Shown: positions 1 to 64,000, numbered from the stretch's first letter. The stretch is 64,000 bases of DNA from an uncultured Eubacteriales bacterium (GCA_949288785.1 CASELQ010000002.1:691-64690); one strand, 5' to 3'. Numbers and translations: made by a program. The notes: generated from the sequence alone by a model not told the origin.

Positions 1-1
1 T

Positions 2-1843
2 CCCGTGCCCGAAAACTTCGTTTCGGGGTACGAGGAACTTTTAAGCGACCTAAACTGCTGCTCAAAGCGCGGGCTTTCCGAGCGGTTCGATTCCACGATA
101 TGCGCGGGCACGGTACTGATGCCGTTCGGCGGAAAGTATCAGCAGACCCCCGCGCAGGCGATGGTGCAAAAGATTTCTATGGAAAACGCGCATACGGACG
201 ACTGTTCGTTTATGGCGTGGGGATATAATCCGTTCGTTACCGAAAAGAGCCCGTTTGCGGGCGCATATCTTGCGGTGGCGGAATCGGTTTCCAAACTCAT
301 TGCAAGCGGCGCGGATTTTAAGGACGTGTATCTTACCTTTCAGGAGTATTTCGAGCGGCCGGGCAAAGACCCCGCAAGGTGGGGCAAGCCGCTTGCAGCT
401 CTGCTCGGCGCGCTTAAAGCGCAAAGAGAGCTGGGCATTGCCGCGATAGGCGGAAAGGACTCCATGAGCGGAACCTTTGAAAACCTGGACGTGCCTCCCA
501 CACTAGTATCCTTTGCGGTTACCACGGGAAAGACGCGGGACGTTGTGTCCCCGGAGTTCAAGGCGGCGGGGCATAAGCTTTACCTCATTGCGCCGGAACC
601 TGACGGGAACGGTCTGCCAAAAGCGCAGTCCCTTACAGAATGTTTTGAAAAGGTAACCGCGCTTTTAAGGAGCAAAAAGGCGGTATCCGCTTACGCGCTC
701 GGCCCCGGCGGCATAGCGGAAGCGGCGTTCAAGTGCTGCATAGGCAACGGCATAGGCGTAAAGTTTAACGAAGATATATCCCTCGAAACGCTGTTCTCCC
801 TTAATTACGGCGCTTTTATAGTGGAAGCTGCCGGGGAAGAAAAATGCGGCGTCTGCGTCGGCGAAACGGCGGAAGATAAGACCGTTTCCCGCGGGAAAGA
901 GGTCATATCGCTTGACAAACTGCAAAAAATTTACGAAAATAAATTAGAGAGCGTTTATGCCTGCAACGTAGAGCAGGGAGAAGAAAAGATACCCACCGTA
1001 TCCTTTAAGGGCGGAAAGACCTTTAACGCCTATATAAAACACGCGAAACCGCGGGTGCTCATACCCGTATTCCACGGCACCAACTGCGAATACGATTCCA
1101 AAAAAGCCGTGGAGGACGCGGGCGCCCTGGCAGAGATATTCGTAATAAACAACCTTACGGCGGCGGGCGTGGAAAAAAGCGTGGAGCAGTTTGCAAAGAG
1201 CGTTTCAAACTCGCAGGTGATATTTATTCCGGGCGGTTTTTCCGGCGGGGACGAGCCGGACGGTTCGGGCAAGTTCATAACCGCGTTTTTAAGAAACCCC
1301 GCAGTAAAAGAGCAGGTTACCCGCCTGTTAAAGGAGCGGGACGGGCTTATGTGCGGCATATGCAACGGCTTCCAGGCGCTTATAAAGTTAGGACTCGTGC
1401 CATACGGGGAAATAAGGGATGCGGACGAACATTCGCCCACGCTCACGTTTAACACGATAGGCAGGCACCAGTCCCGCATAGTGGCAACGCGCGTGGCTAC
1501 CGACAACTCGCCCTGGCTTAAAGGCGTGAACGTAGGCGACGTTATTTACGTGCCGATATCTCACGGAGAGGGGCGGCTCATATGCGAAGATACGCTCATA
1601 AAAAAGCTTGCCGAAAACGGGCAGATTGCCACGCAGTACGTAGACCTTGCAGGCAACCCCACGAGCGACGTGCATTTTAACCCCAACAATTCGGTTTACG
1701 CGGCGGAAGGGCTTATCTCGCCGGACGGCAGGGTAATAGGCAAAATGGGGCATTCGGAGCGCGTAGGAAAAGGGCTTTATAAGAACGTGCCCGGAAACTA
1801 TGACCTTAAACTGTTTGAATCGGCGGTAAAATACTTTAAGTAA
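2..1843 (+). CDS. purL: phosphoribosylformylglycinamidine (FGAM) synthase, large single-chain form, C-terminal part (5' end outside window)
   Basis: The reading frame is open from the window edge. It has the AIR-synthase-like GGKDSMSG motif and a C-terminal class-I glutamine amidotransferase ([10 protein letters not shown] nucleophile Cys, PISHGEGR). Confidence 0.9.
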
Positions 1844-1859
1844 TAAAAGGGAAAATAAA

Positions 1860-3536
1860 ATGCATTTATCCGACATAGAGATAGCGCAGCGCACGAAACT
1901 GCTGCCCGTAAGCGAAGTGGCGCGCCGCGCGGGAATAGAAGAGCGGTACTTAGAGCCTTACGGCAAATACAAGGCTAAAATAGACCTTTCCTTTTTGTCT
2001 GACCGCGGGGAAGTTAAAAAGGGCAAGCTCGTGCTGGTTACCGCAATAACCCCCACCCCCGCGGGCGAGGGCAAGACCACCACCACGATAGGGCTTGCGG
2101 ACGGGCTTAAAAGGATAGGCAAAAAAGTTGCCGTTGCCATAAGGGAACCCTCGTTAGGGCCGGTGTTCGGCATAAAGGGCGGCGCGACTGGCGGCGGATA
2201 CGCCCAGGTGGCGCCCATGGAGGATATAAACCTGCATTTTACGGGCGATTTTCACGCAATAAGCGCGGCAAACAATCTGCTCTGCGCAATGGTGGATAAC
2301 CATATTCACCAGGGCAACGAACTGAATATAGACCCTTCGAGCATAACTGTAAGGCGGGCGGTGGACATGAACGACCGCCAGTTAAGAAATATCGTGGACG
2401 GGCTGGGCGGAAAATCAAACGGCACCCCGCGGGAAGACGGGTTCGACATAACCGTTGCAAGCGAGGTGATGGCGATATTCTGCTTATCCGAAAACCTTGC
2501 CGACTTAAAGCGGCGGCTTGCCCGTATGGTAATAGGTTACGACAGGGGCGGCAGTCCCGTAACCTGCGGAATGTTAAAGGCGCACGGCGCAATGTGCGCG
2601 CTTTTAAAAGACGCGTTAAAGCCCAACCTTGTGCAGACGTTGGAGGGTACGCCCGCCGTCGTGCACGGGGGACCCTTTGCAAATATTGCCCACGGCTGCA
2701 ATTCGGTCATAGCCACGCGCACGGCAATGCTGCTCGGCGATTATGCGGTAACGGAGGCGGGTTTCGGCGCCGACCTCGGCGCGGAAAAGTTTCTGGACAT
2801 AAAGTGCCGCACGGCGGGGCTTGTTCCTTCCTGTGCGGTGGTGGTTGCCACCGTGCGCGCCCTTAAAATGCACGGCGGCGTGCCTAAGGAAAAACTTGCC
2901 GAGCCGGATGCCGCGGCGCTTAGGGAAGGGCTTCCCAACCTCATGAGGCACGTCCATAATATAAAAGACGTATACGGGCTGCCGTGCGCGGTGGCGGTAA
3001 ACAAATTCCCAACCGATACCCGCGAAGAACTGAACGCCGTGGTAGAGGCATGCGAAAAAGCCGGCGTGAAAGCCGTTGTCTCTTCGGTATGGGAAGACGG
3101 CGGCAAGGGCGGCGAGGCGCTTGCAAGAGAGGTGGTGCGCCTTTGTGGTTGCGGCGAAAGTAAGTTTACCTTTGCCTACCGCACGGAGGACGGCATAGAA
3201 AAAAAGATAAACGACGTGGCAATAAAGATATACGGCGGCAAAGGCGCGGAGTTTACGCCCGCCGCAAAAAAACAGGCGGAAAAACTTACTTCGCTCGGGT
3301 TCGGCGACCTTCCCGTATGTATAGCCAAGACGCAGTACAGTTTTTCGGATAACCCAAAGCTTATCTGTGCGCCGGAGAATTTTACCATAACCGTAAAAAG
3401 CCTTAAAGTTTCCGCGGGTGCGGGGTTTATAGTGGCGCTCACCGGGGATATAATGACCATGCCGGGGCTGCCCAAAGCGCCTGCCGCCGAAAAAATAGAC
3501 GTGGATGAAAACGGGCTTATTACCGGGCTGTTTTAA
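1860..3536 (+). CDS. fhs: formate--tetrahydrofolate ligase
   Basis: 558 aa with the family P-loop [16 protein letters not shown]. Length and overall pattern are typical of FTHFS, and AAGGGA lies upstream of the ATG. Confidence 0.93.
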
Positions 3537-3609
3537 TATCGCCCGCTTTAAAAACCCGCAAAGCACATAAATAAACAAAATTACCGCTATACCGTAAAAA
3601 GGAGAAAAA

Positions 3610-5115
3610 ATGGCAAAGTACATAAACGAACCTTCGCACACTTTTAACGAATACCTGCTTATACCGGGGTATTCTTCCGCGCAGGCAATACCCGCGAACG
3701 TGAGCTTAAAAACGCCGCTCGTAAGGTATAAAAAGGGTGAAGAACCCGCTATCAGCATGAATATTCCCATGGTTTCCGCCATAATGCAGTCGGTTTCCGG
3801 GGATAAGCTTGCCATTGCGCTTGCAAGGGAAGGGGGCGTTTCATTTATATACGGTTCGCAGTCCGTGGAGGACGAGGCCGCCATGGTCGCCCGCGCTAAA
3901 AATTACAAGGCGGGCTTCGTGAGGAGCGATTCCAACATCTCGCCCGAAGATACGCTGGCGGACATAATAGCGCTTAAAGAGCGCACGGGGCATTCCACCG
4001 TGGCGGTTACCGAAGACGGCACGGAGGGCGGCAGGCTTTTAGGCATTGTAACCAGCCGCGATTACAGGGTGAGCCGCATGAGCCCGGACGTTAAAGTAAA
4101 GGAGTTCATGACGCCTTTTAATAAGCTCATCACCGCGCCCGAGGGCATTACATTAAAAGAGGCGAACGACATTATATGGGATAATAAACTCAATTCCCTG
4201 CCCATAATAAACAAAGAGCAAAAACTTTGCTATTTCGTGTTCAGAAAAGACTATGATTCGCATAAGGCAAACCCCGCCGAACTTTTAGACGGTAAAAAGC
4301 GTTACGTAATAGGCGCCGGCATAAACACGCGGGACTATGCAGAGAGGGTGCCCGCGCTTGTGGATGCGGGGGCGGACGTGCTGTGCATAGACTCTTCCGA
4401 AGGGTTTTCCGAATGGCAGAAAATAACGCTTAACTGGATAAGGGAAAAGTACGGCGACTCGGTAAAGGTGGGCGCCGGCAACGTGGTGGACGCGGAAGGT
4501 TTCAGGTTTTTGGCGGACTGCGGGGCGGACTTTGTAAAGGTGGGAATAGGCGGCGGCTCCATATGTATCACCAGGGAGACCAAGGGTATAGGCAGGGGGC
4601 AGGCCACCGCGCTCATAGAAGTGTGCAGAGAGCGGGACAAGTATTTTGAAGAAACGGGTATTTACGTGCCCGTGTGTTCGGACGGCGGAATAGTTTACGA
4701 CCATCATATCACCTTAGCGCTTGCCATGGGGGCGGACTTTGTTATGCTGGGCAGATACTTTGCCCGCTTTGACGAAAGCCCCACGAACAAGGTGATTATC
4801 GGCGGCAACTACTTTAAGGAATATTGGGGCGAGGGCTCTCAGCGTGCGCGCAACTGGCAGCGTTACGATTTAGGCGGCGAGAAAAAGCTTTCCTTTGAGG
4901 AGGGTGTGGATTCATACGTGCCCTATGCCGGAAAGTTAAAGGACAACGTGGCTATTACTCTGAGTAAAGTAAAATCTACCATGTGCAACTGCGGGGCGCT
5001 TACCATAAGGGAATTACAGCAAAAGGCGAAAATAACGCTCGTTTCCGCCACAAGCATTGTGGAGGGCGGCGCGCACGACGTTATCCCCAAAGAAAAGACC
5101 CAGACCATAAAATAA
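3610..5115 (+). CDS. guaB: IMP dehydrogenase (IMPDH/GMPR family with CBS pair)
   Basis: 501 aa with the catalytic Cys loop [13 protein letters not shown], a CBS-pair insert ([11 protein letters not shown]) and a TIM-barrel pattern. A strong AAGGAG RBS is present. The N-terminus is of the YLLIPGYSS type rather than TFDDVLL. Confidence 0.8.
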
Positions 5116-5259
5116 AGTTTTCTGTAAATAACGGGCAGGCTTAAAATAATTAAAAGCCGTGCAGGTATTAAAGATAAAAGTACAGTAAGTATAAATACAA
5201 GGCGTAAAAACTAATACAGTCAGTATTTACGCGGACAAAGTAAGTATAGATAAAGGCTT

Positions 5260-5297
5260 TTCCTTTCCCCGCGCGGCAATCCGCGCGGGGAAAGGAA
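5260..5297. terminator. perfect 17-bp GC-rich hairpin downstream of guaB (terminator-like, no 3' T-tract on + strand)
   Basis: The sequence reads TTCCTTTCCCCGCGCGG-CAAT-CCGCGCGGGGAAAGGAA and is followed by CAAAAAAAT. Confidence 0.5.
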
Positions 5298-5340
5298 CAA
5301 AAAAATATATCCGCAGAAAAAATATTTACGGCAAAGTTTA

Positions 5341-5369
5341 TTGCAAAATTCGCCCTTACGGTGTAAAAT
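5341..5369 (+). promoter_or_regulatory. sigma-A-like promoter upstream of pyrC
   Basis: TTGCAA, a 17-nt spacer, then TAAAAT, located 54 nt upstream of the pyrC ATG. Confidence 0.4.
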
Positions 5370-5422
5370 AGTATCCGGGCGAAAATAAGATAAACCGCAG
5401 CAGGGGCAGCCAAAAGAGAAAT

Positions 5423-6643
5423 ATGGAAAAAATAAGAGCAGAAAAACTTAAAGATTACGCTGAACAAGCACTTAGTACGGAGAGCGTTTTCCGTTCTCCG
5501 GACCTTGCTTTTTCAAAAAACGGTCTTGCTGTTTTTCCCGGTTTTTGCGACGTTCATGTGCATTTGCGAGAACCGGGTTTTTTTTATAAAGAGAGCATAA
5601 AGAGCGGCACCCGCGCGGCGGCGCGCGGCGGGTTCACGGCGGTGTGCGCAATGCCCAACTTAAACCCCGTGCCGGACAGTCCCGAAAACCTTTTGCCCGA
5701 GCAGAGCATAATAGAAAGGGACGCGGTTATAAACGTGTATCCTTACGGGGCTATAACCCGGGACGAAAAGGGGGAAGAGCTCTCCGATATGGCGGGGCTT
5801 GCTCCCTCCGTTATAGCTTTTAGCGATGACGGGAGGGGCGTTCAGAACGCCGATATCATGCGCCGCGCCATGCTTAAAGCCAAGTCCCTCGGCAAGATAA
5901 TTGCCGCCCATTGCGAAGATAATACCCTGCTTTCGGGCGGATATATCCACAAGGGGGAATATGCAAAAAGATACGGGCACGCGGGGATATCCTCGGAGAG
6001 CGAATATAATCAGATAGAGCGGGACATAGCGCTTTTAAGGGAAACGGGCGCGGCATATCACGTGTGCCACGTTTCCGCAAAGGAGAGCGTGGAAATAATT
6101 CGCCGCGCCAAAAAGGAGGGGTTTAACGTAACGTGCGAAACGGCGCCCCATTATCTCGTGTTTTCGGACGATATGCTCCTTGATGACGGGCGGTTTAAAA
6201 TGAACCCGCCCATCCGCGGCAGGGCGGACAGGGAAGCCCTTATAGCGGGCATTGCGGACGGCACCATTGATATGATTGCCACCGACCACGCTCCCCATTC
6301 GGCGGAGGAAAAGAGCAGGGGTTTAAAGGGCAGCCTTATGGGAGTAACCGGGCTGGAAGCGGCTTTCCCCGCACTCTATACGCACCTTGTAAAGCCTGGG
6401 ATAATAAGCCTTGAAAAACTTATAGAGTTAATGTGCCTAAACCCGCGCAGGCGGTTCGGCATACCTTTAAGCGAAGATTATTCGGTGTGGGATTTGTCCG
6501 CCGAAAGAGAGGTAGACCCCGCGGAGTTTTTATCAAAGGGTAAAAGCACGCCCTTTGCGGGCATGCGCCTATTAGGGGAAAACCTCATTACGGTATGCGG
6601 CGGAAAGACGGTGTACCTCAACAAAGACAGGGTTTCGGAATAG
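5423..6643 (+). CDS. pyrC: dihydroorotase
   Basis: Metal-binding DVHVHLREPG, CAMPN, HVSAKES and the ATDHAPH motif are present. The N-terminal ~35 aa are atypical or short compared with classical PyrC. Confidence 0.9.
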   Translation: MEKIRAEKLKDYAEQALSTESVFRSPDLAFSKNGLAVFPGFCDVHVHLREPGFFYKESIKSGTRAAARGGFTAVCAMPNLNPVPDSPENLLPEQSIIERDAVINVYPYGAITRDEKGEELSDMAGLAPSVIAFSDDGRGVQNADIMRRAMLKAKSLGKIIAAHCEDNTLLSGGYIHKGEYAKRYGHAGISSESEYNQIERDIALLRETGAAYHVCHVSAKESVEIIRRAKKEGFNVTCETAPHYLVFSDDMLLDDGRFKMNPPIRGRADREALIAGIADGTIDMIATDHAPHSAEEKSRGLKGSLMGVTGLEAAFPALYTHLVKPGIISLEKLIELMCLNPRRRFGIPLSEDYSVWDLSAEREVDPAEFLSKGKSTPFAGMRLLGENLITVCGGKTVYLNKDRVSE

Positions 6644-6696
6644 AAAACGAAAATAAAAACATAAAACAGCAAAAATTTTTACGGGAGAATATAGTT

Positions 6697-9600
6697 ATGG
6701 CAAAGAGAACGGATATTAAAAAGATACTTATAATAGGTTCCGGCCCCATAGTCATAGGGCAGGCTGCGGAATTCGACTATGCCGGCACTCAGGCGTGCCT
6801 TGCCTTAAAAGAAGAGGGGTACGAAGTGGTGCTTGTAAACTCCAACCCCGCCACCATAATGACGGATACCAGCATTGCGGACAAGGTGTATATGGAGCCG
6901 CTTACCCTGGAATACGTTGCAAAAATTCTGCGGTTCGAGCGGCCGGACGCAATAGTGCCCGGCATAGGCGGGCAGACGGGGCTTAACCTTGCCATGCAGC
7001 TCGAGAAAAAAGGGGTACTTAAAGAATGCGGAGTGGAACTTTTGGGTACCGACAGCACGAGTATAGAACGGGCGGAGGACAGAGAGCTGTTTAAAGAACT
7101 GTGCATTTCCATAGGCGAGCCCGTCATCCCCTCCGAAATAACCTATTCTCTTGAAGAGGCGCAAGCTGCGGCAAAGCGGATAGGCTATCCCGTGGTGCTG
7201 CGCCCGGCGTTCACGTTAGGCGGCACGGGCGGCGGCTTTGCCGATAACGAAGAGGAACTTACCGACATTGCAATAAACGCATTTAAACTTTCTCCCGTGC
7301 ATCAGGTGCTCGTGGAAAAGAGCGTTAAGGGCTATAAAGAGATAGAGTTCGAGGTCATGCGCGATTCCACCGACAAGGCGATAACGATATGCGGCATGGA
7401 AAACGTGGACCCGGTGGGCGTGCACACGGGGGACAGCATAGTGGTTGCTCCCATTATGTCTTTGAACCCGCACGACCTTAAAATGCTGAACGACAGTGCG
7501 TTGAAGATTATAAAAGCCCTTAAAATAGAGGGCGGGTGCAACGTGCAGTTCGCGCTCAATCCTGAAAGCAGCGAGTATTACCTTATAGAGGTAAATCCGC
7601 GCGTGTCGCGCTCTTCGGCGCTTGCAAGCAAGGCGAGCGGCTACCCCATAGCAAGAGTTACCGCCAAGATTGCCGTGGGGATGACGCTCGGCGAGATAAA
7701 GATTGCCAACACCACGGCGGAGTTCGAGCCGTCGCTCGATTACGTGGTGGCAAAGTTCCCGCGTTTCCCGTTCGATAAATTCGCGCAGGCAACCAATAAA
7801 CTGGGAACCCAGATGAAGGCGACCGGCGAGGTGATGGGCATAGGTTCCACGTTAGAGGAGTGCATGCTTAAATCGGTGCGTTCGCTGGAAACGGGCGTGT
7901 GCCACCTTTATCTTCCCAAGTTTGCCGATATGCCTACGGACAAGATAAAAGAATATCTTAAAGATTTCAGGGACGATTATATGTACGCCTGCGCCGAACT
8001 TATCCGCCGCGGCGTTTCGGTAAAGGAACTGCACGAGATAACCGCCGTAACCGAAGTGTTTTTGGAAGCGGTGGAAAGAATAGTGCAGATGGAAAATATC
8101 CTCAAAGAACACCCGAAAGACGTTAAGAGGCTGCTTGCCGCAAAAACGCTGGGCTTTTCCGATAAATATATAGGAAAACTCTGGAACATGCCCGAAATCG
8201 AGGTATTTGCCATGAGGAAAAAGGAGGGCATATTCCCCTATTACAGGATGGTGGATACCTGCCACACGGGCGCATATATCCCGTACTTTTACTCTTCGTA
8301 TATAGGCAGCACCCAATCCCGCCTGTCGGATAAGAAAAAAATCGTGGTGCTGGGCGCCGGCCCTATACGTATAGGGCAGGGCGTGGAGTTCGACTATTCC
8401 ACCGTGCACGCCGTTACCACGATAAAAAACACGGGGTACGAGGCTATAATAATAAACAACAACCCGGAGACCGTTTCCACCGACTACACCACGGCTGATA
8501 AACTGTATTTCGAGCCGCTCACCGCGGAAGACGTGATGAACATAATAGAGTTCGAAAAGCCGGAAGGGGTGATAGCCTCTCTCGGCGGGCAGACGGCAAT
8601 AAATCTTGCTCAGCCCCTCTATGACCGCGGCGTAAAGATAATCGGCACCGACTGTCAGGCGATAGAGCGCGCCGAGAACAGGGACGCGTTTGAAAAGATC
8701 TTAAAAGAACTCAATATCCCGCAGCCGGAGGGCAGGGCGGTTACCCGCATAGAGGACGGGGTGAAAGCCGCCGCCGAGATAGGCTATCCCGTGCTGGTGC
8801 GCCCCTCGTTCGTGCTGGGCGGCAGGGCGATGCAGATAGTTGCGGATGAAAAGCAGCTCCGCCATTACCTTAAAACCGCCGTGGAGATTGACGAGGACAA
8901 GCCCGTGCTGGTGGATAAGTATATAGTGGGCAAAGAGGTGGAAGTAGACGCCATTTGCGACGGAAGGGACGTGTTTGTTCCGGGCATAATGGAACTCGTG
9001 GAGCGCACGGGCATCCATTCCGGGGACTCAATAAGCGTGTATCCCTCTTTCAGCATATCCGACAAAGTGAAGGGCACCATACTCGGCTACGCCAAAAAAC
9101 TGGGGCTGGGGATAGGCATTATAGGTTTATATAATATTCAGTTTATAGTTGACAGGGATGAAAAGGTGTTTATAATAGAAGTAAACCCCCGTTCTTCCCG
9201 CACGGTGCCGTTCTTATCCAAGGCCACGGGTTACAGTTTGGCGGACATAGCCACCGAGGTGATAATGGGTAAGTCCTTAAAAGAGCAGGGGATATTCGAC
9301 CTGTACCCGGAGGAGAAAAAGCGCTGGTACGTAAAGGTGCCCGTGTTCTCGTTCAATAAAATCCGCGGGCTGGACGCATATCTTTCCCCCGAAATGAAAT
9401 CTACCGGGGAGGCGATAGGGTATGACGATAAATTGAACCGCGCTCTTTACAAGGCGTTGCAGGCCTCCGGCATGAAACTGCAAAATTACGGCACGGTGCT
9501 GGTAACGGTTGCGGATAAGGATAAAGAGGAGGCGCTGCCCCTCATACGTCGGTTTTATAACCTCGGTTTCAATATTCAGGCTACGCGCGGCACGGGCGAA

Positions 9601-9873
9601 TTTTTAAAGAAGAACGGCATACGCACCCATATACTTAAAAAGATAAGCGAAGGTAGCGAAGAAATTCCGCAGGCGATACGGCAGGGGCACCTTGCCTATA
9701 TAATAAACACCGGCAATATAGCGGGGTCTGAAACGGCCGTGCACGACGGGCACGAGATAAGAAAACTCGCCACCGAAAACAACGTGAATATATTCACTTC
9801 GCTTGACACGGTGGATAAGCTTTTGGACGTGCTTGAAGATATAACCCTGTGCATCTCCACGATAGACGCGTAA
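6697..9873 (+). CDS. carB: carbamoyl-phosphate synthase large subunit (pyrimidine-cluster copy)
   Basis: The start is set at the ATG of MAKRTDIKKILIIGSGPIVIGQAAEFDYAG. The duplicated ATP-grasp halves are present (second half LGAGPIRIGQGVEFDYS), with a C-terminal MGS-like domain. The upstream in-frame extension in the ORF track overlaps pyrC. Confidence 0.95.
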   Translation: MAKRTDIKKILIIGSGPIVIGQAAEFDYAGTQACLALKEEGYEVVLVNSNPATIMTDTSIADKVYMEPLTLEYVAKILRFERPDAIVPGIGGQTGLNLAMQLEKKGVLKECGVELLGTDSTSIERAEDRELFKELCISIGEPVIPSEITYSLEEAQAAAKRIGYPVVLRPAFTLGGTGGGFADNEEELTDIAINAFKLSPVHQVLVEKSVKGYKEIEFEVMRDSTDKAITICGMENVDPVGVHTGDSIVVAPIMSLNPHDLKMLNDSALKIIKALKIEGGCNVQFALNPESSEYYLIEVNPRVSRSSALASKASGYPIARVTAKIAVGMTLGEIKIANTTAEFEPSLDYVVAKFPRFPFDKFAQATNKLGTQMKATGEVMGIGSTLEECMLKSVRSLETGVCHLYLPKFADMPTDKIKEYLKDFRDDYMYACAELIRRGVSVKELHEITAVTEVFLEAVERIVQMENILKEHPKDVKRLLAAKTLGFSDKYIGKLWNMPEIEVFAMRKKEGIFPYYRMVDTCHTGAYIPYFYSSYIGSTQSRLSDKKKIVVLGAGPIRIGQGVEFDYSTVHAVTTIKNTGYEAIIINNNPETVSTDYTTADKLYFEPLTAEDVMNIIEFEKPEGVIASLGGQTAINLAQPLYDRGVKIIGTDCQAIERAENRDAFEKILKELNIPQPEGRAVTRIEDGVKAAAEIGYPVLVRPSFVLGGRAMQIVADEKQLRHYLKTAVEIDEDKPVLVDKYIVGKEVEVDAICDGRDVFVPGIMELVERTGIHSGDSISVYPSFSISDKVKGTILGYAKKLGLGIGIIGLYNIQFIVDRDEKVFIIEVNPRSSRTVPFLSKATGYSLADIATEVIMGKSLKEQGIFDLYPEEKKRWYVKVPVFSFNKIRGLDAYLSPEMKSTGEAIGYDDKLNRALYKALQASGMKLQNYGTVLVTVADKDKEEALPLIRRFYNLGFNIQATRGTGEFLKKNGIRTHILKKISEGSEEIPQAIRQGHLAYIINTGNIAGSETAVHDGHEIRKLATENNVNIFTSLDTVDKLLDVLEDITLCISTIDA

Positions 9874-9896
9874 AATCGGGGCGGCAAGAGGCTGAT

Positions 9897-10631
9897 ATGA
9901 AAAACGGGATATATCCTATAATTTCCAACGAAAAGATAGCGGAAAACGTATTTAAGTTAAACTTGGCGGGGGATTTTTCCTCCGCTAAGCCGGGGCAGTT
10001 TGCAAACCTTAAACTAAGCGGCTTTTATTTAAGGCGCCCCCTTTCCGTGCACCATGCGGACGGAGAGAAACTCTCTTTAATATATAAAGTTGTGGGGAAG
10101 GGCACCGAGCACCTCAGCGGCTTAAAGGCGGGCGATATAGATACGCTGTGGGACCTTGGCAACGGGTACGACCTTTCCGCCGCGGGGGAATATCCTCTGC
10201 TTATAGGCGGGGGCGCGGGCGTGCCGCCCCTCTGCTTTCTTGCCGAGCGGCTTGTGGCGGCGGGCAAAAAGGTGAGCGCGGTGATAGGCTTTAACCGCAA
10301 AGAAGAAGTCTTTTGCGAAGAGGAATTAAAAGCCCTCGGCGTGAAAGTAACGGTAACCACGGCGGACGGTTCGTTCGGCGTAAAGGGCTTTGTTACGGAC
10401 GCGCTGCCCGAAAAATATTCTTACGTTTATACCTGCGGCCCCGAACCCATGCTGAAAGCGGTATACGGCGCGATAACCACCGGCGGGGATTTTTCGTTCG
10501 AGGAGCGTATGGGCTGCGGGTTCGGCGCGTGCATGGGGTGCTCCTGCAAAACGGTAACGGGCTATAAGCGGATATGCAAAGAGGGGCCCGTGCTCAAAAA
10601 GGAGGAAATACTGTGGCGGATACAAGGGTGA
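9897..10631 (+). CDS. pyrK: dihydroorotate dehydrogenase (class 1B) electron-transfer subunit
   Basis: FAD/NAD-binding fold with a C-terminal 2Fe-2S motif CGFGACMGCSC. An AAGAGG RBS precedes the ATG at 9897. Confidence 0.9.
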   Translation: MKNGIYPIISNEKIAENVFKLNLAGDFSSAKPGQFANLKLSGFYLRRPLSVHHADGEKLSLIYKVVGKGTEHLSGLKAGDIDTLWDLGNGYDLSAAGEYPLLIGGGAGVPPLCFLAERLVAAGKKVSAVIGFNRKEEVFCEEELKALGVKVTVTTADGSFGVKGFVTDALPEKYSYVYTCGPEPMLKAVYGAITTGGDFSFEERMGCGFGACMGCSCKTVTGYKRICKEGPVLKKEEILWRIQG

Positions 10632-11518
10632 ATTTACTTGGCATAACGCTGGATAACCCCGTAATTCCCGCAAGCGGGACTTTCGGGTACGGGTATGAGT
10701 TTGCAGATTATTACGATATAAACGTATTGGGCTCGCTTTCCTTTAAGGGCACCACCTTAAACGCGCGTTTCGGGAACGATACGCCGAGAATTGCCGAATG
10801 CCCTTCGGGGCTTTTGAATTCCGTGGGGCTGCAAAACCCAGGGGCAAAAGCGGTGCTAAATACCGAACTTCCCAAACTTCAAAAGTGCTTTCATAAAAAG
10901 GTGATGGCAAACATAAGCGGGTTTTCGGCGGAAGAATACGTTGAATGCGTTAAGATATTGCAGGAAAGCGCGGCGGTGGGCTGGCTGGAAATAAACGTGA
11001 GCTGCCCCAACGTGCACGGCGGCGGCATGAGTTTCGGGACCACTGCAAAGGGGGCGGCGGAGATCACCGCCGCGGTGAAAAAAGCAGCGGTAAAACCGGT
11101 TATAATAAAACTTTCGCCCAACGTAACGGACGTGGCGGAGATAGCCCGCGCGTGCGAGGGCGAGGGGGCGGACGGGATAAGCCTTATAAACACCCTGCTC
11201 GGCATGCGGATGGACTTAAAGACCAAAAAGCCGGTACTAAAAAACGTAACGGGCGGGCTTTCGGGTCCGGCGGTGTTCCCGGTGGCGGTGCGCATGGTTT
11301 ACGCGGTAAGCCGCGCCGTTAAAATTCCGGTCGTGGGCATGGGCGGAATAACTTCCGCGGAAGACGTGCTTGAAATGATGATGGCGGGCGCCGCTGCGGT
11401 AGAGGTGGGGGCGGCAAACTTAACAGACCCGTTCGCCTGCAAAAAGATAATAGAGGCGCTGCCCGCGGCAATGGATAAATATAACATAAAATCATTAAGC
11501 GAAATTACGGGAGGATGA
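10613..11518 (+). CDS. pyrD: dihydroorotate dehydrogenase (class 1B) catalytic subunit
   Basis: Motifs NPVIPASGTFGYG, NVSCPN and GISLINT are present. A GTG start lies 7 nt after AAGGAGG and overlaps the pyrK 3' end by 19 nt. Confidence 0.88.
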   Translation: MADTRVNLLGITLDNPVIPASGTFGYGYEFADYYDINVLGSLSFKGTTLNARFGNDTPRIAECPSGLLNSVGLQNPGAKAVLNTELPKLQKCFHKKVMANISGFSAEEYVECVKILQESAAVGWLEINVSCPNVHGGGMSFGTTAKGAAEITAAVKKAAVKPVIIKLSPNVTDVAEIARACEGEGADGISLINTLLGMRMDLKTKKPVLKNVTGGLSGPAVFPVAVRMVYAVSRAVKIPVVGMGGITSAEDVLEMMMAGAAAVEVGAANLTDPFACKKIIEALPAAMDKYNIKSLSEITGG

Positions 11519-11519
11519 A

Positions 11520-12221
11520 ATGGCAAAGGACGTTATAATAGCGTGCGACTTTTCGGATAAGCGCACCGTGCTTGATTTTTTAGGTACCTTCGGGGAAATA
11601 AAGCCGTTCGTGAAGATAGGTATGGAACTTTTTTACGCCGAAGGACCCGACGTGGTGAAAGAGATAAAGGCGCGCGGACACAAGGTGTTTTTAGACCTTA
11701 AACTGCACGATATACCAAACACCGTGAAAAAGGCGATGAGCGTGCTTTCGGGGTACGACGTGGATATAACCGACCTGCACGCGGGCGGGACCTGCGCCAT
11801 GATGCGCGCGGCAGTAGAAGGGCTTACCCGGGCGGACGGAACCCGCCCGCTTTTGGTGGCAATAACCCAGCTCACCTCTACGGACGGGGAGAGCCTTAAA
11901 AAAGATCTGCTCATAGATAAGCCCATGGAAGAGGTGGTGGAGCATTACGCATTAAACGCCAAAGTTTCGGGGCTGGACGGGGTGGTTTGCTCCCCGCTGG
12001 AAGCGGAAAAAGTGCACGCCGCCTGCGGCAAAAACTTTATTACCGTAACCCCCGGCATTCGCTTTGCCGACGGGGAGGCGGGGGACCAGAAGCGCATCAC
12101 CACGCCGGCAAAGGCGCGAGAGCTTGGGTCCGATTACATAGTTGTGGGCCGCCCCGTAACCGCGGCGGCAGACCCCGTTAAAGCCTACCTGCGGTGCGTG
12201 AGCGAATTCCTTGGAAAATAA
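11520..12221 (+). CDS. pyrF: orotidine 5'-phosphate decarboxylase
   Basis: The DLKLHDIPNT active-site motif is present, and the 233-aa length is typical. Confidence 0.92.
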   Translation: MAKDVIIACDFSDKRTVLDFLGTFGEIKPFVKIGMELFYAEGPDVVKEIKARGHKVFLDLKLHDIPNTVKKAMSVLSGYDVDITDLHAGGTCAMMRAAVEGLTRADGTRPLLVAITQLTSTDGESLKKDLLIDKPMEEVVEHYALNAKVSGLDGVVCSPLEAEKVHAACGKNFITVTPGIRFADGEAGDQKRITTPAKARELGSDYIVVGRPVTAAADPVKAYLRCVSEFLGK

Positions 12222-12241
12222 AAGCGATAAAGGAGATTATT

Positions 12242-12892
12242 ATGACAGACATAAACACCCTTATAGCCAAAGATTTACTGTCGATAAAGGCGGTGTTCCT
12301 CCGCCCGGAGGAGCCCTTTATCTGGGCAAGCGGAATAAAGAGCCCCGTATATTGCGACAACCGTTTAACCCTTTCGGAGCCCCGGGTAAGACTCGACGTG
12401 GAAAACGCCATAGCCGAGACCGTAAAAAAGTATTACCCCTCCGCGGAGATACTTATGGGCACTTCTACCGCGGGCATAGCGCACGCCGCAATTTCGGCGC
12501 ACATTTTAGGGTTGCCCATGGGTTACGTCCGCTCGGGAGCAAAGGACCACGGCAGGCAGAACCGCATAGAGGGCAGGCTTGAAAAGGGGCAGAAAGCCGT
12601 GGTTATAGAGGACCTTATCTCCACCGGCGGCAGCGTTATAGAAGTGGTGGACGCGCTGCGCGAAGCGGGCGCGGAGGTGCTTGGCATTGTAAGCATTTTT
12701 ACCTACGGCATGAAAAAGGGCTTGGAGCGGCTTGAAAAAGCAAACGTAATAAATCATTCGCTCACCGATTTCGATACGGTTGTTAAAGCCGCCGCCGAAG
12801 AGGGGTATATTAAAAAAGAGGACGCCGCGCGGCTTATAGCTTTCCGCAACAACCCTGCGGACGAAAGCTGGATAAAGGGGAGCGTAAAGTAA
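12242..12892 (+). CDS. pyrE: orotate phosphoribosyltransferase
   Basis: The PRPP-binding motif VVIEDLISTGGS is present. The start is set at the ATG preceded by AAGGAG; the longer ORF-track start overlaps pyrF. Confidence 0.9.
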   Translation: MTDINTLIAKDLLSIKAVFLRPEEPFIWASGIKSPVYCDNRLTLSEPRVRLDVENAIAETVKKYYPSAEILMGTSTAGIAHAAISAHILGLPMGYVRSGAKDHGRQNRIEGRLEKGQKAVVIEDLISTGGSVIEVVDALREAGAEVLGIVSIFTYGMKKGLERLEKANVINHSLTDFDTVVKAAAEEGYIKKEDAARLIAFRNNPADESWIKGSVK

Positions 12893-13120
12893 TTTTGCGG
12901 GCGCCGTCAGGTGCGGACAAAAATTATATTCTAAAACGAAAATATGTTTTTAAAAGATGCCGCGCGGGTCGCAGGCAAATGCGGCGCGGGTTTATGTACG
13001 GCAACGCCCGGGCGGGGCATCGTTTAAGCGCGAACGGCAGCCGCATAAAGGCTGTATTGCAGATTTTGCGTATCGCTCGTTTCAACATACGGGCGGTTGC
13101 TTACTATAAGGAGATAAAAT

Positions 13121-14200
13121 ATGAGGAGCATTATAGACATAGTTGACCTTACCACGGAAGAGATAGACGAACTTATCGCGGTGGCGGACGATATTGCCGC
13201 CCACCCAGAAAAATATGCGGACAAGTGCCGCGGCAAAAAACTTGCCACCCTGTTTTTCGAGCCTTCCACGCGAACCCGACTGAGTTTCGAGGCGGCAATG
13301 ATAGAACTCGGCGGCAGCGTTATAGGCTTTTCCTCCGCAAACAGTTCTTCCGCATCCAAGGGCGAGAGCGTGGCGGACACCGCCAAGGTGATAAGCTGTT
13401 ACGCGGACATAATAGCCATGCGCCACCCCAAGGAGGGCGCGCCGCTGGTTGCCGCGCTCAATGCCTCCGTGCCGGTAATAAACGCGGGGGACGGCGGGCA
13501 CAAGCACCCCACCCAGACCCTTACCGACCTTTTAACCATAAAGCGGGAAAAGGGGCGGCTTAATAACCTTACCGTGGGTTTTTGCGGCGACCTTAAATAC
13601 GGAAGGACGGTGCACTCCCTTATAAACGCGCTGGTAAGATACGAGGGGATAAAGTTCGTGCTTATCTCCCCGCAGGAATTAAAGCTCCCGAGTTACGTCA
13701 GATACGATTCGCTGGATAAAGAGGGCGCGGAGTACGAGGAAACCACCGACTTGGAGGGCAGCCTGCCTAAGCTTGACGTGCTGTATATGACCCGCATTCA
13801 GCAGGAGAGGTTTGCCGATTTCGACGAGTACGAAAGGCTTAAGGACAGTTACGTTTTAACGGTGGAAAAACTCAAAAAGGCAAAAGATGACACCATTATT
13901 TTCCACCCGCTTCCCCGCGTGAACGAGATAAGCGTTAAAATAGACAACGACCCGCGCGCGTGCTACTTTAAGCAGGTTTTAAACGGCAAGCACATGCGTA
14001 TGGCGCTTATATTAAAACTGCTTGCCGAAAAGGACAAGGCGTGCGACCTTTTGGGCGAGGGGGTAATAGCGGGCAGATACCGCTGCGAAAATCCGCGCTG
14101 CATAACTTCCACCGAGCAGGAGATAACGCACTACTGCAAAAAGGCGCGTTCGGGAGACGAGGTGTATCGCTGCGTGTACTGCGATAAAAAGGTAAAATAA
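13121..14200 (+). CDS. pyrB: aspartate carbamoyltransferase catalytic chain with C-terminal PyrI-type zinc-domain extension
   Basis: Motifs [13 protein letters not shown] and HPLPR are present. At 359 aa it is about 50 aa longer than usual, and the tail carries C-x4-C...C-x2-C (RCENPRCIT...RCVYCDKK). A strong AAGGAG RBS is present. Confidence 0.9.
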
Positions 14201-14336
14201 AGAGCGGAAAACAGATTACTCGTATTTAAGGCGCAAACAGAAGTACGGTTTACTGAAATATCGTTTAAGGAGAATATTATAACCGCACATATTAGAGTGC
14301 GGCAGAGCGCCGGCAGAAAACAGGCGGCAACATGAT

Positions 14337-16295
14337 ATGCAGTTCAAAATAATAAACGGCGGGGTATCCTTCGGGGCGGATACCGTGCTTGAGCGTATAG
14401 ACTTTGAGATAAGAGACAAAGAAAAGATTGCCGTAGTCGGCAGAAACGGCTGCGGCAAGACCACCCTTTTAAAAACCATAACGGGCGAAGTGCCGTTAGA
14501 GGCGGGCACGGGGGAAGAGACCTTTTCTCTTGCGGTTTCGGGCGCGCCCGTTATAGGCTATTTAAAACAGATAGATTTCGAGGACGAAAGCCTTACCATG
14601 GAAGAGGAGATCTCCAAGGTCTTTGCCCCCATATTCGAAACGGAAGCGCGCATGGCGGAACTTGAAAAAAAGCTCCTTACCGAATCATCGGAAAAAACCG
14701 TTAAAAGTTATTCCGCCGCGTGCGAGCGGTATGAACGTTTAGGCGGATATACCTACAAAAAAGAACTTGCGGTAATGATAAAAAAGTTCGGCTTTACCGA
14801 GGCCGATAGAAAAAAGCGGCTGAACGAATTTTCGGGCGGGCAGAGGACGCGTATCGCCTTTATAAAACTGCTTTTAAGCAAGCCCGATATTCTGCTTTTG
14901 GACGAACCCACCAACCATTTGGACGCCGAGACCGTGGAATGGCTGGAAGGGTATCTTAAAAACTATCCTTCCGCCGTGGTGATAGTCTCGCACGACCGAA
15001 TGTTTCTGGATAAAACGGTAAACAAGGTATACGAGATAGAGTACGGCGAAACCAAGTGCTATAAGGGCAACTATTCGGACTTTGAGCGGCTCAAAAGAGA
15101 AGAGCACGTAAAGCGGCAGAAGGATCACGACCTGCAACGCGCCGAGATTGCCCGGCTCACCCGGCTTATAGAACGCTTTCGCTATAAGGCCACAAAGGCG
15201 AAGATGGTGCAGTCCAAGATAAAGATGATCGAGCGCATGAAAATAATAGACGCGCCCGACCGTTACGACCTAAAGACCTTTCACGCCCGGTTTAAGCCCG
15301 CGTTTACGGGCGGAACGGAGGCGCTTATCGTTTCAGAACTGCAAATAGGTTACGGCAACCCGCTTGCCGAGGTGAGTTTTAACCTTTACCGCGGGGATAA
15401 GCTTGGCATTATCGGCGCGAACGGCACGGGAAAGTCTACCCTTTTAAAGACCCTCACGGGCGAGGTAAAGCCGCTTTCGGGGAGTTTTGCTTTCGGCTCC
15501 AACACGCTCACGGGGTATTTCGATCAGCAGCTGGCGGGCAAAGCGGGAACGGGCACCGTGCTCGAAGATTTTATGAGGGAATTTCCCGCCTGCGGAGATT
15601 TTGAGGCAAGGAGCGCTTTGGGCGCTTTCCTGTTTTCGGGGGAGGACGTGTTTAAAAACACCGCCGATCTTTCGGGCGGGGAAAGGGTAAGGCTTGCGCT
15701 TTGTAAGATCTTCCGTAAAAGGCCCAATTTTCTCATTTTAGACGAGCCGACCAACCACATGGACATAGTGGGCAGGGAAACCCTTGAAAATATGCTTTCC
15801 CTGTACGAAGGCACCGCTCTGTTCGTTTCGCACGACAGGTATTTCGTTAAAAAGACGGCGAATAAACTGCTGGTGTTTTCGGAAGGCAAGGCAAAGTTTT
15901 ATCCGTTCGGATATGCGGAATACGAGGAGATGAGAGCAAGGGAGGCAGGAGAGCTCGAAAAAAGCCTTTCCAACCCCGGCGCCGGCGGCGGGAAAAACGA
16001 GCCGAAAGGCGGAGGCGAGGATACGGGCGGAAAAAAGAAGGAGTTCACCACGCCCCTAAAACAGCTCGGAAAAGACCTTGCGAGGATAAAAAAACTGGAA
16101 CGGCTGCTCTCGGAGAACGAAAAGCGGGCGCAGGAACTCAGCGAAAGCCTTTTAAGTCCCGCCGTGTATTCCGACTATAAGGCGGCGGAGCAGGTGCAAA
16201 GCGAGCTTGAGGAGTTAAAGGCGCAGGCGGAAGAATATTACGAGGAGTGGCTGGCGCTGTCCGAAAAAACGGAAACGGGCGGAAAACAGGCATAA
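14337..16295 (+). CDS. ABC-F family ATPase (two ABC domains, no TMD, C-terminal coiled-coil)
   Basis: Walker A motifs GRNGCGKTT and GANGTGKST, signatures LSGGQR and LSGGER, an inter-domain linker and a charged coiled-coil tail. Confidence 0.88.
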   Translation: MQFKIINGGVSFGADTVLERIDFEIRDKEKIAVVGRNGCGKTTLLKTITGEVPLEAGTGEETFSLAVSGAPVIGYLKQIDFEDESLTMEEEISKVFAPIFETEARMAELEKKLLTESSEKTVKSYSAACERYERLGGYTYKKELAVMIKKFGFTEADRKKRLNEFSGGQRTRIAFIKLLLSKPDILLLDEPTNHLDAETVEWLEGYLKNYPSAVVIVSHDRMFLDKTVNKVYEIEYGETKCYKGNYSDFERLKREEHVKRQKDHDLQRAEIARLTRLIERFRYKATKAKMVQSKIKMIERMKIIDAPDRYDLKTFHARFKPAFTGGTEALIVSELQIGYGNPLAEVSFNLYRGDKLGIIGANGTGKSTLLKTLTGEVKPLSGSFAFGSNTLTGYFDQQLAGKAGTGTVLEDFMREFPACGDFEARSALGAFLFSGEDVFKNTADLSGGERVRLALCKIFRKRPNFLILDEPTNHMDIVGRETLENMLSLYEGTALFVSHDRYFVKKTANKLLVFSEGKAKFYPFGYAEYEEMRAREAGELEKSLSNPGAGGGKNEPKGGGEDTGGKKKEFTTPLKQLGKDLARIKKLERLLSENEKRAQELSESLLSPAVYSDYKAAEQVQSELEELKAQAEEYYEEWLALSEKTETGGKQA

Positions 16296-16420
16296 ATAAG
16301 CGCCGCTTTCGGGAAAATACGCAAAAATGCTTGCAAAACTTTTTTCATGCGGTGTAATTCATAATAGCTTATAAAACAATTCAGAATAAAAAAGTTTCCG
16401 ATTAGAATAAAAAAGTCTCC

Positions 16421-16448
16421 GCGGGGCGCCGCCAGGGCGGCGCCCCGC
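16421..16448. terminator. GC-rich hairpin downstream of the ABC-F gene
   Basis: GCGGGGCGCCGCC/GGCGGCGCCCCGC arms, flanked by A-rich runs. It is preceded by two copies of AGAATAAAAAAGT(T/C)TCCG (16383..16421). Confidence 0.4.
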
Positions 16449-16499
16449 AGAAAAAAACTATAATCAAAAATACAATAAAAAGGTACGGTTATTACGGTT

Positions 16500-18560
16500 A
16501 TGGAATATAAGTACATATGGCTTAAAACGGAAGAAAAGGACAGTTACGCCGAATTCAAAGACGTGTTTAATTACGCGGGCGGCGGCGCCGAGATAAAGAT
16601 AACGGCAGATTATAAATACGCCGTGTTTGTAAACGGCGCGTTTGCGGCAAACGGCCAGTTTGCGGACGTGCCTTCGCGCAAGGCGTTTTCCTCGCACGAC
16701 ATAACAAAGTTTTTAAAAGAGGGCGAAAATACGCTGCTGATAAAGGCGTATCACATGGGGGAAGGGCATTTTCAGTGCTTTCCCATGCCGGCGTCGGTGG
16801 CGTATGCCGTTATATCGGGCGGAAAAACGCTGGTGCGGTCGGGTGAAAAAACCCTTTGCAGAAAAGAAGCGCATTATCTTTCCGGCGATATCCTTACAGG
16901 GCAGATAGGCGAATGGTATAACTATACTTTTACGGCAAAAGAACTGCCTTGGGAGCCGTGCAGGGAAGTGTTCCCCGGGTTTACCCCGTGCGATAAGCCG
17001 GTAAAAAACACCGCCGTGAAAGGTATGACCATGGCGGAAGTAACCGCGCAGGGCACGTTTATATTGAACGGCGGGGAAACTTCCGCCCTTAAAATGCAGC
17101 GGGCGTACCTGTCTTCGCGGCACTTTAACGAGATGACCGGGCAGGATAAGACCGAGCACAACGGGTTTATTCATCCGCTTACCTTTTCGGAACAGGGAGG
17201 GGACGGCATATATATGGTGTTCGACCTTAAAAAGGAATGCGCGGGGTATCTTGATTTTTCCTTAGAGTGCGAAAAGGAAACTTCCGCCCTTTTAGGCTGG
17301 GGCGAGCACCTTACCGACCTGCGCCCGCGCACCTATCGCGGGGGCAGAAACTTCGGGTTCTCGATAAAATTCAAGGCGGGCGAAAACGTGTTTTCCGAAT
17401 ATCTGCGGCGCATAGGCGGCAGATATTTCATACTCTTTGTGCACGCGGACAAAGTGAAGATAAACTATTTCGGGCTGCACAAAGAACTGTATCCATTTAA
17501 CAAGCCCGCCAAGGACTTCGGGGACGGGCTGCTTAACGAAATTTACAAAACCGCAAGGCGCACCTTAGAGCTTTGCGCGCACGAGCATTACGAGGACTGC
17601 CCCTGGCGCGAGCAGGCGCTTTACGGCATGGACAGCCGCAACCAGATGCTGTTCGGCTACGGCGCTTTTCACGAATACGAATATCCCCGGGCAAACCTTA
17701 AAATGTTTGCCGCAAGCATAGAAGAGGACGGGCTTTTCCCCATATGTCCGCCGTCTGTATCGGGGCTTACCATTCCATCGTTTTCCGCATACTGGCTGTG
17801 GGCGGTGTGCGAAAACGCCGCGGCGGACTTTAACGCGGGCTTTATAAAGGAGATAATGCCCGCGGCAAAGCGCGTGTTCGCGGCGTTTATGAAAAACTCC
17901 GACAACGGCGCGGTAAAGGTGTTCGAGGGGGAGCGGTACTGGAATTTCCACGAGTGGTCCGCGGGGCTTACGGGCGCGCGGTTCGACGGCGGCAACAACC
18001 CTGCCCCCAAGGGGTATGACGGCAATCTCACGGCGCTCTTATACCGTGCCGCGCGGGATTTTGCAGTGCTTTCGGAAAAAATCGGCGACGGGGAGTTTGC
18101 GGTAAAGTTAAAGGAGTTTGCCGAAAGCCTTTTCGGCGGAATGCTTGAATTTTACGACGAGAAAGCTGGCGTGTTTGCCTCTTACCGCGAGGGGGATAAA
18201 AAGAGCGGGCATCATCAGCTGACCCAGGCGGTGTTCTTAACGGCGGCAGCGGGGCGGCTTCCCTCCGAAATGGCGGAAAGCGCGCGCAAATCGCTTTACG
18301 AACCCAACGACCTCGTGCCGGTAACGCTGGCGGGGCTTCAGTTAAAATACGCGGCAATGCTCGAAAAAGAAGAGCTGAAAAGCTTTGTGCTCGAAGACGT
18401 GAAAGAGAGATTTAAAAAGATGCTATTTTCGGGTGCCACTTCCTTTTGGGAGACCGAAAAGGGAGAAGAAGATTTCGACGGGGCGGGCAGCCTTTGCCAC
18501 GGCTGGTCCGCAGTGGCGTGTTACGTTCTCGACAATTTATGCGTAAATGTTAAAAAATGA
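16500..18560 (+). CDS. GH78-like (alpha-L-rhamnosidase-related) six-hairpin glycoside hydrolase family protein, no signal peptide
   Basis: An N-terminal beta-sandwich region is followed by an (alpha/alpha)6-type region with EDCPWREQALYGMDSRNQ, resembling the DCPxRE..GD motif of the GH78 catalytic domain. The call rests on pattern recognition only. Confidence 0.55.
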   Translation: MEYKYIWLKTEEKDSYAEFKDVFNYAGGGAEIKITADYKYAVFVNGAFAANGQFADVPSRKAFSSHDITKFLKEGENTLLIKAYHMGEGHFQCFPMPASVAYAVISGGKTLVRSGEKTLCRKEAHYLSGDILTGQIGEWYNYTFTAKELPWEPCREVFPGFTPCDKPVKNTAVKGMTMAEVTAQGTFILNGGETSALKMQRAYLSSRHFNEMTGQDKTEHNGFIHPLTFSEQGGDGIYMVFDLKKECAGYLDFSLECEKETSALLGWGEHLTDLRPRTYRGGRNFGFSIKFKAGENVFSEYLRRIGGRYFILFVHADKVKINYFGLHKELYPFNKPAKDFGDGLLNEIYKTARRTLELCAHEHYEDCPWREQALYGMDSRNQMLFGYGAFHEYEYPRANLKMFAASIEEDGLFPICPPSVSGLTIPSFSAYWLWAVCENAAADFNAGFIKEIMPAAKRVFAAFMKNSDNGAVKVFEGERYWNFHEWSAGLTGARFDGGNNPAPKGYDGNLTALLYRAARDFAVLSEKIGDGEFAVKLKEFAESLFGGMLEFYDEKAGVFASYREGDKKSGHHQLTQAVFLTAAAGRLPSEMAESARKSLYEPNDLVPVTLAGLQLKYAAMLEKEELKSFVLEDVKERFKKMLFSGATSFWETEKGEEDFDGAGSLCHGWSAVACYVLDNLCVNVKK

Positions 18561-18589
18561 GAGCGCCGCGCGTAAATATCAATTAACCG

Positions 18590-18618
18590 TTGACAATTTC
18601 TTAAAGCGGTGGTAAAAT
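18590..18618 (+). promoter_or_regulatory. sigma-A-like promoter upstream of the SIS-domain gene
   Basis: TTGACA, a 17-nt spacer, then TAAAAT. Confidence 0.45.
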
Positions 18619-18733
18619 TATAGTATAATATAAAAAGCGTACCCGCCGGCGGCGTCAGCCGCGGGGAAAGAAACATTCCGGGGCGGGGCGCGTAAAATAT
18701 AAAACAGAATAAATTTTGCGAGGAGTGAAAGAT

Positions 18734-19816
18734 ATGAATTACAAAGACACGCTCATGTGGAAAGAGATAAGCGAAACGCCGCGTATCTTCAGCGAGATAC
18801 AGGCTGCCAACGCAGACGTTATGACAGAACTCGTTTCGGCGATAAAGGCCGCAAAAGCCACCAACTTCGTGGCGGCGGCGCGCGGAACCAGCGACCATGC
18901 GCTCATTTACTTTAAGTACCTTTTGGAAATCACTTCCAATTACACGGTGGGGCTTTCCGCGCCCAGCGTAATAACCCTGTATAAGGGCAAAATAAATTAT
19001 TCCAACAGCATAGTTATAGGGTGCAGCCAGAGCGGCAAGGCGGCGGACGTGTTGGAAGTTATAAGAAAGGGCAACGAACAGGGCGCCATCACCATATCCG
19101 TAACCAACGACAGGGAGAGCCCCCTTGCCAAAGAGGCGAAATTCCACCTTTACTGCAACTGCAAAGAGGAAAAGAGCGTTGCCGCCACCAAGACCTTTTC
19201 GGCGCAGCTCTATCTTTTGGCGTGGCTTGCTTCGGAGCTTGCGGGCAACAAGGCGGACCTTAAAATGCTCGCTTCGCTCGACAAGGATATAGAGCGCGTT
19301 ATCCCGCAGATAGACGAGCTTACCACAAAGTTTGCCGAAAAATTCAAGGATATGAAGAGCGGGTTCGTGCTCTCCCGCGGTATTACTTACGCCATCGCGT
19401 TAGAGGCGACCCTTAAATTGCAGGAAACCTGCTACATACAGATGAAAGGCTACCCGGGGAGCGATTTTTATCACGGCCCCATGGCTATGGTAAACCCCGA
19501 AACGCCGGTTATTATTTACTGTGCCAAAAACAACGGGGACGAGGAGATGCAGAGTATAGTCCGCGCCGATCAGATGAAGTGCGTGGAAAAGATGATAAGC
19601 TTAGGCGCGCCCGTGCTGCTCGTTACCAACGACTGCGTGCTCACCGGCAAATCGCCCCGCTGCTACGATGCGCTTATAAATTTCAGCGTGCCGGAAGAGA
19701 TCATGATGTTTGCGTTCGCGCTGTTTGCACAGATGTTCGCCTGCAAAATTTCCTGCCTTATCGGCAATAATCCGGATGCGCCCCGCGCCCTCCAGAAAGT
19801 TACCATAACCAAGTAA
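18734..19816 (+). CDS. double-SIS-domain sugar-phosphate isomerase/deglycase (GlmS C-terminal-like; FrlB/AgaS-type)
   Basis: The SIS motif GCSQSGKAADV is present in a two-SIS-repeat architecture with no amidotransferase domain. The ATG is preceded by GAGGAG. Confidence 0.7.
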   Translation: MNYKDTLMWKEISETPRIFSEIQAANADVMTELVSAIKAAKATNFVAAARGTSDHALIYFKYLLEITSNYTVGLSAPSVITLYKGKINYSNSIVIGCSQSGKAADVLEVIRKGNEQGAITISVTNDRESPLAKEAKFHLYCNCKEEKSVAATKTFSAQLYLLAWLASELAGNKADLKMLASLDKDIERVIPQIDELTTKFAEKFKDMKSGFVLSRGITYAIALEATLKLQETCYIQMKGYPGSDFYHGPMAMVNPETPVIIYCAKNNGDEEMQSIVRADQMKCVEKMISLGAPVLLVTNDCVLTGKSPRCYDALINFSVPEEIMMFAFALFAQMFACKISCLIGNNPDAPRALQKVTITK

Positions 19817-19870
19817 CGGCGGCGCAGATCGGAAAAACGGCGTAAAAACGAAGTAAATAATAAAACAAAA

Positions 19871-19907
19871 ACGGTGCGCGCCCCGGAATTTCCGGGGCGC
19901 GCACCGT
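19871..19907. terminator. perfect 17-bp hairpin between convergent SIS gene (+) and pdxK (-)
   Basis: ACGGTGCGCGCCCCGGA-ATT-TCCGGGGCGCGCACCGT. A T-run follows it on the minus strand (TTTTGTTTT). Confidence 0.55.
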
Positions 19908-20024
19908 TATGAAAAAAACGTTTAAAAATTTTGAAAACCGAAATTTAATTTTATTCCTTGAAAAACCGCCCGAATTTAACTACGTAATCAAACTGTCGGT
20001 TTAATATTAATCGGACAATATTAA

Positions 20025-20864
20025 TCAGACCAAACCCATCTTTTTCATGAGGAAGGGGAAAGCCGCCTCGAAGTCTACGCCGTACCAGTTATGGGCGGGG
20101 TTGTTCATGGTCTTAATTATGCTTTCCACGGTAAAGTCCACCGCAACTTCGGTGCTTTCCTTTTGGTTGCGCCCGAGCGCAGCCGCACCGCACAGCGCGC
20201 TGGCAAACACGTCCCCCGTGCCGTGGAACGCCACGGGCAGGTACTCTCTGAAATAGCTGAAGAACTCGTTTTTAACGCTGTCGTATCCGTAGGCGCCGAG
20301 TTTGCTCTTTTCAAACGTAACGCCCGTTAAAACAGCCGTTTTCGCGCCGAGGCCGGTGAGTTTTTTAAGCGTCTCTTTAATATAATCCTCACTGTAACCG
20401 CCCGCTATATACGGTTCGTTTAACATAAACGCCGCTTCGGTGAGGTTGGGGACTATGATATCCGCCTTTCCGCAAAGGGTTGCCATTTTGTCTGCAAACG
20501 CCTGATCGAAACCCTTGTAAAGTTTGCCGTTGTCCGCCATGGCGGGGTCTACTATTATCAGGTTTTCGGCGGTGCCGAAATCGCGGAAGATGTCGCTCAC
20601 CAGATCTATCTGGCGGATGGAGCCGAGATAACCCGTATATATCGCGTCAAAGGTGATGCCTTCCTTTTTCCATTCTTCAGCAATGCCGGGTATATCGTCC
20701 GTAAGGTCGCGGAAGGTAAAACTTTTAAAAGCCGTGTGGTTTGAAAGCACCGCCGTGGGCAGCACAGCAGCCTCCACGCCGAACGCGCTTATTATGGGCA
20801 GCGCCACCGTAAGGGAGCATTTGCCCACGCAAGAGATGTCCTGAATAGTAAGTATTCTTTTCAT
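20025..20864 (-). CDS. pdxK: pyridoxal/pyridoxamine kinase (PdxK/ThiD ribokinase-like family)
   Basis: 279 aa with the C-terminal anion-hole motif GTGDVFASAL and an N-terminal ISCVGKCSL pattern typical of Firmicute pyridoxamine kinases. Confidence 0.75.
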   Translation of the reverse strand: MKRILTIQDISCVGKCSLTVALPIISAFGVEAAVLPTAVLSNHTAFKSFTFRDLTDDIPGIAEEWKKEGITFDAIYTGYLGSIRQIDLVSDIFRDFGTAENLIIVDPAMADNGKLYKGFDQAFADKMATLCGKADIIVPNLTEAAFMLNEPYIAGGYSEDYIKETLKKLTGLGAKTAVLTGVTFEKSKLGAYGYDSVKNEFFSYFREYLPVAFHGTGDVFASALCGAAALGRNQKESTEVAVDFTVESIIKTMNNPAHNWYGVDFEAAFPFLMKKMGLV

Positions 20865-20963
20865 ATCCGTATCGTCCTTGTAAGTATTTATAAATTGTGT
20901 TTTTGCTTTACAAATTTATTATCGCGGGTATCCGGGCTTTTTCCGTTTTGTGAAAAGTAACGG

Positions 20964-21818
20964 TTATTTTCCGGCGGTATTTTCGGTTTCTTCCCCGAAC
21001 ACTTCCGAAAACATATCGAGCCCGGAAATTTTTAACACCTTGGTTATGATCCGCGGGGTAAGGCGGGGGAACAGCCGTGAAAAGAACCACATGGAGCGCC
21101 CGTCCACCCCCATGACCATGCGCTTTTTTCGCTTGGCAATTCCGCGCACTATTTTTTTTGCGGCTTTTTCCGCCGGCATCATCAGCCGTGAGATAAGGCG
21201 GTTTTCCTTGTCCGTAATGGTCATGCGCCTTAAAATATCCGTCCTGATGAATCCGGGGTACACGCCCGCCACGTAAATTTTGCCGAGGTATTCCTGAATG
21301 AGCGTTTCGGTAAATCCGCGCACGGCAAATTTTGTGGCGCAGTACATGCTTTCGCCCACCACGGCGGTGAGCCCCGCCGCGCTTGCAACGTTTATTATTG
21401 CGGGAGATTGAGATTTTTTTATTGCGGGAATAAGCGCGGCAGTGCCCGTAACCACCGCGGAAAAGTTGGTGGCGGTAATTTCTTGAGCCTCCTCCTCCGA
21501 TATGTGCTCGAATTTTTTAAATGGCAGCATAAAGCCGGCGTTGTTTATGAGAATATCGGGCACAATGCCGTTTTCTTCGAGATAGCGAGAAAACTCCTTC
21601 CAGTTTTCCTTTACCGCCACGTCAAAAAGGCGGTAGGAAAAATTGGCGGAAAGAGTGCCTAAACTTTCCGCCGCGGCGCGGGCGCGCTGTTCGCTGCGGC
21701 ACACGCCGATGACTTTGCAGTTATAAAGGGATATCAGAAGGCGGGCGATATTCAGCCCTAAGCCGCCGCTCGCGCCGGTGATTATCACCGTTTTACCAAA
21801 AAGCCAGTTCTTTTTCAT
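20964..21818 (-). CDS. SDR family oxidoreductase
   Basis: The cofactor motif TGASGGLG, NNAG and the catalytic YCATK (YxxxK) are present. Confidence 0.85.
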   Translation of the reverse strand: MKKNWLFGKTVIITGASGGLGLNIARLLISLYNCKVIGVCRSEQRARAAAESLGTLSANFSYRLFDVAVKENWKEFSRYLEENGIVPDILINNAGFMLPFKKFEHISEEEAQEITATNFSAVVTGTAALIPAIKKSQSPAIINVASAAGLTAVVGESMYCATKFAVRGFTETLIQEYLGKIYVAGVYPGFIRTDILRRMTITDKENRLISRLMMPAEKAAKKIVRGIAKRKKRMVMGVDGRSMWFFSRLFPRLTPRIITKVLKISGLDMFSEVFGEETENTAGK

Positions 21819-22038
21819 GCGTATTATTTTAGCACTTTGCAGTTAAGTTTGCAACAAAATTACGCTTGCGCGCAGATTTTCGGCAATATAAAATATCAAT
21901 GGACTGTATAATAAATTTTGATATATTGCGCCGTTAAACCGCAGGCGGGCAGATTGACAATATAAAATTACAATAATATCGGCGGCGGCTTAAAAACCGC
22001 TTGAAAAAAAACGGGCGGTATGGTAAAATATCTGTATT

Positions 22039-24336
22039 ATGGAAAAGGTAAAGGATCTTATAGAAAAACTCAACCCCGAGCAGATAAAGCCGGTTCTGGA
22101 AACGGAGGGCGCTGTGCTTGTAATAGCGGGCGCGGGCAGCGGAAAGACCCGCGTACTCACCACGCGCATAGCCTATTTGGTGCAGGAAAAGGGGGTTTGG
22201 CCCTCGCGCATAATGGCTATAACCTTTACCAACAAGGCCGCGGGAGAAATGAAGGAGCGGCTGGATAAAATTATCGTGGGCGCCGAGGATATGTGGGTAT
22301 CCACCATACACAGCATGTGCGTTAGGATTTTGCGCCGCAATATAGAAAAATTGGGTTACGGCACCAACTTTTCCATTTATGACGAAACGGATAAAGACAA
22401 GCTCTTAAAGCGCGTGTTAGGCGACTTGCATTTAGACGCGGAAAAACTCTTAAAGCCCGCCAAAAACGCCATCTCCGCCGCCAAGAACGACTGTATGTCG
22501 CCCGAGGAATTTCTTGCGGAAAACAGGGGGTTAAGGCTTGCGGACGAAATTTATTCGGTTTACGCCGCCTACGAAAAGGAGATGTTCAAAAGCAACGCGC
22601 TGGACTTTGACGACCTTTTGTATAAAACGTATATTCTGTTCGAGGACTTTCCCGAGGTGGCGGACTACTATTCCGAAAAGTTTTTGTATATACATATAGA
22701 CGAGTTTCAGGATACCAACAAGGTGCAGTTTTATATAGCCGAGCGGCTGGCGGCAAAGCACGGCAACATCTTCGCCGTGGGGGATGACGACCAGAGCATT
22801 TACGGATGGAGGGGCGCGCGGATAGAGAACATACTTTCCTTTGACGAGATCTATCCGGACGCAAAGGTCTTTAAACTCGAACGCAACTACCGTTCCACCA
22901 AAAGGATACTCGAGCTTGCCAACTGCATAATAGCTCACAACACGGGGCGCAGGGGCAAAAATCTGTGGACGGAAAACCCCGACGGGGTAAAGGTTGAGAC
23001 CTTTGTGGGGACGGACGAGAACAACGAAGCCACTTATACCGCGTTGCAGATAAAAAACCTCATGGCGCGCAATTCGGATCTTTCTTACCGGGACTTTGCG
23101 GTGTTCATGCGGGTGAACGCCCTTTCCCGGGCATACGAGCAGGAGTTCACGAAATACGGCATACCTTATCGGATATTCGGGGGCTTTCGGTTCTTCGAGC
23201 GTAAGGAAGTAAAGGACGTGCTTTCCTACCTAAAACTCATAAACAACCCCAAGGACGACGAGTCCTTTTTAAGGAGCATAGGCGTGCCCAAGAGAGGTAT
23301 AGGCGACAAGACTTTAAGGGAACTTAGGGAGTTTGCCGCGGCTAACGGCGAAAGCCTTTACGAAGCGGCGGGCAAAGCCGTATTCTCGTCGGTTTCCTCC
23401 GCGGCAGCCTCAAAGCTTGGCGGATTTAAAGGGCTGATAGACGGGTTCAGGACCTATTCCGAAAGCCACACGCCGGCGGAACTCATAGCATACGTTATAA
23501 AGGCGACGGCGTTCAACGAACAGTTTGCCGAGCAGACCGAGGAGAATACGTCCAGGCTGTATAACATAAGCGAACTTTTGAACTCCGCGGAGCAGTTCGT
23601 AAAGGACAATGCCGGCGCCGACCTTGCCGATTACCTTAACTCCGTAACTTTAAGTTCGGATACGGACGACCTTAACGCCGATAACTCTGTAACGGTTGCC
23701 ACCATCCACGCGGCAAAGGGTCTTGAATACAGGTGCGTGTTCGTGGCGGGGCTGGACGAGGAGGTGCTGCCGATACTTAGGAGCGGCGCGGAAGAGGACG
23801 AGATGGAAGAGGAGCGCAGGCTCATGTACGTGGCGGTTACCCGTGCCGAGGAAAGGCTTTACCTTACCCGCGCGAACAGCCGTTATATGTACGGCAGCAG
23901 AAAATATATGCGGCCATCCCGTTTTTTAAGGGAGGCGGACGAGGTGCTTGCCCCCGAAAAGAAGGATGCCCGCGGCGGATACGGCGGTTACGGGGACCGC
24001 GCGGAGCGGGCGTACCGGCGCGGCGGATACGGCTTGAACCGGGGCGATTATTCGCGTGCAGAAGAGGATTTCGGGGATGACGTGCCCTCCTCAGGCGGGT
24101 ATTCTTCGCAGTACGCTCTGAGCATGCTCTCGGGCGGAAAACCCGCGCCCGTAAAATCTGTTTCCTCCGGCAGGGGCGGCTACAAGACGGGCGCTCGCGT
24201 TCGGCATACAAAATTCGGCGAAGGAACGGTTATAGACGTGCGCGGAGAAGGGGATAATATTATAGTGAACGTGGCGTTTAAGGGCGTGGGGATAAAGGCG
24301 CTTTCGGTAAAATACGCGCCCATGGAGATAATATAA
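22039..24336 (+). CDS. pcrA: ATP-dependent DNA helicase PcrA/UvrD with Gly/Tyr/Arg-rich linker and C-terminal Tudor-like domain
   Basis: SF1 helicase motifs AGAGSGKT, DEFQDTN, NYRST and TIHAAKGLE are present. The C-terminal KFGEGTVIDV module resembles the PcrA/UvrD Tudor domain. Confidence 0.92.
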   Translation: MEKVKDLIEKLNPEQIKPVLETEGAVLVIAGAGSGKTRVLTTRIAYLVQEKGVWPSRIMAITFTNKAAGEMKERLDKIIVGAEDMWVSTIHSMCVRILRRNIEKLGYGTNFSIYDETDKDKLLKRVLGDLHLDAEKLLKPAKNAISAAKNDCMSPEEFLAENRGLRLADEIYSVYAAYEKEMFKSNALDFDDLLYKTYILFEDFPEVADYYSEKFLYIHIDEFQDTNKVQFYIAERLAAKHGNIFAVGDDDQSIYGWRGARIENILSFDEIYPDAKVFKLERNYRSTKRILELANCIIAHNTGRRGKNLWTENPDGVKVETFVGTDENNEATYTALQIKNLMARNSDLSYRDFAVFMRVNALSRAYEQEFTKYGIPYRIFGGFRFFERKEVKDVLSYLKLINNPKDDESFLRSIGVPKRGIGDKTLRELREFAAANGESLYEAAGKAVFSSVSSAAASKLGGFKGLIDGFRTYSESHTPAELIAYVIKATAFNEQFAEQTEENTSRLYNISELLNSAEQFVKDNAGADLADYLNSVTLSSDTDDLNADNSVTVATIHAAKGLEYRCVFVAGLDEEVLPILRSGAEEDEMEEERRLMYVAVTRAEERLYLTRANSRYMYGSRKYMRPSRFLREADEVLAPEKKDARGGYGGYGDRAERAYRRGGYGLNRGDYSRAEEDFGDDVPSSGGYSSQYALSMLSGGKPAPVKSVSSGRGGYKTGARVRHTKFGEGTVIDVRGEGDNIIVNVAFKGVGIKALSVKYAPMEII

Positions 24337-26273
24337 TGGAAAACATGCGTGAGCTTGTGGACCTTTTAAACAGGTACGCAAGGGAATATTATGTGGAAGA
24401 CGCGCCCACCGTATCCGACAAGGAATACGACGCGCTTTACGATAAGCTCGTAAAAATGGAGAAAGAGACGGGCACCGTGCTGTTCGATTCTCCCACGCGT
24501 AGGGTGGGGGGCGAGCCCGTTTCGGCATTTAAAAAACACACGCATATAGAGCGGCTGTATTCGCTCGACAAAGCCACGTCTTTTGAAGAGCTTGCCGCGT
24601 TCGACAGGCGTATAGGCGAAGAGAATACGGAATACACCGTGGAATATAAATTCGACGGGCTTACCATGTGCCTTACTTACGAGGGGGGAAAGTTCGTGCG
24701 GGCGGCAACGCGGGGCAACGGCGTTACGGGAGAGGACGTAACGGCGCAGGCGCTCACCATAAAGAGTTTTCCGCTCACCATAGATTATAAGGGCACGCTG
24801 GAAGCGCAGGGAGAGGCGGTCATGCGGCTTTCGGCATTGGAGGAGTATAACCGCACGGCGGCGGAGCCGCTTAAAAACGCGCGCAACGCGGTGGCGGGCG
24901 CAATTCGCAATTTGGACCCCAAGGTAACCGAGAAAAGAAGGGCGGAAATACTCTTTTACAACGTAAACTATATGTCGGAAGGCGCGCTCCGAAGTCAGAC
25001 CGAATGCGTGGAATTTTTAAGAGAGCAGGGCTTTAAAGTGCATCCGTTTTTAAGGGTGTGCCGCGGGATAGAGGAAGTTACCTCCGCCGTAAAGGAAGTG
25101 GAGAGCACGAGAAAGGAACTCGACTATCTTACGGACGGCGCCGTAATAAAGGTGAACGACTTTGCGTTAAGGCGGCGGCTGGGCTTTACGGACAAGTTCC
25201 CGCGGTGGGCAATAGCTTATAAGTTCGAGGCGGAAGAAGTTACCACCGTCTTAAAAGACGTAAAGTGGCAGGTGGGAAGGACGGGAAAGCTTACGCCCCT
25301 GGGGCTTGTGGAACCCGTTGTGCTTGCGGGTGCCACCGTAAAAAAGGCCACTCTCAACAATTACGGGGATATTATTAGGAAAAAGGTGAAAAAGGGCGCG
25401 CGCGTCCTTATCCGCCGCAGCAACGAAGTAATACCCGAAATTCTGGGCGCCACCGAAATACCGGAGGGCGCAAAGGATATAGAAAAGCCGGAAAAGTGCC
25501 CCTATTGCGGCACGGCGCTCACGGAGACGGGCGCCAACCTCTTTTGCCCCAACAAAAACTGCGAGCCGAGAATAGCCGCAAACCTTACCAACTTTGCATG
25601 CAAAAACGGAATGAATATAGAGGGATTTTCGGCGGAGACGGCAAAACTTCTCATAAGAAAGTTAAACATAACCCGTTTCGGGGACCTTTACGCGCTGAAT
25701 AAGAGCATGCTTTTAAAGCTCGAAGGCTTTCAGACCGCCAAGGCGGACAACCTGCTTTCCGCCATAGAAAAAAGCAAGAACGTGCCGCTTGAAAACTTTA
25801 TTTTCGCGCTGGGCATAGACAACGTGGGCAGAAAGACCGCCAAAGACCTTGCGGCAAAATACAAGGATATACGCGCGCTCATGTCCGCAAAAAAAGAGGA
25901 CCTTATGGAGATGGACGACGTGGGCGAAGCGGTTGCGGACAGCATTACCGGCTACTTTGCCGACAGCGACAACGTGCGCGAGACAGAGCGGCTGTTTGCG
26001 GCGGGAGTAACGCCCGGTAAAGCGCCGGAAGCGGTTTTGGGCGGGGCGTTTTCGGGGCAGAAAGTGGTGCTTACCGGCACGCTTTCCGAGTATAAGAGGG
26101 ACGAGGCCGCCAAATTGATAGAGAGCCTCGGCGGAGAAGTGAGTTCTTCGGTATCCAAAAACACCACGCTGGTGGTGGCGGGAGAGAGCGCGGGCAGCAA
26201 ACTCGACAAGGCGCGCGCCCTCGGAATAAAAATAATAGACGAAACGGAATTTAAATCGCTGCTAAAAAGTTGA
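24336..26273 (+). CDS. ligA: NAD-dependent DNA ligase
   Basis: It has the adenylation Lys motif EYKFDGL, the zinc finger CPYCG...CPNKNC, HhH repeats and a BRCT tail. The start overlaps the pcrA stop (TAATG). Confidence 0.95.
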   Translation: MENMRELVDLLNRYAREYYVEDAPTVSDKEYDALYDKLVKMEKETGTVLFDSPTRRVGGEPVSAFKKHTHIERLYSLDKATSFEELAAFDRRIGEENTEYTVEYKFDGLTMCLTYEGGKFVRAATRGNGVTGEDVTAQALTIKSFPLTIDYKGTLEAQGEAVMRLSALEEYNRTAAEPLKNARNAVAGAIRNLDPKVTEKRRAEILFYNVNYMSEGALRSQTECVEFLREQGFKVHPFLRVCRGIEEVTSAVKEVESTRKELDYLTDGAVIKVNDFALRRRLGFTDKFPRWAIAYKFEAEEVTTVLKDVKWQVGRTGKLTPLGLVEPVVLAGATVKKATLNNYGDIIRKKVKKGARVLIRRSNEVIPEILGATEIPEGAKDIEKPEKCPYCGTALTETGANLFCPNKNCEPRIAANLTNFACKNGMNIEGFSAETAKLLIRKLNITRFGDLYALNKSMLLKLEGFQTAKADNLLSAIEKSKNVPLENFIFALGIDNVGRKTAKDLAAKYKDIRALMSAKKEDLMEMDDVGEAVADSITGYFADSDNVRETERLFAAGVTPGKAPEAVLGGAFSGQKVVLTGTLSEYKRDEAAKLIESLGGEVSSSVSKNTTLVVAGESAGSKLDKARALGIKIIDETEFKSLLKS

Positions 26274-26323
26274 AATATATTTGTATTTGTGATAAAATAT
26301 ATCAAATACGGGAGAAAAGTTTT

Positions 26324-27199
26324 ATGCTCAGCATGACGGGGTACGGAAAAGCCGAATATACGGGCGAGGGAATAAGCCTTACCGTGGAGATCAAGACGGT
26401 GAACAACCGTAATTTCGATCTCAACGCCAGGGTGCCGCGCGCCTTTTTCGCGCTGGAAGATAAGGTAAGAAAGGCGGTGCGCAGCCATATAGAGCGCGGG
26501 AAAGCCGACCTGTATATAAATTTTTCCGATACGCGCAGGGCGGCTTCGGGCGTAAATATAAACGAGGAGCGGGCGCAGGCGGTATTCTCGGCGGCAAAAA
26601 AGCTGGCTTTATTGCTCGGCGCCGAGAACGACATGACCGTCTCCCAGATACTCCGCTTTCCGGACGTGGTGGAAGAGAACGCCTATCAGGACGTTTCGGA
26701 GCTTGAAGAGCCGCTTATAAACGCTGTGAACGCCGCGTGCGAAAACCTTAACCTTATGCGCCGGCAGGAGGGTGAAAAACTCTCTTCCGACATGCTTTCC
26801 CGCATGGAGGAGATAGAGCGGCTGGTGCTTAAAATCAAGGAGCGGGCGCCGCTTGTCGCCGCGGAATATAAGGATAAACTGAAAGCGAGGATAGAAGAGG
26901 CGCTCTCCGGCGTGAATTACGAAGAGGACAGGCTGCTTTCCGAAGTGGCGTTTTTTACGGACAGGGCCAATATAGACGAAGAGCTGACAAGGCTGTTTTC
27001 GCACATTGCGCAGTTTCGCTCCATTGCCGAAAGCGGCGGCGCGGGTTCGGGCAAGAAACTGGACTTTTTGATGCAGGAATTCAACAGAGAGGCCAACACC
27101 GTGTGCAGCAAATCCAACGACATCACGGTAACAAACCTTGCGCTTTCGCTTAAAAACGAGATAGAAAAGGTGAGGGAGCAGGTTCAGAACATTGAGTGA
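26324..27199 (+). CDS. yicC: YicC/YloC family stress-induced protein
   Basis: The N-terminal MLSMTGYG is typical of YicC_N, with a DUF1732-like C-terminus (EFNREANT). The context (followed by gmk and rpoZ) is conserved. Confidence 0.85.
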   Translation: MLSMTGYGKAEYTGEGISLTVEIKTVNNRNFDLNARVPRAFFALEDKVRKAVRSHIERGKADLYINFSDTRRAASGVNINEERAQAVFSAAKKLALLLGAENDMTVSQILRFPDVVEENAYQDVSELEEPLINAVNAACENLNLMRRQEGEKLSSDMLSRMEEIERLVLKIKERAPLVAAEYKDKLKARIEEALSGVNYEEDRLLSEVAFFTDRANIDEELTRLFSHIAQFRSIAESGGAGSGKKLDFLMQEFNREANTVCSKSNDITVTNLALSLKNEIEKVREQVQNIE

Positions 27200-27200
27200 T

Positions 27201-27764
27201 ATGCGTAACGTTCTGGTGGTTATATCCGGCCCTTCCGGGGTGGGAAAGGGCACAATAGCAAGGCTGCTCACCGAAAGAGAGGGATACGCACTTTCGGTAT
27301 CCTGTACCACGCGCCCGCCGAGGCCGGGTGAAAAAAACGGCAGGGAATACTTTTTTCTTTCGCGTGAAGAGTTTTTGCAAAAGATAAATACGGGCGGTCT
27401 GCTGGAATATTCGGAGCACTTCGGAAATTTTTACGGCACTCCGAGAGACTTCGTTACCGAAAAGCTGCAAAAAAACGACGTGATTCTGGAAATAGACGTA
27501 AACGGCGGGCTGAAAGTAAAAGAAAGCTATCCCCGGGCGGTGCTCATCATGATACTTCCCCCCTCGCTCGAAGAGGTTAAAAGGCGGCTTAAAAAGCGCA
27601 ATACCGAGGGGGAAGCGGAGATAGAGCTGCGCATGCAGAGGATAGGCTACGAATTAAGCAAAAAAGACCTCTACGATTATGCGGTCGTAAACGCCGACCT
27701 TTATAAGACGGCGGAAGAGATAGAGCGCATCATAGAGGGCGAAAAAAATAAAGATCAAAATTAA
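27201..27764 (+). CDS. gmk: guanylate kinase
   Basis: It has the P-loop ISGPSGVGKGT and the TTRPPRPGE motif. Confidence 0.93.
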   Translation: MRNVLVVISGPSGVGKGTIARLLTEREGYALSVSCTTRPPRPGEKNGREYFFLSREEFLQKINTGGLLEYSEHFGNFYGTPRDFVTEKLQKNDVILEIDVNGGLKVKESYPRAVLIMILPPSLEEVKRRLKKRNTEGEAEIELRMQRIGYELSKKDLYDYAVVNADLYKTAEEIERIIEGEKNKDQN

Positions 27765-27776
27765 AGGAGAAGATAT

Positions 27777-27980
27777 ATGATACATAAACCTCCGATAGAT
27801 GAACTTGCGGATAAGGTAAAATCTAAATACGCGCTGTGCGTGCTTGCAAGCAAGCGCGCACGGCAACTCATGGAGCAGGCTCAGAACCAGGGGCTTACCG
27901 AACTTCCCGGCGGCGAAAAACCGCTTACGGTGGCGGCGCAGGAAATTTACGACGGGAAACTGATTGCCACGGATGACTGA
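27777..27980 (+). CDS. rpoZ: DNA-directed RNA polymerase subunit omega
   Basis: 67 aa with SKYALCVLASKRARQL, the conserved omega core. Its position after gmk fits. Confidence 0.9.
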   Translation: MIHKPPIDELADKVKSKYALCVLASKRARQLMEQAQNQGLTELPGGEKPLTVAAQEIYDGKLIATDD

Positions 27981-27995
27981 CAGATACTGACAGAT

Positions 27996-28029
27996 AAACG
28001 CGTTCATGAGTTCCCTTGTGAACGCGTTT
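27996..28029 (+). terminator. perfect 11-bp hairpin between rpoZ and priA (terminator/attenuator-like)
   Basis: AAACGCGTTCA, a 12-nt loop, then TGAACGCGTTT, followed by T-rich GACTTTGATTT. It is preceded by the 10-bp tandem ACTGACAGAT x2 (27976..27995). Confidence 0.45.
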
Positions 28030-28054
28030 GACTTTGATTTGCGGAGAGCGCACT

Positions 28055-30250
28055 TTGTTTGCCGAAGTTATAGTGGACATAACCCACTCCGATGTGGACA
28101 GGATTTTCGAGTATTCGTTTGAAGGCTGCGGGATAGTGCCCGGCAGCCGCGTTCTCGTGCCGTTCGGCAGATACAGCGCGGAGGGCGTGGTGATTGCGGT
28201 AAAGGATACAAGCGAATTTGCTCCGGATAAAATAAAGAGCATAATAAAGCCGCTCGAGGATATTCCCGCTTTAACAAAAGAAACGCTCGAACTTTCCGAG
28301 TACGTGGCAAAGCGCTGCTTTGTTACGCGCGCCGCGGCGTTAAGGCTGTTCCTGCCCGTGGGAATGCGCAAGGGCAGGGTAAAAGAAAAGGTAATAAAAT
28401 ACGCCGCCTTAAAAGAGGGCGTGAACGCGGACGAGGCGGTATCCACCCTCAAAAAAAACGCCGTGCGCCAAAGGGACCTTATATACTATCTTGCCGAAAA
28501 CGGCGGGGAAGAGACGGCGTATCTTAATTCCGAGTTCGGCTCCGCCGCGGTGCATGCGGCGGCAGCCAAGGGGTTTATAGAGTTCACTGCGGAGCGGCGG
28601 CTGCGCTCGCCCTATTCGGGGCTTAAAGCGGGCGGCAAAAAGGTGGAGTTGACCTCAAAGCAATTAGCGGCGATAGAGAGCGTGGAAAATACCGATAAGA
28701 TGACCACCCTTCTTTTCGGGGTAACGGGCTCCGGCAAAACCGAAGTGTATTTGGAACTCATAAGCCGCGCAATCGCCGAAAACAAGACGGCGATAATGCT
28801 CGTGCCCGAAATTTCCTTAACTCCGCAGATGTTAAAGCAGCTCCGCGCCCGGTTCGGAGATCAGGCGGCAATCATGCACAGCGGGCTTTCGGCGGGCGAA
28901 CGGCTGGACGAGTGGTGGAGAATAAGAACGGGCAGGGCAAAGATAGCCATAGGCGCCAGGAGCGCGGTATTTGCGCCGCTTGAAAATATAGGCATAATAA
29001 TTATAGACGAGGAGCACGACGGGAGTTACGTAAGCGAATCGGCGCCGCGCTACGTTACCGCGGAAGTGGCGAAAAGGCGGGCGGCGCATTACGGGGCAAA
29101 GCTGGTGCTGGGCAGCGCCACCCCTTCGGTGGAAAGTTATCTTAAAGCCACGGAGGGCGAATACAACCTTGCCGAACTTCCCGAGCGCATAAACAAAAAG
29201 CCGCTGCCGGACGTGGAGATCGCCGATATGCGGCAGGAGATCCGGCGGGGCAACAACAGCCCCTTTTCGGCGGCGTTAAAGAGCGAACTTTCGGAGTGTC
29301 TTTCGCGGGGCGAACAGGCTATAATATTTCTCAATCAGCGCGGGTATTCGAGAACGGTTATCTGCACCGAGTGCGGGCACGTGCAAAAATGCGCCTCCTG
29401 CGACGTTTCGCTCACCTATCATAAAGAGGACGAATCGCTTTTGTGCCATTACTGCGGCGCTAAATATAAGATGATTACCGCCTGCACCGAGTGCGGCAGC
29501 CCCTTTATCCGTTACGGCGGCTTCGGCACCGAGAGGGTGGTGGCGGAACTTAAAAAACTGTTCCCCCAAGCGCGCATACTGCGCATGGACAGGGATACCA
29601 CTTCCACCAAGGAAGGGCACTATAAAATTTTAAGTATGTTTGCCGAAAGAAAGGCGGATATTTTAGTGGGCACACAGATGATAGCCAAGGGGCACGATTT
29701 TCCCGCGGTTACCCTCGTGGGGATACTCGATGCGGACATGAGCCTGCACTTTGCCGATTACAGGAGCGGCGAACGCACTTTCCAGCTGATAACCCAGGTT
29801 GCGGGCAGGAGCGGCAGGGCGGACAGTGCGGGAAAAGTGGTCTTGCAGACCTATTCGCCCGAAAACGCGGTGCTCCGCCGCGCCATAAATTACGATTACA
29901 AGGGCTTTTTCGAGCACGAAATATCGGTGCGTAAAGCCACCGGTTTTCCGCCGTATACCGACATAGTGAGAGTGCTTGTGGCAAGCGAGGACGATGAGTG
30001 CGCCCTAAGCGCCACGAAGGAAATGTACGAGCGGCTTAACGTAATATACAAACAGAACAGGGAAAAATTTGCCTTTTTCGGCTGTATGAAGGCGCCCCTT
30101 AAAAAATTGCAGAACAAATTCCGCTATCAGGTGCTCATGCGTATAAAGGACGGGGAGGAAATTATTGCCGCCGCCGGCGCCGCCTGTGCGGAAGTAAACC
30201 GCGGCAAGGTTTTCTGCTACATAGAAATAAATCCCAATAACCTTACGTAA
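28055..30250 (+). CDS. priA: primosomal replication protein N' (PriA helicase)
   Basis: Motifs GVTGSGKTEVY and DEEHD are present, with Cys-rich zinc clusters (CTECGHVQKCASCD..CHYCG..CTECGS). A TTG start at 28055 gives (M)FAEVIVD, as in B. subtilis MNFAEVIVD. GGAGAG lies 6 nt upstream. The ORF-track start at 28028 lies inside the upstream hairpin. Confidence 0.88.
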   Translation: MFAEVIVDITHSDVDRIFEYSFEGCGIVPGSRVLVPFGRYSAEGVVIAVKDTSEFAPDKIKSIIKPLEDIPALTKETLELSEYVAKRCFVTRAAALRLFLPVGMRKGRVKEKVIKYAALKEGVNADEAVSTLKKNAVRQRDLIYYLAENGGEETAYLNSEFGSAAVHAAAAKGFIEFTAERRLRSPYSGLKAGGKKVELTSKQLAAIESVENTDKMTTLLFGVTGSGKTEVYLELISRAIAENKTAIMLVPEISLTPQMLKQLRARFGDQAAIMHSGLSAGERLDEWWRIRTGRAKIAIGARSAVFAPLENIGIIIIDEEHDGSYVSESAPRYVTAEVAKRRAAHYGAKLVLGSATPSVESYLKATEGEYNLAELPERINKKPLPDVEIADMRQEIRRGNNSPFSAALKSELSECLSRGEQAIIFLNQRGYSRTVICTECGHVQKCASCDVSLTYHKEDESLLCHYCGAKYKMITACTECGSPFIRYGGFGTERVVAELKKLFPQARILRMDRDTTSTKEGHYKILSMFAERKADILVGTQMIAKGHDFPAVTLVGILDADMSLHFADYRSGERTFQLITQVAGRSGRADSAGKVVLQTYSPENAVLRRAINYDYKGFFEHEISVRKATGFPPYTDIVRVLVASEDDECALSATKEMYERLNVIYKQNREKFAFFGCMKAPLKKLQNKFRYQVLMRIKDGEEIIAAAGAACAEVNRGKVFCYIEINPNNLT

Positions 30251-30260
30251 AGGAGAAATA

Positions 30261-30719
30261 ATGGCTATAAGAAACATAATTCAGATAGGCGACGAAACGC
30301 TCCGTAAAAAGAGTTTTCCCGTAACCGACTTCGGGGAAAAAACCCGGGCGCTTATAGACGATATGAAAGAAACCCTTAAAAAGGCGGAAGGCGCGGGGCT
30401 TGCCGCGCCGCAGGTGGGCGTGCTCCGCCGCATATTTATAGTAGACGTGGAGGACGGGTATTACGAGTGCGTAAACCCCGTCATCACTGAGATGAAAGGG
30501 AAACAGGTGGGGGAAGAGGCATGCCTTTCGGTGCGCGGGCGACAGGGCGTGGTGGAGCGCCCCATGAAGATAACGGTTACCGCGCAGGACCGGTTCGGAA
30601 AGCCTTTCAAAGTAAAGGTATCCGGGTTCACGGCGCGCGCCTTCTGCCACGAATACGACCATCTTGACGGAATTTTGTACGTGGACAAGGCCAAATCTTT
30701 GGAGGAAACGAGGGATTGA
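30261..30719 (+). CDS. def: peptide deformylase
   Basis: The three deformylase motifs GLAAPQVG, EACLS and HEYDHL are all present. Confidence 0.95.
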   Translation: MAIRNIIQIGDETLRKKSFPVTDFGEKTRALIDDMKETLKKAEGAGLAAPQVGVLRRIFIVDVEDGYYECVNPVITEMKGKQVGEEACLSVRGRQGVVERPMKITVTAQDRFGKPFKVKVSGFTARAFCHEYDHLDGILYVDKAKSLEETRD

Positions 30720-31639
30720 AAATAGTATATCTCGGCACGCCGCAGTTTGCGGTGGCGCCGCTCGAACGGCTTTTAGGGATGAGCGGGGCGGAAGTTATAG
30801 CGGCGGTAACCAATTTAGATAAACCCGTCGGCAGAAAACAGGTTTTAACGCCGCCGCCCGTAAAGGTGCTGGCGCAAAGCCGCGGCATACCCGTGCTGCA
30901 ATATAAGAGCATAAGGAAGGAGGGCGTTTCCGATATTAAGCGCCTTGCGCCCGACCTCATGGTAACGTGCGCCTTCGGGCAGATACTTTCAAAGGAAATT
31001 TTAGATATTCCCCGGCTGGGGGTATTTAATATCCACGGCTCGCTGCTTCCTAAGTACCGCGGCGCATCCCCGGTGCAGTCCGCCATACTTAACGGGGAAA
31101 AGGTTACCGGCATAACGATTATGAAGACGGACGAGGGCATAGATACGGGCGATATTCTGCTAACGGAAAGCGTGAATATCCCGGAAGGCGCTACGAGCGG
31201 GGAACTGTTTGAAATACTGTCGGCGCTCGGGGCGGACTGCATTGAAAAGGCGGTAAAGCTTATAGCGGGCGGAAATTATACGCTCACCCCGCAGGACGGC
31301 GCACAAGCCACGCATACGGGTATCATAAAAAAGGAGCAGGCGTTCACGGACTTTACCGAAAGCGCGGAGAAGTTAGTAAACAAGGTGCGGGCGTTCAATC
31401 CTTCCCCGATAGTCTATACCCTTTTAAACGGGCTGCCCTTAAAGATATACAAAGCGGAAAAAGCGGAGGGGAGCGGCGCCCCCGGAGAAGTGCTTAAAGC
31501 GGAAGGCGAACTGATAGTAGCCTGCGGTGCGGGCGCGGTGCGCCTTTTAACGGTACAAAAATCGGGCGGCAAAGCAATGGGCGCGGCGGAATTTTTGCGC
31601 GGGCAGAGGCTTGTGCGCGGCAGCTTAATAGGAAAATGA
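30716..31639 (+). CDS. fmt: methionyl-tRNA formyltransferase
   Basis: The HGSLLPKYRGASP motif is present. The TTG start overlaps the def stop by 4 nt. Confidence 0.92.
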   Translation: MKIVYLGTPQFAVAPLERLLGMSGAEVIAAVTNLDKPVGRKQVLTPPPVKVLAQSRGIPVLQYKSIRKEGVSDIKRLAPDLMVTCAFGQILSKEILDIPRLGVFNIHGSLLPKYRGASPVQSAILNGEKVTGITIMKTDEGIDTGDILLTESVNIPEGATSGELFEILSALGADCIEKAVKLIAGGNYTLTPQDGAQATHTGIIKKEQAFTDFTESAEKLVNKVRAFNPSPIVYTLLNGLPLKIYKAEKAEGSGAPGEVLKAEGELIVACGAGAVRLLTVQKSGGKAMGAAEFLRGQRLVRGSLIGK

Positions 31640-32883
31640 TAAACCTTTTATACGATTGTTACAGGGTGCTCGGCAAGGTGTACGGAGAGGGCACGTACTT
31701 AAAGCAGGCTCTTACAGAAACGGATACCGAGCCTAAAAACCGCGCGGCAGTCGCCAAGATATGTTACGGCGTGCTGGATAACGACGGCCTTTTGAATTAT
31801 TACATAGCCCGCCTTGCCAAAAAGACCCCAAAGCTCAGCGTGCGCATAGTGTTAAAATGCGCCATGTACGCCATAGAATTTCTGCACAAAAAGCCCTACG
31901 CCGTGGCGGACGGCGCGGTAGAACTCATGAAAAAGATGGGCAAGGGCGGGGCTTCCGGGTTTGTGAACGCAAGTTTAAGGCGGTTCGCGGCGGAGGATAT
32001 TCCGCTCCCCGCGGAGAATACCGAGCGGCTTTCGGTGCAGTATTCCTACCCCATGTTTGCGCTTAAACGGCTGATAGAGAGGTACGGAGCGGAGCGGACT
32101 GAAAAGATAATTTCGGCGGAGTGCGGCGTTACCACCCTGTGTTTTTACGAGACGGACGGGGAGAAATACTTAAAAGAACACAACGCGGAGTTTGAGCGCA
32201 CGCCCTTTTACAACGTGTTTAATTTAAGGCGGTTTACCCGCAATAAAGATTACGATAACGGCGTTTATACCTTTCAGGCGCTGCCATCGGTGGCAATATG
32301 CGATGCGGCGGAGGCGTGCGAAAAGTTGCTGGACTGCTGCGCCGCGCCCGGCGGAAAGAGCGTGCGTATGTCCTATAAGTGCGGGGAGGTCCTTTCGTGG
32401 GACGTGCATCCGCACAGAGTGGAACTCATAAAGAGTTACGGCGCCCGCATGGGGCGGAAAAATATTACGGCAGAGTTGCAGGACGCATCGGTTTTCCGCC
32501 CGGAACTTGCATTTTCTTTTGACGCCGTGCTGTGCGACGCGCCCTGTACGGGGCTGGGCGTGGTGAGGGACGACCCGGATATAAAACTTAACCGCACCGA
32601 ACAAAACCTGTTTGAGCTCGTAAAAAAGCAGCGCGATATTTTAGACGGGGTGTGCGGATACGTTAAAAAGGGCGGATATCTTTATTATTCCACCTGTTCG
32701 GTGCTGTATGAAGAAAATTCCGGGCAAATAAAGGACTTTTTGTCCCGGCATAAGGAATTTGAGCCCTGCCGTACGGGCAGCCCGCTTCCGCACGAAACGG
32801 ATGAGTTCGGCATGACCTTTTTACCCGATATCTCGGGCGGGCTGGGCTTTTATACCGCAAAACTTAAACGAACGGAAAAATAA
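31636..32883 (+). CDS. rsmB: 16S rRNA (cytosine967-C5)-methyltransferase
   Basis: NusB-like N-terminus, SAM motif DCCAAPGGKS, and catalytic Cys motifs DAPCTGLG and YSTCS. Confidence 0.88.
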   Translation: MINLLYDCYRVLGKVYGEGTYLKQALTETDTEPKNRAAVAKICYGVLDNDGLLNYYIARLAKKTPKLSVRIVLKCAMYAIEFLHKKPYAVADGAVELMKKMGKGGASGFVNASLRRFAAEDIPLPAENTERLSVQYSYPMFALKRLIERYGAERTEKIISAECGVTTLCFYETDGEKYLKEHNAEFERTPFYNVFNLRRFTRNKDYDNGVYTFQALPSVAICDAAEACEKLLDCCAAPGGKSVRMSYKCGEVLSWDVHPHRVELIKSYGARMGRKNITAELQDASVFRPELAFSFDAVLCDAPCTGLGVVRDDPDIKLNRTEQNLFELVKKQRDILDGVCGYVKKGGYLYYSTCSVLYEENSGQIKDFLSRHKEFEPCRTGSPLPHETDEFGMTFLPDISGGLGFYTAKLKRTEK

Positions 32884-32911
32884 AGGTCATTACAAAATTT
32901 ACGGGGCGGGT

Positions 32912-34012
32912 ATGAAAGAAACGCTTTTGAGTTTTAATAAAAAAGAACTGGGCGAAGTTATGGCGGCGCTCGGCGAAAAAAGTTACCGCGCAGGTCAGGT
33001 TTTAAGGGCGCAGTCCTCAGGGCTTTGCTTTGATGAAATGACCGAACTTTCAAAGCCCCTCCGCGCGCGGCTGAAAGAGAATTACGGGGACTTTCCCGTT
33101 ATGATAATAAAAACGCTCAAAAGCCGCGACGGCACCGAAAAATACCTCTTTTCGCTTGCGGACGGCAACGTGATAGAGGGCGTGCTTATGAAATATAAGT
33201 ACGGCAACACCCTGTGCGTATCCACGCAGGTGGGGTGCCGCATGAACTGCGCCTTTTGCGCTTCCGGCATAAGCGGGCTCATAAGGAACCTTGATGCGGG
33301 CGAAATATTGGGCGAGGTTATCGCGGTAAACAGAAAGACAGGCGGCGGCCTTAGCGATGAGAGAAAGGTTACAAACGTAGTGCTCATGGGCAGCGGCGAG
33401 CCGCTCGACAACTATGAAAACACCGTAAAATTTTTAAGGCTTTTGGGTGAAAAAGAGGGGCTTAACATGAGCGCGCGCAACGTGAGTTTATCCACGTGCG
33501 GGCTGGTTCCGCAAATGCGTATGCTTGCGGAAGAGGGGCTGCCCGTAAACCTCACCGTATCGTTGCACTCCCCGTTTGACGGGGAGAGGGCAAAAATAAT
33601 GCCCGTTGCAAAGAGCTATTCGATAGCGGAGATATTAGATGCGTGCGCCTATTATTTTTCCCGCACGGGCAGGCGCTATATATTCGAATACGTGCTTATA
33701 GGCGGGGAAAATGCCGATAATCGGCACGCCCGCGCGCTTATCGGGCTGTTAAAGGGCAAGCCCTGCCACGTAAATTTAATACGGCTTAACGACGTAAAGG
33801 AAAAAGGGCTTAAAGGTTGTTCGGAGCGCGATGCGCGCGAATTTTTGCGCGAACTTACCGCGGGCGGGCTTTCCGCCACCTTGCGCCGCCGCATGGGCGA
33901 GGATATAGAGGGCGCCTGCGGACAGCTTAGAAGAAGGTTTTTAAGCGAAGAAACAGGCGCCGATCCCAACGAGGTTTGCGCGGGTAAAACAAAAGAAACG
34001 GGCGGAATATAA
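32912..34012 (+). CDS. rlmN: 23S rRNA/tRNA (adenine-C2)-methyltransferase, radical SAM
   Basis: The radical-SAM cluster motif GCRMNCAFCASG, MGSGEPL and the C-terminal catalytic Cys (GACGQL) are present. Confidence 0.92.
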   Translation: MKETLLSFNKKELGEVMAALGEKSYRAGQVLRAQSSGLCFDEMTELSKPLRARLKENYGDFPVMIIKTLKSRDGTEKYLFSLADGNVIEGVLMKYKYGNTLCVSTQVGCRMNCAFCASGISGLIRNLDAGEILGEVIAVNRKTGGGLSDERKVTNVVLMGSGEPLDNYENTVKFLRLLGEKEGLNMSARNVSLSTCGLVPQMRMLAEEGLPVNLTVSLHSPFDGERAKIMPVAKSYSIAEILDACAYYFSRTGRRYIFEYVLIGGENADNRHARALIGLLKGKPCHVNLIRLNDVKEKGLKGCSERDAREFLRELTAGGLSATLRRRMGEDIEGACGQLRRRFLSEETGADPNEVCAGKTKETGGI

Positions 34013-34160
34013 AAAACTTAAAAAACGGCAAAGCGGGGTAAGTATTAACACGATAAAGCCGCGCCGTAATTTGAAGTTACTATTGCCCGACGGAAACAAG
34101 GAAAAACGGCTTAAACGCCGATTAAAATGATACAGAATATACAGTTAAAAGGAGGCTGAA

Positions 34161-34817
34161 ATGAAACAGATTAAAATTGCGCCGTCTATGCTGTCCGCGG
34201 ACTTTGCGCGGTTCGGGGAAGAAGTGGCAAAGACCGCCGAGAGCGGCGCAGACCTGCTGCATCTTGACGTGATGGACGGCAACTTTGTGAACAATATCTC
34301 GTTCGGACCCAAGTTTATAGAGGAGGCGCGGCCGTTCACCAAAGCCACGTTCGATACCCACCTCATGATACTTAACCCGTGGAAATATATAGACAGGTTT
34401 GTAAAGGCGGGGTCCGATATAGTTACCGTGCATTACGAGGCGTGTAAAGAAAGGCTTAAAGAGACTTTAAAGGCAATAAAGAGCCTGGGCGCAAAATGCG
34501 GCGCGGTAATAAATCCAGATGCGCCGGTATCGGTGCTAAGTAGCGTTATAGAAGAGTGCGATATGGTGCTTTTGATGAGCGTTTTCCCGGGGTTCGGCGG
34601 TCAGGCGTTCATACCCGAAGTGCTGCCCAAAATAAAGGAGGCGGCGGAACTTATTGCCGCAACGGGGAAAGAGATAGACCTTGAGGTGGACGGGGGTATA
34701 AACCTTGAAAACGCCGGGGCGGTAAAGGCGGCGGGCGCAAACGTGCTGGTTGCGGGCAGCACCGTATTTAAGGAAAAGGACAGGGCTGCCATAATAAAGA
34801 AACTGAGAGAGATTTAA
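34161..34817 (+). CDS. rpe: ribulose-phosphate 3-epimerase
   Basis: The HLDVMDGNFV motif is present and the 218-aa length is typical. A strong AAGGAGG RBS is present. Confidence 0.93.
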   Translation: MKQIKIAPSMLSADFARFGEEVAKTAESGADLLHLDVMDGNFVNNISFGPKFIEEARPFTKATFDTHLMILNPWKYIDRFVKAGSDIVTVHYEACKERLKETLKAIKSLGAKCGAVINPDAPVSVLSSVIEECDMVLLMSVFPGFGGQAFIPEVLPKIKEAAELIAATGKEIDLEVDGGINLENAGAVKAAGANVLVAGSTVFKEKDRAAIIKKLREI

Positions 34818-34870
34818 CCTTTTTTGTTTTTTCGGCATATAATATGTTATCTTAATAAAGGGGTAACGCT

Positions 34871-34963
34871 ATGAAAATATGCTGCATCAAACCGCCGATG
34901 ATAATAAGAAAGGTGTTAAGGCTTTTTTTCTGCGGTAAAAACAAAGACCGTAAATGCGCGTAA
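34871..34963 (+). CDS. hypothetical 30-aa cationic Cys-containing peptide (MKICCIKPPMIIRKVLRLFFCGKNKDRKCA)
   Basis: The ATG lies 8 nt after AAGGGG, a TATAAT hexamer sits at about 34847, and the ORF is followed by the hairpin at 34975..35001. I recognise no homology, and it is below the ORF-track cutoff. Confidence 0.2.
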   Translation: MKICCIKPPMIIRKVLRLFFCGKNKDRKCA

Positions 34964-34974
34964 ACCTAAGATAG

Positions 34975-35001
34975 CGCCCCGCGCCTTAATAGCGCGGGGC
35001 G
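34975..35001 (+). terminator. GC-rich hairpin downstream of rpe and the small ORF
   Basis: CGCCCCGCGC-CTTAATA-GCGCGGGGCG. A weak T-tract (GGTTTTAT) follows 9 nt later. Confidence 0.45.
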
Positions 35002-35598
35002 AAACTGCGGTTTTATATTAGAGTATTGTTTTATGGCAAAAGCAGCTTATTTTTGCCGTTTTATATTCTTTCGTACCGGGCTTATAAACTTTTATTAAGA
35101 AAGTCCGTGTCTTAATTTTTCCGTGCTTACCGCCGTTAAGATTATTTAACGGGGACAAGTTTTTTACATCGGGTTAGTGTTTTCCCGGTTCGTTTAATAT
35201 ATCCGCTTAAAATCGCATATATACGTTAATTTATATAGTGGCTTTCCGAATACGGCGGGCCATTTTTTGCAATTATAAATCTTTCTGAATATTTCAGTTA
35301 ATAGAAAAGTTAAATAAACAGTTTTATGCAACATCCTAAATAAACCGTATGAGGATAAACGCCGCTATACTGTAAATTTTTGCACAGAGTATGGCGACTA
35401 TTAAAAATTTTTATTGCGATATTAAAAATACTCGTTACAATGTAAGTATAACGCCTGTACGCACAAAAATTCCTGAAAACCGAAGTTCTTTTATGGAGTA
35501 AAATTAAATTTACAAGTCAGGATTAAAAAGTCAAAAATACAAAAAAATTTTTAAAATTAAAAAATTTTTTAAAACAGGAAAATTTTTCGTAAAAAAGG

Positions 35599-35643
35599 TT
35601 GACTTATTTTTTTATTATGATATAATAATAGTAATCATTATTA
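35599..35643 (+). promoter_or_regulatory. promoter of the Fur-family gene with overlapping Fur/PerR-type box
   Basis: TTGACT (35599), a 16-nt spacer, then TATAAT (35621). A 7-1-7 inverted repeat TAGTAAT-C-ATTATTA (35629..35643) lies immediately downstream and matches Fur/PerR consensus boxes at 11 of 15 positions. Confidence 0.5.
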
Positions 35644-35668
35644 TTTATGATTAATTACGGAGGTTCGG

Positions 35669-36076
35669 ATGAGAAAATCGCGCCAGCGTGAACTCATAAT
35701 AGATATAATCACGGGCAACACCTCGCATCCCACGGCGGAAGCGGTGTATCAAAAAGCGCGCGAAACCGACCCGACCATAAGTTTAGGCACGGTTTACAGG
35801 AACCTCAGGCTTTTGGCGGAGGAAAAAAAGATCCTCACGCTGGAAACTGAAGATAAAAGCCTGCATTACGATTATAACACCGCACCTCACGCGCATTTTA
35901 TTTGCGAGAAGTGCGGGCGGATACTGGATATTTTCGATGAGGACGGAGATACCGGCATGCTATTAAGGGAAAAGGGTTTTACGGTAAAGAGTGCAAAGCG
36001 TATTTATTACGGAGAATGCGGCGATTGCGCAAAAAAGAAAAAATTAAGAGGGAAAGCCCTCGAAAAGGAGATATAA
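35669..36076 (+). CDS. perR: Fur family transcriptional regulator (PerR-like)
   Basis: 135 aa with a winged-helix N-terminus (TVYRNLRLL), the [10 protein letters not shown] and ECGDC structural-zinc CxxC pairs, and a position directly upstream of rubrerythrin. Confidence 0.8.
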
Positions 36077-36077
36077 T

Positions 36078-36623
36078 ATGAAAAAATTTGTATGCAGTGT
36101 ATGCGGCTATGTGTATGAAGGGGACGCGGCTCCGGAAAAGTGCCCGCAGTGCGGCGCGCCCGCTTCCAAGTTCACCGAGCAGAGCGGAGAAATGAACTGG
36201 GCGGCAGAGCACGTTGTGGGAGTTGCCAAGGGCGTTGATCCCGAAATCATAGAAGGGCTGCGCATGAACTTTACCGGCGAGTGCACGGAAGTGGGTATGT
36301 ATCTTGCCATGGCGAGGGTTGCACACAGGGAAGGCTATCCCGAAATCGGGCTTTATTGGGAAAAGGCTGCCTATGAAGAGGCCGAGCACGCCGCCAAGTT
36401 TGCAGAGCTCTTGGGTGAAGTTATAACCGATTCCACCGAAAAGAACCTTAAAATGCGCGTAGAGGCGGAAAACGGCGCCACCGCAGGCAAATTCGAGCTT
36501 GCCAAAAAGGCTAAGGCTTTGAATCTGGACGCCATTCACGATACCGTTCACGAAATGGCAAGAGACGAAGCCCGCCACGGCAAAGCGTTTGCGGGATTGC
36601 TCAAAAGATATTTCGGCAAATAA
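36078..36623 (+). CDS. rbr: reverse rubrerythrin (N-terminal rubredoxin-like domain + C-terminal diiron four-helix bundle)
   Basis: The N-terminal CSVCGYVY...CPQCG rubredoxin motif is followed by ferritin-like ExxH motifs ([19 protein letters not shown]). Confidence 0.88.
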
Positions 36624-36670
36624 TTGCATATTTTTAATTGTTCAAATCAACCGAAAACAGATGAAAAAGA

Positions 36671-36709
36671 AACCTATTGGCGGGCAAAATGCCCGCCAAT
36701 AGGTTTTTA
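36671..36709 (+). terminator. rho-independent terminator after rbr
   Basis: AACCTATTGGCGGGC-AAAAT-GCCCGCCAATAGGTT followed by TTTT. Confidence 0.8.
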
Positions 36710-36886
36710 TAAAATGTATAAAGCAATATATTGCTTAATTTATAGGCGGTTCATATGAGCATATGTGCGTGTTAGGGTTGTGCGCTGCATATTCCGAAAA
36801 GCACGTTTTACTATATTTTATGCTTGATATACTATTTATTTTTTGCGCCGAGGGTTTTATAATAATTAAAAAACAGGCAGAAGAGT

Positions 36887-38095
36887 ATGAATAAACTGAA
36901 ATATGCGATAATAGGTTGCGGACGCAGAGGCATGGCGTTGTATAAGGACGGCGCACTCAAAGGCAGGGATGACGCGGTGTGCGTTGCCCTGTGCGACGTT
37001 TATGAGGACAGGCTCAACGCGCTTTCGGAAGAAGTAAAAAAAGATACCGGCAGTTCGCCCGTTCTTTATAATGATTACAGGCGGTGCATAGACGAGGCGG
37101 GCGTTCAGGCGGTGGTCATTTCCACGGCGTGGGATTCTCATCTGGATATTGCCATGTATGCAATGGAACGGGGGATACCCGCCGGTGTAGAGGTAGGCGG
37201 CGCTTACAGTTTAGATTCGCTTTGGCGGCTCGTGCGGTGTTACGAGCGCAGCGGCACGCCGGTAATGCTTTTGGAAAACTGCTGTTACGGGCGGCTTGAA
37301 CTGCTTGCCTTAAATATGAAACGGTTAGGGCTTTTGGGTAAAATCGTTTACTGCGAAGGCGGCTACTGCCACGATTTGAGAGAGCAGATAGCATTCGGGC
37401 TTGAAAACAGGCACTATCGGTTTTTGCAGTATAAAAACCGCAACACCGAAAATTATCCCACTCACGAAATAGGCCCCATCGCAAAGCTTTTAGACATAAA
37501 CTGCGGAAACAGGTTCTTGTCTTTGCACTCCGTCTCTACAAAGTCCGTGGGTATGCAGGAATATATAGAGGCGCACGGCCCGGAGCGGCTTAAAGGGGAA
37601 ACCTTCAATCAGGGAGATATAATAAGCACGACCATTAAATGCCAGAACGGAGAAGCGGTGAATATCGTTTTGGATACTTCGCTTCCGAGATACTATTCCC
37701 GCAGGTTTACCGTGCGCGGTTCCAAGGGGATAATAAGCGAAGACAATATGTCGGTTTACCTTGCTAAGGAGCATAAAGAGGAGATTATTGACTGGTCGTC
37801 GGAATTTAACAATATAAACAAATATTATGAAAAATACGACCATCCGCTGTGGCGTAATTATGACCAGAAGGGCGGGCACGGCGGCCTGGACTGGCTGGTT
37901 ATGACCGCATTTTTCAATGCTGTAAAAGATAAAAAATCCATGCCCGTGGACGTTTACGACATGGCTACGTATATGGCAATCACCGTTCTTGCGGAAGAAT
38001 CGCTGGCAACGGGTAATACCGTATATTTCCCCGATTTTACCGAGGGCAAATGGATGCTCCGCCAAAACAATTTCGCTTCCGAAAACGAGGATTGA
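36887..38095 (+). CDS. Gfo/Idh/MocA family NAD-dependent oxidoreductase, GH109-like, no signal peptide
   Basis: An N-terminal Rossmann motif (YAIIGCGRRG) and a C-terminal alpha/beta domain with GGHGGLDW, resembling the GH109/Gfo-type GGHGG(M/L)D motif. Confidence 0.65.
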   Translation: MNKLKYAIIGCGRRGMALYKDGALKGRDDAVCVALCDVYEDRLNALSEEVKKDTGSSPVLYNDYRRCIDEAGVQAVVISTAWDSHLDIAMYAMERGIPAGVEVGGAYSLDSLWRLVRCYERSGTPVMLLENCCYGRLELLALNMKRLGLLGKIVYCEGGYCHDLREQIAFGLENRHYRFLQYKNRNTENYPTHEIGPIAKLLDINCGNRFLSLHSVSTKSVGMQEYIEAHGPERLKGETFNQGDIISTTIKCQNGEAVNIVLDTSLPRYYSRRFTVRGSKGIISEDNMSVYLAKEHKEEIIDWSSEFNNINKYYEKYDHPLWRNYDQKGGHGGLDWLVMTAFFNAVKDKKSMPVDVYDMATYMAITVLAEESLATGNTVYFPDFTEGKWMLRQNNFASENED

Positions 38096-38256
38096 AAGAA
38101 AAAAGCGTTATAAAACGATTGCCTTTTTTGCAATGCCGGTTTATTATTATTCGGTGCTCGGTGCGGCTGAAAAATAAAATTGTATTTTCAGACGGCTTAA
38201 AGATATAAGTGCGCTTAATTTATTTTATGTAACTGAACTTAATTGATTATGTTTTA

Positions 38257-38282
38257 CGCCCGCCGCAATTTTGCGGCGGGCG
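38257..38282 (+). terminator. terminator hairpin after the Gfo/Idh/MocA gene
   Basis: CGCCCGCCGCAA-TT-TTGCGGCGGGCG followed by GAGTTTTA. Confidence 0.6.
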
Positions 38283-38336
38283 GAGTTTTAAAAGTGTTTC
38301 GGATTTTCGGCAGTAACGGCTGTCAATGTCGGCAGA

Positions 38337-38467
38337 CGCAGTATATCGCCAGCATTTAATATCGGCTGCCGCGGTTTTTAATGTCGATGGCGGCAGTGTT
38401 TAATTTTGGCAGAGTTTAACATGCACAGCCGCAGTATATCGCCAGCATTTAATATCGGCTGCCGCGG
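38337..38467. repeat. two perfect 38-bp direct repeats (38337..38374 and 38430..38467) embedded in a degenerate TTTAAT-headed ~16-33-bp array
   Basis: CGCAGTATATCGCCAGCATTTAATATCGGCTGCCGCGG occurs twice, 93 bp apart. TTTAAT/TTTAAC hexamers sit at 38355, 38377, 38399, 38415 and 38448, each followed by a GGC(A/T)G-type motif. Confidence 0.85.
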
Positions 38468-38607
38468 CGCTTTGGTGCTTTATTATATGGTATGCCGGCT
38501 CATTGTAACTATCGCCGCATAAAGCGGATATTTGCCGTATCGGCGGCCTAACGCAAGCCGATTGCCGCCGTTTTGCGGCGAAAAATGGCGGGAAAGCCTT
38601 TAAACGA

Positions 38608-38637
38608 TTGACAACAAGGGCTTTATAGTAGTAAAAT
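38608..38637 (+). promoter_or_regulatory. sigma-A-like promoter of the ilvBNC operon
   Basis: TTGACA, an 18-nt spacer, then TAAAAT, about 70 nt upstream of the ilvB ATG. Confidence 0.45.
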
Positions 38638-38708
38638 CTTATATAACTTTTAATAATATTACCCTAAAATATATTAAACGTTATAATTTCGTATTGAGAG
38701 GGACGGGT

Positions 38709-40376
38709 ATGAAACTCAGCGGCGCCGATATTCTTATAAAGACCCTTATAGAGCAGGGAATAAAGGTGGTTTTCGGCTATCCCGGCGGGCAGGTAATAAA
38801 TATTTACGATTCGCTTTATAAATACGGCGACGAGATTACCCACGTCCTTACCGCGCACGAACAGGGCGCCGTTCACGCGGCGGACGGGTATGCCCGTGCC
38901 ACCGGCGGGATAGGCGCGGTCATTGCCACTTCCGGCCCCGGGGCGACCAATCTTGTAACGGGTATTGCCACGGCGTACCTCGATTCCGTGCCCCTTCTTG
39001 CCATTACCGGCAACGTACCCACCACTCAGATAGGGACTGACAGTTTTCAGGAGATAGATATAACCGGCATTACGCTGCCCATAACCAAGCATAATTACAT
39101 CGTGGAGCGGGCGGAGGACATTGCACCCACCATCCGCGCGGCGATAACGCTTGCGGTTTCCGGCCGCCCGGGTCCCGTCCTTGTGGATATCCCCAAGGAC
39201 GTGCAGATAAAAGAGTGCGAATATATCCCCGCGGGCAGAGCTGTAAAGGACCCGCCTCAGGCGCCAAAGGATGTTCGCGTCTTTGAGGCGGCTGAGATAA
39301 TAAACGGTTCGGCGCGGCCCTTTGTGTATTTCGGCGGCGGGCTTATATCCGGCGGGGCGGAGGAAGAACTTACCGCCCTTGCGGACAGGATAGACGCGCC
39401 GATAGGCTGCTCTATGATGGGAATTTCGGGCATACCTACCAATCACCCGCGGTTTTTGGGGATGCAGGGCATGCACGGGCATTACGCCTCTTCCATGGCG
39501 ATGGCAAAGGCGGACTGCATAATAGCGCTGGGCGTGCGCTTTAACGACAGGGTTACCGGCGACCGCCTTAAATTCGCCAAAAAAACAAAGATAGTGCATA
39601 TAGACGCGGACGGAAGCGAACTTGCTAAAACCGTGCGCGCCGATTGCGGGCTGCGGTCCGACGTTAAACTGACCCTTCAAAAACTTATCCCGCTCTTAAA
39701 ACAGACAGCTCATCCCGAATGGGCGGAGGAAGTGCGGGGCTTTAAGGAGCGCGAAGAAAAGAGAGGGGACAACAGAACGGGATTTACCCCCAAAAACATT
39801 ATAAAGACCCTGAACGGATTTTTACAGCCTTCCACGCCAGTTGCCACCGACGTGGGTCAGCATCAGATGTGGGCGGCGCAGTATCTTGAATTCAGCAGGC
39901 CCCGCAAGTTTATTTCGAGCGGCGGGCTGGGGACCATGGGCTTCGGGCTGGGCGCGGCGATAGGCAGCGCCTTCGGCACCGGGGAAAGGACGGTTCTTAT
40001 AACGGGGGACGGGAGTTTCGGTATGTGTTTAAGCGAGCTTGCAACCGCCGTTACTTATAAGGTGCCCGTGGTGATACTTTTAATGAACAACGGCGTGCTC
40101 GGGATGGTAAGACAGTGGCAGACGCTGTTTTTCCACAAGCACTACTCCAATACCGTGCTGGACAGAAAAACGGATTTCGTGCAGCTTGCAAAGGCGTTCG
40201 GGGCAAACGGAGAAAAGGCGGATAACCTTAACGCACTGCAATGCGCGTTAAAGCGGGCGTTTGCGGCGGAAGGGCCCTATCTTATCGATTGCGCCGTGGA
40301 TAAGGACGAGCTGGTGCTCCCCATGCTTCCGCCCGGCGGCAGTATGGAAGATATTATCACAAAGGCGGATAAATAA
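38709..40376 (+). CDS. ilvB: acetolactate synthase (acetohydroxyacid synthase) large subunit, biosynthetic type
   Basis: N-terminal GADILIKTLIEQGIKVVFGYPGG and the ThDP-binding motif GDGSFGM...LLMNNGVLGMV are present. The start is set at the ATG after GAGAGGGA. Confidence 0.93.
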   Translation: MKLSGADILIKTLIEQGIKVVFGYPGGQVINIYDSLYKYGDEITHVLTAHEQGAVHAADGYARATGGIGAVIATSGPGATNLVTGIATAYLDSVPLLAITGNVPTTQIGTDSFQEIDITGITLPITKHNYIVERAEDIAPTIRAAITLAVSGRPGPVLVDIPKDVQIKECEYIPAGRAVKDPPQAPKDVRVFEAAEIINGSARPFVYFGGGLISGGAEEELTALADRIDAPIGCSMMGISGIPTNHPRFLGMQGMHGHYASSMAMAKADCIIALGVRFNDRVTGDRLKFAKKTKIVHIDADGSELAKTVRADCGLRSDVKLTLQKLIPLLKQTAHPEWAEEVRGFKEREEKRGDNRTGFTPKNIIKTLNGFLQPSTPVATDVGQHQMWAAQYLEFSRPRKFISSGGLGTMGFGLGAAIGSAFGTGERTVLITGDGSFGMCLSELATAVTYKVPVVILLMNNGVLGMVRQWQTLFFHKHYSNTVLDRKTDFVQLAKAFGANGEKADNLNALQCALKRAFAAEGPYLIDCAVDKDELVLPMLPPGGSMEDIITKADK

Positions 40377-40377
40377 T

Positions 40378-40884
40378 ATGCAGAGATTTACGGTGGCGGT
40401 GCTGGTAAAAAACCAGTTCGGCGTGTTAAACAGAGTAACCAGTATGTTCCGGCGGCGGCGCTTTAACATAAGCGCCCTTTCGGTAAGCGAAACCGAGTCT
40501 GCGGAGTTTTCCCGCATAACCGTGCTGTTTGACGGGGACAGGGCGGGCGAGCAGCAGCTTATAAATCAGTTATATAAACTTCCGGACGTGTGTTCCATAA
40601 AAGAACTGGGCGGGGACGAGAGTTTCAGCGCGGAGCTGGTGCTTATAAAACTCCGCAACATTCCCGCGGTGAGGGACGAGATATTGGCGGCGGGGGAGGC
40701 TTTCGGCGCGGATACGGTGGACTATTCGAGAGATTCCATTATGTTCCGGCTTACGGCGGAGCCCAGAAAGATAGACGATTTTATAAATCTTATGCGCGAT
40801 TACGATATTCTGGAAATCTGCCGCACGGGTGTGATATCCTTAGAGCGCGGTGCCTCCACTATCCGCAAGATAACAAACTATTGA
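40378..40884 (+). CDS. ilvN: acetolactate synthase small (regulatory) subunit
   Basis: The ACT-domain N-terminus (VLVKNQFGVLNRVTSMFRRRRFNI) and 168-aa length fit. The ATG follows the ilvB stop by 1 nt. Confidence 0.92.
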   Translation: MQRFTVAVLVKNQFGVLNRVTSMFRRRRFNISALSVSETESAEFSRITVLFDGDRAGEQQLINQLYKLPDVCSIKELGGDESFSAELVLIKLRNIPAVRDEILAAGEAFGADTVDYSRDSIMFRLTAEPRKIDDFINLMRDYDILEICRTGVISLERGASTIRKITNY

Positions 40885-40973
40885 TCATAGCCCGTAATTT
40901 TCGGCGGGTAATTAAATAATACCGTTTGTAAAATTTATTATCGGGCAGTGGCTTTAAACAAAGAAATAAATAA

Positions 40974-42029
<1,056 letters not shown>

Positions 42030-42067
42030 CTAACGCGCTTTTATTTACGGCGCTCCGCCGTAATTTT

Positions 42068-42100
42068 TCGGGGCGCGGCGGGGCTGCCGCCGCGCCCCGA
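42068..42100. terminator. perfect 14-bp GC hairpin after ilvC
   Basis: TCGGGGCGCGGCGG-GGCTG-CCGCCGCGCCCCGA. No T-tract follows on the + strand. Confidence 0.5.
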
Positions 42101-42156
42101 AAGTATAAGCCGAAAAACGGGCAAAACCGGCGTATAAAAAAGTATAAGCCGAAAAA
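42101..42156. repeat. 17-bp direct repeat AAGTATAAGCCGAAAAA x2 (42101..42117, 42140..42156)
   Basis: Read directly from the sequence. The copies lie immediately downstream of the ilvC hairpin, 39 bp apart. Confidence 0.8.
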
Positions 42157-42294
42157 ACGAAAAAAGCGCATAAAACTGTCAGTCTGTATGATTAAATAAA
42201 AAAATTTATTTTTCCGTATTTTCAAAATACGGCGCTCCTTCCGATAATGAGAAAGGAGCATACAGGCGGGGAGAGAATGTAAAGGAGAGAAAGT

Positions 42295-43950
42295 ATGATT
42301 AGCGACGGTATAAAAAACGGGCCGAACAACGCGCCCCACCGCGCACTGTTCCGCGCGCTGGGGCTTACCGAGGAAGAAATATCCCGCCCCATAATAGGGG
42401 TGGTAAACTCATTTAACGAGATAGTGCCCGGGCATATGCACTTAAACACCATTGCTCAGGCAGTTAAATTGGGGGTTGCCGCGGCGGGCGGCACGCCCGT
42501 GGAGTTCCCCGCCATAGCCGTGTGCGACGGTATCGCCATGGGGCACAAGGGAATGAAGTATTCGCTTGTAACGCGGGAACTGATTGCCGATTCCACGGAG
42601 GCCATGGCGCTTGCACACGGGTTTGACGGGTTGGTATTCATTCCCAACTGCGATAAGAACGTGCCGGGGCTTTTAATGGCGGCGGCGCGGCTCAATATTC
42701 CTTCGGTATTTATAAGCGGCGGGCCCATGCTTGCCGGCAGAAAGGGCAACGAACGGCTGAGTTTTTCCACCGTCAGCGAGGCGGTGGGGAGATTCAATGC
42801 GGGCGATATTTCCGAAGAGGAATTGTTTGAATACGAATGCAATACCTGCCCCACGTGCGGCTCCTGCTCCGGTATGTATACCGCCAACTCCATGAACTGC
42901 CTTACCGAGGCGTTGGGCATGGGGCTTAAAGGCAACGGAACGATTCCCGCCGTTTACTCCGCCAGGATAAGGCTTGCCAAAAAGGCGGGCGCAGCCATAA
43001 TGAGGCTTATAAAAGACGACCTTTGCCCGCGCGACATCATGACGGAAAAGGCGTTTATCAACGCCCTTACGGTGGATATGGCGCTGGGCTGCTCCACGAA
43101 CAGTATGCTGCATATCCCTGCAATAGCCCACGAGTGCGGGATAGAGATAAACCTGGATATAGCCAACAAAATAAGCGAAAAAACGCCGAACCTCTGCCAC
43201 CTGGCGCCGGCGGGCAAAACTTACGTTGAGGATCTTAACGCCGCCGGCGGGGTTTACGCCGTCATGCACGAACTCGATAAAAAGGGACTTATAAATAAAG
43301 ACTGTATGACCGTTACCGGCAAAACGGTGGGCGAAAACATCGCGGGGGCGGTAAATCTCAATACGGAAGTAATCCGCCCGATAGATAACCCGTATTCCGC
43401 AACGGGCGGAATAGCGGTGCTGAAAGGCAATCTCGCGCCCCGGGGGAGCGTGGTAAAGCGTTCCGCGGTTGCGCCATCCATGCTGGTGCACGAAGGTCCC
43501 GCGAGGGTGTTCGACGGGGAAGAACAGGCGCAGGCTGCCATAAACGCGGGGGATATCCGCCCCGGCGACGTGGTGGTTATCCGTTACGAAGGGCCTAAGG
43601 GCGGCCCCGGTATGCGGGAAATGCTCAATCCCACTTCCTGCATAATGGGCATGGGGCTGGGGGAGAGCGTGGCGCTCATAACCGACGGGCGGTTCAGCGG
43701 CGCTACCCGCGGCGCGTGCGTGGGGCACATCACGCCGGAAGCCGCTTCGGGCGGGGTAATAGGCGTGGTGAAAGAGGGCGACAGGATTCGTATAGATATT
43801 CCCGCGGGCAAGATCGAACTGCTGGTGCCGGAAGAGGAGATAGCCGCGCGGCTTAAAGACTTTACGCCCTTAAATAAGCCGCTTTCGGGGTATCTTAAAA
43901 GATACGCCGCGGCGGTTACGGGCGGCGCAAGCGGCGCCGTGCTTATGTAG
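42295..43950 (+). CDS. ilvD: dihydroxy-acid dehydratase
   Basis: Motifs CDKNVPG and [16 protein letters not shown] (Fe-S ligands) are present, with the C-terminal ITDGRFSG. Confidence 0.95.
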
Positions 43951-43992
43951 AGAAAGGTCATAGGAAAGCAGGAGAGACGGAGAAAAGTCGTT

Positions 43993-45201
43993 ATGGATAT
44001 AAAGGGTATTCGTGGTTTAAAAGACAGGCTGCAATCGCTTGCCGTGTTCGGCGGCGTGCTTAAAGACCGCCCTATGGCGGGGCTTTTGGAGTACCTTGAA
44101 GAAGTTGCCGCCGGCGGCGGGCAGGGTGTGCGGCTGTACTCGCAGTTTGTTTCCCTGCTGTACGAAGAGAACGGCGGAAACCTTTCCCTTTACGTGAGGG
44201 ACGTGTGCTATCGCAATGAAAACGTGTTCGTAAAGGCGGCGGGAAGGGGCGAAAAACCCGCCTTGCACATAGCCGAGGCTGCAGGGCGCGAGCTTGAAAT
44301 TTTGCAGAACGTTGCAGACCTTACGTCAGGTGAGCTGACCGAGCCGCTTTGTTACGGCGGTTATTTGCCGCGGTACGTTACCGAAAAGACGGATATAACC
44401 GCAGGGTACATGGAGCGCGCGGCGCAGACGGGCAGGTACGGCTACGGCAAATACGCGGTTTATCCCATGTTCATAATAGACGAAAATGCGGAAATAATAC
44501 CCGTTAAAAATCCGGACGGCATAACCCTTTCATCCCTTACGGGGTACGAAGAAGAGCGGCGCGCCGTGGTGGAGAACACGGCGGCACTCTTAAAAGGAAA
44601 GCCCGCCGCAAACGCCCTTTTAACGGGCGACGCGGGCACGGGTAAGTCCACTACCGTAAAGGCGATAGAAAACGAGTTTTATAAGGACGGTCTCAGGCTT
44701 ATAGAGATGCGTAAATCGCAGCTGTACCTTTTGCCGCAGGTGCTGGACGAACTTGCCGGCAACCCCCTTAAATTCATAATTTTTATAGACGATATTTCGT
44801 TTGTGGGGGATGACGACTGTTTCAACGCGCTTAAAGCCGTGCTCGAAGGTTCGGTTTCGGCGCGCTCCCATAACGTGGCGGTTTACGCCACCAGCAACCG
44901 CCGCCATATAATAAGGGAAAAGTTTTCGGACAGGGAGGGGGACGATATTCATTTAAACGACACATTGCAGGAAAGCGTTTCCCTTTCCGAGCGGTTCGGG
45001 CTGCAGGTTACCTTCCGCCGCCCGGATAAAAAGCTGTATCTTGAAGTAGTAAAAAGCCTTGCAAAGGAAAAGGGGATAAAAGTGCCCGAAAAAGAGCTGT
45101 TTGAAATGGCTGAGCGCTTTGCACTTTCGCACGGCGGCAGATCCCCGCGCCACGCCCGCCAGTTTACGGACGCGCTTGTTTCCGAAACGCTGCGCCCCTG
45201 A
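43993..45201 (+). CDS. DUF815-type AAA/P-loop ATPase of unknown function
   Basis: Walker A LLTGDAGTGKST and Walker B FIIFIDDISF are present, with an SNRRH pattern typical of the DUF815 family. The N-terminal ~190 aa carry no motif I recognise. Confidence 0.6.
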   Translation: MDIKGIRGLKDRLQSLAVFGGVLKDRPMAGLLEYLEEVAAGGGQGVRLYSQFVSLLYEENGGNLSLYVRDVCYRNENVFVKAAGRGEKPALHIAEAAGRELEILQNVADLTSGELTEPLCYGGYLPRYVTEKTDITAGYMERAAQTGRYGYGKYAVYPMFIIDENAEIIPVKNPDGITLSSLTGYEEERRAVVENTAALLKGKPAANALLTGDAGTGKSTTVKAIENEFYKDGLRLIEMRKSQLYLLPQVLDELAGNPLKFIIFIDDISFVGDDDCFNALKAVLEGSVSARSHNVAVYATSNRRHIIREKFSDREGDDIHLNDTLQESVSLSERFGLQVTFRRPDKKLYLEVVKSLAKEKGIKVPEKELFEMAERFALSHGGRSPRHARQFTDALVSETLRP

Positions 45202-45270
45202 AAACGGCGTAATCTCTCTTTTAAAAGAACCACGGCGCGGGATAAAAAAGTTAAAACAGTGTTATTGGAA

Positions 45271-45307
45271 CCTTTCTGCCGGATATGCCGGGCAGGAGGG
45301 TTTTTTT
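45271..45307 (+). terminator. rho-independent terminator after the DUF815 gene
   Basis: CCTTTCTGCCGG...CCGGGCAGGAGGG hairpin followed by TTTTTTT. Confidence 0.75.
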
Positions 45308-45378
45308 GTTGCCAGACGCCGCAAGATTTATCAGAATTTAAACAGTTAAAGGGGGCTTGCCGTTTTACGGCAGCATAT

Positions 45379-45585
45379 TCAGGTTATAAGGTCAAGCAGA
45401 TCTTCGTTAAAAATTCGCGATATTTCAAGTAAAGTGGCAAGATTCGGTTCGCAAACGCCGTGCTCCCACGCGCTGACGGTCCGTTGATCTACGCCCAACC
45501 GCTCCGCCAGCTCAGATTGTTTCATTCCGCACGATTTACGCAGGTTTTTAAGGTTCTCCCCGAATTTGATTTCATTGCTTTGCAT
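45379..45585 (-). CDS. XRE family helix-turn-helix transcriptional regulator (68 aa)
   Basis: The HTH_3 pattern FGENLKNLRKSCGMKQSELAERLGVDQRTVSAWEHG is present. No SD precedes the ATG. Confidence 0.85.
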   Translation of the reverse strand: MQSNEIKFGENLKNLRKSCGMKQSELAERLGVDQRTVSAWEHGVCEPNLATLLEISRIFNEDLLDLIT

Positions 45586-45592
45586 ATCAAAA

Positions 45593-45647
45593 TTTTACCA
45601 AATACATTGGTAAAATGATTGACGTACCAAATTTTTTGGTATATAAT
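45593..45647. promoter_or_regulatory. divergent control region: two TACCAA/TTGGTA palindromes and a consensus promoter for the PH-domain gene
   Basis: Palindrome 1 is TTTTACCAA-ATACA-TTGGTAAAA (45593..45615). Palindrome 2, TACCAAA-TTT-TTTGGTA (45625..45641), fills exactly the 17-nt spacer between TTGACG (45619) and TATAAT (45642). Confidence 0.6.
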
Positions 45648-45676
45648 GAATTTAAATCATTTCAGGGAGAAAATTT

Positions 45677-46063
45677 ATGGAAAATTATGTGGCAAAAAGA
45701 AGCGCGTGGAGCGAGGTAACCTTTTTGAGGGTCATATTGTGTATTCTTATAATACCGATTTTTTATCTTATTTATAAAATTATAGAATGTAAAAAGGAAA
45801 GATGGGAGATAAATGCAAACAAAGCCGTTCATACGAGCGGAATTTTGAATAAAAGAACCGAGCAGACGGTTATTACGGGGATACTTGCGGTAAACGTGGA
45901 GCAGAGTTTAAAGGGCAGGATATTTAATTTCGGAGACATTGTCGTAGACATTGCAGGAAAAAACAATATGCATATGGAAGGCGTGGCAAAACCTTATGAT
46001 TTTAAAAAGGTAATAGAGGAGTATATTGAAAGTCAGAATATCCGTGCGGCGGCGATAAACTGA
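45677..46063 (+). CDS. small membrane protein with bacterial PH (bPH_2/DUF304-like) domain
   Basis: One N-terminal TM segment (FLRVILCILIIPIFYLIY) is followed by GILNKRTEQTVITGILAVNVEQSLKGRIFNFGDIVVD, which resembles the YdbS/YdbT membrane-flanked PH domain. A GGGAGA RBS is present. Confidence 0.55.
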   Translation: MENYVAKRSAWSEVTFLRVILCILIIPIFYLIYKIIECKKERWEINANKAVHTSGILNKRTEQTVITGILAVNVEQSLKGRIFNFGDIVVDIAGKNNMHMEGVAKPYDFKKVIEEYIESQNIRAAAIN

Positions 46064-46195
46064 GTTTCACAGGTTCCCTGCAAAACAGCGGCTTTTATTG
46101 CCGACTGTTAAGGTCAAGCGATACGCGGAAAAAATTGTATGTAAAACTTATCTTGTTTTATACATTATTTAATTGAAGTTTTTACGGTGCTCTTT

Positions 46196-46248
46196 AAAGC
46201 CCCTTAAACAAATCCCGAGAACGGGGTTTATTTAAGGGGCTTTTTTCC
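46196..46248 (+). terminator. rho-independent terminator downstream of the PH-domain gene
   Basis: AAAGCCCCTTAAA...TTTAAGGGGCTTT has an inner CCCG/CGGG helix and is followed by TTTTTT. Confidence 0.75.
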
Positions 46249-46341
46249 GTAACCCGCAAGAACGGAAGGTATAACCGTATCCCTTAAATAATATTATCTT
46301 TTATTTGTATGTTTCGCGCAGACGTGCAGATATTGTACAAA

Positions 46342-46466
46342 TATGAATAGAATAATTAAATATTCATAATTTTATGAATAATAAGTGAATATTTGAATAA
46401 AAAATTTTATTATTTATGAAAATATTCATTCAAATGCTTGACAAAAAAACGCGGCGGGAGTATAAT
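46342..46466 (+). promoter_or_regulatory. ARG-box cluster (ArgR/AhrC-type operators) abutting the argG promoter
   Basis: Three TATGAAT/TATGAAA-headed 18-mers start at 46342, 46373 and 46415. The second, TATGAATAATAAGTGAAT, matches the Bacillus ARG box CATGAATAAAAATKCAAK at 14 of 18 positions. Next comes TTGACA (46438), a 17-nt spacer, then TATAAT (46461). Confidence 0.6.
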
Positions 46467-46490
46467 CGAAAAAAACGGTCGGAGGGACTT

Positions 46491-47717
46491 ATGGATAAGA
46501 AAGATATAAAAAAGGTAGTGCTTGCGTATTCCGGCGGGCTGGACACTTCTATTATAATTCCGTGGCTCAAAGAAAATTACAACAACTGTGAAGTTATTGC
46601 CGTGTCCGCAAACGTGGGGCAGGCGGACGAACTCGAGGGGCTTGAAGAAAAGGCGTTAAAGACGGGCGCTTCCAAACTGTATATAGAGGATCTTACGGAC
46701 GAGTTTGTGGAAGATTACGTTATACCCACCGTAAAAGCGGGCGCGCTTTACGAAGAATATATGCTGGGCACGGCGTTCGCTCGGCCGATTATTGCCAAGC
46801 GCGTGGTGGAAATAGCCTTAAAAGAAGGGGCGGACGCGATTTGCCACGGCTGCACCGGCAAGGGCAACGACCAGGTGCGTTTCGAACTTGCGATAAAGGC
46901 GTTTGCGCCGGATATGCCGGTAATTGCGCCGTGGAGGGAATGGAGCATAAAATCCCGCGAGGAAGAGATAGAATATGCCGAAAAACACAACGTGCCCTTA
47001 AAGATAAACCGCGAAACCAATTACAGCAAGGATAAAAACCTGTGGCATCTTTCGCACGAGGGGCTGGACTTGGAGGACGCGGGCAACGAACCGCAGTACG
47101 AAAAGAAGGGCTTTTTGGAGATGGGCGTTTCCCCGATAGACGCGCCCGACAAGCCCGCCTATATAACGCTCGAATTTGAAAAGGGTATCCCGGTTAAGCT
47201 TAACGATAAGAAGATGAGCCAGAAAGATATAGTGCTTGCCTTAAATAAACTGGGCGGCGAAAACGGGATAGGGCTTTTGGATATAGTTGAAAACCGCCTT
47301 GTAGGCATGAAATGCCGCGGCGTGTACGAAACGCCCGGCGGCGCCATACTCTATTTTGCGCACAAGTATCTTGAAACCCTTTGCCTTGACAAGATGACTG
47401 CGCATAAAAAACAGGAACTTTCCATAACCTTTGCCGAACTTGTGTATAACGGGCAGTGGTTCACGCCCCTTCGTGAAGCGCTTTCCTCCTTTGTGGACAA
47501 AACGCAGGAGCGGGTTACCGGCAAGGTAAAACTCAAACTGTATAAAGGCAACATAATAAAGGCGGGCGCTTGGAGCGATTATTCGCTGTATTCGGAGGAG
47601 ATAGCCACGTTCGGCGAGGACCACGTGTTCAACCAGGCGGACGCGGGCGGATTCATAAACCTGTTCGGGCTGCCCATAAAGGTACAGGCGCAGGTAGACG
47701 CAAAACTCAAAAAATAA
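46491..47717 (+). CDS. argG: argininosuccinate synthase
   Basis: The ATP-pyrophosphatase motif [10 protein letters not shown] is present. The start is set at the ATG after GGAGGGA; the longer ORF-track start runs through the promoter. Confidence 0.95.
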
Positions 47718-47728
47718 GGAATTCATTT

Positions 47729-49117
47729 ATGGCAAAAATGTGGGCGGGGAGGACCGAGGGCCTTCTCGATAAAGACGCGGACGATTTCAATTCGTCCGTA
47801 TCTTTTGATAAAAGGATGTATAAAGAGGATATAGCAGGCTCAAAGGCGCATGCCGCAATGCTTGCCGCATGCGGGATAATTTCCGGGGAGGACGCGAAAA
47901 AGATAACCGAAGGGCTAAACGGCATTCTCAAAGATATAGAGAGCGGCGCACTTTTAATAGAAAACGCCGAGGACGTGCATATGTTCATAGAAGAGCAGCT
48001 GACCGCCCGCATAGGCGAAGCGGGCAAAAAGCTGCACACCGCGCGGAGCCGCAACGACCAGGTGGCGCTGGATCTGCGCCTGTATTTAAGGAACAGGTGC
48101 GGGGAAATATCCGCGCTTATAAAAGCGCTGCTTACCGTGATAAAGGACAAGGCGGAGGAATATAAAACGGCTATAATGCCGGGGTATACCCACTTGCAGC
48201 GCGCACAGCCCGTAACCTTTGCCCACCATCTTCTGGCGTATGCCGAGATGTTCAAAAGGGACGCCGGCAGGATAAAGGACGCGGTTTCCCGCATGAATTA
48301 TTCGCCGCTCGGTTGCTGCGCTTTGGCGGGTACCACGTATAATATCGACAGGCAGATGACCGCCGCCGCGCTCGGGTTTTCGGGCGTTACCGCCAACAGT
48401 ATAGACGGGGTTTCGGACAGGGATTTCTGCGTGGAACTGCTGGCGGCGTTCTCGCTTATCATGACGCACCTTTCCCGTTTTTCGGAAGAGATAATACTCT
48501 GGACTTCGTGGGAGTTTAAGTTTGCCGAACTTTCGGATGCGTTCACGACCGGTTCGTCCATAATGCCGCAGAAAAAAAATTCCGATATGGCGGAACTCGT
48601 CCGCGGCAAGGCGGGCAGGGTATACGGCGACCTTATGGGTACCCTGACCATGCTCAAAGGCCTGCCGCTTGCCTATAACAAGGATATGCAGGAAGATAAG
48701 GAGGCGGTGTTCGACGGGGCGGAAACGGTCATAAAATGCCTTAAAGTTTTTGCGCCTATGGCGGCGTCCTTGCGGGCAAATACCGAAAATATGCGCGCCG
48801 CGGCGGGCAAGGGCTTTATAAACGCCACGGACCTTGCGGACTATCTCACTAAAAAAGGAATACCTTTCCGCACGGCGTATAAGATAGTGGGCGGGATAGT
48901 TGCAAAGTGCATAAAAGAAAACAAAACGCTGGAAGATCTGAGTTTAGAAGAGTATCGCGCCGAGAGCACTGCGTTCGATAAGGACCTTTACGAGAGCATA
49001 GACCTGCTTAACTGCGTGGAGCGCAGGATCTCCGAGGGTGGCGCGGGCAGTGCCTCGGTAAACAAACAGCTTGCGGCATTAGGGGAGTTCATCGCCGATG
49101 AAAAAAATTTTTATTGA
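47729..49117 (+). CDS. argH: argininosuccinate lyase
   Basis: The fumarate-lyase signature GSSIMPQKKNSD and N-terminal MWAGRTEG are present. Confidence 0.95.
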   Translation: MAKMWAGRTEGLLDKDADDFNSSVSFDKRMYKEDIAGSKAHAAMLAACGIISGEDAKKITEGLNGILKDIESGALLIENAEDVHMFIEEQLTARIGEAGKKLHTARSRNDQVALDLRLYLRNRCGEISALIKALLTVIKDKAEEYKTAIMPGYTHLQRAQPVTFAHHLLAYAEMFKRDAGRIKDAVSRMNYSPLGCCALAGTTYNIDRQMTAAALGFSGVTANSIDGVSDRDFCVELLAAFSLIMTHLSRFSEEIILWTSWEFKFAELSDAFTTGSSIMPQKKNSDMAELVRGKAGRVYGDLMGTLTMLKGLPLAYNKDMQEDKEAVFDGAETVIKCLKVFAPMAASLRANTENMRAAAGKGFINATDLADYLTKKGIPFRTAYKIVGGIVAKCIKENKTLEDLSLEEYRAESTAFDKDLYESIDLLNCVERRISEGGAGSASVNKQLAALGEFIADEKNFY

Positions 49118-50021
49118 CGGAAAGTCCGGCACCACGGGGCTGAGGATTGCGGAGAGGCTTGCGGGGCGCAAGGACATAGAGATAATCACACTTTCGGAAG
49201 AGGAACGTAAAAACCCTGCGGCAAAAAAACGGGCGACCGAGGAGAGCGACGTAACTTTTCTCTGCCTGCCGGACGACGCCGCAAGGGAAGCCGTTTCCGC
49301 TTGCGAAAACCCGGATACCGTTATTATAGACGCATCTACCGCGCACCGAACCGAACCGGGCTGGCTTTACGGCTTTCCTGAAATTTACAAGGATTTTGAG
49401 GCGCGTGTGCGCGGCGCAAAGCGCATTGCGGTGCCCGGCTGCCATGCGTGCGGGTTCATAGCGCTGATTAAGCCGCTTGTGGATGCGGGCATAGTGGATA
49501 AAAATGCGGAACTTTGCTGCACTTCGGTTACCGGCTATTCGGGCGGCGGCAAAAAGATGATTGCCGAATACGAGGATGCCGCGCGGGACCCGCTCCTAAA
49601 TTTCCCGCGGCAGTACGGGCTTAATCAGAGCCACAAGCACTTAAAGGAGATGCGCGCGGTAACGGGGCTTAATAATGCTCCCGCCTTTTCGCCGATAGTG
49701 GCGCCCTTTTACAGCGGAATGTGCGTTACCGTGCCCCTTTTCAAAAAGGATATAACGGGCGGCGCCGCAGATATAGAAAAGGTGTATTCGGAACTTTACC
49801 GCGGCAATATAGTGCGGCTGAAAAACCTTTCGGAAAACGGGTTTATATCCGCCGGCGCGCTTGCGGGAAAGGACGGGATGCAGGTATCTGTATTCGGGTG
49901 CGAAGAGCGGATTCTGCTCGCCGCGCGGTACGATAATTTGGGAAAAGGCGCTTCGGGCGCGGCGATAGAGTGCCTTAACTACGTGCTTTCGGTAAAACCC
50001 GAAACGGGGCTTTGCCTGTAA
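49098..50021 (+). CDS. argC: N-acetyl-gamma-glutamyl-phosphate reductase, short (uncommon/type 2) form
   Basis: 307 aa with N-terminal KIFIDGKSGTTGLRI and the active-site PGCHA. It overlaps the argH 3' end by 20 nt. Confidence 0.85.
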   Translation: MKKIFIDGKSGTTGLRIAERLAGRKDIEIITLSEEERKNPAAKKRATEESDVTFLCLPDDAAREAVSACENPDTVIIDASTAHRTEPGWLYGFPEIYKDFEARVRGAKRIAVPGCHACGFIALIKPLVDAGIVDKNAELCCTSVTGYSGGGKKMIAEYEDAARDPLLNFPRQYGLNQSHKHLKEMRAVTGLNNAPAFSPIVAPFYSGMCVTVPLFKKDITGGAADIEKVYSELYRGNIVRLKNLSENGFISAGALAGKDGMQVSVFGCEERILLAARYDNLGKGASGAAIECLNYVLSVKPETGLCL

Positions 50022-50129
50022 ACGGGAAAAAGATTAATGCGGCGCAAGAGTCCGGCGGGCGCAAAGCCCGTGGAAACCGCCGCCGCGGATACAATTTGGA
50101 AATAAAACGGTATAATTTGGAGAAAGGAA

Positions 50130-51344
50130 ATGCAGATCGTAAACGGCGGGGTATGCGCCGCGCGGGGGTTCACCGCGAACGGCATACATTGCGGAATAAG
50201 GAAAAACAAGAGTAAGCGCGACATATCGCTTATATTCAGTGAAAAAGTGGCAAACGCGGCGGCGGTTTACACCACCAACCTCGTGAAAGGCGCGCCGCTT
50301 GTCGTAACGAAACGAAATTTGCAAGACGGAAAGGCGCAGGCGATAATATGCAACAGCGGCAACGCCAACACCTGCAACGCGGGCGGAGAGCAGGTTGCGG
50401 AAAAGATGTGCGAACTCACGGCGGGCGCGCTCAACATATTTGCAAGCAACGTGGTGGTGGCGTCTACCGGCGTGATAGGTCAGCCGCTCGACGTTGCGCC
50501 CATAGCGGCGGGGCTGCCCGAACTTATAGCCGGGCTGTCGGCAAAGGGTTCGGCTTTTGCCGAAGAAGGGATAATGACCACCGACACCAAGCGGAAATCT
50601 TTGGCGGTCAGTTTCAATATCGGCGGCAAAGAATGTAAACTCGGCGGGATAGCAAAGGGTTCCGGGATGATCCACCCCAATATGGCGACCATGCTGGTTT
50701 TTATCACCACGGACTGCGCAATTTCTTCCGCCATGCTCGATAAGGCGCTGTCTACCGACGTGAAAAATACCTTTAATATGATAAGTATAGACGGGGATAC
50801 CTCCACGAACGACATGGTGGTAGTTCTTGCCAACGGTATGGCGGAAAACCCCGAAATCACGGAAGAGGGCGCGGAGTTTTCGGAATTTATGCGTGCGCTC
50901 AACACCGTTACGGTGGGGCTGTGCAGAATGATCGCCGGGGACGGGGAGGGCGCCACAAAACTCCTCGAATGCAGGGTTACGGGCGCCAAGGACGAAGAGA
51001 CCGCAAAACAGGTGGCAAAGTCCGTGATATGTTCTTCCCTCACAAAAGCCGCAATGTTCGGGGCGGACGCCAACTGGGGCAGGGTGCTTTGCGCCATAGG
51101 TTACAGCGGCGCACAAGTGGACGTAAACAAAACGGACGTTGCGTTCACCTCCAAAAAGGGTACCGTTGCGGTGTGCAAAAACGGCGCGGGCGTGCCTTTT
51201 TCCGAGGAAAAAGCAAAGGAAATACTTTCGGAAAACGAAATAATAATAGCGGTGGAACTGCATAGCGGAGACGGTTGCGCCACCGCCTGGGGGTGCGACC
51301 TCACTTACGATTACGTTAAAATAAACGGAGATTACCGCACCTGA
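50130..51344 (+). CDS. argJ: bifunctional glutamate N-acetyltransferase / amino-acid acetyltransferase (ornithine acetyltransferase)
   Basis: The autoproteolytic site HPNMATMLVFITTD is present and the 404-aa length fits. Confidence 0.93.
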   Translation: MQIVNGGVCAARGFTANGIHCGIRKNKSKRDISLIFSEKVANAAAVYTTNLVKGAPLVVTKRNLQDGKAQAIICNSGNANTCNAGGEQVAEKMCELTAGALNIFASNVVVASTGVIGQPLDVAPIAAGLPELIAGLSAKGSAFAEEGIMTTDTKRKSLAVSFNIGGKECKLGGIAKGSGMIHPNMATMLVFITTDCAISSAMLDKALSTDVKNTFNMISIDGDTSTNDMVVVLANGMAENPEITEEGAEFSEFMRALNTVTVGLCRMIAGDGEGATKLLECRVTGAKDEETAKQVAKSVICSSLTKAAMFGADANWGRVLCAIGYSGAQVDVNKTDVAFTSKKGTVAVCKNGAGVPFSEEKAKEILSENEIIIAVELHSGDGCATAWGCDLTYDYVKINGDYRT

Positions 51345-51423
51345 CGTTTAAACGGACAGGCGGCAAAAGTTAAACGGAGCAGGCCGTAAACTTACGGGAA
51401 AAGCGGGCAATAAGGAGAGAAAT

Positions 51424-52278
51424 ATGGAAATAACCAATGCCGAACGGGCAAGCGTGCTGGTGCACGCGCTCCCGTATATAAAATTATACAGCGGCAAGAT
51501 AGTGGTGATAAAATACGGCGGCAGCGCCATGATAGACGAAAAACTTAAAAACCAGGTGATGAAAGACATAGTGCTTTTATCGCTCATAGGTGTAAAGGTA
51601 GTGCTGGTGCACGGCGGCGGGCCGGAGATAACGGCGCTCCTCAATAAGCTTGGTAAAGAGAGCAGGTTTGTGAACGGGCTGAGGGTAACCGATGCGGAGA
51701 CCGCGGAAGTGGTGCAGATGGTGCTTGCCGGCAAGGTAAATAAGAGTCTTGTCAATCATATCGGCGTAAAGGGCGGGTATGCGATAGGGCTTTCAGGGCT
51801 GGACGCAAAGATAATAGAGGCAGAGGTTAAGGACCCGGAGTTAGGCTACGTGGGTAGGATCACCAAAGTAAACGCCGCGCCCATACTGGATCTTTTGGAA
51901 AAGGGATATATCCCGGTAATTTCCACCGTCGCGTGCGACGAGGAGGGGCACGTTTACAACGTGAACGCGGATACGGCGGCCGCACGGATAGCGGAGGAAC
52001 TCAAAGCGGAAAGCCTTATTTCCATGACCGATACGAGCGGCATACTGCGCGATAAGAACGATACTTCTACCCTTATTCCCGTAATAAAGGCGGGGGAGGC
52101 GCAGTCGCTCATAGATTCGGGAATAATCGCCGGCGGCATGATACCCAAGACCGAGTGCTGCGTGAATGCCGTTAAGCACGGGGTGAAACGCGTGTTTATA
52201 ATAGACGGCAGGATACCCCATTCCATAATTATGGAAATGCTTACGGACGAAGGTCTGGGCACGATGTTTGAGGAATGA
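51424..52278 (+). CDS. argB: acetylglutamate kinase
   Basis: The VVIKYGGSAM and VLVHGGGP motifs are present. Confidence 0.93.
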   Translation: MEITNAERASVLVHALPYIKLYSGKIVVIKYGGSAMIDEKLKNQVMKDIVLLSLIGVKVVLVHGGGPEITALLNKLGKESRFVNGLRVTDAETAEVVQMVLAGKVNKSLVNHIGVKGGYAIGLSGLDAKIIEAEVKDPELGYVGRITKVNAAPILDLLEKGYIPVISTVACDEEGHVYNVNADTAAARIAEELKAESLISMTDTSGILRDKNDTSTLIPVIKAGEAQSLIDSGIIAGGMIPKTECCVNAVKHGVKRVFIIDGRIPHSIIMEMLTDEGLGTMFEE

Positions 52279-52279
52279 T

Positions 52280-53443
52280 ATGGACATTTTTGAAACAGAT
52301 AAAAAATACGTTGCGGGCACTTACGCCCGCTTCCCCGTGGAGATAGTAAGGGGCAAAGGTTCGCTGTGTTATGACGGCGCGGGCAAGGAATACGTTGACA
52401 TGGGCGCGGGTATAGCCGTGAATATTTTCGGCTTTTGCGACGAGGAGTGGATAGCAGCCGTCGAAAAGCAGCTGCATGCCTTTCAGCACACTTCAAACCT
52501 TTATTATCAGGCGCCGTGCGCCCGCCTTGCGGAAGAACTGTGCAAGAGAACGGGAATGAAAAAGGTATTCTTTTCCAACTCCGGGGCGGAGGCCAACGAG
52601 TGCGCCATAAAGGCGGCAAGGCTGTACGCGGCGGAAAATAAGGGAGAGGAGTATTATAACGTAATAACCCTTAAAGGCAGTTTTCACGGGAGGACTTTAA
52701 CCACCCTTGCGGCAACCGGGCAGGAAGTGTTCCATAAATACTTTCAGCCCTTAACTCCCGGGTTTTTATACGCCCAGCCGAATAACGCGGAAAGCGTGAA
52801 AAAACTCATTGACGGGCATAAGGTCGCTGCCGTTATGTTAGAGCCCGTTTTGGGCGAAGGCGGGGTAATACCGCTTGAACAAAGTTTTGTAAAAGAGGTG
52901 TTTGAATACGCCTCTGAAAACGGCGTTCTTATCATAGTGGACGAAGTGCAGACGGGTAACGGCAGAACGGGCGCGCTTTACGGATATATGAATTTCGGCG
53001 TTTTGCCGGACATAGTAACAACTGCAAAAGGGCTGGGCGGCGGGCTGCCGATAGGGGCAACCATGCTCGGAGAAAAGGTGAAAAACGTATTTTCTGCCGG
53101 CATGCACGGCTCCACTTTCGGCGGCAATCCGGTGGCGGCGGCTGGCGCGCTTTCGGTTATAAACAGGCTGAACGATAAATTTTTAAGCGAGGTAAGAGAG
53201 AAATCGGCTTACATAAAAACCCGCCTTGATAATATGAAAGGAGTGAAAGGCGTTACCGGCACGGGGCTTATTTTAGGGGTGGAAACGGATATGCCCGCAG
53301 GGGATGCGGTACTTAAATGTATAGAGGGCGGCGCGCTGTTTTTAACCGCAAAAAATAAAATAAGGCTGCTGCCGGCGCTCAATATAAGTTATGAACTTAT
53401 AGACCGCGCATTATCAGTTCTTGAAAAGGTTTTGGAGGGTTGA
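52280..53443 (+). CDS. argD: acetylornithine aminotransferase
   Basis: Class-III aminotransferase with [13 protein letters not shown] and the PLP Lys in [12 protein letters not shown]. The ATG follows GAGGAA. Confidence 0.9.
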
Positions 53444-53445
53444 TT

Positions 53446-54432
53446 ATGACAGACATAAAAGGCAGGGATTTCCTTAAACTGCTTGATTTTTCCGCAAGCG
53501 AGATAGAATATTTAATAGACCTTGCCGCAGATTTTAAGGCAAAGAAAAAGGCGGGCATATCCCACCGCATGCACGAGGGGAAAAACATTGCGCTCATATT
53601 TGAAAAGACCAGCACGCGCACCCGCTGCGCCTTCGAGGTGGCTGCGCACGACCTTGGCATGAACGCAACTTATCTTGACCCTTCGGGCAGCCAGATAGGC
53701 AAGAAGGAAAGCATAGCGGATACCGCCAGGGTGCTCTCTTCCATGTATGACGGGATAGAGTACCGCGGGTTCGGACAGGAGATCGTTGAAGAGCTTGCGC
53801 ACTATTCTAAGGTGCCCGTATGGAACGGGCTTACGAACGAATTTCACCCCACCCAGATACTTGCGGACTTTCTCACCGTAAAAGAGCATTTCGGGAAACT
53901 GAAAGGAATAAAGCTCGTCTATATGGGAGACGCGCGATTCAATATGGGCGATTCTTTAATGGTGGGCTGCGCCAAGATGGGGCTTGATTTTACCGCCTGC
54001 GCGCCCCGAAATTACTTCCCCGACAGGGCGCTTATTTCGGAGTGCGAAAAGATAGCGGCAGGTTCCGGCGCAACCCTTTCTTTCGAGACGGACGTTGCTA
54101 AGGCGGTAAAGGGAGCGGACGTTATATATACCGATATATGGGTATCCATGGGAGAGCCCGAAAAGGTGTGGGAAGAGCGCATTGCGGCGCTGTCTCCCTA
54201 TCAGGTCAATTCTGAGGTGATGAGCCTTGCGGGAGACAACGCGGTGTTTATGCACTGCCTGCCTTCCTATCACGACATGAAGACGGCGATAGGTAAAGAG
54301 ATGTGCGAAAAGTTCGGGCGCACCGCCATGGAGGTTACGGACGAGGTGTTTGAAAGCCCCCGGTCATTGGTATTTAAAGAGGCGGAAAACCGCATGCACA
54401 CTATAAAGGCGGTCATGGCGGCAACGCTGTAA
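53446..54432 (+). CDS. argF: ornithine carbamoyltransferase
   Basis: Motifs [20 protein letters not shown]-like DIWVSMG and HCLP are present. Confidence 0.93.
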
Positions 54433-54438
54433 AAACCA

Positions 54439-54467
54439 CGCCCCGCCCGCAATTTGCGGGCGGGGCG
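54439..54467 (+). terminator. GC-rich hairpin after argF
   Basis: CGCCCCGCCCGCAA-T-TTGCGGGCGGGGCG. It is near-identical in design to the hairpin at 38257. Confidence 0.55.
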
Positions 54468-54567
54468 CCGAATAATAGAAGGAAAATTAAAAAAGAAAAT
54501 TGTAAGTTATAAGAATAATAAAAAATAAACAATTTTTAAACAAATATCCATAAGTAAAAAATATACT

Positions 54568-54585
54568 TATGAATAAAAATTCGAA
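54568..54585 (+). promoter_or_regulatory. ARG box upstream of carA
   Basis: TATGAATAAAAATTCGAA matches CATGAATAAAAATKCAAK at 15 of 18 positions. It is overlapped by a perfect inverted repeat CATAAGTA-N7-TACTTATG (54548..54570). Confidence 0.6.
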
Positions 54586-54823
54586 TATTAAAACGATTGA
54601 ATAAACGACGTAAATATTATACAATAGTAAAAATACCGTAATAATTAAAGAGTAAAAGTTATCATAATAAAAGGTATTTCGCGCGGATATATTCCGCCGA
54701 TAAATGCGGCAATTCGAGAGAGCTGCAGTCTGCCCGCCGCCAATGCAGCGGCAAAAGCAGCGGCGGGGAGTTTCGGGAGAGAGGCCGGGCAAAGGCCCGA
54801 TACGTTCACAAAGGAGCGGATGT

Positions 54824-55960
54824 ATGAAAAGATATCTAATTTTGGAAAACGGCGAAGTGTTCGAGGGGGAAGCGATAGGCGCCCCGGGCGAGCAGGCGGG
54901 GGAACTTGTGTTCACCACCAATATGTGCGGATATATGGAAACGCTTACAGACCCTTCATATTTCGGGCAGATAGTAATTCAGACCTTTCCCATGATAGGC
55001 AATTACGGCAGCATCCCGCAGGACGCGGAGGGGGAGTGCGCGGTGAGCGGATACGTGGTAAAAGAACTGTGCAAAGAGCCCTCTAACTTCCGTTGCGTTT
55101 CTTCGCTTAACGACTTTTTAATTGAGTGCGGGGTGTGCGGCATAGCGGGCGTGGACACGCGCGAACTTACCAAAATTTTAAGGGAACGCGGAGTGATGAA
55201 CGCCGCAATATCGGACAAACCCTCTTATGACCTGAACGCGCTTAAAAATTTCAGCATAAAAAACGCCGTAAAGAGCGTTACTGGCAAAGATATAATAACC
55301 TATAATCCGGGCGGGCAATTTTCGGAAAAAGGAGTTATTTCGGGCGGCGATAAAGAGAGCGCCGGTAAAAAAAGCCGGGCGGGTCAGCCCGCAGGAGGGA
55401 ATGCCCCCGTAAAGATAGCGCTTATAGATTACGGAGTAAAGAGAAACATAATAAGGGAATTACTCCGCCGCGGTTGCGAGGTAACCGTTTTCCCCGCAGG
55501 CGCGACGGATAAGGAAATACTGTCTTACGAGCCGCAAGGGATAATGCTCTCGAACGGGCCGGGGGATCCTGCCGAAAACACCGAGCAGGTGGAAACACTT
55601 AAAAAACTCTTAGGCATTCGTCCGATATTCGGGATATGCTTAGGCCACCAGCTTTTGGCGCTTGCAAACGGCGGAAAGACCCGCAAATTAAAGTACGGGC
55701 ACCGCGGGGCAAACCAGCCCGCCAAGAACTTGGAAAGCGGGCGCACGTACATCACCAGCCAGAATCACGGTTACGAGGTGATTGCGGATTCGGTAAAAAA
55801 CGGTATCCTTACCTACGTAAACGCCAACGACGGGTCCTGCGAGGGTATGAGTTACCCCGGGATAAACGCCTTTTCGGTACAGTTTCATCCGGAGGCAGCC
55901 GCAGGCCCCAAGGATACGGCGTTTTTGTTCGACGAGTTTTTAAAAAGAGTGAAGGAGTGA
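54824..55960 (+). CDS. carA: carbamoyl-phosphate synthase small (glutaminase) subunit
   Basis: Catalytic GICLGHQLL and HGYE are present. The start is at the ATG after AAGGAG. A ~20-aa low-complexity insert (SGGDKESAGKKSRAGQPAGGNAP) lies between the N-domain and the GATase domain. Confidence 0.93.
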   Translation: MKRYLILENGEVFEGEAIGAPGEQAGELVFTTNMCGYMETLTDPSYFGQIVIQTFPMIGNYGSIPQDAEGECAVSGYVVKELCKEPSNFRCVSSLNDFLIECGVCGIAGVDTRELTKILRERGVMNAAISDKPSYDLNALKNFSIKNAVKSVTGKDIITYNPGGQFSEKGVISGGDKESAGKKSRAGQPAGGNAPVKIALIDYGVKRNIIRELLRRGCEVTVFPAGATDKEILSYEPQGIMLSNGPGDPAENTEQVETLKKLLGIRPIFGICLGHQLLALANGGKTRKLKYGHRGANQPAKNLESGRTYITSQNHGYEVIADSVKNGILTYVNANDGSCEGMSYPGINAFSVQFHPEAAAGPKDTAFLFDEFLKRVKE

Positions 55961-55964
55961 GATC

Positions 55965-58900
55965 ATGCCGCGCGATTACAGTATAAAAAAGGTGCTGGTC
56001 ATAGGTTCGGGGCCCATAGTCATAGGGCAGGCCGCCGAGTTCGATTACGCGGGCGCACAGGCGTGCCGGGTATTAAAGGCCGAGGGCGTGAACGTGGTGC
56101 TTGTCAATTCCAACCCCGCCACCATCATGACCGACAAGGAGATGGCGGACGAGATATATCTGGAGCCGCTTACCGAGGAGACCTTAAAGCGCATTATAGA
56201 AAAGGAAAAACCCGATTCCCTGCTTGCGGGGCTGGGCGGGCAGACGGGGCTGACCCTTGCCATGCAGCTGTCGCGCAGCGGGTTTCTGAAAAAGGCGGGC
56301 GTAAGACTCATAGGTTCCAATACAGAGGCGATAGACAAAGCCGAGGACAGGGAACTTTTCAAAAAGACCATGCAGGAGATAGGCGAGCCCGTCATCCCTT
56401 CCGACATAGCGCACACGGTGGAAGAGGCTTTATGCGCGGCGAGAAAAATCGGATATCCCGTCATCATCCGCCCCGCGTTTACGCTGGGGGGATACGGCGG
56501 CGGGGTGGCGTATTCCGAAGAGCAGTTGCGTTCCGCCGCCGCCGTGGGGCTGGAGGCATCTCCCATAACCCAGATACTGGTGGAAAAGTATATTTACGGC
56601 TGGAAGGAAATAGAGTTCGAGACCATGAGAGACGGGGCGGGCAACGTTATCGCCGTGTGTTCCATGGAGAACGTGGATCCCGTAGGCGTGCACACGGGGG
56701 ACAGCATTGTGGCGGCGCCGGCGCTCACACTCTCCGATAAAGAATATCAGATGCTGAGGAGCGCCTCGTTAAACATCATAACCGCGCTCGGCATAGTGGG
56801 CGGGTGCAACTGCCAGTTCGCGCTGGATCCCGAAAGTTTTCAGTACGCCGTTATAGAAGTAAACCCCAGGGTTTCGCGCTCCTCGGCGCTTGCTTCCAAA
56901 GCCACGGGCTATCCCATAGCCAAGACCGCCGCAAAGATTGCCTTAGGGTATAATCTGGACGAAATAAAGAACGAAGTTACGGGCAGGACGTGCGCCTGTT
57001 TCGAGCCCGCGCTCGATTACGTTGTGGTAAAGTTCCCCAAGTGGCCGTTCGATAAGTTTGCGGGCGCAAGCAGGAATCTTGGCACACAGATGAAGGCCAC
57101 CGGCGAAGTGATGGCGATAGGCGAAAACTTTGAGAGCGCGCTCATGCGTGCGGTGCGCGGCGCCGAAATCGGGATGGATACCTTAAATAAGGAGTTCGAT
57201 AAACCGATAACCGAAAAGGACCTTGAAATAACCGACGATTTGCGCCTGTTCCGCGTGTATGCGGCATTAAAGGCGGGCATAAGCGTTGAAACGATAAACA
57301 AGATCACCCGAATAGACGTATTTTTCCTGTATAAACTTAAAAACCTTGCGGACACGGAAGCGCGGCTGAAAACCGAACCGCTTACAAAAGAGCTGTATTA
57401 CGCCGCCAAAAAACAGGGCTACCCGGACGGGGCGATAGAAAAACTGAGCGGCACAAAGCCCGCATATCCCGATAAAACGGTATTCAAGATGGTGGACACC
57501 TGCGCCGCCGAGTTCGACGCGGAAACCCCGTATTTTTATCCCGTATGCGGAGATTATTGCGACGCGGCAAGGTTTGCCCGCTCGGGAAAGCCGGTTATAA
57601 TGGTAATAGGCTCGGGCCCCATAAGGATAGGCCAGGGCATAGAATTCGACTATTCTTCGGTACACTGCGTATTCACGCTTAAAAAGCTGGGGTACGACGT
57701 GGTGATCGTAAACAACAACCCGGAAACGGTATCCACCGATTACGACACGGCGGACAGGCTGTATTTTTCGCCCCTCTGCCCGGAGGACGTTATGAGCGTC
57801 ATCCGCGTGGAAAAGCCCATAGGCGTGGTGGTGGCGTTCGGCGGGCAGACGGCGATAAAACTCACCGCGTTTTTAGACCGCAAGGGCATAAAGATACTGG
57901 GGACTTCCGCCGCGGGGATAGACCTGGCGGAGGACAGGGAAAAGTTCGATGCGCTCTTAGGTTCTCACGGTTTCCGCCGCCCGCAGGGCATGAGTGTAAC
58001 CGACTTAAAACAGGCGCTTGCCGCCGCGAACAAACTGGGGTACCCCGTGCTGCTTAGGCCCTCTTACGTCATCGGCGGGCAGAACATGCAGATAGTGCAT
58101 AACGACGAAGAAGTTACCGTATACATGGAGCGCATATTAAAGGGTGGCATAGAAAACCCCGTGCTTGTAGATAAATATATGCGCGGCCCGGAACTGGAAG
58201 TGGACGTCATTTCGGACGGGCAGGACGTGCTTATCCCGGGGATAATGCAGCACATAGAGCGGGCGGGGGTGCACAGCGGGGACTCCATTGCCGTGTATCC
58301 GCCCTACTCCATAACCGACACCATGGTGGAAAAGATAGTGGAGTGCTCCACCGCCCTTGCATTGGATCTCGGGACCAAGGGGCTTGTCAATATTCAGTAC
58401 CTTATTTACGGCGGGGAACTTTACGTAATAGAAGTAAACCCGCGCGCCTCCCGCACGGTGCCCTATATCAGCAAGGTAACGGGCGTGGAGATGGTGGACA
58501 TTGCCTCCCGCGTGATGCTGGGAGAAACTTTAAAAGAGATGGGCGTAAGTACGGGGCTTTATAAAATACCGCCCTATTACGCGGTGAAGGTGCCCGTTTT
58601 CTCCTTTGAAAAGCTGGGGGACGTGAACTCTTATTTAGGGCCCGAGATGAAATCCACGGGCGAAGTTTTGGGCATAGGCAGAACGCGGGACGAAGCGCTG
58701 TATAAAGGGCTTGTAGCGTCCGGGCTGAAAGTGAGAACCACCGCGCACGGCGAACACGTGGGAGTGTATCTTTCGGTAGACAATCACGACTATCCCGAAA
58801 TGATAAGCCTTGCCGACAAACTGAACAGCCTTAACATAAAGATGTACGCCACGGAAGAGACTGCGGCGGAGATAAAGCGGCTGGGGATACGGGTGGAAAA

Positions 58901-59996
58901 GGCGCCCGGCATGGATGAAAAGGAGCGGCTTTTCGACCTGCTTTCGAGCGGAAAGATAGACTATATAGTGTATACGGGCGCGCTGTTTGACAGGACGGTG
59001 GAGCAGTTCATAACGCTGAGGAGAAAGGCGTTATCTCTCGGGATAGCCTGTTTTACCTCCCTCGATACCGCACTGGCGCTTGCGGATATAATAGGCAGCC
59101 GATTTACTCAGTACAACACGGAGCTTGTAAACTTAAACGCCATGCGAAAAGAGCGGCGCAAAATACCCTTCGTCAAGATGGAGGGGTGCGGCAACGACTA
59201 TATATTTTTCGATAACGTGGGCGGCGAGCTGGAAGGCGCGGAATCGCTGTGCGTGTCGCTTTGCGCGCCGCATTACGGCATAGGCGCTTACGGAATAGTG
59301 CTCATGGAAAAATCGGACTGCGCGGACGTTAAGATGAAACTCTTTAATAAAGACGGTTCGAGCGGCGCCGCGGGCGGCAACGCCATACGCTGCGTGGCAA
59401 AATACGTTTACGACAATAATATGGTTCAAAAGCCGGAAATAACCGTGGAAACGGACGGCGGAATAAGGAAACTGCGGGTGTTCACGCGGGGCGGCAAGGT
59501 AACTTTCGTTTCGGTAAATATGGGGCAGCCCTCTTTCGAAGCGGCTTTGCTCCCCGCCGCCACAAAGGAGAAAACGCTGATAGACTACTCGCTGAAAGCC
59601 GGAAACGGATATTACAGGGTAACCTGCCTTTCTGTGGGCAACCCGCACTGCGTGGTGTTCTGTGAGGACGTGAACGGGCTGAACTTAAAAAAGCTGGGGC
59701 CGCTGTTTGAAAGCAACCCGCTTTTCCCGGACAGGATAAACACGGAATTTGTAAAGATAGTAAACCCCACGACAATGCGCATGCGGGTGTACGAGCGCGG
59801 CAACGGCGAAACCACCGCCTGCGGTTCGGGCGCGTGCGCCGCGGTGGCGGCGGCGGTTAAAAAAGGCCTTATTAAACCCGATACCGAAATAACCGTAAAA
59901 CTGAACGGCGGAGATTTAACAGTGAATTTAACCGAAAACGGCGTGATTTTAACGGGGGATGCAAATATCGTGTTTACCGGGGAGATAGAGGTATAG
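55965..59996 (+). CDS. carB: carbamoyl-phosphate synthase large subunit fused in frame to diaminopimelate epimerase (CarB::DapF, 1343 aa)
   Basis: Residues 1 to ~1064 are a full CarB (GSGPIVIGQAAEFDYAG; GSGPIRIGQGIEFDYS; MGS-like domain). Residues ~1066-1343 (nt 59160..59993) carry DapF motifs (KMEGCGNDYIFFD, GGNAIRC, GNPHCVVF, ERGNGETTACGSGA). There is no stop or frameshift at the junction. Confidence 0.9.
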   Translation: MPRDYSIKKVLVIGSGPIVIGQAAEFDYAGAQACRVLKAEGVNVVLVNSNPATIMTDKEMADEIYLEPLTEETLKRIIEKEKPDSLLAGLGGQTGLTLAMQLSRSGFLKKAGVRLIGSNTEAIDKAEDRELFKKTMQEIGEPVIPSDIAHTVEEALCAARKIGYPVIIRPAFTLGGYGGGVAYSEEQLRSAAAVGLEASPITQILVEKYIYGWKEIEFETMRDGAGNVIAVCSMENVDPVGVHTGDSIVAAPALTLSDKEYQMLRSASLNIITALGIVGGCNCQFALDPESFQYAVIEVNPRVSRSSALASKATGYPIAKTAAKIALGYNLDEIKNEVTGRTCACFEPALDYVVVKFPKWPFDKFAGASRNLGTQMKATGEVMAIGENFESALMRAVRGAEIGMDTLNKEFDKPITEKDLEITDDLRLFRVYAALKAGISVETINKITRIDVFFLYKLKNLADTEARLKTEPLTKELYYAAKKQGYPDGAIEKLSGTKPAYPDKTVFKMVDTCAAEFDAETPYFYPVCGDYCDAARFARSGKPVIMVIGSGPIRIGQGIEFDYSSVHCVFTLKKLGYDVVIVNNNPETVSTDYDTADRLYFSPLCPEDVMSVIRVEKPIGVVVAFGGQTAIKLTAFLDRKGIKILGTSAAGIDLAEDREKFDALLGSHGFRRPQGMSVTDLKQALAAANKLGYPVLLRPSYVIGGQNMQIVHNDEEVTVYMERILKGGIENPVLVDKYMRGPELEVDVISDGQDVLIPGIMQHIERAGVHSGDSIAVYPPYSITDTMVEKIVECSTALALDLGTKGLVNIQYLIYGGELYVIEVNPRASRTVPYISKVTGVEMVDIASRVMLGETLKEMGVSTGLYKIPPYYAVKVPVFSFEKLGDVNSYLGPEMKSTGEVLGIGRTRDEALYKGLVASGLKVRTTAHGEHVGVYLSVDNHDYPEMISLADKLNSLNIKMYATEETAAEIKRLGIRVEKAPGMDEKERLFDLLSSGKIDYIVYTGALFDRTVEQFITLRRKALSLGIACFTSLDTALALADIIGSRFTQYNTELVNLNAMRKERRKIPFVKMEGCGNDYIFFDNVGGELEGAESLCVSLCAPHYGIGAYGIVLMEKSDCADVKMKLFNKDGSSGAAGGNAIRCVAKYVYDNNMVQKPEITVETDGGIRKLRVFTRGGKVTFVSVNMGQPSFEAALLPAATKEKTLIDYSLKAGNGYYRVTCLSVGNPHCVVFCEDVNGLNLKKLGPLFESNPLFPDRINTEFVKIVNPTTMRMRVYERGNGETTACGSGACAAVAAAVKKGLIKPDTEITVKLNGGDLTVNLTENGVILTGDANIVFTGEIEV

Positions 59997-60073
59997 CCGG
60001 TTTATACGAGGGTAAAAGCGCGCAAAAGCTCGCCTGCACGGTTAAACGGAGTTAAAAGAAAGTTTTTGTAAAA

Positions 60074-60104
60074 AGTTTCCGCTTTGCGGCGGGAACTTTT
60101 TTTA
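60074..60104 (+). terminator. rho-independent terminator after carB::dapF
   Basis: AGTTTCCGC-TTTGCG-GCGGGAACT (one G-U pair) runs into TTTTTTT. Confidence 0.7.
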
Positions 60105-60109
60105 TTCGC

Positions 60110-60139
60110 TTGACAAATGCCGCGCGAACACTTTATACT
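60110..60139 (+). promoter_or_regulatory. candidate promoter of the MarR-family gene
   Basis: TTGACA, an 18-nt spacer, then TATACT. Confidence 0.35.
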
Positions 60140-60178
60140 TAAATAAAAGTAATATGTTGCTTTTTCGGGGAGATGCCA

Positions 60179-60613
60179 ATGAGAACGGGAAAAGAAAATT
60201 TTGTGCTGGGCGCCATATCGCTCGTCTCAAACGAACTTAACACCTTCGGGGAGGACTGTCTTGAAGAGATCACCTTCAAGCAATGGTTCCTGCTTATGAT
60301 GATATCCAAGATGGAAAAGGGAGAAAAGAGCGTAAATCTTATAGCGGACTTTACGGGCACATCCCGCCAGAACGTAAAAAAAATGCTTACTCCGCTTGAA
60401 AAAAAGGGGTTTGTTTCAATAACGGGCTCGGAAAACGACGGCAGGGCTTTAAGCGTGGAACTCACCGACAAGACTTATAAATACTTTTTCGATCACGACG
60501 GGAGGATAGCAAAGGCCACCGAGCGGCTTTTTTCCGCCTTTTCGGATGCCGAACTCGATCTTTTCGCCATGTCTTTCAAAAAACTCATAGCCGCCCTCGA
60601 TGAGGAAAAATAA
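60179..60613 (+). CDS. MarR family transcriptional regulator
   Basis: A winged-HTH pattern is present (ITFKQWFLLMMI...IADFTGTSRQNVKKMLTPLEKKGFV). The second ATG (60179) is preferred because GGGGAG lies 6 nt upstream; the first ATG is at 60173. Confidence 0.75.
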   Translation: MRTGKENFVLGAISLVSNELNTFGEDCLEEITFKQWFLLMMISKMEKGEKSVNLIADFTGTSRQNVKKMLTPLEKKGFVSITGSENDGRALSVELTDKTYKYFFDHDGRIAKATERLFSAFSDAELDLFAMSFKKLIAALDEEK

Positions 60614-60656
60614 TATGCAATAAGTTGACTAAAACGTTTTTTTATGCGTTTATACT

Positions 60657-60682
60657 GCGCCCGCACCGAAAGGTGCGGGCGC
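60657..60682. terminator. GC hairpin between convergent MarR (+) and LacI (-) genes
   Basis: GCGCCCGCACC-GAAA-GGTGCGGGCGC. Confidence 0.5.
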
Positions 60683-60769
60683 AAACGTATGGCGGAAAAA
60701 ACAAAAACAAAAACAGTCAGCAGGCAGAAAAACTGTATAAAGCCGCCGGCATTTACGTCTTTAAGGGTT

Positions 60770-61753
60770 TTAATTGCCGGAGATGTTTTTTACCGAGTTT
60801 CTCAGCACAAGAGTGCTTTTAACGGTAACGCTCTGGAACACGTTGAAGGCGCGGTTTTCTATCTTTTTAAATAGAATGGCGGCGGCAATCGAGTTCATCT
60901 TTTCGGTATTGGAGCTTATCGTGGTAAGGGATATGTGCTCGTAAGAGGCGGTCTTTATATCGTCTATCCCTATAACGGACATATCCTCCGGGCACTTTAA
61001 GCCGTGTTTTTCCATGCAGTGAATGGCGCCTATTGCAATATCGTCGTACGCAGCCAAAAGCGCGGTGGGCATATTGCCGCTCTTTATCATGCGTTCCATG
61101 CCGTTATAGCCCGCTTCTTCAAAGCGGGTGCTTTCCACGGCTATGTATTCGGGATAGGTGGAAACGCCCAGCCGTTCGGTCGCCTTGTAAAACAGGCGGA
61201 GTTTGTCTTCCGTGTGCCTGTCGCCGATAAAGCCTATTTTTTTATGCCCGTTGCGGCAGAATTCTCCTATTGCTTCGGCAATGCCGGTGTAAAAATCGGT
61301 ATTCACGGTGTCCGCATACGGGTTTTCGGAAAAGGGGTTTAAGTAGATCATCGGAACGGGGGTGTGCTTTTTCGCCTGAGATCTTCCTTCTATCACTATT
61401 ATTCCGTCCGCCCGCCCGCACGAGTAAAAGGCAGTAAGTTCCTGTTCGGTTTTAAGCGAAAAGCCGGTAAGGGATACCGTAACCGTGGCGTTTTTCTTTT
61501 CAAGCGTGCGGTTGAGGTCGGACACGATAGAGGCGTAATATGCGTCCGCCGTGTCCGGGCATAGTATCGCTATTATCTTTTTGCCGTATTTTATCTTATT
61601 GTATTTATAGTAGCACCCCAGTTCTTCCGCCTTTTTTACGATGGCGGCGCGCGTTTCGCGGCTTACTTCTCTGCTGCCGGAAAAGGCCTTTGACAGGGTG
61701 GAAACGGAGTATCCCGTTATTTTGGAAAGTTCTTTCAGGGTCATTTTAAGCAC
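60770..61753 (-). CDS. LacI family transcriptional regulator
   Basis: An N-terminal HTH (TLKELSKITGYSVSTLSKAFSG) is followed by a periplasmic-binding-protein-like sugar-binding fold. Confidence 0.85.
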   Translation of the reverse strand: MLKMTLKELSKITGYSVSTLSKAFSGSREVSRETRAAIVKKAEELGCYYKYNKIKYGKKIIAILCPDTADAYYASIVSDLNRTLEKKNATVTVSLTGFSLKTEQELTAFYSCGRADGIIVIEGRSQAKKHTPVPMIYLNPFSENPYADTVNTDFYTGIAEAIGEFCRNGHKKIGFIGDRHTEDKLRLFYKATERLGVSTYPEYIAVESTRFEEAGYNGMERMIKSGNMPTALLAAYDDIAIGAIHCMEKHGLKCPEDMSVIGIDDIKTASYEHISLTTISSNTEKMNSIAAAILFKKIENRAFNVFQSVTVKSTLVLRNSVKNISGN

Positions 61754-61847
61754 TCACGCCCTTTTGTAAACAGCGCCGGTTCGCTTTGCCCGCCCGCTTT
61801 TGTATCGGTATATGTATTACGGGACCGGTAGCCGGTATTTTTATTAA

Positions 61848-61876
61848 ATTGTAACATAATTAAGTAAAGTTTGCAA
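61848..61876 (-). promoter_or_regulatory. candidate promoter of the LacI-family gene
   Basis: On the minus strand: TTGCAA (61876..61871), a 17-nt spacer, then TACAAT (61853..61848). Confidence 0.4.
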
Positions 61877-62018
61877 GCCGTTATAAGCGCCGCGCCTGCG
61901 TTTTTTACGAAATTTTTTCGTTGTTTTTTCAAAAATGCGGATTTGCCGCATAGGGACAGCGAGGGGAAGCGGTTTATCCCTCGCGTGCGGAGCGGGATAT
62001 ATCACGGCCGGTAAGGTT

Positions 62019-62088
62019 ATCTGCCTTAACCGTGGATAATATGTTAGCGTGGCGGGACGCAGGCATCTGTCTTAACCGGGGATATATT
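62019..62088. repeat. imperfect 24-bp direct repeat ATCTG(C/T)CTTAACCG(T/G)GGATA(A/T)TAT at 62019..62042 and 62065..62088
   Basis: Read directly; 21 of 24 positions are identical. GGGATATAT also recurs at 61994 and 62078. Confidence 0.75.
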
Positions 62089-62111
62089 TACAAAGCAGGG
62101 TACAGGCATAA

Positions 62112-62137
62112 AAGCGGGCAATCATTTTTGCCCGCTT
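62112..62137 (-). terminator. rho-independent terminator of the ger operon (stop codon of gerxC lies in the loop)
   Basis: On the minus strand: AAGCGGGCAA-AAATGA-TTGCCCGCTT, then TTATGCC. Confidence 0.65.
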
Positions 62138-63405
62138 ACCGTAACCGATACGTGCTCGGTTAAAAACGCCGCGAAATTTTCTTTATACTTTTCAAACTCC
62201 CTGTGATTATGGCGGTAGACCTGCCTTAAAATGTCCAGAAAGTCGCAATCGGTAAGTTTTTCCTGCTGTATAAGGCTTGTTATCCCCTCGGAAATTTTCT
62301 TTTCCGCCGCTTCCGCAACCTCTTTCGGCAGGGGGCTTAAAGAAGAATAGGAAGTGGACGACGTCTCCGCGTTCTTATCGCTTATCTTGCAATAAAGTTT
62401 TAAGTCTATATAGGCGTGCAGTCCGTCATCGCCCGCGGTTACTTTTATTTTCGGTTTGTTCTTTATTACGGTAACAAGCACATTACAGTCTTCGCCTTCA
62501 AAGCTTACGTTTTCAAGTTCTATCGTGGTGCCGGTTATATTGTCTTTTAACGCGTTGAACACCAGCGTTTCAAAAGGGGAGAGCGTGCCCACGGGCAGCC
62601 CGTTTTTGAATAAAACCGTGTTGTTTGCGGTAAACACCGTTTCTTTTTGGGTGCTTTCGCCCGAGCCCGAACCGCCCGCCCCGCTTTCGGAGCCGCCGGC
62701 AGAGCCGCTTTGGCTTTCGCCGCCCGAACTTTCGCCGCCAGAACTTCCGCCGCCCGAACTTTCGCCGCCAGAACTTCCGCCGCCCGAACTTCCGCCGTCC
62801 TCCGCCGTTTTTTTCATGGTGATGAGCGGCATATAGCCGGAGGCGGTTACGTCGTAATACTTCATGCAGAAAGTTTTTATGGCTATGCTTGCAATGTCTG
62901 AATCGAAGCCCGGGTTTTTAAACAGCACCTTTTGCAGTGCGAACGCGGGCGTTTTATCGAGGGACGTGGCGGCGGTAAGGATGTCCTTTGCCTTGTCTTC
63001 GGCAAGCACCGCCATGGCGGAGCCCTGAATCCTTAAAGTCTGCGCAAAATAGTCAAGTACCTTTATGGCGTTTTCTTCCGCAACTTTTTTTCCCAGTATT
63101 ACCATGTTGCAAAACGAAAGATGCGGGTACCAGCCGGTGGAATCGCCTATTTGCTTTATGGCGGCGCCCACCGTAACCCCTTTGCCTTCTATTTCCACGT
63201 GGCGGTTTCCGGTGCCCGCGCCCGCGTCCTCCGGCACGGCTATCTGCGCGGTTACAAGGTATTCGCCGCTTTCGTCGATATCCACCCCCAGCGCGGTTAT
63301 GATAGCCGTTTTTTCTATATCTATAAATGCGAAATCGTTTCCGAAAAACAACAGCGCCGCCGCGAATATCGCAAACAAAAGCGCCTTAATCTTGGTATAG
63401 TTCAT
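62122..63405 (-). CDS. Ger(x)C family spore germination protein with internal Gly/Ser-rich insert, no lipobox Cys
   Basis: A signal-anchor N-terminus is followed by DIEKTAIITALGVDID, typical of the GerAC/GerKC N-domain, and a C-terminal Spore_GerAC-like region. Its position after a GerB-type permease fits. GGAGAAAAG RBS. Confidence 0.75.
   Translation of the reverse strand: MNYTKIKALLFAIFAAALLFFGNDFAFIDIEKTAIITALGVDIDESGEYLVTAQIAVPEDAGAGTGNRHVEIEGKGVTVGAAIKQIGDSTGWYPHLSFCNMVILGKKVAEENAIKVLDYFAQTLRIQGSAMAVLAEDKAKDILTAATSLDKTPAFALQKVLFKNPGFDSDIASIAIKTFCMKYYDVTASGYMPLITMKKTAEDGGSSGGGSSGGESSGGGSSGGESSGGESQSGSAGGSESGAGGSGSGESTQKETVFTANNTVLFKNGLPVGTLSPFETLVFNALKDNITGTTIELENVSFEGEDCNVLVTVIKNKPKIKVTAGDDGLHAYIDLKLYCKISDKNAETSSTSYSSLSPLPKEVAEAAEKKISEGITSLIQQEKLTDCDFLDILRQVYRHNHREFEKYKENFAAFLTEHVSVTVSGQK
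62721..62797. repeat. perfect 30-bp tandem repeat x2 plus partial third copy inside gerxC
   Basis: CGCCCGAACTTTCGCCGCCAGAACTTCCGC occurs at 62721..62750 and 62751..62780, then CGCCCGAACTTCCGCCG. On the minus strand it encodes GGSSGGESSG repeats. Confidence 0.9.
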
Positions 63406-64000
63406 CTGTCTTTTCTCCGTGTTTTTTGGTTAAAACCCCTTTCTTGCGGGCAATAAGGCATATGAAAACGGGCAGCACGTTCGCCATGAGTATAAAAAAA
63501 GCGGCGGCGTATCGGGTTATGAATTTTTCCAGCCCGTAAACATTTCTGTCCAGCAGCAGAACGGCGGCAAAGCAAAGCGCGCACACCGCAAGCGGCAGAA
63601 TTTTAAGGTTTTTTATACGGGTCATGCGGTTTAAGATCTCGCCCGCAAAATACAGGGGCAGTGTAAGGCTTACTATGCCCGAAAACAGCAGCAGAAAGGT
63701 GGCAAGATAATCTATTCTGCCCAGGTTGTTTATCACCGCCGAGTATTTTGATATTTCGTTTATGGCAAACCGCTGGCGGAAGGCGATGGAGGAAAAAGTG
63801 CCGTAAAAAATAACCATGAACAGCACTGCGGCAAGCCCCGCACCCGCGTAAGAAACGAATATCTTAATACCGTCTTTTTTCTTTCGCTCGAATCTGCCCG
63901 TAACGAACAGAAAATACATACAGTCCCCGAACCAAGGCGCGGCGGTATAGGCGCCGCGCAGCACGGGCTCGGCGCCGTTTATGCACACGGGAAGCAGGGC
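63386..64000 (-). CDS. Ger(x)B-type spore germination permease (APC-like), C-terminal ~200 aa; 5' end outside window
   Basis: Multiple hydrophobic TM segments are present. The frame is open to the window edge, and the gene overlaps gerxC by 20 nt, as in ger operons. Confidence 0.65.
   Translation of the reverse strand, partial: ALLPVCINGAEPVLRGAYTAAPWFGDCMYFLFVTGRFERKKKDGIKIFVSYAGAGLAAVLFMVIFYGTFSSIAFRQRFAINEISKYSAVINNLGRIDYLATFLLLFSGIVSLTLPLYFAGEILNRMTRIKNLKILPLAVCALCFAAVLLLDRNVYGLEKFITRYAAAFFILMANVLPVFICLIARKKGVLTKKHGEKTDELYQD

Follow-up and report, generated by a model that had tools for sequence, protein, structure and literature searches.

In the E. coli carbamoyl-phosphate synthase (CPSase) CarAB, the MGS-like allosteric domain binds UMP/IMP and ornithine, and residues K954 and K993 act as nucleotide-phosphate ligands in the E. 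coli CarB structures. Bacillus-type arginine-specific CPSases are encoded in an argCJBD-carAB-argF operon, and the Bacillus enzyme is not known to carry an appended domain. DapF-type racemases in which a catalytic Cys is changed to Ser retain less than 0.1% of their activity (PMC8225329), and the C73A/C217A double mutant of the E. coli diaminopimelate (DAP) epimerase DapF has no detectable activity (PMC6061791). In a substrate-switched relative of DapF, the residues that contact the distal carboxylate and amino groups of DAP are replaced (PMC8225329). The E. coli DapF–RppH complex provides a precedent for DapF as a protein-bound activator without catalysis (PMC6061791). Gut bacteria commonly make meso-DAP by routes independent of DapF: 643 of 2856 genomes have the Ddh route (PMC9026213), and a DapF2 also exists (GapMind preprint).

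Here we describe a CPSase large subunit that continues in frame into a DapF-fold module lacking the first catalytic cysteine. The window analysed is a 64,000-nt stretch of DNA from an uncultured Eubacteriales bacterium (GCA_949288785.1, CASELQ010000002.1:691-64690). The fusion gene is the last of an argG-H-C-J-B-D-F-carA-carB::dapF* operon, and a second, unfused carB lies elsewhere in the window. The genes and the parts of the fusion are as follows; the arg ORF starts (46416..54432) are mechanical, and the true argG and argH starts are probably later.

6595..9873, + strand: unfused paralogous carB in the pyrimidine cluster pyrC-carB-pyrK-pyrD-pyrF-...-pyrB, used as comparison gene
46416..47717, + strand: argG (NCBIfam equivalog; mechanical ORF start)
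47570..49117, + strand: argH (NCBIfam equivalog; mechanical ORF start)
49098..50021, + strand: argC (NCBIfam equivalog)
50130..51344, + strand: argJ (NCBIfam equivalog)
51424..52278, + strand: argB (NCBIfam equivalog)
52268..53443, + strand: argD (NCBIfam equivalog)
53440..54432, + strand: argF (NCBIfam equivalog)
54704..55960, + strand: carA, CPSase small (glutaminase) subunit (NF009475, 424 bits; Pfam CPSase_sm_chain and GATase; the profile match starts at residue 41, and the true start may be later)
55965..59996, + strand: whole fusion ORF (exact protein present in a public collection, in a 6-member 90% cluster on contigs of up to 206 kb)
55965..59144, + strand: CarB part, residues 1–1060 (Pfam, NCBIfam, alignment to E. 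coli CarB)
59145..59162, + strand: basic connector RKERRK, residues 1061–1066 (read directly from the sequence)
59163..59993, + strand: DapF-fold module, residues 1067–1343 (TIGR00652, phmmer, AF2, Foldseek)

The CarB part belongs to the large subunits of glutamine-hydrolysing CPSases over its full length. The CarB equivalog profile NF003671 matches residues 1–1045 with 1400 bits (profile positions 1–1048 of 1058), and Pfam identifies CPSase_L_D1, D2, D3 and MGS, with both ATP-grasp synthetase halves present, the oligomerisation domain at residues 419–494 and the MGS-like allosteric domain at 945–1031. The cognate small-subunit gene, carA, ends 4 nt before the fusion ORF and lies upstream of the fusion in every related locus with enough upstream sequence; the order argC-J-B-D-F-carA-carB::dapF* recurs in 29 related loci. 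Since the fusion gene closes an arginine operon, and a separate carB sits in the pyrimidine cluster of the same genome, the fusion CarB is, as judged from gene content and order, the large subunit of the arginine-pathway CPSase. Its allosteric domain lacks the complete E. coli-type nucleotide effector site (K954, T974, T977, K993): T974 and T977 are kept, and the equivalents of K954 and K993 are Y943 and G982, respectively. The unfused paralog keeps both effector lysines.

The open frame runs without interruption through 1343 codons to its stop codon. The E. coli CarB alignment extends over positions 779–1060 of its 1073 residues, and the tail of the CarB part, YNTELVNLNAM, roughly equals in length the 13 residues that remain in E. 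coli CarB, which indicates that the DapF module is joined by RKERRK alone. Across the family the junction has a fixed length and a variable sequence, with the pattern ...NTELV[DN][IL]NxMR-x5-FxKMxGxG[ND]DY. AF2 predicts the junction to be ordered (pLDDT ~79–84); the pTM of the model (pLDDT 91, pTM 0.83), taken without a PAE map, is weak evidence of a fixed MGS–DapF interface. No promoter-like site was found ahead of the module and no Shine–Dalgarno (SD) sequence at a usable distance from the ATG at 59142 or at 59178, and the 'KM' encoded at 59178 belongs to a conserved motif inside DapF and does not mark a start. The module thus appears to be made only as part of the fusion and never as a free-standing protein. 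The preliminary description had likewise read this gene as an in-frame fusion of a complete CarB, with both ATP-grasp halves and the MGS domain, to DapF through a six-residue linker, with no SD at ATG 59178 and a product made only as a fusion, and had placed the end of the paralogous CarB at the normal position (9873). All of this holds.

The same junction is found in at least 80 species genomes, from Evtepia (with the cultured isolate Evtepia gabavorous KLE1738 among them), Ca. Borkfalkia, Oscillospiraceae and other groups. The frame is open for at least 1300 aa in 59 of 80 such loci; a contig edge truncates 19 more, and the two with a broken frame have the break inside carB. An identical Evtepia gabavorous protein occurs on at least 1000 contigs (NCBI, JGI, ENA, Logan), more than 240 metagenomic homologues span the MGS and DapF regions, and the source names of related fusions include Treponema, Syntrophomonadaceae and Chitinivibrionia. 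With stand-alone DapFs and an unfused CarB paralog also in existence, the gene qualifies as a Rosetta-stone fusion.

The module is recognisably DapF from end to end. It matches TIGR00652 over residues 1068–1341 (profile positions 2–268 of 270) with 267 bits against a cutoff of 114.65, and phmmer aligns it to B. anthracis DapF 2otn with E = 7e-65. The predicted structure has the two-lobed, two-domain DapF fold; its best Foldseek match is the ligand-bound DapF 9mro_A (TM 0.92, rmsd 1.7 Å), 2otn_A is matched with E = 2e-35, and trans-3-hydroxy-L-proline dehydratase, PhzF and methylitaconate isomerase are more distant neighbours. Alignment to solved DapFs locates the two catalytic positions.

59373..59375, + strand: Gly1137, codon GGC, at the site of catalytic Cys73 of E. 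coli and H. influenzae DapF
59820..59822, + strand: Cys1286, second catalytic Cys (C217 equivalent), in ...ETTACGSGACA

The module had been described as a complete DapF with every hallmark, and this is correct for the full fold and for the second catalytic Cys (C217, motif A-C-G-[ST]-G), which is kept in 125 of the 126 closest relatives, but not for the first (C73, motif C-G-N-G). The Cys of GGNAIRC, earlier taken for that residue, is the equivalent of the non-catalytic C79 of E. coli, as the 2otn alignment sets 'gksCgnglrc' opposite 'gaaGgnairc'. Among the 126 closest relatives the C73 column holds Ala in 107, Gly in 17, Ser in two and Cys in none. Gly1137 recurs in each of the six sequences of the 90% cluster, whose assemblies are independent of one another; as every one of the 126 relatives also has A, G or S there, a sequencing error at this codon is ruled out.

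Around the missing Cys, the active site is preserved. The DAP contacts N11, N64, N157, N190, E208 and R209 are all present in the window's module, and their columns are at least 96% conserved in the family except at position 11 (N in 70, D in 56). N64, N157, N190, E208 and R209, together with G74, N75, G218 and S/T219, are nearly invariant among the 126 relatives, and 315 of 318 sequences have F or Y as the dimer aromatic equivalent to Y268. The clade shows no newly fixed residue in the active site other than at position 73.

In a simple neighbour-joining (NJ) tree, all but one of the 309 fused modules (308) group in one clade, indicating a single ancient fusion. Both catalytic Cys are kept in 79 of 309 fused modules versus 111 of 113 stand-alone DapFs, counts that derive from searches seeded with two queries only. 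Loss of Cys is recurrent in the fused clade alone, where the presence of C73 changes about 11 times and that of C217 about seven; the C73/C217 states are G/C in Treponema, S/S in Spirochaetes, S/A in Syntrophomonadaceae and A/C in Evtepia and Borkfalkia. In the fused lineages with both Cys, the domain may be nothing other than an active DapF. The Cys-less module is less divergent than the adjacent MGS domain (ratio 0.80), with 27% of its columns at least 95% conserved versus 16% in MGS, and its divergence is 0.38–0.40 versus 0.355 in the Cys-intact lineages. An essential residue has thus been lost while the rest of the domain is under purifying selection, the pattern expected of a pseudoenzyme.

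Because C73 is Ala or Gly in the window's clade, the fusion is not to be read as a CPSase plus an active DAP epimerase, and the Cys-less module is probably dead as a two-base enzyme. Fold, cleft, DAP contacts and dimer aromatic are kept though C73 is lost, which makes a non-catalytic role the most likely. With about even confidence, we propose that the module is an epimerase-dead pseudo-DapF domain that binds a ligand or acts as a scaffold in the service of CPSase. One fusion event, starting from a catalytically competent DapF, gave rise to the family, which spread through several anaerobe lineages or was inherited by them. In the window's clade the general base C73 has been lost, which to judge from the mutants of homologues would abolish two-base epimerisation between LL-DAP and meso-DAP, while strong purifying selection kept the fold, the closed substrate cleft, the DAP-gripping residues and the dimer-interface aromatic. 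The domain may bind DAP or an analogue close to it that has an L-amino-acid end (such as lysine, ornithine or citrulline), or dimerise, or both, and through the rigid junction it could influence CPSase assembly or activity. The coupling or regulation through the allosteric domain suggested in the preliminary description is compatible with these findings; the regulatory or scaffolding role itself is inferred. Some of the conservation of the binding residues may be due to structural constraints, and we know of no physiological logic for DAP sensing by an arginine-specific CPSase.

A neofunctionalised one-base enzyme, using C217 only to carry out different chemistry on DAP or on a compound of the arginine pathway that has the same L-amino-acid end, is an unlikely alternative, although C217 and its helix N-terminus motif are retained in the window's clade and strong purifying selection acts on the module. 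Such chemistry could be, for example, an elimination, an isomerisation, or a protonation or deprotonation that is stereospecific, and the enzyme would parallel single-Cys relatives in other racemase folds; arylmalonate decarboxylase, with its Gly/Cys pair, derives from two-Cys racemases. The DapF fold family includes enzymes of this kind among the distant Foldseek neighbours named above, and the arginine-operon setting would suit ornithine or citrulline as substrate. However, substrate and chemistry switches in the family replace contact residues (PMC8225329), whereas here the active site is not remodelled past position 73. Other fused lineages lack C217 as well or have substitutions at both Cys, which fits dispensable catalysis better than new chemistry, and inspection of the operon for a missing reaction revealed no candidate reaction absent.

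Much of the same conservation, namely the full-length DapF profile score far above cutoff, the entire DAP-binding site with C217 and the selection on the module, could be claimed for a genuine bifunctional enzyme that serves as the cell's DAP epimerase, with water, Cys9/Thr9 or Asp11 substituting for C73. Fused relatives with both Cys are probably active, and within the clade Cys9+Asn11 and Thr9+Asp11 covary, hinting at functional coupling near the active site. Ala or Gly at position 73 is nevertheless unable to serve as acid or base, and the Cys mutants cited above are essentially or wholly inactive (PMC8225329, PMC6061791). Cys9 is not compensating, because canonical DapFs that retain C73 also have it, and in 23 of the 126 members positions 9, 76 and 79 are all without Cys; some fused lineages have lost both Cys (S/S, S/A). 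We consider this explanation improbable. If the genomes with a Cys-less module had no other DapF, DapF2 or Ddh, activity of the module would be required.

That the module is a neutral relic, left when a dapF beside carB lost the intervening stop and decaying after redundancy, would account for the repeated loss of catalytic residues, and both the commonness of DapF-independent DAP routes (PMC9026213) and the erosion of the effector lysines in the adjacent allosteric domain of the Cys-less group lend it some support. It is very unlikely, as the module is unbroken and full length in all 80 species loci, both broken frames falling inside carB, the junction length is invariant, the binding residues are nearly so, and the module is more conserved than MGS and little more divergent than in Cys-intact lineages. 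An assembly or sequencing artefact, a lost stop codon or a frameshift at 59100..59250, is favoured by nothing beyond how odd such a fusion looks a priori, and with a vanishingly small probability we reject it, since it is refuted by recurrence of the junction in at least 80 species genomes, including that of Evtepia gabavorous KLE1738, and in the contigs and metagenomic homologues counted above.

The pseudo-DapF reading bears on annotation. Databases already hold the fusion, as 'Multifunctional fusion protein' (Evtepia gabavorous) in UniRef and as 'carbamoyl-phosphate synthase large subunit' or 'diaminopimelate epimerase, partial' at NCBI. These entries are the same protein family under automatically assigned names, which suggest an active DapF; the label "diaminopimelate epimerase" probably misleads here. 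Our literature search found no paper on the fusion or on the missing Cys.

Among described systems, canonical DapF (EC 5.1.1.7; TIGR00652/PF01678; 2otn, 9mro, 2gke, 4ijz) shares with the module the two-lobed fold (TM up to 0.92), a full-length profile match, C217, the helix N-terminus motifs GN and CG[ST]G, the DAP contacts N64, N157, N190, E208 and R209 and the dimer aromatic. It differs in having C73 as general base, where the module has Gly and the clade Ala or Gly, and the module is covalently attached to CarB, never free-standing and with no evident internal start. In the E. coli DapF–RppH complex (PMC6061791, PMC4227774) a DapF fold likewise affects another enzyme by contact, apart from epimerase chemistry, with DapF moonlighting in the role of allosteric activator, but the association is non-covalent, DapF is still an active epimerase, and the partner is an RNA pyrophosphohydrolase rather than CPSase. 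Single-base or degenerate relatives in two-Cys racemase folds, including arylmalonate decarboxylase, have similarly lost one member of the catalytic pair and kept the fold, whereas their sites are remodelled for new substrates and the DAP site of the module is otherwise unchanged; trans-3-hydroxy-L-proline dehydratase (Cys/Thr, proline-racemase family) and PhzF are distant fold neighbours.

The fusion resembles E. coli CarAB (1bxr/1jdb) in its complete domain order, in carA directly upstream and in an alignment that reaches residue 1060 of 1073. Unlike CarAB, it has an extra 277-aa DapF-fold domain past the natural C-terminus and Y and G in place of K954 and K993; its gene belongs to an arginine operon, and the other carB, which is unfused, to a pyrimidine cluster. 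Bacillus-type genomes likewise have two CPSase large subunits, one in an arginine operon and one among pyr genes; the order here is argG-H-C-J-B-D-F-carA-carB, and the arginine enzyme bears an appended domain.

The carB::dapF gene is a single uninterrupted in-frame ORF of 1343 aa, as the preliminary description had it, and each of its two parts matches its own equivalog profile. Its coordinates and the sites of interest within it, numbered where noted after E. coli, are:

55965..59996 (+), fusion ORF carB::dapF
58791-58793 (+), Y943, at the position of E. coli CarB K954
58908-58910 (+), G982, at the position of E. coli CarB K993
59187-59189 (+), C1075, DapF-module position 9
59193-59195 (+), N1077, DapF-module position 11
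59373-59375 (+), codon GGC, Gly1137, equivalent of E. coli DapF C73

Residues 1–1045 match the CarB equivalog NF003671 (1400 bits) and residues 1068–1341 the DapF equivalog TIGR00652 over positions 2–268 of 270 (267 bits against a cutoff of 115), with CarB, MGS and full-length DapF all recovered in the profile scan. The CarB part holds both ATP-grasp halves, the oligomerisation domain and the MGS-like allosteric domain. Its alignment with E. coli CarB extends to position 1060 of 1073, and its tail (YNTELVNLNAM) roughly equals the remaining 13 E. coli residues in length. CarB is therefore complete, and the linker RKERRK alone connects it to the DapF module; the length of this junction is constant across the family. 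An AlphaFold2 model of residues 901–1343 has a mean pLDDT of 91 and a pTM of 0.83 (pLDDT of the junction blocks ~79–84), and its module superposes best on the ligand-bound DapF 9mro_A (TM 0.92, rmsd 1.7 Å). An internal start that would release a free DapF was considered and rejected, since the ATG at 59178 encodes the Met of the conserved DapF motif 'KM' and neither a promoter-like site nor a well-spaced SD was detected upstream of the module, in line with the earlier view that DapF appears to be made only as a fusion.

The module lacks one of the two catalytic cysteines of DapF (C73 and C217 in E. coli numbering). A phmmer alignment (E = 7e-65) with DapF of B. anthracis (2otn) sets its catalytic 'gksCgnglrc' opposite 'gaaGgnairc' in the window, placing Gly1137 at C73. 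The preliminary description had located the first catalytic cysteine in GGNAIRC; that residue instead corresponds to C79 of E. coli, which is not catalytic, and only its second catalytic cysteine stands, as Cys1286 (C217). Among the 126 closest relatives, position 73 is Ala in 107, Gly in 17 and Ser in 2, and never Cys. The helix-cap motifs and the DAP contacts N64, N157, N190, E208 and R209 are nearly invariant in the same set. In DapF, the distal carboxylate of DAP receives hydrogen bonds from N64, N157 and N190 and a salt bridge from R209, and the distal amino group is contacted by E208 (PMC8225329). Relocation of the catalytic cysteine to position 9, 76 or 79 is unlikely and was rejected: in 23 of the 126 relatives none of the three positions is Cys, and Cys9 is frequent even in canonical DapFs with C73 intact. 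Positions 9 and 11 in the Cys73-less clade are either Cys9 with Asn11 or Thr9 with Asp11, and N11D is seen in Cys-less modules only.

An exhaustive search with the module against 1.84 billion representatives showed that its closest stand-alone DapFs (~40–49% identity) retain both cysteines. Both are also retained in some CarB fusions, such as P0130, a homologue of 1349 aa with full CarB, MGS and DapF, whose relatives carry source names including Treponema, Spirochaetes, Syntrophomonadaceae, Chitinivibrionia, Ruminococcus and Oscillospiraceae. Among these relatives, position 73 is C80/G18/S16/A4/F1 and position 217 is C104/S10/A5/T1, with the DAP-binding residues invariant. When 434 distinct complete modules were pooled, from a sampling seeded by two queries, both cysteines were present in 79 of 309 fused modules versus 111 of 113 stand-alone DapFs. 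An approximate neighbour-joining tree rooted on E. coli DapF places 308 of the 309 fused modules within one clade of 313 leaves, in which parsimony counts ~11 changes in the presence of C73 and ~7 in that of C217. The states at 73/217 differ by lineage: G/C in Treponema, S/S in Spirochaetes, S/A in Syntrophomonadaceae and A/C in Evtepia and Borkfalkia. The aromatic equivalent of E. coli Y268, a residue required for dimerisation of E. coli DapF (PMC6061791), is Phe or Tyr in 315 of 318.

The allosteric side of the fused CarB is altered as well. In E. coli CarB structures, K954 and K993 presumably bind the phosphate of the nucleotide effector; the window's fusion has Y943 and G982 at these positions, and the pyrimidine paralog retains both lysines. 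Loss of the effector lysines is not a general trait of the fused proteins, a reading we rejected, and is confined to the Cys-less group: fusions with both cysteines keep K954 in 76/79 and K993 in 79/79, Cys-less fusions in 73/239 and 64/239, respectively. Erosion of K954 and K993 correlates with loss of the DapF catalytic cysteines across the fusion family, in a set of phylogenetically non-independent sequences. Separately, a cysteine is nearly invariant in the CarB tail of the fused family (position C129 of the family alignment; window ~59046..59048, ...GIACFTSLDTA...). Its counterpart is Y1040 in E. coli CarB, a residue of the ornithine-site region, and Phe in the unfused paralog.

The genomic setting assigns the fusion to arginine synthesis. 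The same-strand genes argG, argH, argC, argJ, argB, argD, argF and carA lie 5′ of it, so that a complete arginine operon ends with the fusion, which is hence an arginine-specific CPSase. The second carB lies in the pyrimidine cluster and stops at the normal position (9873), as noted before. The neighbouring features are:

5423..14200, pyrimidine cluster: pyrC, carB (6595..9873), pyrK, pyrD, pyrF, ORF 12194..12892, pyrB
54704..55960 (+), carA of the arginine operon
60110..60613, MarR-family regulator with a strong promoter-like site, TTGACA-18-TATACT

The ORF between pyrF and pyrB has no Pfam match at 1e-12. No carA adjoins the pyrimidine-cluster carB, and the sole carA of the 64-kb window is the arginine-operon copy; either both large subunits share its product, or a second carA is located elsewhere. 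For argG, argH and carA (46416..49117; 54704), the mechanically called ORFs begin ~28–56 codons 5′ of the profile-match starts, with argG and argH overlapping by ~150 nt, and the true starts are probably later. Downstream of the fusion lie, besides the MarR-type regulator, a LacI-type regulator in divergent orientation and a spore-germination gene, GerxC; the host is therefore a spore-forming member of the Clostridia. A MarR-family regulator also lies downstream of the fusion in the closest related locus (L001, 11200..11625). Rfam gave zero matches at the gathering threshold over 1..64000, with no riboswitch, T-box or small RNA detected near the arginine or pyrimidine operons. Gene order is argC-J-B-D-F-carA-carB::dapF in Borkfalkia-type loci and glnA-carA-carB::dapF in Evtepia, and P0130, with both cysteines, is encoded in a carA-carB::dapF pair of GCA_050950425.1. 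In none of these three types of locus were DAP or lysine genes found beside the fusion, and no second DapF homologue was found in the 64-kb window or in 80 related loci (~10 kb either side of each match).

The best-supported reading, which we hold with intermediate confidence, is that an ancient fusion placed a working DapF onto CPSase for a reason independent of epimerisation. Catalysis would later have been lost in many lineages, including that of the window, with the fold, ligand cleft and dimer surface kept, and the module would now be a ligand-binding and/or dimerising pseudo-enzyme domain of an arginine-specific CPSase. More tentatively, the domain could be a small-molecule sensor that closes on DAP or a related L-amino acid (lysine, ornithine or citrulline being candidates) and controls or dimerises CPSase allosterically, replacing the eroded nucleotide-effector site. 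If so, it would be the first pseudoenzyme derived from DapF and would regulate CPSase in a new way, tying arginine synthesis to cell-wall or lysine precursor status.

It is improbable that the module is a new one-base enzyme. C217 is retained in 125 of the 126 closest relatives; against new chemistry, no active-site position besides 73 is specifically re-fixed in the window's clade, and no further clade-specific remodelling was detected. In a DapF-derived Dab racemase with changed substrate, N64, N157, N190, R209 and E208 are all replaced (PMC8225329). Residual epimerase activity, for which the intact DAP contacts might speak, is improbable too: Cys-to-Ser mutants keep less than 0.1% of activity (PMC8225329), and that of E. 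coli DapF C73A/C217A is undetectable (PMC6061791). A neutral relic is very unlikely. Divergence relative to the adjacent MGS is 0.80 for the Cys-less module versus 1.02 in fusions with both cysteines, and columns conserved at 95% or more make up 27% of it, versus 16% of MGS; by these sequence measures the module is not decaying.

An assembly or sequencing artefact is ruled out by recurrence of the junction across genomes. The exact window protein falls in a 90% cluster of six members in public collections, on contigs of up to 206 kb, and the 1340-aa Evtepia fusion occurs in identical form on at least 1000 contigs. A query of the last 443 aa gave, among the 120 matches listed, identities of 50–56%, all with MGS and DAP_epimerase. 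A 343-aa query across the junction, run against species-representative genomes, retrieved 112 relatives, of which 80 were kept, nearly all matching it end to end. Carriers include Evtepia (among them the cultured isolate E. gabavorous KLE1738), Ca. Borkfalkia, Oscillospiraceae, Ca. Enterenecus and Ca. Scatosoma. Of the 80 loci, 59 have an open frame of 1300 aa or more, 19 stay open up to the contig edge and 2 are interrupted within carB. Matches of 450–770 aa were rejected as real short MGS-DapF proteins; these 'partial' matches are contigs broken inside carB, where the two carB paralogs probably confound assembly.

Other architectures occur among the relatives. P0016 (722 aa, 10 members) joins a CarA N-terminal part (CPSase_sm and partial GATase) directly to MGS and DapF, without the entire CarB synthetase body, and may have arisen by deletion or by chimeric assembly. 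P0183, P0196, P0217 and P0272 (687–742 aa) carry unrelated N-terminal parts of ~400 aa fused to a DapF with both cysteines. Those of P0183 and P0272 have no Pfam match at 1e-5; the tail of that of P0196 looks aminotransferase-like, and such proteins may be DapL-DapF fusions.

The carB::dapF architecture is already catalogued by automatic annotation, and the Evtepia fusion is named 'carbamoyl-phosphate synthase large subunit' at NCBI and 'Multifunctional fusion protein' in UniRef. A literature search found no paper that describes a CarB::DapF fusion or says what cell-wall type these genera have, and loss of the cysteine seems to have gone unrecognised. Profile-based pipelines label the fusions as diaminopimelate epimerase or 'multifunctional fusion protein'. 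Metabolic reconstructions for abundant Clostridia of the gut (Evtepia, Borkfalkia and Oscillospiraceae among them) may therefore include a DapF reaction of which the protein is probably incapable, which would affect predictions of lysine and peptidoglycan auxotrophy. One ancient fusion followed by repeated, lineage-independent cysteine losses with the ligand cleft fully kept would offer a clean natural example of an enzyme becoming a non-catalytic domain.

The presence of a conserved extra domain joined to the allosteric one suggests that this CPSase is regulated or assembled in a way absent from the E. coli and Bacillus paradigms. The pseudo-enzyme reading is made plausible by two precedents. 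Synthesis of meso-DAP without DapF is common in gut bacteria, with Ddh in 643 of 2856 genomes (PMC9026213) and also DapF2 (GapMind preprint), and E. coli DapF activates RppH through protein contact (PMC6061791). In the DapF–RppH pair, the DapF fold acts through contact with another protein, like the role proposed here for the fused module.
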